DNA from: Archangium sp.
GTDB taxonomy: Bacteria > Myxococcota > Myxococcia > Myxococcales > Myxococcaceae
Assembly (NCBI GenBank): GCA_031367385.1
Contig: JANLPS010000026.1
Span: 1 to 29,807, forward strand
Direction: 5' to 3'
DNA: 29,807 nucleotides
Both the position numbers and the translations under genes were made by a program. Shown here piece by piece: positions 1 through 29,807 of this stretch; position 1 is the stretch's first letter; each line of letters opens with the position of its first letter. The notes below the pieces were generated by a model. It was not told the origin of the DNA. It did no database searches and saw only the letters and a program-made list of their open reading frames with translations.

Positions 1-2
1 AT

Positions 3-473
3 GCGACCAAGCAGCAGGCCACCTTCGCGGGGTACGGCCAACGCATCGGGTACTACCTCGAAGGGTCCTGGGGCATCCCCGGGGCGGTGGGGCTCACGCT
101 CGCCGCTGAAGGCGTCAGCAACTCGCCCGCCACCAACCTGGTCGCGCACGTCGAGGTGCCGGTGCTCGATTTTCTGCAGGTGTTCGGCAGCTACTACAAG
201 CGTGGCGTCACCGACTTCAAAGGCCTGATTTCGCTCGACACCACCACCGTGCTGTTCGCCGGGGCCCGGCTGCGCATTCTGCCGTTCTTGTTTCTCAACG
301 GCCGCGCCTACAAGACCTTTCGCATGAACCCGCAGCTGCAGCGGTATGACAACCAGTTCGGCTTCGTGATCGACCTCGAGGTCGGTTACGAGCTCAAGAA
401 GAAGGCCCCCGAGCCGTTGCCTCCCCAGGCCAACGAGGGCGCCGCCGTCTCGGTACCTGGGCAGCACCCGTAA
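3..473 (+). CDS. 5'-truncated hypothetical protein (C-terminal part), possibly an outer-membrane beta-strand protein
   Basis: The frame of ORF 87..473 stays open back to the window edge (ATKQQATFAGYGQRIGYYLEGSWGIPGAVGLT...), so the gene starts upstream. Alternating aromatic/hydrophobic strands (FGFVIDLEVGYEL) precede a Pro-rich tail. Stop is TAA at 471-473. Confidence 0.6.
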   Translation, partial: ATKQQATFAGYGQRIGYYLEGSWGIPGAVGLTLAAEGVSNSPATNLVAHVEVPVLDFLQVFGSYYKRGVTDFKGLISLDTTTVLFAGARLRILPFLFLNGRAYKTFRMNPQLQRYDNQFGFVIDLEVGYELKKKAPEPLPPQANEGAAVSVPGQHP

Positions 474-482
474 CCCACGTTG

Positions 483-510
483 GGAACTTCAGCTCGCCGA
501 CGCCTGTCGG
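483..510 (+). promoter_or_regulatory. Putative ECF/sigmaE-type promoter for the A2M-like operon
   Basis: GGAACTT (483-489), a 16-nt spacer, then GTCGG (506-510). This matches the GGAACTT-N16-GTC pattern of RpoE-type sigma factors. RBS GAGGAG at 525-530 lies 8 nt before ATG 539. Confidence 0.5.
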
Positions 511-538
511 TCGCCCCCGCACTCGAGGAGAACGCTTC

Positions 539-3500
539 ATGAAACGATTGGTTTGGGGCCTCGGCGCGCTGGCGCTCGTGCTCGTGTATGCCTCGACGCG
601 CGTGTGTTTGAGCAGCGGCTTTCGCTATGGGCTCTGGCTCGATGAATGCCCTGACGGTGAGCTGCGGCAGACCATCGAGCTGAGCGCACCCGGCCTGACC
701 CGCGGCGCCCAGGCCACCATCTCGGTCGGCGTCACCGCCCACTACACCACCGGCGACGCCGACCTGCTCAAGGCCGCGACCCTCACCAAGTTCACGCCCA
801 CGCTCACCCTGCTCGGCGCCGGAGACCCCAAGCCCCTCGAGCCCAAAGACGGGTGGAAGCAGAACGGCCACGAGTACTACGCGACCGTCGTCTTGCCGAA
901 GGTGAATGACGGCGACTACCAGCTTCACGCGTCGGTGGCCTCGCAGCTGGGCACTTCGGTGCTCGACGTGCCCTTGCCGCTCTATTCGCCCGCGCGCATT
1001 CACGTGCTGACCGATCGCCCGCTCTACGAGCCTGGCAATACCGTGAAGTTTCGCGCCGTTGTTCTCCGCGCGAGTGACTTGTCTCCGCTCGATGAGCGGC
1101 CCGGCGTGTGGCGGGTGAGCGACCCGAATGGCGAAACGCTGCTCGAAGAACGCGTCGCCGCCGGGGCGTGGGGCGTGGTCAGCGGCAGCTTTCCCATCGA
1201 TCGTGGGGCCACCAGCGGCACCTGGCAGGTCAGTTGGTCATCAGGCGACGCAACGCAGACGCGCGCGTTCACCGTGAAGCCCTTCACCCTGCCCCGCTTC
1301 AGCGTCGAGGCCTCCAGCGCCAAGCCGTTCTACCGCCGCAATGAACGCCCGGTACTCAAGGGCTCGGTGAAGTACTCATCAGGCGCGCCCGTCGCCAAGG
1401 CCAAGGTGACCCTCTCGTGGAGCGTCTCCGGCCAGTGGCCGGCTCCCACCAGCTGGGTCGATGGCACCGCGTTGCCCAAGGTCGCGGTGACCTCTGAATC
1501 GGGCACCTTCTCGGTCGACTTGCCCGCGGTGCCTGAAGACTTGCAGCACCAGGCCTCGCTGATTGCGGCGTTGTCGGCGGTCGATGCCTCTGGCGACGTG
1601 GTCGAAGGCTCGGCGAGCGTTCTGCTCAGTGAAGACTTGATTCAGGTCTCTGGGGTCACTGAGCTCGCCGATGGCCTGGTCGAGGGGTTCAACAACCGGT
1701 TGTACCTGCGCGCCACCACCGCCGATGGGCGAGTGCTCGATGGCGTCACCCTCAACGTCAAACGCCTCTGGGAGCCCACCGACAAGGGCACCGATTCGAC
1801 CGTCGATGAAGACGGCGTCGCGAGCCTGCAGGTCGACCCCGGCCCCGCGGTGAACGTGGTCATCCCCGCGATGCCGTTCAGGCCTCCGCCGAAAGCGAAG
1901 CAGGTCAGCCGCACCGCTTTGAGCGACCTGCTCGCCGACGAAGAAATTTCACTGGGCGATCGCCTGGCGTTCGACCGCATGGAGTCTCGCCTCACGCCGT
2001 GCACCCGGTTTGCCGGCCCCAGCGGCAACTCGGCGCAGATCGGCATGTTGGTCGACCCCAGCGGCTCGGTCAGCGCGACCTCGGTGCCCGCGGGGCGACT
2101 GGGCAAATGCCTTCGTGAAGCGCTCAGCGCGCTGCGCCTCGACACCGGCCACGAGCGGCTGGTGCAGGCCACGTACTCGTTCAATGACGAAGATTTACCC
2201 TCGATGACCTCGTCGATTCGCGGGTTGCCGGGCGTGCCCTCGGTCGTGCAAAACGCCATCGACTCGGCGCTCCCCGAGGTGCGCGAGTGCCTGCCCGCGA
2301 CGGTGACCTCGGGTCAGCTGAGCCGCATGGCGACGTGGAAGTACGTACCCACCTCTCGCGAGCTCGCGTTGACCTGGCTGCCTGACCCCGCAGGCGCTCG
2401 CTATGCCGATTCGATTCTGTCTTGCGTGCAGAGCAGGCTCGGCAAGCTCAAGTTGCCCAAGCCCGCCACTGCGCCCTCTGATGACGAAGACGAAGACGCC
2501 GCGAATCAGGCCGGCGCCGTCGGCATCGCCCAGTTCACCATCGACGCCCCCGACAAATACGAAGCCCAGCGCCCCCAAGAGACCGTGCTCACCGGCTACG
2601 AATTTCTGGTCACCGCCAAGCGCGGCAAAGAATCGCTCGGCACCACCAAGCTGTTGATGATGCCCGGCGCGGTGCCCAATGTTCGGCTGCGCGCGAATTC
2701 GCAGATCATCGAGCCCGGCAGCCAGGTCACCGTCGACATCTTGCGCGGCCCCAACTTCACCGGTGAGCTGCCCGACGAGCTGTACCTGATGCACAACGCT
2801 GAGGCGGTCAAAGCGACCGTCGACAAAGAGAAGCGCAACGTGACCTTCGCGGTGCCCGCCGACTACGAAGGCTGGGCCTCGGTGAGCTGGAATAACGCGC
2901 GGGTCGTCTTCTTCGTGAAGCCCAAGGCCTTGCTGGCGGTGAAGGTCACCCCCGAGAAGACACGCTATGCGCCGGGTCAGGTCGCCCAGCTCGGCATCGA
3001 GACCAGTGTCGCCGGTGTCGGCAGCCAAGCCGCGGTCGGGCTCTTCGGCGTCGATGAGAGCCTCGCGCAGCTGATGCCGTTGCCGGGCGCCGATGAGCTC
3101 GCCCCGCTTCGCCCACAGGTCGGCTCGAGCGCCGCCTTCGGAGGCCTCGATGCGCAGGCCTTGTCGATGGGCCGGGTGCGAGGCCGCAACGCCGCCGCTG
3201 CCACGCTGCTGCGGGTCACCTCACTGCCGGCGCCTCCAGAGACCGAGCGCCCGGTGAACCTGCAGGGCCGAACGTTCTTCGACCCGAACGAGCCGCTGGT
3301 CGACCGCTTCTACGTGGTGCTGCAAGAGCTGCACGTGCAGGTCAGCGACTGGGAGGCGCACGCGCCCGAGACCGAGAAGATGAGCCCGAAGACCATGGCT
3401 TCATTGTGGAAAAAGGCGATCGCCTCGGTCGAGGCGCGAAAAGAATCAGCCAGCGACGCCTGGGGCCGGCAGCTGCGACTCTTCAGGTTGCCCGCCGACT

Positions 3501-3601
3501 TGTTGGCGCTCACCGAGCCGCGCCAGGTCGTCATCGATGGCAAGCGGTTGCCTGAAGACACTGAAAATTGGTCGAGCTGGGTCGCGAAGGAGAAGCCATG
3601 A
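539..3601 (+). CDS. Alpha-2-macroglobulin-like protein, N-terminal half (MG2/A2M_N domains)
   Basis: 1020-aa ORF with an N-terminal signal/TM. It has the MG2 signature HVLTDRPLYEPGNTVKFRAVVL...VKPFTLPRFSVE and an A2M_N_2-like motif LAVKVTPEKTRYAPGQ...VGLFGVDESL. Strong RBS. Confidence 0.85.
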   Translation: MKRLVWGLGALALVLVYASTRVCLSSGFRYGLWLDECPDGELRQTIELSAPGLTRGAQATISVGVTAHYTTGDADLLKAATLTKFTPTLTLLGAGDPKPLEPKDGWKQNGHEYYATVVLPKVNDGDYQLHASVASQLGTSVLDVPLPLYSPARIHVLTDRPLYEPGNTVKFRAVVLRASDLSPLDERPGVWRVSDPNGETLLEERVAAGAWGVVSGSFPIDRGATSGTWQVSWSSGDATQTRAFTVKPFTLPRFSVEASSAKPFYRRNERPVLKGSVKYSSGAPVAKAKVTLSWSVSGQWPAPTSWVDGTALPKVAVTSESGTFSVDLPAVPEDLQHQASLIAALSAVDASGDVVEGSASVLLSEDLIQVSGVTELADGLVEGFNNRLYLRATTADGRVLDGVTLNVKRLWEPTDKGTDSTVDEDGVASLQVDPGPAVNVVIPAMPFRPPPKAKQVSRTALSDLLADEEISLGDRLAFDRMESRLTPCTRFAGPSGNSAQIGMLVDPSGSVSATSVPAGRLGKCLREALSALRLDTGHERLVQATYSFNDEDLPSMTSSIRGLPGVPSVVQNAIDSALPEVRECLPATVTSGQLSRMATWKYVPTSRELALTWLPDPAGARYADSILSCVQSRLGKLKLPKPATAPSDDEDEDAANQAGAVGIAQFTIDAPDKYEAQRPQETVLTGYEFLVTAKRGKESLGTTKLLMMPGAVPNVRLRANSQIIEPGSQVTVDILRGPNFTGELPDELYLMHNAEAVKATVDKEKRNVTFAVPADYEGWASVSWNNARVVFFVKPKALLAVKVTPEKTRYAPGQVAQLGIETSVAGVGSQAAVGLFGVDESLAQLMPLPGADELAPLRPQVGSSAAFGGLDAQALSMGRVRGRNAAAATLLRVTSLPAPPETERPVNLQGRTFFDPNEPLVDRFYVVLQELHVQVSDWEAHAPETEKMSPKTMASLWKKAIASVEARKESASDAWGRQLRLFRLPADLLALTEPRQVVIDGKRLPEDTENWSSWVAKEKP

Positions 3602-5997
3602 AGAAGGTGCTCGTGTTGGGCCTCACCGCCGGGTTCATCGTGGTGATTTTTCTCTTCACCCTGGCCGCGCGGGGTGGCTCTGGGGCGATGAGCCCGGTGA
3701 AGTACAGAATGTCGGCGCATGCCTCCCCCGCCGACCGGAGCGCCAACGTGGTGGAGACGGAAGAGCGAATGATGGATGCTGCTCCTGCGGCTCCGGCCCC
3801 AAGCGCCGGGCCGGGCGACAGTTTCGGGGCCCTCATTGGTGGCAACAACAAGGGCGGCGCTGGCCTGCGCGGCGCGGGCGGCGGTGGGGCCCTCGCTGCA
3901 TTCGCGTCACCCAAAACAAAGAGCAAAGCCGAGGCCAAAAAAGAAGCCAGCGCACCCGTCGCCCCCGCTGAGAGCGATGGCGAAGGCGGAGGAGAAGCCA
4001 CCACCCGAGCCTGGTTCCCCGAGACGTTTTTGTTCGAGCCGCTGATCGTCACCGATGCCCAGGGCCGCGCCAATGTGCCGGTCAAGGTGCCCGACCGCCT
4101 CACCACCTGGCGGGTGCTCGCGTTGGCCCATTCGCGGCAAGGGGCTCAAGCCGGCGCGGTCGCCAGTTTCCTCGGCACGCTGCCGACCTACGTCGACCCG
4201 GTCACGCCTCCGTTTCTCTTCGCGGGCGACGAGGTCAAGCTGCCGGTGCAGGTCGTCAACACCACCACCTCCGACATCACCAGCGCGCTGCGCTTCGAGT
4301 CGACCGGCGCCACGCTCTCGGCCACCGGCGGCCCCGTTCGCGTACCCGCCGCGGGCAACACGGTGCAATACGTCACCTTGACCACCAAGAAACCCGGCGT
4401 AGTCGTGGTGAAGACCACGCTGGGCGGCACCGACGCGGTCGAGCGCACCATCGACGTGATGCCCGCGGGTAAACGCGAAGTGCTCTCGCGCGGTGGCTCG
4501 CTGGCAGCCCCCCGCAGCTTCGAGCTCGAGGGCCCCGCGAACGCGCTGCCCGGCAGCGAGCAGGTGCGGCTGCGCGTCTTCCCTGGCGCGTTGGGTCTGG
4601 TTCGCTCCGAGCTCTCCGCGGCTCCAGGACGAGGCGGTGTCGCTGAAGACGCGTATTTGCTGCAGCTTTTGGGTCGCGCGCCCGCGCTGCTGCACGCCCT
4701 CGGCGCCGAAGCCGACTTGCCCACCATTCGAGACCTGTCACTGCTGGCCACACAGCGGGTGATGCAGCACGCCCGGGCTCCGTCAGTCGACTCGGCCACG
4801 CTGCTCACTGAAGCCGCGCTGCAGCACCCCGACAACCCGGTCTTGGCGCGTCTGGGAGAACGGCTCGCGACCCAGGTCGCAGCCGCACAACGCCCTGACG
4901 GCACCTGCCAAGGCGCCACCGGGTGGACGTTGCAGCGTCTTCTGGTCACGACTGGAGAGTGCGTGCGCGCGGTGAAGGCGTCGAAGACCTCGCCCAAGGC
5001 TGAGCAACGGGCCGTCGCGGTCTCGCTCAAAGCCTCGGGGGCCTTCGAGCGCAACGCGGCGCGGGTGAATGACGGCTACACCGCAGCGGCGATTCTGGCT
5101 TCGGGGGCGGTCAGCGGTACCGTGGCCGACGCACTCAAAGCCATCGTGCTCGAGAACATCAAAGACGGCGAAGACGGTGCCAAGTACCTCGAGGTGCCCA
5201 CCGGTGTCGTGCGCGCCGACGGAGCTGCCCCCTCACGCGTCGAGGCCACCGGGCTGGCCGTGCTCGCCCTCCAAGGCGATGACAAAGCGCCACTGGCCGA
5301 CCTCGGCACCTATCTGCTCAGCGGCTACACCCCGATTTACGGCTGGGGTGACGGGCGCGCGAACCTCGTGTGTCTGCGCGCGGTCTCAGAGCTGTTCAAA
5401 GACAAGGTGCCCGCCGGAGTGGCCCTCACCCTCGAGCGCGACGGCAAGGTGCTCGCCGAGGGCAGCATCGATGCCTCCAAGCTCCAAGAGGTCATCTCGC
5501 TCGACGCCGACGCCACCGGCTCTTCGGGCAAGCACACCTGGTCGGTGAAGGCGAACCCGCCCGTGCCTGGCCTGGGCTACTCGCTGTCTCTCGTCGCCTA
5601 CACCCCGTGGCGCGACACCCCCGGAGGAGGCCTCGAGCTCACCACCACGCTCCCCGAGAAGCTCGAGGTCGGCAAGGCGGCCGACGTGCTGCTCACCGCC
5701 TCGATGCCGGGCGGCATGTCCACCAAGCTCCGGCTCGCGCTCCCCGCGGGGGTGCAAACCGATTCAGCCCAACTGAACAAGCTCGTCGCGGCCAACACCA
5801 TCTACCGTTTCGAGACCGAAGACGGCGCGGTGACGATGCATGTGCCGCCGCTCACGAATGGCGCGGTGTTCACCGCGGCGGTTCGGGTCATCCCCACGCT
5901 TGGAGGCCGCCTGCAGTCGGGCGCCTCGCAGCTCGAGCCTGAAGGCCGGCATCTCAACATGAAGTCATTCGCTCCTCGAACCTGGGTGGTCCAATGA
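3598..5997 (+). CDS. Alpha-2-macroglobulin-like protein, C-terminal half (A2M/MG7 and TED-like helical domain, no thioester Cys)
   Basis: Start placed at ATG 3598, an ATGA overlap with the upstream stop, giving MKKVLVLGL (signal/TM). A2M motif TRAWFPETFLFEP...VPDRLTTWRVLALA...PPFLFAGDEVKLPVQVVN, followed by a helical region with QRPDG and VEATGLAVLAL. Confidence 0.85.
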   Translation: MKKVLVLGLTAGFIVVIFLFTLAARGGSGAMSPVKYRMSAHASPADRSANVVETEERMMDAAPAAPAPSAGPGDSFGALIGGNNKGGAGLRGAGGGGALAAFASPKTKSKAEAKKEASAPVAPAESDGEGGGEATTRAWFPETFLFEPLIVTDAQGRANVPVKVPDRLTTWRVLALAHSRQGAQAGAVASFLGTLPTYVDPVTPPFLFAGDEVKLPVQVVNTTTSDITSALRFESTGATLSATGGPVRVPAAGNTVQYVTLTTKKPGVVVVKTTLGGTDAVERTIDVMPAGKREVLSRGGSLAAPRSFELEGPANALPGSEQVRLRVFPGALGLVRSELSAAPGRGGVAEDAYLLQLLGRAPALLHALGAEADLPTIRDLSLLATQRVMQHARAPSVDSATLLTEAALQHPDNPVLARLGERLATQVAAAQRPDGTCQGATGWTLQRLLVTTGECVRAVKASKTSPKAEQRAVAVSLKASGAFERNAARVNDGYTAAAILASGAVSGTVADALKAIVLENIKDGEDGAKYLEVPTGVVRADGAAPSRVEATGLAVLALQGDDKAPLADLGTYLLSGYTPIYGWGDGRANLVCLRAVSELFKDKVPAGVALTLERDGKVLAEGSIDASKLQEVISLDADATGSSGKHTWSVKANPPVPGLGYSLSLVAYTPWRDTPGGGLELTTTLPEKLEVGKAADVLLTASMPGGMSTKLRLALPAGVQTDSAQLNKLVAANTIYRFETEDGAVTMHVPPLTNGAVFTAAVRVIPTLGGRLQSGASQLEPEGRHLNMKSFAPRTWVVQ

Positions 5998-6199
5998 AGA
6001 CTCGCTTGATGCTGTTCACCGCCATCGCCGTGCTCGCCGCGTGTAAGCCCAGCAAGAAAGAGCAATTGTGAAGTACCCCCCTGAAGATCGCCTCAAGGGC
6101 ATGCACACGATGGCTGCTGAAGAGCTGGGCCACCCCTGGGTCTGCCCCGTGTGGGACATGGAGTACGAGACCGGCAACGGCTGCACACCCAAGAAATAG
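5994..6199 (+). pseudogene. Disrupted small lipoprotein gene (frameshift/internal deletion), or two tiny coupled ORFs
   Basis: ATG 5994 (ATGA overlap) gives MKTRLMLFTAIAVLAA|CKPSKKEQL* with a clear lipobox and stop at 6069-6071. A second frame, 6068-6199, reads VKYPPEDRLKGMHTMAAEELGHPWVCPVWDMEYETGNGCTPKK*. Its stop abuts the convergent AAA gene's stop. Confidence 0.55.
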
Positions 6200-7936
6200 T
6201 TACTTCTCGGCCAAGAGCACCTTGAGCTCTTTGACCCGCCGGGTGACGAACTCGCGCTCGAGGCCTTGAAAGACCGTGGGCAGCAGGTCGCGGCTGGTGC
6301 ACTCCTGCACCGCGACCAGGTTCTGCAGCTCGATCTCCAGCGGGTAGCTCGGCGGCACGAAGTCTTTGACCACCGCCTCGACGTCAGCCGTCGTCACCGC
6401 GTCGCGACCTTCGGTGACCGCCCTGAACTTCGAGCGAATCAGCACCGCCTCGATGTCGGCCCCCGAAAACTGCGCCTTGCTCAATGTCGAGAATGACGGC
6501 ACGTCGACCGAGACCTTGGTCTTCTTCTGCATCGCGGTGAACAGCTCGTCTCGCTCAGCGTCGCTCTGCGGGTAGAACAGCGCGATGTGCTCTTCGGCGC
6601 GGCCCTGGCGCTTCAAGTCGATTGGCAGCAAATCAGGGCGGCAGGTCAGCAAGAACCAGACGATCTTGCCCCGGTACTCGGTGTTGCCCATGAACGCAGC
6701 GATCGACGCGAAGATGCGGCTCGAGGTGCCTGAGTCACCACCCGCGTCGCGGTCTCCCAAGAAGGCGTCGGCCTCGTCGATCATCACCGCCACCGGCCAC
6801 AGCGCCTTGAGCAGGTTGAAGATCTTCTCCAAGTTCGCTTCGGTCACACCCTGCCACTGGCTACGAAAGTTCAAGAACTTCACGCAGGGTATGCCGATCT
6901 CCCCAGCGAAACAGGTCACCAAGAAGGTCTTGCCGGTGCCAACCGGGCCCGAGACCAGGTAGCCCATCGGCATCACCTCGATCTTGCCCTTCTTGAGCGC
7001 CTTCGAGGCGTCGCGCAGCATCTTCTTCGCCTTCGCGTGACCCGCCACCACGTCGAGGTTGTACGGAGGCTCGATGAACTCCAAGAGCCCGTGACACTCG
7101 GCCTGAATGATCTCCTTCTTCTTGTCTTTCAAGACCTCGGCCGTGATCTTGGTGCCCTCTTCGGTCGCCTCGGTCAGCAATCGGTCGAGGTTGATGCGCG
7201 AGAGCCCCGCGGTCATCTTCGCCAGGCCCGCCATCGGCACGTCGCTCACCGTCTGAAGCTTCTTGCCCTCGAGCTTCCACTTCACGAAGTCGAGCCGCTC
7301 ATCTTCGGTTGGCAAGCTGATCTCGATGTTCGCCACGTAGGGGTTGCGCGACATGCGCGGCGAGATGTCGGCCAGGTTCTCGACGATCAGCACGATCGAC
7401 AAATCACCCGACAAGAACTGCGGGTCGCCGGCCCACTTGATCAACGTGGCGAGCACGAAGCGGTCTTCTGACGAGAGGTGCGACATGTCGCCAGCGGGCG
7501 CCAACGTCTCGGCGAAGTCGATCACCAGCGCGCACGACTTGCCTTCTCCCACCCGCAGCCGAAGGTAGTTCTCGAGCACCTGCAGCGCGGGCCCGGGCAG
7601 CCGCGGCGGCACCTTGGCGTACTCCGACCCGTACATCGCGTCGTACCCGCTCAAGGCCCGGCTGAAGTCTTGGTGCGTCTCCGGCCGCTCGGCGCGAATA
7701 CCCGAGCTGCGATCGTAGAACAACACGTGGTCTCGCCCGCCGAACAGCTCATCAGACAAGAACTTCTTCAGGTTCTGAAAGTCTTTGCCCCCGTCGCCCC
7801 GCGAGATGGGTTGCAGGTCGCGCACCGCTCCGTAGAGCATGAAGGTGCTGACCGTGCGGGTGTAGTACTTCTGCGCGAGCTTCTGAGCCCAGGGCGGCAG
7901 CCCCGAGAGTGGGTTCTCTGCTTTGGTCTTCGCCAT
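6200..7936 (-). CDS. AAA+ ATPase with a degenerate N-terminal AAA module and an active C-terminal classical AAA module
   Basis: Walker A GPVGTGKT, pore loop SQWQGVTE, Walker B VMIDEAD, SRH-like TCRPDLLPIDLKRQGR and lid FSGADIEAV. The N-terminal half has degenerate FMLYGAVRD and LVIDFAE at the Walker positions. Confidence 0.9.
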   Translation of the reverse strand: MAKTKAENPLSGLPPWAQKLAQKYYTRTVSTFMLYGAVRDLQPISRGDGGKDFQNLKKFLSDELFGGRDHVLFYDRSSGIRAERPETHQDFSRALSGYDAMYGSEYAKVPPRLPGPALQVLENYLRLRVGEGKSCALVIDFAETLAPAGDMSHLSSEDRFVLATLIKWAGDPQFLSGDLSIVLIVENLADISPRMSRNPYVANIEISLPTEDERLDFVKWKLEGKKLQTVSDVPMAGLAKMTAGLSRINLDRLLTEATEEGTKITAEVLKDKKKEIIQAECHGLLEFIEPPYNLDVVAGHAKAKKMLRDASKALKKGKIEVMPMGYLVSGPVGTGKTFLVTCFAGEIGIPCVKFLNFRSQWQGVTEANLEKIFNLLKALWPVAVMIDEADAFLGDRDAGGDSGTSSRIFASIAAFMGNTEYRGKIVWFLLTCRPDLLPIDLKRQGRAEEHIALFYPQSDAERDELFTAMQKKTKVSVDVPSFSTLSKAQFSGADIEAVLIRSKFRAVTEGRDAVTTADVEAVVKDFVPPSYPLEIELQNLVAVQECTSRDLLPTVFQGLEREFVTRRVKELKVLLAEK

Positions 7937-7950
7937 GTGAACGTCGACGC

Positions 7951-10065
7951 CTATTCGGCGCCCGCTTTCCTTTTGAGCACCTTGGTCGGCTGGGTGATCT
8001 CGTTGCCTTCTTTGATGTTCATCGTCTCGGTGTAGGGGTCGTACCCGGGCGCCACGATCATCACTGTGACCTTGCCCGCGGGCACCTTGAGCAGCTGCGG
8101 CCAGTCGGTGATCAACCGCTCACCGCCCTTGCCATCGGGCTCGGTCAGCTCTTTGCCGTTCACGTTGACCCGCGCTTTGCCCACCACGTCGGCCGGCACG
8201 TCCAACATCAGCAGGCCTTGCGCGGGGCGAAGCTTGCCGAAGACGACCATGTACCCCAGCACCAGGGCGAGAATGACCGCGACGACCGCCGCGACGACCA
8301 GACCGCTCCCACCTGCGGCTTGGGCCTGACGCTGGCTCGCGCTGCCGTGGGCTCTGACTCGCGCAGGCCGCTCGGCGGGCGCCATTCGCGGCACGTACGG
8401 CGCGGGCACCGACCCGTGCGGGTTCGAGTCATCGCCCCCCCGCGACCCGGAGATCAGGTTCGGGTCAGACGGCGGCTCTGGCGGCGGAGGCGGCACCGGG
8501 TCGCGCATCGCCGCTGGCCGGCGCGCCATCTCGGTCGCCGGCATCAGCACCGGAGGCCCCGGCATTCGCAACCCAGACGGGCTCGCCCGGGTCGGAGCGA
8601 ACGCATCGTCGAGCGGGCCATTCGAGGTGATCAGCTGGTCACGGTTGATCGAGCCCCGGTTCGGGTCGGTCGGTATGTCGTGGGGCTTGGCCGCGGGAGA
8701 CGCTGTCTCACCGGGGTTGGTCTGCTCAGGGTCGAAGGGCTTGTTGGGGTCGACCAGCAACGTCGCGGCGTGCTCGTCTTTGCCGTTGGCTGACGTCGCG
8801 GAGGCGGCGGTGAGCTTGGGCAGCGCCGCGGCGCCTGGGGGCGGCGGTGGCGCCTGCGGGGGCAACGGCCTGACCGCCATCGGCAGGCCCATCGCCGTCT
8901 CTTGCTGGCTCGTCGGCAAGGGCACTTGCGCCGTGGGCAGCGACCCGCCTCCGGTGACCATCGACGACGGTACTGCCGTCACCGCGCTGGGGCTGGGCAC
9001 GTGCGGAGCGCTCAACACCGGCACCGACCCCGCCCCGTACCCGATGTTGTTGTTCGCCAGCATCATGCCGTCGGGCGGCTTGACGTCGACGTACTCCTGC
9101 AAGCGCTGTTTCTCTTTCTCGACCTCTTCGGCAAAGGTCGCCTTCATGAACGCGGCGAGATCTTTGCGACCGAACACCGTCTCGGTCGTAATCAAGAAGC
9201 GCTGCAGGTCGTCACCCAGCTCGCTGGCGTACTGATAGCGATCTTCGACGTCTTTCGCGAGCGCCTTCATCACGATCTTCTCGAGCGCATCGGGGATGCG
9301 GCGATTGAAGTGCGAGGGCGGCAACACCTCGACCTTGCGCACCTTTTCGAGCACCGAGAAGTCGGAGTCGCCGACGAAGAGCCGCTCGCCCGTCAGCATC
9401 TCGTACAGGCAGATGCCAATCGCGAACACGTCGCTGCGGCGGTCGAGCGGGAGCCCGCGAATCTGCTCCGGGCTCATGTAGCCGAACTTGCCTTTGAGAA
9501 TGCCGGCCTGCGTCTTGGTCGCCTTGCCCGCGGCCTTGGCGATGCCGAAGTCGATGACCTTGACCTCGCCGTCGTAGCTGATCAGCGCGTTCTGCGGCGA
9601 GACATCGCGGTGCACGATGTTCATGTCGCGGCCCATGCGGTCTTTGTTGCGGTGGGCGTAGTCGAGCCCTTCGCAGCAGCGGGCGATGAGGTAGCAGGTC
9701 AGCGGTATCGGCGCCGGCTCACCGCGCTTGCGGCAGCGATCGAACACCGCGCGCATGTCTTTGCCCGAGATGTACTCCATCGCGATGAAGTACGAATTCG
9801 CGATGTTCGCCAGCTCGTAGATCTGCGCGATGTTGGCGTGGTTCAGCTGAACCGTGATCTTCGCCTCGTCGATGAACATCGTGATGAATTCTTCGTCTTC
9901 AGCGATGTTCGGCAAAATGCGTTTGATCGCCACCAGGCGCTCGAAGCCGCCCGCCCCGAAGGTCTTCGCACGCCACACCTCTGCCATGCCGCCGATGTTG
10001 ATGCGGTCGAGCAGCAGGTACTTTCCGAAGGGTATGGGTTGACGTTTGGGAGGAGCGGTAGACAC
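7951..10065 (-). CDS. Membrane-anchored Hanks-type Ser/Thr protein kinase with a C-terminal PEGA-like domain
   Basis: Kinase motifs IGGMAEVW, VAIKRILP, HRDVSPQN, DFGIAKA, YMSPEQ and SDVFAIG. A Pro-rich linker and TM (LVVAAVVAVILALVLGYMVVF) precede a short beta-rich extracytoplasmic domain. GTG start. Confidence 0.95.
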   Translation of the reverse strand: MSTAPPKRQPIPFGKYLLLDRINIGGMAEVWRAKTFGAGGFERLVAIKRILPNIAEDEEFITMFIDEAKITVQLNHANIAQIYELANIANSYFIAMEYISGKDMRAVFDRCRKRGEPAPIPLTCYLIARCCEGLDYAHRNKDRMGRDMNIVHRDVSPQNALISYDGEVKVIDFGIAKAAGKATKTQAGILKGKFGYMSPEQIRGLPLDRRSDVFAIGICLYEMLTGERLFVGDSDFSVLEKVRKVEVLPPSHFNRRIPDALEKIVMKALAKDVEDRYQYASELGDDLQRFLITTETVFGRKDLAAFMKATFAEEVEKEKQRLQEYVDVKPPDGMMLANNNIGYGAGSVPVLSAPHVPSPSAVTAVPSSMVTGGGSLPTAQVPLPTSQQETAMGLPMAVRPLPPQAPPPPPGAAALPKLTAASATSANGKDEHAATLLVDPNKPFDPEQTNPGETASPAAKPHDIPTDPNRGSINRDQLITSNGPLDDAFAPTRASPSGLRMPGPPVLMPATEMARRPAAMRDPVPPPPPEPPSDPNLISGSRGGDDSNPHGSVPAPYVPRMAPAERPARVRAHGSASQRQAQAAGGSGLVVAAVVAVILALVLGYMVVFGKLRPAQGLLMLDVPADVVGKARVNVNGKELTEPDGKGGERLITDWPQLLKVPAGKVTVMIVAPGYDPYTETMNIKEGNEITQPTKVLKRKAGAE

Positions 10066-10106
10066 GCAGCCGACCTGTTCAGCGATGTAGGGAAAACGAA
10101 CCCAGA

Positions 10107-10135
10107 GCTAAGGACGCCTGGCGCAGGCCGTCAAC
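10107..10135 (-). promoter_or_regulatory. Putative internal sigma70-type promoter for the kinase and AAA genes
   Basis: The minus strand reads TTGACG-N17-TTAGCT in the 75-nt gap before the kinase start. Confidence 0.35.
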
Positions 10136-10140
10136 GACTC

Positions 10141-10845
10141 TCAATCGTCAGGTGTAGGTTCAGCGTCGACATCGCCTTCATCAGGAGGGTCAGCTGGCTC
10201 GGCGTCTTCTCGGGCCAACGACACCTCACCCACCCAATCTGGAGCGGTTGAGACCACGCCGGCCGCACCCCGCTGCGCCGTCAGGGGCAGCCCCACCAGC
10301 GTGACCCACGCCCGGCGACGCTCGCGATCGACGCAATACAAGACCGTGCCCACCGGAGCACCACCGGCCAGGGTCAGCGGCCCTGCGCAGCCGAAGTGGA
10401 GCTCGAGGTTCCACCCAGGGGGGCGCTCTCCGTGCACCAGCCAGGGCACGGGCCCCAGCAGCGCCAACAACGGCTCGAGCTCGGTCGAGGTGTCGGGCAC
10501 GGCCTTGGTCGTGGCCAGCGCCTGGGCGCCCTCGGTCATGACCTGCAGCGCCCCCTTCGCGCGCACTTCGGTGCCGAGCGGCGAGCGCGTCGACGAGAGC
10601 ACGATCAGGTCGGTCGCCAGCACGCCGACGATCAGCATCGGCAACACTTTTCGGCTCGTCGGTCGCACCGACAGCGCCAGACCGAGCAGCATCAACCCGC
10701 ACGCCAGCGCCGCGAAGATCACATTGGGCGGCTCGAGCATCGCGCTGACTTCGGCCTGCTGCACCGAAAACCAGACCCAGAGGTCGTGCGCATAGAACGC
10801 GAGCAACGTGATGCCCAAGAATGGGGCGACGTAGGTGCGAATCAC
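10141..10845 (-). CDS. Hypothetical membrane protein (3 TM plus a globular domain with two Cys and an acidic tail)
   Basis: Start placed at GTG 10845, a GTGA overlap with the permease stop, giving MIRTYVAPFLGITLLAF. The ORF-track extension to 10962 overlaps the permease. Three hydrophobic segments. Confidence 0.7.
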   Translation of the reverse strand: MIRTYVAPFLGITLLAFYAHDLWVWFSVQQAEVSAMLEPPNVIFAALACGLMLLGLALSVRPTSRKVLPMLIVGVLATDLIVLSSTRSPLGTEVRAKGALQVMTEGAQALATTKAVPDTSTELEPLLALLGPVPWLVHGERPPGWNLELHFGCAGPLTLAGGAPVGTVLYCVDRERRRAWVTLVGLPLTAQRGAAGVVSTAPDWVGEVSLAREDAEPADPPDEGDVDAEPTPDD

Positions 10846-12125
10846 CCTTGACCCGCAAGGGCCCGCGCGGGGTCGAGTTGGGCGGCCCGGCGTGCGGGCA
10901 AGAACGCGCCGGCCATCGCCGCAACGACGCCGAGGGTGACTCCAGCCAGCAACAACCACCACGGAGCGATGAAGAACGACTCCGGCTTGAAGGGGAACTC
11001 GGGCAGCGCTCGGCTCGAGGCGAAATCAACCGCAGCCGCGGCGGCGATGGCCAGCACGGTGCCGACGAGGCCACCAAAGGCGCCCAACAGCAGCGCCTCG
11101 GCGAACACCAGAGAGAAGACATCGCGCTTCGAAGCGCCGACGGCCCGCATCACGGCCAGCTCTCGCTCCCGGGCCCGCACCGAAGCCGACAACGCATGGG
11201 CGATGTTGAATGCAGCGAGAATGCAGATCAGCACGCTGAGCAGCGCCATCGCCGACGTGGTGATGGCCACCGCCGCCCCCGCGTTTTCAGCCATGCGCCG
11301 CTCTTGATCATCGACGCGAAACCCCATGCCCTTCACGGCCGTCACGATTCGAGGCACCGCTGAAGGCTCTTTGACCCGCAAGGTGACCGCGGTGAAGCTC
11401 TCGGCATCGACGTTGGCGGCGCGGTTGATTCGCATCGCCACCGCCAAGGGCACCGTGATGCCGGCCAGCAACCCGCGGTCAGAGACTCCGACCACCTGCC
11501 CCTGCGCCGACACGATGGGCCCCGCCGGAGCGGCAGTGACAAAAGAGCGATTGAAATCAATGGGAAACATGAACCCCGCGAGCATCGAGCCCGACAGCTG
11601 CGGCAGCGAGCGGGCCGGCGCGAAGGTCTTGTTGTAGATCTCGAGCAGCCTCGAGGCGGCGACGGCTGGTATCGGTTGGCCCGGCCCCGGGTCACTGAAG
11701 TCGCCGATCTGCACGTCGGCTTTCACGAGCGCGGGGTCGACGCCGACGGCGATGATCTCGAGGCCCATGCGCAACTTGCGGCCGAAAAAATCACCGTCGT
11801 ACACGGTGACCGCGGGCACGCGAACGTTCATCTTTCGGTACGCCTCGGTGACGCCGGGCAGCGCCGTGAGCCGGTCTACCGCGGCCTGGTCGATTTTGCC
11901 CCCGCCGAGCAAGCCCAGTGAGAGCTGCGAAGGCACGACCTCGACCAAGCGCGCATCAACGGGGAACACCTTCTCGCGAATGATGGCCCCGACGCCGAGC
12001 CCCAGTGCCACGAAGAACACGAGCGCCGCGACGCCGACGGTGACCCCGAAGGTCGATGACAACGCCCCGCGAATATCGCGAGCCACATTCAACCGCACCA
12101 ACCGCTGAAGGGACGCCAATTTCAT
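10842..12125 (-). CDS. ABC transporter permease, MacB/FtsX/LolE family
   Basis: TM1, then a large periplasmic loop, then an FtsX-type C-terminus (SVRARERELAVMRAVGASKRDVFSLVFAEALLLG...FLPARRAAQLDPARAL). Confidence 0.9.
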   Translation of the reverse strand: MKLASLQRLVRLNVARDIRGALSSTFGVTVGVAALVFFVALGLGVGAIIREKVFPVDARLVEVVPSQLSLGLLGGGKIDQAAVDRLTALPGVTEAYRKMNVRVPAVTVYDGDFFGRKLRMGLEIIAVGVDPALVKADVQIGDFSDPGPGQPIPAVAASRLLEIYNKTFAPARSLPQLSGSMLAGFMFPIDFNRSFVTAAPAGPIVSAQGQVVGVSDRGLLAGITVPLAVAMRINRAANVDAESFTAVTLRVKEPSAVPRIVTAVKGMGFRVDDQERRMAENAGAAVAITTSAMALLSVLICILAAFNIAHALSASVRARERELAVMRAVGASKRDVFSLVFAEALLLGAFGGLVGTVLAIAAAAAVDFASSRALPEFPFKPESFFIAPWWLLLAGVTLGVVAAMAGAFLPARRAAQLDPARALAGQG

Positions 12126-12784
12126 GGCAGGTCGAGCCGCCCATTCTCGAGCGTCAACACCCGGGTCGCCGCATCGCGCAGCCGCGTCTCATGCGTCACC
12201 GCCACCACCGTCAACCCCTCACGGTTGAGCCTCGAGAACAACCCAATCACCTCGTCCGCCGTCAGGGCATCCAAATTCCCGGTCGGCTCATCGCACAGCA
12301 GCACGCTCGGTGAATGCAGCAAGGCCCTTGCAATCGCGACCCGCTGGCGCTCTCCGCCCGACAGCTGGCTCGGCAACCTCGCGGCCTTCTCACCCAGAGC
12401 GACCTGCTCGAGCACCTGCTGACCTCGGGCCCTCGGCGTCGTCTGGGCCGCGAACAGCGACGGCAGCAGCACGTTCTCGAGCGCCGAGAGCCCCGGCACG
12501 AGATGAAACGACTGAAACACGAACCCCACTTCGCGATTTCGAAACCTGGCCAGCTCGGCATCGGTGAGCCCCGAGATTCGCCGCCCCGCCACCGAGACCT
12601 CGCCTGCGTACGCCGTATCGAGCCCGCCGAGCACGTTGAGCAACGTCGACTTGCCGCTGCCCGAGCGCCCCACCACCGCGACGAATTCGCCCTTGGCGAC
12701 CTCGAGGTTGACCTGGTCGAGCACCGCGACCGCGCCGCGCGCTCCGTCATCGAAGCTGCGTGAGACGCCCCGGGCTGAAATCAC
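12122..12784 (-). CDS. ABC transporter ATP-binding protein, LolD/MacB-like
   Basis: GRSGSGKST, GFVFQSFHL, LSGGERQRVAIARAL, LCDEPTGNLD and VTHE. 4-nt overlaps with both neighbours. Confidence 0.95.
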   Translation of the reverse strand: MISARGVSRSFDDGARGAVAVLDQVNLEVAKGEFVAVVGRSGSGKSTLLNVLGGLDTAYAGEVSVAGRRISGLTDAELARFRNREVGFVFQSFHLVPGLSALENVLLPSLFAAQTTPRARGQQVLEQVALGEKAARLPSQLSGGERQRVAIARALLHSPSVLLCDEPTGNLDALTADEVIGLFSRLNREGLTVVAVTHETRLRDAATRVLTLENGRLDLP

Positions 12785-14367
12785 GGCGTCTTCGCACCGA
12801 AGACCAGCGCGACGTTGACCTGAAGCGCCTTGCCATTGGCACCCGCCGACGCGGTCACCGCCTTCAAGTCATCGGTCGCGTCGAGCCACCGCACGGTCGT
12901 GGCCTTGATCGCGAACCCTCCGATGCCCCAGGCGCTGGCGGGCAGCTCACGAACCGAGCTGGCGAGGCGGTTCAAGTCGATCATCACCGACACGGCCTCA
13001 TTCGCCAGCATGGCTGGAGGCACCACATTCGAAGCGGCCTCACCGTCGACCGCCATCAGCTGATCGATGCGCTGCACCGGAGACGCGAAGAACACCAGAT
13101 CGCCCTTGCGCGCGAAGTGCACGCCCTCTCCCGCCGCGTAGGTCGTGAAAAACATCGGAGACGCATTGCGATCGACCTTCGCGATCGTCGCGCCGAACTT
13201 AGGAGCCACCGCGGCGATCTTCTCGAGCGTCGGCGTCACGGTATCGCCCGAGTTCACCAGAGCCACGCCCGACAAGTGCGCGAAGGTGAACGGGTTGGTG
13301 GTGCGCAAATCAAACCGCGGCACGCCCGACCCCATCGGAGGCCGGTCAGCGAGCGAAAACCCGAAAATCACTCCAGGTTTCACCACGTCGAGCACCTCGG
13401 TCTTTACGTTGAAGCTGCCCTCTTCGAAGGCCTTCGCCAGAAACGGCCCGATGAGATCGTTGACCACTGGAGCCAACGTCGCCGGGTCGCCCTGGTACCG
13501 CAGCGCCGCGAACGTGTCTTTGGGCAGGTACCCGTAGAGCGACATCGAAGGCTTGAGCTGCAGCATCGCCAGGTCGCCCGCATCACCCTTCCACGGAGCG
13601 TCGACCGCCAGCGCCAACCCCGCCGTCGACAGTCGCACCGTCACCACCGCGCTCGTCACCGGGTACTTGCGGATGAGGCCCGACCCGACTGGCAGGTACC
13701 CGTAGAGCAACTTGTCGCCCGGCAGTCGGCCCAGCGACGCCTTGAGCGCCTCATCGCGCGCCAGCGAATCAGCCTCGGCAAGCCCCGCGAGGGTCGGCAG
13801 CACGCTGACGTCTTTGGTCGCCACCAGCGCGAAGCCGTTTTTGATCAGGTACCCGACCTTCGGAGGCTCTCCGGCGTGCTCAGAGAACGTCTTCACCACA
13901 GTCTCGCCGTTCTTGAGCTCACCACCCGCCCCTGCGCCGAAGCGCTGCGTGGAGATGCGCTCGAGCGTGGCGTGAAATGCGCCTTCGTCACTCACCGGCA
14001 AGACCAGAACGATCTCTCCGCCCTGCAGCACCACCACGCCCATCGCCCGGTCGGCATCGAGGCCCGCACTCTTCATCGCCGCGGCATCTCGAACGTCGAT
14101 GCCCAGCTGACCGACCAGCGCGTCGCCCAGCGCCTTGCCTGAGTCGAAGCCCTGCAGCTGCCCCAAGAAGGCCGCCACCTTCAACGACTCGAGCACGCGA
14201 AGCCGGTCACCCAGGGTCTTGACCGAGGGCACGATCACCACGGCCGCGGAGGCCGATGGCATCATTCGGCCGACTTCAGTGGCCTTGGCGGCGCTCCCGC
14301 ACTTCGAGCAGCTCGCCATCGCGATGAGCACTGCGAGCATCAGCGAGGCGCGAACGGTGAATTTCAT
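12781..14367 (-). CDS. Hypothetical lipoprotein (possibly DUF3352-like, two-lobed alpha/beta)
   Basis: 528 aa with signal peptide and lipobox (MAS|C). Paired P-x-x-x-x-A motifs (MMPSASAAV, YLPKDTFAAL) suggest two related halves. The family call is tentative. Confidence 0.7.
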   Translation of the reverse strand: MKFTVRASLMLAVLIAMASCSKCGSAAKATEVGRMMPSASAAVVIVPSVKTLGDRLRVLESLKVAAFLGQLQGFDSGKALGDALVGQLGIDVRDAAAMKSAGLDADRAMGVVVLQGGEIVLVLPVSDEGAFHATLERISTQRFGAGAGGELKNGETVVKTFSEHAGEPPKVGYLIKNGFALVATKDVSVLPTLAGLAEADSLARDEALKASLGRLPGDKLLYGYLPVGSGLIRKYPVTSAVVTVRLSTAGLALAVDAPWKGDAGDLAMLQLKPSMSLYGYLPKDTFAALRYQGDPATLAPVVNDLIGPFLAKAFEEGSFNVKTEVLDVVKPGVIFGFSLADRPPMGSGVPRFDLRTTNPFTFAHLSGVALVNSGDTVTPTLEKIAAVAPKFGATIAKVDRNASPMFFTTYAAGEGVHFARKGDLVFFASPVQRIDQLMAVDGEAASNVVPPAMLANEAVSVMIDLNRLASSVRELPASAWGIGGFAIKATTVRWLDATDDLKAVTASAGANGKALQVNVALVFGAKTP

Positions 14368-14375
14368 AGGGGCCC

Positions 14376-15200
14376 TTATCGCACGCGAACGGGCGTCGCG
14401 GCGCTCGACGTCGACGACGAGAGCTCATCGGTCACCCGCATGAAGCTCTCCATTTCGCGCACGGTCTCTTCGGTGGCCGCGACCTCGGCGCTGAGCACGT
14501 CGAGCTGCTGGCTCACCACCTCGGGGTCGCGAATCGCGATTGACTGCTCGTGGGTCAGCCGCAGCATGTCTTCGATGCTCGCCAGCTGGTGGCTGACCAC
14601 CTCGCGGTTCTCAGCGGCCTGCACGAAGCGGTGAATGCGCTTCTTCAAGATGTCGATGCGGCGCGCTTTGACCTCGCGGAGCTTCTCGTTCACGTCGGTC
14701 GCGACCTCTGCCTCGAGGCCCTGCAGCTCGTCTTCGAGCCCCCGCCGGTCAACCACGCTCAAGAACTTGCGATACCCATTGAGCGTCGCGACCAGGCGCA
14801 GAAACGAGGTCAGCAGCGCGTCGAGGCGCCGTTCACTGTTCGCGGCCAGCACCCCGCCGCCCGGCATCTGCCGGTAGCTGGTCAAAATGCGACCGCGCAG
14901 CTCACCAAGCACCTGGTAGTGCTCCCGCTGCGAGGCAGACAGCTCGGCCAACAGGCTCTCGACCTCTTCGGCCGAGGCGACTTCTGAGAAGGCCTGCGCC
15001 TGAAAATTGGCCCGCACCGCACGCCGAAACGAAGGGGCCGTCGAGAGCAGGGTCAAGTACGCGACTGACGCCCCCGCCGCGGCCACCAGGGGGGTCCAAT
15101 CGCCCATCACGGCCCCGGCGATCGCGCCCGCGACCAGCGCGAAGACGTTCGCCGGCATCAACAGCGCCGCGCGCAGGTAGTTCGGAGCTTTACTCGCCAC
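14376..15200 (-). CDS. Membrane-anchored (2 TM) alpha-helical coiled-coil protein
   Basis: An N-terminal hydrophobic hairpin is followed by an E/R/L-rich heptad region. GTG start is 3 nt after the upstream stop. Confidence 0.8.
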   Translation of the reverse strand: MASKAPNYLRAALLMPANVFALVAGAIAGAVMGDWTPLVAAAGASVAYLTLLSTAPSFRRAVRANFQAQAFSEVASAEEVESLLAELSASQREHYQVLGELRGRILTSYRQMPGGGVLAANSERRLDALLTSFLRLVATLNGYRKFLSVVDRRGLEDELQGLEAEVATDVNEKLREVKARRIDILKKRIHRFVQAAENREVVSHQLASIEDMLRLTHEQSIAIRDPEVVSQQLDVLSAEVAATEETVREMESFMRVTDELSSSTSSAATPVRVR

Positions 15201-15203
15201 GAT

Positions 15204-16349
15204 TCAAGGCCCTTTCGACGACACAACGTATCGCAGCGGGCCCAAATCGGTGGTCTCTTCAGTGGCAGGCGCAGCGGTGCCGGTCGCTCCGAGCTTGAAG
15301 CCGAGCGCGGCCGCCGACTGGTACAGCTCGCCGTAGGTCACCGGCGCTTCGCCCTCGAGGCCGAAGAACCCCAGGTTGTCTTTGAGGCTGGCGGGGGGCG
15401 CCGAGCGCATCGCCTCGGTCGGGTCACCCAACTGCGGCGCCGCGAGCCCCAAGGTTCGAGCTGCGTCGCTCGGGTCTTTGGCGGCCTGCGCATTGGCGTC
15501 GAGCGCCCCGCGAATCAACCGGCGAATCGCATCAGGGTAGCGCGCCGCGAAGTCACCCCGGCTGACCAGCACCGTGGCAATCAAATGCGGAGCATCAACC
15601 GTCGAAGCGACCACCGTGCCACCCACTTCTTTCATCGCGGGGTCGAGGTCGCCCAAGTACCCCGCCACCGCGTCGACCTTCTTGGCCTTGAGCGCCGCAC
15701 CGGCTCCAAACGCCGACGGCAGGGGCACCAACGTCACATCGCGCAGCGACAATCCCGCGCGCGACATCGCCCAGAGCGCCAGGTAGTGCGAGGTGCTGCG
15801 CGGCTCGGTACCCAGGCGTTTGCCAGCCAGCATGCCGGGGTTGGTGATGGCCGACGAGCCGACCACCAGGTCTTGCCCGCGGCTTCGTCCCAGCAGCAGC
15901 ACGGTTCTCGGCGCGGCATCACGCAGCGGAGTGGCCATCATCGCCAGGGTCGAGACCGAAATCGCCACCAGGTCGACGCCCCCGTTCTCGCCGCCCTTCA
16001 CGAAGGCCGCGCGGAGGTCGTCTTCTTTGTCGAAGAGCTGCACCTTGACGTCGAGGGCGTAGCCCGCGCGAAACAGGCCCACCCGGTCTCCGTCACCTGT
16101 GGCCCAGAGCAGCGGGGCGACGGTGCCTCGGGGCACCACACCGATCACCGTGGCTCGAAGGGGTATCGCGGCGACATCGTCATCGGGGGCCGCGACCCCA
16201 GCGGGAAAATCACCTGCCGACAACCGCGCCGGGCGACCCCAGAGCCGCTCACGAACCCGGTCGACGTAGCCGTACTGCGACGCCGCGACCGCACCAGCGG
16301 CGGTGAGCACGAACATGAGCGCCAGGAGCACCCGCCCCAATCGCTTCAT
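15204..16349 (-). CDS. Periplasmic binding protein type 2, SsuA/NMT1-THI5-like
   Basis: Signal/TM, then RSRGQDLVV, LAGKRLGTEPRSTSHY, AGLSLRDVTLV, KVDAVAG and HLIATVLVSRGDFAARYPDAIRRLIRG. Confidence 0.8.
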   Translation of the reverse strand: MKRLGRVLLALMFVLTAAGAVAASQYGYVDRVRERLWGRPARLSAGDFPAGVAAPDDDVAAIPLRATVIGVVPRGTVAPLLWATGDGDRVGLFRAGYALDVKVQLFDKEDDLRAAFVKGGENGGVDLVAISVSTLAMMATPLRDAAPRTVLLLGRSRGQDLVVGSSAITNPGMLAGKRLGTEPRSTSHYLALWAMSRAGLSLRDVTLVPLPSAFGAGAALKAKKVDAVAGYLGDLDPAMKEVGGTVVASTVDAPHLIATVLVSRGDFAARYPDAIRRLIRGALDANAQAAKDPSDAARTLGLAAPQLGDPTEAMRSAPPASLKDNLGFFGLEGEAPVTYGELYQSAAALGFKLGATGTAAPATEETTDLGPLRYVVSSKGP

Positions 16350-16412
16350 GCGTCACACCTGGTCAATGCCTGTGGAACGGCGACCCCTCTCGGCAAACCG
16401 CTCAGCAAACCT

Positions 16413-16457
16413 CTCATGGTGAGCCCGTCGAACCACGAACCACGAACCACGAACCAC
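16413..16457. repeat. REP-like unit (CTCATGGTGAGCCCGTCGAACCAC) followed by a tandem heptamer (GAACCAC)x4
   Basis: Four perfect GAACCAC copies at 16430-16457 in the gap between pspA and the SBP gene. The preceding segment resembles the widespread 'TGGTGAGCnTGTCGAACCA' intergenic repeat (recognised from memory). Confidence 0.7.
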
Positions 16458-16459
16458 CA

Positions 16460-17194
16460 CTACTTGATCTCAACCTTCTTCCCGATGGTCTTCTCAGGCG
16501 TCTCGCCGACCTCAGCCACCGGCGCCGGGCTGCTCAACCCCATCTCCATCTTGAACTGCTTCACCAGCTCATTGGCCTGAATCTGCTCAGCGGCCTCTTC
16601 AACCTGAAGCGTCTGATGGTCAACCGACTCGAGCGCCATCGACATGCGCGCCTCGTTCACCGCGGTCTGCTCTTCGACTTTGCGCAGCATCCCATCATGC
16701 GTCGCATCGATGCCCGCGCCCCCGAACGACTCCATCGCGTCGGCGACCTTCGACTGCCACTTCGAGCGGCGGGCATCGCGAATCGCGGCCATCGCTTCTT
16801 GGGTCTTTCGGTCTTTCTCGCGCATGAACATCTTCTTGACGTTCAAGGCCTTCTCGTACGCCGACTTGGCGGTGGCGAGCTGGGCTTCGTTGCGTGAGAG
16901 GGCTCCGCGCTCCATCTGCAAGCGGGTCGCGTACTGCGCGGCGAGATCATCACGCCCGGCCTGAATCGCGGCCTTCACCTTGGCGGTCAGGTCACCGACC
17001 TCTTGCCGGTACTTGGCGTTCTCTTTTTCGAGCAGGGTCTGGTTCGCCCGAACCATGGCGATCGACTCGTTCATCTTCGGCACCTGATCATTCAGGTCGC
17101 GAATGTTCTGCTCGAGAATCAATTCGGGGTCTTCAATCGTGCTGACGAAGAAACCGGCGAAGCTACGCATTGCGCGCTTGAAGCGTTGCCACAT
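16460..17194 (-). CDS. pspA: PspA/IM30 (Vipp1/ESCRT-III superfamily) protein
   Basis: Amphipathic N-terminus MWQRFKRAMRSFAG, then IEDPELILEQNIRDL and a long coiled coil with AIQAGRDDLA. 244 aa. Confidence 0.92.
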   Translation of the reverse strand: MWQRFKRAMRSFAGFFVSTIEDPELILEQNIRDLNDQVPKMNESIAMVRANQTLLEKENAKYRQEVGDLTAKVKAAIQAGRDDLAAQYATRLQMERGALSRNEAQLATAKSAYEKALNVKKMFMREKDRKTQEAMAAIRDARRSKWQSKVADAMESFGGAGIDATHDGMLRKVEEQTAVNEARMSMALESVDHQTLQVEEAAEQIQANELVKQFKMEMGLSSPAPVAEVGETPEKTIGKKVEIK

Positions 17195-17286
17195 GGCGGG
17201 CCCATCTCCCAGGAAAGTGCTGCGGTGACTCTACACGGTTTCAGCCGAACGTCGCGACCAGACGTCGCACTGCGTCGTCGATTGCA

Positions 17287-18513
17287 TCAGCGTCGGCGCC
17301 AGAACAGAGACAGTCTCCCCGAGCTCGCTGTTCCCCCGAAGCGAAAGGTCTCGCTGTTGAAGGTCAGGGCCGCCGCGCGAAACGCGATGGCACTGAAGAT
17401 CAGCACCGAGATCAGGGTCAGTACCACCTCGAAGGGTTGCGCGGTGTCGAGAATCACGGCTTTCACCAGCAGCGCCACGTTCAGCAGGGGCACGAGCGAG
17501 GTCAGCCAGGTCAGCTCAATGCCCGGCATCTGCGCCACCATCGCCGGAGCGAACCCGAGCAGCACCACCGGCACCATCAGCGCCTGGCCCTGCTTCATCG
17601 TCTGGGCGGTCGAGGCCACGGCCAGGGCCAGCCCACTGACCAGCGTCGCGGTCGGCAGCATGCACAGCGCCATCACCGCGATCTGCTCGACCGAGAACTG
17701 CACCGGCATCGCCGACTTGCCGGCGATCACCACGCCGAACCCAAAGGTCAACGCAGTCGCGCTCAAGTTGGCCAGCGCCGTGGTGATCGCCACGATGGTC
17801 ACCGTCGCGTACTTCGCCAGCATCACCTGCGTCGGCCGCACCGGGGCGACCAGGAGCGTCTCGAACGTCCCCCGCTCCTTTTCGCCCGCGGTGGTGTCGA
17901 TGGCGGCCTGAACCGCTCCGGTGATCAGCGTGGTGAGCAGCAAAATCGGCAACAGCGACGCCGCCATCAGGCGACCCAAGCTGTCTTTCAAGTCGAGGTC
18001 GACCGGGTCGGTCTTCACTGGCTGCATGAACGCGGCATCGAGCGACTTCTCATCGAGCCGCTTCTGCAACAGCTCGACGTTGAGTGAGTCGAGTACCGGG
18101 CGCATGCGGTCGAGCGCCTCGCGAGAGCGATCGAAGCGCTTGGCGTACATCACGGTCACCACCGCCTGCTTGCCCGCGCCGAGCGAGTCGACCGCGCCTT
18201 CAGGAGCGCTCACCACCGCCGCCACGGTCTGCAAGGCCAGGTCGACTTTCGCTTCTTCGAGGCTCATCGGCCGGTAGATGGTCTTGGGCGGCACTGGCCG
18301 CTGCTTGAGCAAGGCGGGCGCTTCAGGCCCCACCGTCGCGACGATCAGCTCGGTGTTCTTGAGCCTTTCGGTACCGGCCGCGATCAACACGCTCATCGAG
18401 ATGATCAGCGCCGGGTACAGCACCACCGGCAACCCCAGCGTCATGAACAGCGTGCGTCGATCGCGCACCACGTCGAGCAGCTCTTTGTGCAGCAGAATTC
18501 GAAATGGGCTCAC
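17287..18513 (-). CDS. natB: ABC-2 type permease, NatB-like
   Basis: KELLDVVRDRRT N-terminus, AIDTTAGEKERGTFETLLVAPV signature and multiple TMs. Confidence 0.8.
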   Translation of the reverse strand: MSPFRILLHKELLDVVRDRRTLFMTLGLPVVLYPALIISMSVLIAAGTERLKNTELIVATVGPEAPALLKQRPVPPKTIYRPMSLEEAKVDLALQTVAAVVSAPEGAVDSLGAGKQAVVTVMYAKRFDRSREALDRMRPVLDSLNVELLQKRLDEKSLDAAFMQPVKTDPVDLDLKDSLGRLMAASLLPILLLTTLITGAVQAAIDTTAGEKERGTFETLLVAPVRPTQVMLAKYATVTIVAITTALANLSATALTFGFGVVIAGKSAMPVQFSVEQIAVMALCMLPTATLVSGLALAVASTAQTMKQGQALMVPVVLLGFAPAMVAQMPGIELTWLTSLVPLLNVALLVKAVILDTAQPFEVVLTLISVLIFSAIAFRAAALTFNSETFRFGGTASSGRLSLFWRRR

Positions 18514-18522
18514 GTGTGCGCC

Positions 18523-19242
18523 TCAGGCGACCAGTTGGAGGAACGCGGCGGTGATCGATTCATGCCCGGTCTTGAGCTGCTCCGGCGTGCCTTCAGACAC
18601 CACTTTGCCTTTTCGAATGACCACCACCCGGTTGCACAGCACCTCCGCCTCATCGAGCCGGTGGGTCGAGAAGAGCACCGCCTTGCCGCGAGCCTGCGCG
18701 CGCCGCACCAGGTCGAGAATGTCTTGCGCCGCGACCGGGTCGAGGGCCGCCGTCGGCTCGTCGAGCACGTAGACCGCCGGGTCGTGCACCACCGCACGGG
18801 CAATCGAGATGCGCTGCTTCTGCCCCGACGACAGCGCCCCACACCGGCGATCGACGAAGGGGCCCAGCTCGAGCTCTTCAATCACCTCGTCGATGCGCCG
18901 GCGAAGGGCCGGGCCATCGAGGTCATGGAGCGCTCCGAAGGTCTTCATGATCTCTCTGCCAGTGAGCCGCTCGTACAGCCCCGTGCTCGAGGTCAGAAAG
19001 CCCAGCTGCATGCGGGCCTCGGTGGGCCGCCGCTGCACGTCGATGCCGCCGATGCGGGCGGTGCCTGAAGAGGGCGTCAGCAAGCCCGCAAGCACCCGTA
19101 ACGCGGTCGTTTTACCCGCGCCGTTGGGGCCCAGCAGCCCGACCACCTCCCCGGGAGCGACCGTCAGGGAGACCTCGTCAACGGCCAACAGGTCACCAAA
19201 GCGGCGCGACACTTTCACCAGCTCAAGGGCTTGAGTCGTCAC
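18523..19242 (-). CDS. natA: ABC transporter ATP-binding protein, NatA-like
   Basis: GPNGAGKTT, GLYERLTGRE, LSSGQKQRISIARAVVHDP, LDEPTAALD and STH. Start placed at GTG 19242, 2 nt after the upstream stop. Confidence 0.85.
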   Translation of the reverse strand: MTTQALELVKVSRRFGDLLAVDEVSLTVAPGEVVGLLGPNGAGKTTALRVLAGLLTPSSGTARIGGIDVQRRPTEARMQLGFLTSSTGLYERLTGREIMKTFGALHDLDGPALRRRIDEVIEELELGPFVDRRCGALSSGQKQRISIARAVVHDPAVYVLDEPTAALDPVAAQDILDLVRRAQARGKAVLFSTHRLDEAEVLCNRVVVIRKGKVVSEGTPEQLKTGHESITAAFLQLVA

Positions 19243-19244
19243 GG

Positions 19245-21212
19245 TTATCGACCAGTATCGACGGAGTCTCCAGCGCGCACGGCAGACATGCGTTGACCGA
19301 ACGGGGCCGTGCCCCACGCGATGTCGGTGAACGCGTTCTGGTTCACCACGAAGTCGATGGCGTAGTCGCCCTTGGGTACGCGCAGGGTGTAGGTGCCGGC
19401 GCCTCCGCTGAAGCCCCAGGTGAACTCGCGGCCGTCTTCACCGCGCAGCACCACGCCGACCTCTTCGCCAGGCACCGAGTCGGGCACGACCTTGCCATTC
19501 ATGCGAATCGGGCCGGTGACCAACGTGGTGTCGTACCGCAGGTCAACGCTGATCGGTTGATCGACCAAGACCCTCGAGACCAGCAACTGCCGCCCGGTGG
19601 CGTAGTCAGGGTACGCGTTGCGGTCGATGATGAAATAAATCTCGTATTCACCCTTCGGCAGCCGAGCGCGAAATTCGCCGTCTTGCGAGGTGACCACACG
19701 CTTGCGAAACCAGCTGTTCTGCCCTTCGAGGGCCCGGTTGCGAAACCACAATTGCCCTGCCACCACACCGGCGGGAGGCGGCGCGCCATCGATGCGCAGC
19801 GTGCCGGTGAGCACGGCGGTCTCGATGTTGACGGGGAGTGAGCGGTTGGCGTGCACCTGAACGTAACGGTCGATGATGTAGAACCCATTCACCAAATCGT
19901 CAGCGAAGTTCTCGTCGATGCCGAGCACGGTGAAGTAGTTGCCCTCGAAGATGCGCAGCGAGAACGACGACGCATCCATCGGGACTTCGTAGAGGAGGCC
20001 GCTCTGGGTGTTGGTCGCGCCCTGGTACCCGTACATGTACATCTTCCAGGTGTAATTGGGGTTCGGGCGAATCGGCTGGCCGTCGATGAGCAGGCCGCCT
20101 TCGACGCGGTAGCTCACGAAGTTGCCCGAGACCCGGCCATCGGCGGTGGTGAGGTCGAGCTGCGAGGTGAGCTGCTGGTTGAAGACCGCAGCCGGCAGCT
20201 CGCGGTCGGGCACCCGCTCGAAGTTCACCGTCACCGCGTATTTGCCGACCGGCACCAGGCCTGAATAGGTGGCGACTCCGCCTTCGTGGTGGGTGCGCAC
20301 CGAGGGGTCGCTGTCGCCGGGCTGAACGAACTCGAGGTTGTAGTCGAAGCCCGCCTTGCGATCGGGGAAGGGCTGGCCGTCGATGGTGATGGTGCCCTCG
20401 ACCAGGCGGGTCGGCACGTCGATGTCGAGCGGCAGATCTCGGTCGAGGGTGAGCTCGCCTGGGGTCAACCGGTAGCCGATGAGGTCAGTGCCTTGAAGCG
20501 CGCGGGCCGGAGTATCGAGCAGCAAGGCGAAGTGGCCGTCCATCAAGCGAACGTCGAAGGCGCCGTGCGAGCTCATCGCTGAGACGGTCTGAACCTGCGG
20601 CGTGCCTCCCAAGGCGGTGAGGAAGATGTCGTTGGGCGCGTTGGTGCCAGAGAACGGCAGGCCCGAGAACTGCGCGGTGCCGCGAATGGCGTGGCTCGAG
20701 GTCGCGAAGTCGCGCTTCTGATCGGTGCGCATGTCGAGCGTGCCGAGGTCTCGATACCCCTGGTGCGTCGCGAAGACGCCAGACGGTTGGTACCGAAGAA
20801 TGTCGTATTGGCTGCGCAAGACCTGGGTCGAATACCCGCCCAGCGAGTCGATGGGCCGGTCAATCTCGGCGCTGTAATTGCCCGCGACGAATTGAATTCG
20901 TACCGGGCCTGGCGCCGGAGCGCCGTTGAGCAACGCCTGCCCACTCAAGGTGCGGAGCGCGACACAGAGCCCGAACTCGACTGCTCCATCGAGCTGCGCG
21001 AAGGCCTCTTGCGGGCAGGGTTCGCCGGCGTAGTTGGTCGACCAGACGACGCCAGCGTCGGTGATGCCCGGGCCTGCGTCGGCTCCAGCATCGGTGCGGT
21101 GCGGCGGTACGACGATGATGCCTGCGTCACCTGGGGCCTGCGGGGGCGGTGGGCACCCCAAGCCTGTCAGGGCGAGGCCAAGCACCACCGCCGTGAACCA
21201 GGGAGAACGCAC
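19245..21212 (-). CDS. Lipoprotein with six tandem beta-sandwich (carboxypeptidase-regulatory/transthyretin-like) repeats
   Basis: Start placed at GTG 21212, giving MRSPWFTAVVLGLALTGLG|C (lipobox) and a DAG-rich linker. Six repeats begin LSGQALLNG, IRGTAQFSG, VEGTITIDG, VEGGLLIDG, LTGTLRIDG and VTGPIRMNG. Confidence 0.75.
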   Translation of the reverse strand: MRSPWFTAVVLGLALTGLGCPPPPQAPGDAGIIVVPPHRTDAGADAGPGITDAGVVWSTNYAGEPCPQEAFAQLDGAVEFGLCVALRTLSGQALLNGAPAPGPVRIQFVAGNYSAEIDRPIDSLGGYSTQVLRSQYDILRYQPSGVFATHQGYRDLGTLDMRTDQKRDFATSSHAIRGTAQFSGLPFSGTNAPNDIFLTALGGTPQVQTVSAMSSHGAFDVRLMDGHFALLLDTPARALQGTDLIGYRLTPGELTLDRDLPLDIDVPTRLVEGTITIDGQPFPDRKAGFDYNLEFVQPGDSDPSVRTHHEGGVATYSGLVPVGKYAVTVNFERVPDRELPAAVFNQQLTSQLDLTTADGRVSGNFVSYRVEGGLLIDGQPIRPNPNYTWKMYMYGYQGATNTQSGLLYEVPMDASSFSLRIFEGNYFTVLGIDENFADDLVNGFYIIDRYVQVHANRSLPVNIETAVLTGTLRIDGAPPPAGVVAGQLWFRNRALEGQNSWFRKRVVTSQDGEFRARLPKGEYEIYFIIDRNAYPDYATGRQLLVSRVLVDQPISVDLRYDTTLVTGPIRMNGKVVPDSVPGEEVGVVLRGEDGREFTWGFSGGAGTYTLRVPKGDYAIDFVVNQNAFTDIAWGTAPFGQRMSAVRAGDSVDTGR

Positions 21213-21294
21213 TCCTTGGTTGTATGCAAAGCCCGACCGAGACGCCAACCTTGGCCGTCGTGCGATGCGCCGCACCCCCAACGCCGGTCGACGA

Positions 21295-21652
21295 TCAGCG
21301 TGACGTTTGAGCGTTTCGCGCGACCTCAGCACCGCCCTCGGGATCGTGGCTTGCCCACTTCGGCAAGCTGCAGTGCAAGCACCGCGACGCAAATGGGTTG
21401 CGCACAAGCCAGGTGGCGAAAAATCTCTTATTGCACCGAGGGCAGCGGAAGTACCCGGCGCCGACGACGGTCACGGCGATGAAGAGAAACCAGGCTCCAA
21501 CGAAGAGGGGGACAATTCGCGGGGCATCGAGCCATCTGCGCACTTGAAACACCAGAAGAGCAAATGGCACGTGCCCGATGAACGCCACCAGTCGCAGCCG
21601 GGCCCAGGTTCGGTACCGTTGCCACGCACGTGCGTAAGTCAGCGTCTCCCAT
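21295..21652 (-). CDS. Small 2-TM membrane protein with a C-terminal zinc ribbon (CPRC...CLHC); 5' end uncertain, possible frameshift after ATG 21652
   Basis: ORF 21295..21588 has two TMs and CxxC-x16-CxxC. The same frame stays open upstream (WETLTYARAWQRYRTWARLRLV). ATG 21652 would be in frame if one G of ATGGGAG were removed. Confidence 0.55.
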
Positions 21653-21700
21653 TGCGCGGCCCGTTATCGTACTCTGGGGCCGAGGTCACTGGCTCACTCA

Positions 21701-21722
21701 GAGGGGCTGACAGAGCCCCCTC
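21701..21722 (-). terminator. Possible hairpin/terminator downstream of the 21740 gene
   Basis: GAGGGGCT-gacag-AGCCCCCTC inverted repeat with one bulge. No strong U-tract. Confidence 0.35.
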
Positions 21723-21739
21723 CGAGAGCTCAACGTGGC

Positions 21740-22480
21740 TTACCCAGTGATGGGCTCAGGCACCGGGGGCGCATCGGGGGCACCCCGCTTGGTGACGACG
21801 CGTGAACCGAGCAAGGGCACGTGCTCGTCGACGTCACGCAGATAAATGGCCGCGCCGTGCAGCCACAGCTGATCATACTGGGCGGCGACCAGGGTCCACA
21901 CGCGGGTCTGGAGATCGCGCGCCTCCTGCAACGCCCGGTTTGGCACTTCGGAGGTCCCCTCGGGGGTGGCGATGGCAAGGTACGCCTTGGCGCGTTCGAC
22001 CCGCTCGTCGAGCAGCTCGGCGCCGAACATCTTCGACTTGAGCTTGGGCTTGCGGTTGACGATTGAAGCAATCGCAATCACATCTTGGGCGGCGTCCATC
22101 GAGCCGCTGCCAGCCCGAATGCGCTCGACGTCTTTGGGGTCGATGATGCCGTTGACGCCCCACGCTTCGAGCTGCGGCATCAGCGACTCGCGATCTTTCC
22201 AAATCTGAGCGACGAGCTGGAGGTTGATCTTGCTCTTGGGCCTCGCCTCATCGAGCCGCTCGGTTGCCTCCTGGAGCGCGTCGAGGAGCACCGTGAGCCT
22301 CGGCTCGGCGGGGACGTACTTCTTGAAGAGCCGCTTGAGGGTCTCGTGGTGGGGCTCGATCGCCGCGATGCCGATTCGCGCGTTTTGGCGCACCACATCG
22401 AGCGCGAACACGAAGGCCTTCAGGTTTCCTGAAGAGAGGGCGGCGGCTTGGACGAAAACGGCGTTGAAGATGGCTTGCAT
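21740..22480 (-). CDS. Hypothetical all-alpha protein
   Basis: Start placed at ATG 22480 because of RBS AAGGAG 8 nt upstream (MQAIFNAVFV...). 246 aa, helical composition, GC3-rich codons. Confidence 0.7.
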   Translation of the reverse strand: MQAIFNAVFVQAAALSSGNLKAFVFALDVVRQNARIGIAAIEPHHETLKRLFKKYVPAEPRLTVLLDALQEATERLDEARPKSKINLQLVAQIWKDRESLMPQLEAWGVNGIIDPKDVERIRAGSGSMDAAQDVIAIASIVNRKPKLKSKMFGAELLDERVERAKAYLAIATPEGTSEVPNRALQEARDLQTRVWTLVAAQYDQLWLHGAAIYLRDVDEHVPLLGSRVVTKRGAPDAPPVPEPITG

Positions 22481-22865
22481 GGCAGTGCTCCTTGGGTGCG
22501 ACGGGTTGGTGCGACAAGGGGCTCTGACGGGGCTCGCACCCGGGCATTCAAAGCCCCACATCGTTTTCCCCATCGATTTCGCAACCCATCGGTTTTTGGG
22601 CAGTTGAGTGCCTCCAAACCCTAAGGCGTCAGGGCTGAGCCACCTCGAAGTGCCCTCCCGGCCCTCAGTGCTCAGGGCGGGAGGGGGTTCACCATGCCGT
22701 TTCGCCCTGAGCGCTCAGCCTTGGTCGGGCATGCGGGTGCCACCCTCCCCTGAAGATTGAGGGCGCGAAGACAGGTCAGTGGTGGTCGCGCGATGAGCAC
22801 TCATGGCTTCAGCGCAACGTCACAGACAAGCGACCTCATAGACGCCCCGTATTAAGCCGGGGCCC

Positions 22866-23705
22866 ATGAGCTACTCGTTTTACGTCAAGACAGGCACGGC
22901 CCCTGCCCTCGGCGAATTGATGAAGGCCGTTGATATCGCCGGTGACCTCCATTGCGCCGAAGCGGGCCATGACGGTGAGGCCGTCAAGCTCGGTGGCGAG
23001 CACTTCGCACATCTGTATCGATACGGCCTCTCAACCAGGGGCGTCGAGCTGGCCCACAGCGAGGGGGCCTTTCAAGCGCGCGTGATGACGGCGTCGAGTG
23101 AAGACGAGTACGACTTGGCGCTGCGGCTCTGTGAGGCGGTCGCTCGTCGCGCGGGCGCCTCGACCATCGAAGCCGAAGAAGGCGAGACGTTCGCGGTGGG
23201 CACCCGCGGCAGCTTCGATGCGTCGTGGGTGCGATTCATGGTCTCGAGCGGCGCTCAAAGCCTGCTCGCGATGCAGGCTCAAGGCCCCGCCCAGATGTCA
23301 GGCCCCCTGCGGGGGTTCACATTCGGCCCGAGGTGCGCCGCGAAGCTGCAAGCCCTCGCCGCGGCCGACCGCCCTGCTGCGCTCACCGCCATGATGCGCC
23401 GCGTGCAGTACCCCGATGACGACGTATTCGTGGCGAGTACGTTTCGCGTCACGCCGCCCGGAGGAGGCGCACCGTTCACCATGTCCGTGCTCGGCAGCGA
23501 CTGCGACGCGCTGTTTGCCCGAGTCGACGTGCTGTCACTGTCATTGGGCCCGAAATCGAGAGCGTTGCCCATCGACGTGCCGTTCGAAACCGCGTCGACG
23601 CTCCTGGCGCCTCGGTGGGAGTGGCTCAGCGATGATCACGCCCTCGTCTCAGCCGTACCCGAAGCCGAATGGGGCCAGTTGCTCGCGCGAGCCTCGAAGC
23701 GGTGA
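22866..23705 (+). CDS. DUF4299-like protein
   Basis: MSYSFYVK...STRGVEL...ARVMTASSEDEYDLALRLCEAVA resembles the DUF4299 N-terminal pattern as recalled. Not searched. Confidence 0.55.
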   Translation: MSYSFYVKTGTAPALGELMKAVDIAGDLHCAEAGHDGEAVKLGGEHFAHLYRYGLSTRGVELAHSEGAFQARVMTASSEDEYDLALRLCEAVARRAGASTIEAEEGETFAVGTRGSFDASWVRFMVSSGAQSLLAMQAQGPAQMSGPLRGFTFGPRCAAKLQALAAADRPAALTAMMRRVQYPDDDVFVASTFRVTPPGGGAPFTMSVLGSDCDALFARVDVLSLSLGPKSRALPIDVPFETASTLLAPRWEWLSDDHALVSAVPEAEWGQLLARASKR

Positions 23706-23720
23706 GCATTCGGCGACCGC

Positions 23721-24092
23721 TTACGGTTTCGAGTTCTTGTCTTTTTTCGAGAGCGCCACGATGCCGTCTTTTTCGACCATATCGACGCCGACGGTCCGCA
23801 ACGCCGCGGCCAAGATTTTCGCCAACTGTGCCGGCCCAGCCGCCGCTTCCAGAGGCAAATAAATCGAGAACTTCAGATCGTTGACTTCGGCCGAGAACAC
23901 GATCGGTTTGCAGAGGGCCTTCGCGAAGATCTGAGCGACGTGGCTGAGATCGGTATCGACCAGATACAGCTCGGTTCGGGCCGAAGCGGGCAAGCACTTT
24001 TCGCCGTGCCAAGAGTTCGCAGCGCCAACGCCAGGGACAGGCGCTGGTGCAGGTTCGGCGAGAAGCACAGCAGCCAACAGCAGGGTGAGCAT
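23721..24092 (-). CDS. Small secreted protein with a stand-alone secretin (GspD) N0-like domain
   Basis: Signal peptide MLTLLLAAVLLA, then LYLVDTDLSHVAQIFAKALCKPIVFSAEV..KFSIY..LAKILAAALRTVGVDMVEKDGIVAL, which follows the GspD N0 pattern. Confidence 0.6.
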   Translation of the reverse strand: MLTLLLAAVLLAEPAPAPVPGVGAANSWHGEKCLPASARTELYLVDTDLSHVAQIFAKALCKPIVFSAEVNDLKFSIYLPLEAAAGPAQLAKILAAALRTVGVDMVEKDGIVALSKKDKNSKP

Positions 24093-24238
24093 CGGCACGC
24101 TTTACGCCACCGCGGCGCTGCGTCGAGGCCCGAATCAGCGAGCGACCGTGGTGCTCAGCGACAGTCGAGTAGACCTGACGCGCCGTAGGCCACGACGGCC
24201 TGGCTGCGCCGACCGACGGCGTGCTAGCGGCGGCCCGC

Positions 24239-25357
24239 ATGAACCGTTCGCTCTCTGTCACCGTGTGCCTCGCTCTCGCCGCTGCGTTCGTTGCCTGTGG
24301 CAATGAGGCCCCTGCTTCAGGTCAAGACTCGACCACTTCGAGCGATGAAGCCGTTCGCATCAAGATTCACCCCAAGGGTGGCAACGGCCTCTTCAAGCTC
24401 CTGGCGCCCGACTTCGATTGGGTCGATGGCGGCACCTCACCCTTCTTGGGCACCTTTCGAATCAACAACACCCCGATTCAGCCCGGGGGCACGCTCGAGC
24501 TCGCGCAGAACGCGTACACCCTGCAGTCAGATGCCACCTCCGCGGGCCGCAATCTCACCTCGCTGTCGCAAGCGGTGAGCGTGGGCGTCGATGCGGGAGT
24601 GACCACCTCGCTCAAGCTCGGCGGTTTGACCGTTCGATACGATGCGCCCTTGAGCATGGGTGTCAGCACGCTGCAGGTGCAGACGGAGACCTCGTCGACC
24701 TCGCTGGTCGTTTCTCCCGATTGGGCCGGCAACCCGTTGGGCGCCCGGTTTTTGGTCGCTCCGACGAAGGTGTACCTGAACGCGCAATATGGGTCGAATC
24801 GCTACGCGGTCGACATCGCGAGCGGAGCGTTGAGCGAGATCGTGCTGCCGACGATGCGCATCAACCTTTCGATGGACAGCTACGACTCGAGCTTCCCCGA
24901 CCCGACGACCTCGTGCTTCGTGCCTGCCGCGATTCGACTCTACGTCTCTGGGTCGGGCACGAACGATCGCACCACGCCGCTTCGACGCGCGAACGGTGCG
25001 CCGATGGCTTCTCCCGTCATCATCCCCGGTGGGAGCGCGGCCGGCATCTCGTATCTGATGCTCGGCGGGGGCGTCGCGTTGGAGTGGCTGGCGGCCTCCC
25101 ATGGCGACATTTCGTTCACGTACAACCGCCTCGAGGTCGACGACGTCGAGATCACCCAGAGCAACGGGTCGACCGTTTCGACGCGCGGCACGTGGAATGT
25201 CTCGCAGCGCCTGTCGAATGGCACCTATGTCTCGCTCAACTGCACCTACCCGACCCACACCGGCATCGACCTGCCGAACGGGTCGTACCGCGTGGTGGCG
25301 AGCGCCGCTTCGGGCAGCGGCACGGTGTCGCAGACGACGGACATCTCGTTTCCGTAA
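24239..25357 (+). CDS. Beta-strand-rich S/T/G-rich lipoprotein, function unknown
   Basis: Start placed at ATG 24239, giving MNRSLSVTVCLALAAAFVA|C (lipobox). The ORF-track frame is beta-rich. Confidence 0.75.
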   Translation: MNRSLSVTVCLALAAAFVACGNEAPASGQDSTTSSDEAVRIKIHPKGGNGLFKLLAPDFDWVDGGTSPFLGTFRINNTPIQPGGTLELAQNAYTLQSDATSAGRNLTSLSQAVSVGVDAGVTTSLKLGGLTVRYDAPLSMGVSTLQVQTETSSTSLVVSPDWAGNPLGARFLVAPTKVYLNAQYGSNRYAVDIASGALSEIVLPTMRINLSMDSYDSSFPDPTTSCFVPAAIRLYVSGSGTNDRTTPLRRANGAPMASPVIIPGGSAAGISYLMLGGGVALEWLAASHGDISFTYNRLEVDDVEITQSNGSTVSTRGTWNVSQRLSNGTYVSLNCTYPTHTGIDLPNGSYRVVASAASGSGTVSQTTDISFP

Positions 25358-25516
25358 CGGCGTCACGCCGCGATGGTCTTCGAGTCGCCGGTCAAGGCCC
25401 CACCCTTTGCGAGAAACATCGTGCCGTAGCAAAGCTCAGTGAGCATGAACGGAGACCGGCCTCGACGGTCGGCCCGGCGATGGGCAGGGCCGGAGCGCTG
25501 GAGTCATCCCCTTGGG

Positions 25517-26349
25517 TCACCGGGCGCCTGGCGTCATCCCCGAAGCATCCACCACGTCCCAGTGCTCGACGATGCGGCCCTGCTCGAGCCGGTGAATCTC
25601 GGCAGTCCTCAGGGTGACCGGCCCGTTGGTCGCTGGAGCGCCGAACAGCGGGCCCCGCTGCGTCCCCTTCCACGTCATGAAGGCGAAGACGCGGTCGCCT
25701 TCGGCGAGCAGGTGGTCGAGCGTCACGACCAGGTCTGGTACCGCCGTCGTCACCGCCCGGTAGAAGTCATGCACGCCCTGCCGACCCGGCTTCGCGAACG
25801 GGCTGTGCTGCACGTAATCTTCTGAGAAATAGCGGTCGATCGCGTCTTCGTTGCGCCCGCTCCAAAGCTCGAGGGTGAGCACTTTGAGCAGGTGTTTGTT
25901 GCGCTCGCGTTCGTCTGGCCGCCCCCGCTCGAGCTCGTTGGCCACCGGAGCGCCGACCCCTGGCGGTAGAAACGAGACGTCTGGCTCGTAGCTGTGCTGG
26001 GTGAGCCGCCAACGGCCTTCTCGCTTCACCAGCTGCGAGCGACAATGGGCGGTCGCGATGACCTCGGGCTTGCCGGAGGTCGGCAACACCACCATGTAGT
26101 TCGACGCGACAGCCTTCTCGCCCTGCACATCTGCGTAGACGTTGGTCGCGAGATGCCGGGTCTGCACCACGTGCCAGAGATGAAGGCCCGGAGCTCGGCC
26201 ATGCCTTCAGCGCGCACGTGGCCGGAGTTGTAGACGCCCTCGGGCGCCCAGAGGCCGAGCCACCCCTCCACGTCAGAGGCATCGACGAAGGTGTAGTACC
26301 GGTTGAAGAGCTCAGCGATCTCGGCGGCGTCATCTCGTGTCGTCATCAC
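25517..26349 (-). pseudogene. Frameshifted two-domain NTF2/SnoaL-like protein (SnoaL_4-like plus ester cyclase)
   Basis: ORF 26026..26349 gives the N-terminal domain start (AEIAELFNRYYTFVDASDVEGWLGLWAPEG...ELRAFISG). It continues in ORF 25517..26170 (VQTRHLATNV...GRWRL...FSEDYVQHS...AEGDRV...GRIVEHWDVVD). One added C near 26174 (GGCAC to GGCCAC) restores SGHVVQTRH. Confidence 0.8.
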
Positions 26350-26411
26350 GGCGAAATACGCACCAAGGCGCGCTCAGACAATGCGCCCAGCGTGTGACGA
26401 ACTGTCTACCT

Positions 26412-27155
26412 GTGCCTGCCCCCACCGTCGACCCCCGTGACTTGATTCTCTTCTCGGCCGTGGTTCGCGATGGCGGTTTCTCGGCGGCTGCGCGAGGTCT
26501 AGGCCTGAGCAAGCAGGCGGTGAGCGAACGCATCGGCCGGCTCGAGGCGGGGCTCGGCGTGCGGCTGTTCACGCTGACCGTCTCATGCCCCGTGGTCTTC
26601 GGCCGGCGGGTGCTGGTGCCGGTGTGCGTGACGCTGCGAGCGCGGTACCCGTCACTGCACATCGAGGCACGGCTGTCAGACCGGCAGGTGCGCCTGATTG
26701 AAGAAGGCTTCGACGTCGTCGTTCGGGTCGGCGCCCTCGAAGACTCAACCCTCCAAGTCAAGCGCCTCGGCTCGGTCAGAACGGTGCTCGTGGCGAGCCG
26801 CGCCTTCGTCAAAGCACATGGGCCGCCTCGAAACGCGACGGCGCTCGAGGCCGCACCGTGCCTGACCGCCCGACGTGACGACCGGTGGCGCGTACGCGGG
26901 CAGCTCGTGACCCCGCGCGCCGTGCTGACCATCGATGACCTCGAGGCGCTCGCAGACGCCGCCCTTCACGGGCTGGGCATCGCGCGCCTCCCAGAGCCAC
27001 TCTGCGAGGCCGAGCTGCGGTCGGGGCGCTTGGTCGAGCTACTCAAAGACACTCAGGCCGAGCAGGCGCAGGTGCACGCGCTGCTGGCGCCAGGCCGATA
27101 CCGGCCGCCGAAGGTACGGGTGTTTCTCGATGCCCTCAGCGCAGCGCTCGCGTGA
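26412..27155 (+). pseudogene. LysR-family regulator with an in-frame internal deletion of the HTH wing/linker helix
   Basis: The HTH (FSAVVRDGGFSAAARGLGLSKQAVSERIGRLEAGLGVRLF) is joined directly to the substrate-binding domain (TLTVSCPVVFG...LIEEGFDVVVR...PPKVRVFLD). About 247 aa versus about 300 typical. Divergent from the SnoaL gene. Confidence 0.75.
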
Positions 27156-27174
27156 AGCCATAACGACCAAAGCG

Positions 27175-28815
27175 TCACTCGCTGCGAACCGCGGAGTACA
27201 GGCCGCTGTCGGCGAACGAGGTCCACGCGATGTGCACTTGGCCGTTCGCCGCAACTGCAATGGCTGGCGTGTTTGCGGGCATGTCGCGGGAGACGATTTC
27301 GGTGACCCAGCTGCCGCTCCGATTGGTCGAGTACCGCAACGAGGTCGCCGCGTTGACCGCGACATGCACGAAGCCCTTCGCATCGGTCGCCACCGCCACA
27401 TCGGCGATGTAAAGCCCTGCGAGCGGCACGGTCTCTTGGGTCGTACCATTCGAGACGACGAACCCTGGGCCTTTGAGCCCCCACGCGACCACTGGCGCCG
27501 AGTCTGGTTTGACCGCCAACGTCGGCAGATAGGTGGCTGACAGGGCCTGATGCGACCACTCCGACCCGACCCGGCGCGAGAGGGTGGCGCTGGTGCCTTG
27601 ATCGGTGAGCACCCAGATCGAATGATCGGCTGCGACCACGACCGACGCGCCCTTCGAGGGGCCGGTCACTTTCTCCGAGACCCAGGCAGTGCTCGAGCGG
27701 GTGAACAACTTCGTCTCGAGACCCACCCGGCCCACGGCCAGGGTTTGGGTCGCGGTGGCGTCAATGCCGAAGGGGTCGGTGTCTCCATCGCTGACGATGA
27801 CCGAGCCGGGCGTGCCTACGGTCTCCAAGGCAATCCACCATTGGGCGCCTGAGGCCCTTCGGCCCAGCACGAGGAGCTCTCCGGTGGGCGCAAAGCCAAT
27901 GGCCGCAGGGCGTTCGACGGTCAGCGGCACCTTCGCGCCATTGACCCAGGCCTGGCTGGAAAACGCCTCGTCGACCCAGGCGAGTGCCGGTGCGCCCGAG
28001 GCACTGAGCGTGAGGAGCGGCGACGAGACCACCTTGTTGACGACCTTCGCGATTGTCCACGCGGGTACGCACAGCCCGTTGCGGAGCAGGTAGGCCGACT
28101 TGCAGCTGAGCGCCACACACGCGTTGCCTTCGCACCCGGTGAGCTGAACGCCGTCACTGGGGCAGGCGACGCACGCCGTACCGCACGCCCTCGCGCCCGC
28201 CTGATCGCACCGAGAGCCGCAGCCAGTCGAATCGCAGGTCGCCACGCCGCCCAGCGGAGCCGCGCACACGGCGCAGGTCTCGCCGCACGAGTTGACCGTG
28301 TTCATCACGCACGCGTCTGCGCACCGATGGGAGCCCGCGATGCAGGCCGAATCGCACCCGCCCGTCGCACTGCAGGTGCTGACCGCGTTGACCGGCGCGA
28401 CACACGCCAGGCATTGATCGCCGCATTGGGTTCGACCCTGTTCGCAGCGGCACTGGTGTTGGCCGAGGTCGCAGTACCCATTGGCGTCGCACTCACCGTT
28501 CACCGTACAGCCGGCCTTGCACTTGCCGGTGATGGGCTCGCAGAACGTCTTCGAGGGGCACACCGCGCCGGTGACCCGGCAGTCGGTGGGGGCGGCGGCA
28601 CAGGTTGAGCTCGAGCACACGGCCGAGTCAGCGCACGAGTGCCCGCATTCGCCGCAGTTCTGTGCGTCGCTCGACGTCTCAACGCACCGTTGACCGCATC
28701 GCACCTGCATGGCCGGGCATGCGCCTTCGCCCGCGTCTGTCGTCGCAGGCCCGGAGTGGGGCGAGCCGACGCACCCAGCCACCAACGCCAGCAAGAATGG
28801 CCGGAGCAACTTCAT
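27175..28815 (-). CDS. Lipoprotein with myxobacterial Cys-rich repeats and a C-terminal beta-propeller-like domain
   Basis: Lipobox LVAG|C. CVETSSDAQNCGECGHSC-type repeats, then blade-like repeats (PAIAVAANGQVHIAW, VAVATDAKGFVHVA). Confidence 0.85.
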   Translation of the reverse strand: MKLLRPFLLALVAGCVGSPHSGPATTDAGEGACPAMQVRCGQRCVETSSDAQNCGECGHSCADSAVCSSSTCAAAPTDCRVTGAVCPSKTFCEPITGKCKAGCTVNGECDANGYCDLGQHQCRCEQGRTQCGDQCLACVAPVNAVSTCSATGGCDSACIAGSHRCADACVMNTVNSCGETCAVCAAPLGGVATCDSTGCGSRCDQAGARACGTACVACPSDGVQLTGCEGNACVALSCKSAYLLRNGLCVPAWTIAKVVNKVVSSPLLTLSASGAPALAWVDEAFSSQAWVNGAKVPLTVERPAAIGFAPTGELLVLGRRASGAQWWIALETVGTPGSVIVSDGDTDPFGIDATATQTLAVGRVGLETKLFTRSSTAWVSEKVTGPSKGASVVVAADHSIWVLTDQGTSATLSRRVGSEWSHQALSATYLPTLAVKPDSAPVVAWGLKGPGFVVSNGTTQETVPLAGLYIADVAVATDAKGFVHVAVNAATSLRYSTNRSGSWVTEIVSRDMPANTPAIAVAANGQVHIAWTSFADSGLYSAVRSE

Positions 28816-29642
28816 TTTTTCTTCTCGTGGCCGGCAGGTTGCGGAGCGACGGTCGCCTCGAGGTACGACGCAATCTCGGTGGCTCGCGCATCGCGCAGCG
28901 TGAGGTCACCGGCCCGCGTGCCGTCGACGTAGGCCTTGGTGGCCTCGAGTGTTTTCTTCATCACCGCAGGCGTTATCGTGCCCTTGCCGCCGGGGCTCTC
29001 GTCTTCGAGGCCGAGGTCACCGACCTGGGCGAACGTCGGCGAGAGCTTCTTCAAGCTCGCGTTGAGCAAGTCGACGGCCAACTGAAAGCTTCGCAAGGTC
29101 TCGGCATCACCTTCGCCCAGAGGCTTGTCTGCCTCGAGCGCGGGGGCGATCAAGTGGAGCATCGCCGAGGCCTTCTGCGCCCACGACGAGGCGTTGCCGG
29201 CGGCGTCGATGCGGCCCGTCAGGGTGCGAAGGGTCGGGTCGGTACCGGCGCACTCCGCGATGGCCAGACGCTTGAGGTCTTCGCGTGACTCGCCGAGGGC
29301 GGCCCGCGCGTCGTCGAAGCGTTGCTGCGCTCCATCGAGGCGCGACCGGGCCGCTTGGAGTGCCGCGTCAGGAGGGCGCCAGGTGCCCTTGCCCTTGGCG
29401 GGCTGCGCGTCAGCCAGCGCCTGCTTCGCGGCCTCGAGCTCGGTGGTCGCAATGGCGAAGGTCGTCTTGGCGGTGAGGGCCGGGCGGAGCGAGAACGAAA
29501 AGACCCGCTTCACTTCATCACTGACCGTCACCCCCGGCGACATCGGAGCGGCTGTCTGCGCGGGCCGCTGCGGTGCTTGCGTTTCATCTGGATACCGCGT
29601 GTTTCGTGGGTCGGTCGCGCGCTTCGGTCCAACTTCGGCCAT
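28812..29642 (-). CDS. Hypothetical alpha-helical/coiled-coil protein
   Basis: 276 aa, RBS GAGGAG before ATG 29642, and an ATGA overlap with the downstream lipoprotein gene. Confidence 0.7.
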   Translation of the reverse strand: MAEVGPKRATDPRNTRYPDETQAPQRPAQTAAPMSPGVTVSDEVKRVFSFSLRPALTAKTTFAIATTELEAAKQALADAQPAKGKGTWRPPDAALQAARSRLDGAQQRFDDARAALGESREDLKRLAIAECAGTDPTLRTLTGRIDAAGNASSWAQKASAMLHLIAPALEADKPLGEGDAETLRSFQLAVDLLNASLKKLSPTFAQVGDLGLEDESPGGKGTITPAVMKKTLEATKAYVDGTRAGDLTLRDARATEIASYLEATVAPQPAGHEKKK

Positions 29643-29744
29643 GACTTCTCCTCGTGCGCGTTTTAGCAGGACGCCTGGCGAAGAAAATGGGGCTCGCTGG
29701 GTTGGCGCCTGGAGTGACCACGGCTGTCGCGCAGGGTCTGTGCG

Positions 29745-29807
29745 TCAACGGAGCGCTGCCTCGAAGGCCGCTTCGAGTTGAGCATCGCGCCCGGCGGCGA
29801 GGTCGGC
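29745..29807 (-). CDS. C-terminal end of a probable S41-family (tail-specific) peptidase, truncated by the window edge
   Basis: The minus strand reads ADLAAGRDAQLEAAFEAALR* (TGA at 29745-29747). This matches the typical S41 C-terminal D-x-x-x-G-R-D-x-Q-L-E-x-A pattern. Only 20 residues are visible. Confidence 0.5.
   Translation of the reverse strand, partial: ADLAAGRDAQLEAAFEAALR

Follow-up and report, generated by a model that had tools for sequence, protein, structure and literature searches.

A conserved PspA operon of Archangium sp. ending in a Cdc48-like tandem AAA+ ATPase, a candidate remodeller of PspA polymers

How polymers of PspA are turned over is left open in the available portions of PMC7619361 and PMC11746142, and a bacterial Vps4-like ATPase appears to be absent according to the same review (PMC7619361) and to PMC11188069. 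The window analysed here, a stretch of 29,807 nt of Archangium sp. DNA, carries nine open reading frames on its (-) strand (6200-17194), with pspA first and an AAA+ ATPase gene last (Table 1), and raises the question of whether that ATPase acts on PspA. A preliminary description had read the genes as a complete ESCRT-like machine, comprising a PspA polymer, a membrane recruiter, a Vps4-like recycling ATPase, phospho-control by a kinase and an ABC system that moves lipids or lipoproteins.

Gene content of the operon

The intergenic gaps from pspA to the ATPase gene were recomputed as 110, 3, 8, -4, -4, -4, 75 and 14 nt, identical to those first reported for these nine co-oriented genes, and GC3 of all nine frames is 0.82-0.89. 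The start of the small membrane protein gene was taken as the GTG at 10845. In 21 of 28 loci the 90 nt ahead of pspA contain a -10-like box, TA[GCA]A[GCA]T, a pattern picked once the sequences had been seen (shuffled sequences: mean 2.4, maximum 8; reverse strand: 0). A sigma-70 consensus scan did not find a full promoter. The recurrence of the box suggests that the predicted transcription unit likely starts at pspA. The PspF, PspB and PspC families had no match among the 22 larger ORFs of the window that were scanned, in agreement with the preliminary description.

Table 1. Features of the PspA operon and its upstream region.
Feature	Coordinates	Strand	Evidence or remark
Predicted -10-like promoter box TAGAGT, 5′ of pspA	17228..17233	-	Recurrent box type
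Shine-Dalgarno-like GGGAG, 5′ of pspA	17206-17210	-
PspA/IM30 (ESCRT-III superfamily), 244 aa, divergent ATPase-associated type	16460..17194	-	PspA_IM30 profile
PspA tail motif K235-T-I-G238, after variable linker	16481..16492	-	Candidate ATPase docking/engagement signal (inferred)
Membrane-anchored NMT1/SsuA-type solute-binding protein (SBP)	15204..16349	-	NMT1-type profile match
TM-helical protein (TM partner), two predicted TM helices and a long three-helix cytoplasmic bundle	14376..15200	-	No Pfam family
Predicted lipoprotein, DUF3352-like	12781..14367	-	Lipobox-like Cys20 from sequence; Atlas features 0.96 to DUF3352 clusters
ABC ATPase, LolD/MacB/FtsE group	12122..12784	-	ABC_tran (PF00005)
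FtsX/MacB-type four-TM permease	10842..12125	-	PF02687, 76.3 bits
Small membrane protein, no known family	10141..10845	-	Least conserved gene, 21/36 loci
Hanks-type Ser/Thr kinase, Pro-rich linker, one TM, PEGA-like outer domain	7951..10065	-	Pkinase; weak PEGA match
Tandem AAA+ ATPase, 578 aa, p97/Cdc48-like, without N-domain or MIT	6200..7936	-	AAA and lid profiles, model, motifs

In the ATPase, D1 lacks a Walker A motif and D2 carries Walker A, Walker B, a W-Q-G pore loop and KRQGR arginine fingers. Across 45 ATPase sequences Walker A was missing from the first 200 residues and present in D2 in every case; the D2 motifs were kept in 44-45 and the KRQGR fingers in all 45. Vps4, in contrast, has adjacent arginines. 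The D1-D2 fold resembles Cdc48/p97/VAT (Foldseek E 3e-17, TM about 0.41; 15-20% identity), the CDC48 profile model scored 82.8 bits, far under its cut-off of 802.65, and Vps4 was not found among the best 60 structural-match rows. No MIT domain was matched in Pfam, the model entering the D1 alpha/beta fold after one helix, and an N-domain was found neither by profiles nor in the model. Membership of the Vps4/CdvC family was ruled out by the tandem modules, the missing MIT domain and a CdvC profile score of 42.4 bits against a cut-off of 650. Judged by motifs and predicted model, the ATPase is Cdc48/p97-like with a dead D1, an analogue of Vps4 rather than a member of that family. The recycling ATPase proposed at the outset is retained as a fair candidate PspA remodeller, but its resemblance is to Cdc48/p97 and not to Vps4.

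The protein has no MIT or N-domain to account for recognition of PspA. Ten alignment columns were specific to PspA-associated lineages versus 13 in a control split, i.e. there is no lineage-specific residue signal. No ATPase relative was confirmed on the viral contigs searched. A plasmid search returned five distant matches from Bacillota (26-30%), and on the two of these plasmids inspected no annotated PspA lay within 6 kb of the match.

The TM-helical product of the third gene is likely to be the putative membrane recruiter of PspA. Its gene follows pspA directly in 6 loci from another family, and lies immediately ahead of the AAA gene in three distant clades. Its nearest named Atlas cluster is PspM (0.88, 183/256 features shared; family on 40% of members). 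PF03357, PF25587 and PF10112 had no match to the gene in 5 genomes, PF25587 not even at E 1 in 5/5, a PDB sequence search returned nothing, and a profile comparison with PspA gave a probability of 2.6%. For the predicted model (pLDDT 91.6) the best structural rows were helical bundles (Z up to 11.0, rmsd 5.3, 151 aligned), which is below the level trusted for such folds. No ESCRT-III, Snf7 or PspA chain was among the Foldseek rows listed, with no match at E≤0.001, or among the 50 VIA-align rows listed. BAR-family domains occupied 9 of those 50 rows and, because their Z was 8.3-11.0, a BAR-like nature of the modelled protein is a lead only.

The window SBP is a shortened orthologue of an SBP+OmpA protein found in distant operons. 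A place for it in an adjoining SsuABC/TauABC-type importer was rejected, as no BPD permease and ATPase lie beside it; the genome has 15 PF00528 matches, none of them on the window's contig, and a related importer permease is located in a second module on contig C423. By their profiles, the ABC ATPase and permease are members of the MacB/FtsX (type VII) ABC superfamily, although the MacB-like periplasmic domain (PF12704) scored 20.1 bits, under cut-off. The MacB side of the original MacB/LolCDE label holds, but not LolCDE, whose cut-offs failed (LolD 229.6 bits versus 307.75; LolC/E 62.9 versus 362.45). A Pfam search with the lipoprotein and the small membrane protein gave no family match, and a literature search for DUF3352 found no paper. 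The kinase has intact motifs, is present in 35/36 loci and is orthologous within the window's class. Kinases adjoining the ATPase in f14 genomes are not clearly its orthologues; a best hit was obtained in 2/7 cases, the genome having 114 kinase-like matches.

Four kinds of gene (the lipoprotein, the MacB-type ABC, the second membrane protein and the kinase) were observed in this operon only within the window's class and are lost piecemeal, the lipoprotein, ABC and kinase being accessory envelope genes added in that class. Only PspA, the SBP, the TM-helical protein and the AAA gene, of the nine, are shared by distant lineages. The idea of a complete machine is therefore unsupported, as are lipid transport and phospho-control, for neither of which was evidence found.

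Joint distribution of pspA and the ATPase gene

Both genes were present in 43/43 genomes of the same family. In 39 of these pspA lies upstream of the AAA gene on the same strand and less than 14 kb away, and in the remaining 4 the contig ends less than or equal to 3.2 kb from pspA. Each of the 43 has a single pspA match; in the window's genome this is the only PF04012 match, at 66 bits (cut-off 33.9) over residues 2-208, a full-length member of the family. Linkage and co-occurrence across relatives thus bear out the earlier proposal of an operon that unites PspA with a membrane partner and a candidate remodeller, and show it to be conserved.

Beyond the family, 80 of 107 genomes were scored with an ATPase call at E≤1e-40 and an ATPase-type PspA call above 180 bits (other PspAs, at most 113.5). 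An ATPase-type PspA was found in 36/38 ATPase-bearing and 0/42 ATPase-lacking genomes, counts qualified by the profile having been built from ATPase-bearing genomes, with 18 of the 36 positives among its members. Among genomes held out of the profile, 18/20 ATPase bearers had the ATPase-type PspA. In the two misses among the 38, the ATPase gene is preceded at a distance of up to 4 kb by a more divergent pspA. Addition of the 27 left-out genomes, classed from search listings of the same sample, gave 39/41 with the ATPase and 1/66 without. Genes of one operon co-travel for reasons besides physical contact, and kin are not independent, which qualifies all of these co-occurrence counts. The survey by phylum covers the window's own phylum and Spirochaetota, and a metagenome scan with a distant TM partner as query yielded 4 loci.

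The AAA and PspA trees agree in their three deep groups, and in every one of these at least some loci are full operons; all three trees made were quick trees. In three lineages (G000 C423/C49, L184/L185 and L188) pspA and the AAA gene are both missing from an otherwise intact SBP-permease-ABC-TM module, and in the complete forms of these modules the two genes occupy opposite ends. Conversely, the pair persists despite loss of the SBP, TM partner, ABC or kinase. Both genes were also found in 17/17 f14 genomes, though unlinked in those examined, and they are unlinked in G165 and G032 as well.

Spirochaete ATPase orthologues are 47-56% identical, nested in the same clade and intact in their motifs, with neither PspA nor TM partner beside them in 26/26 loci (several of them short). 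No TM partner was found in any of the 26 spirochaete genomes, and their PspA is of the ordinary kind only (at most 112.5 bits). G026, 99% complete, keeps an ATPase-type PspA without the ATPase, and in G113 no ATPase was found although its PspA groups on the ATPase-associated side.

These patterns bear on two other explanations. The ATPase could be a p97-like extractase with another envelope protein (for instance the TM partner or the transporter) as its client, PspA being merely co-regulated. Cdc48/p97/VAT, its closest solved relatives, extract membrane proteins, the TM partner directly precedes the AAA gene in the distant clades noted above, and spirochaetes hold the ATPase without an ATPase-type PspA. 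However, spirochaetes also lack the TM partner, AAA and PspA are still paired in loci with an absent or broken TM partner (L118, L119, L121, L257, L258), and TM partner and importer persist where both are missing; extraction of another client seems unlikely. Alternatively, the locus may be a loose envelope-stress regulon, in which a PspA-TM pair, a general unfoldase, a kinase and an ABC exporter have a common promoter and no common mechanism, turnover being left to DnaK or to the NTPase of PspA itself. The middle genes have been gained and lost piecemeal, and the ATPase is solitary or unlinked in several lineages, both of which would fit this. HSP70 is reported to disassemble VIPP1, the plastid PspA relative, via its C-terminal tail (PMC12798727), so a non-AAA route exists in the superfamily, and PspA rods themselves hydrolyse ATP (PMC11746142). 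Yet the joint absence of pspA and AAA from opposite module ends in three lineages, the mirroring of the two trees and the retention of both unlinked genes in f14 make such a regulon distinctly improbable.

Tail motif, predicted contact and proposed mechanism

The motif at the PspA C-terminus was present in 120/120 close homologues. In the form K/R-x-hydrophobic(-G), a pattern defined post hoc with the data already seen, it occurred in 32/36 ATPase-associated PspAs and 0/36 others. It is altered in G026, the genome without the ATPase, and absent from spirochaete PspAs (12/12 examined) and from the last 25 residues of the divergent linked PspAs of G085 and G141. At the level of sequence the short motif appears to be a mark of ATPase-associated PspAs, and its three sub-motifs may be of non-homologous origin.

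Prediction of a complex between the ATPase and PspA residues 150-244 scored 0.42, against 0.00 for the best of 3 controls. Runs agreed in at least 41% of contacts, with a partner pLDDT of at least 44. In benchmarking, the mark was reached by 116/157 solved complexes and 2/215 mismatched pairs, and passes at a score of 0.60 or below comprised 18/157 solved complexes and both mismatched pairs. The model thus weakly suggests binding of the ATPase to the C-terminal region of PspA.

The direction of such binding could be reversed: PspA would keep the ATPase inactive until membrane stress frees it for other targets, and the operon would be a signalling switch that takes its input from the SBP and the kinase. 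PspF binds the N-terminal hairpin of PspA, whereas the contact predicted here used the C-terminal 95 residues only. The ATPase lacks a DNA-binding domain and is a classical AAA whose pore loop is of the substrate-threading kind. A precedent exists in proteobacteria, where PspA and PspF, an AAA+ protein, inhibit each other (PMC7619361), co-distribution and a weak complex score are compatible with any binding mode, and the ATPase lives independently in spirochaetes, but we consider a switch of this kind very unlikely.

On balance we favour an operon in which PspA and a two-helix membrane partner are joined by a dead-D1 tandem AAA+ ATPase that would recycle or reshape PspA polymers on the stressed inner membrane, in the way that Vps4 acts on ESCRT-III. 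The gene content and order, family membership, intact D2, degenerate D1 and joint distribution established here are the basis for the following cycle. The TM-anchored helical protein would recruit PspA to the membrane in the manner of mycobacterial PspM, and PspA would polymerise via its conserved core with its C-terminal tail left free. An ATPase hexamer would grip the C-terminal region, probably at the K/R-x-hydrophobic(-G) motif, and its D2 pore loops would thread the PspA subunits, D1 serving as a ring for docking or structural support. It is likely that the SBP, in its ancestral form an SBP+OmpA protein with its own importer, links the cycle to a periplasmic signal; no role in it is assigned to the lipoprotein, the MacB-type ABC or the kinase.

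A stronger form, which we consider less likely than not, is a bacterial equivalent of ESCRT-III/Vps4. Here an N-domain-less Cdc48-like double ring would read the tail motif as a MIM analogue and dismantle the polymers of a dedicated PspA clade, a TM-anchored protein with a BAR-like bundle of three helices would serve as a curvature-sensing recruiter, and in Myxococcaceae the kinase could gate the process via the tail threonine. If true, an ESCRT-III recycling motor would have evolved convergently from the Cdc48 lineage. The operon variant is present in all 43 family genomes sampled, the family includes genetically tractable myxobacteria, and the tail motif provides a precise mutation target.

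Relation to known systems

The likeness to ESCRT-III/Vps4 (CdvB/CdvC) of archaea and eukaryotes lies in the pairing of a pore-loop AAA+ motor with an ESCRT-III-superfamily protein whose C-terminal tail is free; the window ATPase differs in having no MIT domain, two AAA modules and best matches to Cdc48/p97. With type II Cdc48/p97/VAT it shares the D1-D2 fold, an aromatic pore loop and R-x-G-R arginine fingers, but it lacks the N-domain, its D1 is without Walker A and identity is 15-20%. The pspA operon of the mycobacterial PspA-PspM pair (Rv2744c-Rv2743c) likewise encodes a membrane protein about 270 aa long, and PspM retains a PspA species at the membrane (bioRxiv 10.64898/2026.09.09.750162). 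The mycobacterial system is described without an AAA protein, however, and PF25587 does not match the window TM partner.

The arrangement had been supposed to be partly catalogued, and proved to be more so. In the available portions of Ravi et al. 2024 (PMC11237479), PspA is reported with 'inactive classical AAA + classical AAA' operons (e.g. Handelsmanbacteria OGG56892.1, Clostridium AEY64321.1), and ATP-dependent remodelling comparable to Snf7/Vps4 is proposed. The pairing and the remodelling idea were therefore already predicted there, and those portions contain neither the tail motif nor the co-loss analysis; new here are the co-occurrence and co-loss counts and the motif. Literature searches found no experimental test of the predicted PspA-ATPase pairing and no relevant paper on Myxococcus with PspA or IM30. 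The window ATPase has the same architecture as in the tandem-AAA operons of PMC11237479 (two AAA modules, the first inactive), the window has their PspA, TM-helical gene, PBPB solute-binding protein and ABC, and distant relatives share with them the order PspA, PBPB+OmpA, permease, ABC, TM protein, AAA. Unlike in Handelsmanbacteria-type operons, the window SBP has no OmpA domain or adjoining importer, and a lipoprotein, MacB-type ABC, membrane protein and kinase are interposed between TM partner and AAA.

Table S3 of PMC11237479 lists an Archangium gephyra operon of PspA, SBP, TM-'Snf7' (SIG+TM+Snf7), DUF3352, ABC, TM and TM, with which the first seven of the nine genes agree in order and predicted domain type; this organism is of the same family as the window's closest named relatives. 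The window TM partner is likely the SIG+TM+Snf7 protein of that row, although the 'Snf7' label was not reproduced here by profile or fold search. The ABC of the window is MacB-type like that of the Archangium row, whereas the Handelsmanbacteria row has an importer. As printed, the Archangium row stops at the second TM gene, without the kinase or tandem AAA that nearly all family members have.

The pspA operon and its conservation

Nine minus-strand genes lie where the preliminary description placed them, and recomputation bore out its intergenic distances of 110, 3, 8, -4, -4, -4, 75 and 14 nt. GC3 is 0.82-0.89 across the nine genes, the closest named relatives of the window are Myxococcaceae assemblies, and a genome search returned this pspA as the sole copy. 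A -10-like box, a pattern chosen by eye from the sequences, precedes pspA at 21 of the 28 loci (shuffle mean 2.4), which suggests that the transcription unit starts at pspA.

Features of the window, with gene identities from family scans (genes 1 to 9 in operon order)
Position	Strand	Feature
539-5997	+	Alpha-2-macroglobulin-like domains divided between two genes, converging on the operon
6200-7936	-	Gene 9, AAA+ ATPase
7951-10065	-	Gene 8, transmembrane Ser/Thr kinase
10141-10845	-	Gene 7, second membrane protein, no named family
10842-12125	-	Gene 6, FtsX/MacB permease
12122-12784	-	Gene 5, LolD-like ATPase
12781-14367	-	Gene 4, predicted lipoprotein, no named family; DUF3352-like (Atlas features)
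14376-15200	-	Gene 3, membrane protein (TM partner), no named family
15204-16349	-	Gene 2, NMT1/SsuA-type SBP
16430-16459		About four copies of TGGTTCG immediately past the pspA stop codon
16460-17194	-	Gene 1, PspA
16691-16722		Gly at PspA residues 158, 159 and 168; Glu, Val, Glu in 12/12 closest homologues
17287-21407	-	5′ genes: 720-aa protein with carboxypeptidase-regulatory-like domain; ABC-2 ATPase/permease pair
22866-23705		Protein with weak DUF4299 match
27175-28815		Protein with weak STIG1-like match

The proposal of an ESCRT-like system presupposed that pspA and the AAA gene are linked and co-occur, and within the family this held: both are present in 43/43 genomes and, in 39, share a contig and keep the same order, at most 14 kb apart. 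In the other four pspA is near a contig end. Among the 36 loci that reach 9 kb or more upstream of the ATPase, where some misses fall outside the fetched 10 kb, the counts were PspA 30, SBP 26, TM partner 31, lipoprotein 29, ABC ATPase 31, permease 31, second membrane protein 21 and kinase 35. Operons of distant families hold PspA, an SBP with OmpA domain, an importer permease, an ABC ATPase, the TM partner and the AAA protein; the lipoprotein, MacB-type ABC and kinase were not found in their fetched loci. Therefore PspA, SBP, TM partner and AAA are the old core. In the window, the SBP lacks an OmpA domain and has no importer beside it, and it deviates at positions conserved between distant clades. 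In a third clade a TerB-like gene follows the ATPase (L129, 11123-12215), and L177 and L178 have short genes similar to it after the ATPase. This clade also has a conserved coiled protein, which lies either before pspA or after the ATPase (these loci and L179).

The cluster is a real family-wide operon, a variant of a system predicted in 2024. The relevant passages of Ravi et al. 2024 (PMC11237479) catalogue PspA operons with inactive and active AAA modules in the terminal protein and liken them to Snf7/Vps4; the printed Archangium row, whose gene order and predicted domain types agree with those of genes 1 to 7, lacks the kinase and ATPase, whereas the window's operon has both. Two reviews and a structure paper (PMC7619361, PMC11188069, PMC11746142), in the passages concerned, regard bacteria as lacking a Vps4-like ATPase or as not known to have one, and the literature searched yielded no experimental test of the PspA-ATPase pairing. 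The idea of ATP-dependent PspA remodelling is already known; the joint-loss pattern, tail motif and family-wide single-copy locus are added here and make the mechanism directly testable.

Co-distribution of PspA and the ATPase

Within the system, PspA is paired most tightly with the ATPase. A profile of ATPase-associated PspAs, run against 80 of 107 non-family genomes, gave bimodal scores (>180 vs <=113.5 bits), the high type occurring in 36 of 38 ATPase-bearing genomes and in none of 42 others. Half of these positives (18 of 36) were in the profile itself, and the held-out count is 18/20; in both misses the ATPase has a divergent PspA a short way upstream. Outside that search lay 27 genomes (by family, 11 f18, 10 f7, 3 f3, 2 f8, 1 f9), the counter-example G026 among them, and adding them, as judged from earlier whole-sample searches, gives 39/41 vs 1/66. 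The AAA and PspA trees, both quick trees, have the same three deep groups.

In three lineages, with SBPs from three separate regions of a quick tree, the SBP-permease-ABC-TM module has neither pspA in front nor the ATPase behind. Two are at loci L184/L185 and L188; the third is in the window's own genome, which has the window's pair elsewhere, and was joined over a contig break by inference. This paralogous module (C423:93-3400 and C49:1-1630) comprises a coiled protein, SBP+OmpA, importer permease, ABC ATPase and TM-helical partner. Profile searches of genomes G089, G139 and G096 found no family ATPase. Tandem pspA duplicates with differing tails occur in two genomes that also carry the ATPase (L140/L144 on G201:C179; L141/L143 on G202:C8).

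Several observations count against the pairing. Spirochaete ATPase orthologues are nested in the same clade and retain the motifs in variable contexts, with PspA or the TM partner at none of 26 loci and the TM partner found in none of those 26 genomes. Because spirochaetes retain the ATPase with ordinary PspA only, in genomes whose completeness is not established, the ATPase has a use independent of the ATPase-associated PspA type. It is solitary and well conserved there, and pspA mostly lies apart from it, following a small conserved gene (L075-L100 and L101-L112). The two genes are also unlinked in G165, G032 and the examined f14 genomes, and G113 has a PspA near the ATPase-associated group with no ATPase found. 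The unlinked f14 ATPase often adjoins a Ser/Thr kinase (L126, L132, L267, L269-L273, L275), a possible parallel to the window, although these kinases are not clearly orthologous to the window's.

Predicted mechanism and partner proteins

The ATPase model (pLDDT 84) has two AAA modules and no additional N-terminal domain, with p97/Cdc48/VAT the best matches in both fold and sequence. All 45 aligned orthologues have the Walker A of the second module (D2), the W-Q-G pore loop and KRQGR, 44 have the Walker B pattern, and none has a Walker A within its first 200 residues. Given these matches, the retained D2 motifs and a first module lacking Walker A, a Cdc48-type threading motor with a dead first ring is predicted. 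A Vps4 identity was ruled out by the tandem modules, Cdc48-type matches and dead ring. Distant full-length homologues lie amid hypothetical genes on Paenibacillus and Aneurinibacillus megaplasmids (L133, L134).

Following their final helix and a linker that varies, ATPase-associated PspAs carry a tail motif, K-T-I-G in the window's class, K-[AEN]-L-G-P in a second group and terminal [KR]-T-M in a third. The pattern, defined after the sequences had been seen, is in 32/36 high-scoring vs 0/36 low-scoring PspAs, and K-x-[ILMV]-G is in 120/120 close homologues. In G026, which has no ATPase, the glycine is gone, and neither divergent linked PspA bears a sign of the motif in its C-terminal 25 residues. 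With a single loss, a post hoc pattern and these two exceptions, this candidate motif is a lead. Elsewhere in the window's PspA, the three glycines may stem from errors in the assembly or be private to this sequence.

Complex prediction for the ATPase with PspA 150-244 scored 0.42 (best control 0.00), which is weak support: the mark is reached by 116/157 solved complexes and 2/215 mismatches, and scores <=0.60 take in only 18 of the 157 but both mismatches. Runs share at least 41% of contacts, with partner pLDDT at least 44 and no interface output. Together with the genomic prior, this modestly raises the odds. The most likely mechanism, to which we give slightly better than even chances, is that a Cdc48-like partner ATPase would recycle or reshape PspA polymers. 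Counting against it, VIPP1 is reported to be disassembled via its tail by an HSP70 (PMC12798727).

The TM partner (about 1,100 representatives at E<=0.001) is modelled (pLDDT 91.6) as two N-terminal helices in a hydrophobic stretch followed by a long three-helix bundle. Fold and profile comparisons neither confirm nor exclude its 'Snf7' label. PspM/Rv2743c is the nearest named Atlas cluster (0.88), with no Pfam match to that family, and BAR-family domains are frequent among the fold matches listed, the best of them unconvincing (Z 11.0, rmsd 5.3, 151 aligned). Since it lies directly 3′ of pspA in 6 f14 loci, a recruiter role like that described for PspM in part of bioRxiv 10.64898/2026.09.09.750162 would fit.

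The LolCDE reading of the ABC genes fell, as they missed the LolCDE cut-offs, and none of the nine genes was recognised as MacA-like. Members of the window's class have orthologous kinases, and position alone ties the kinase to PspA or the ATPase; lipid transport by the ABC and phospho-control by the kinase, both proposed earlier, are guesses. Beyond the operon, the second alpha-2-macroglobulin-like gene adjoins the ATPase's downstream side in many family loci, and either the carboxypeptidase-regulatory-like-domain gene or the ABC-2 pair precedes pspA in many.
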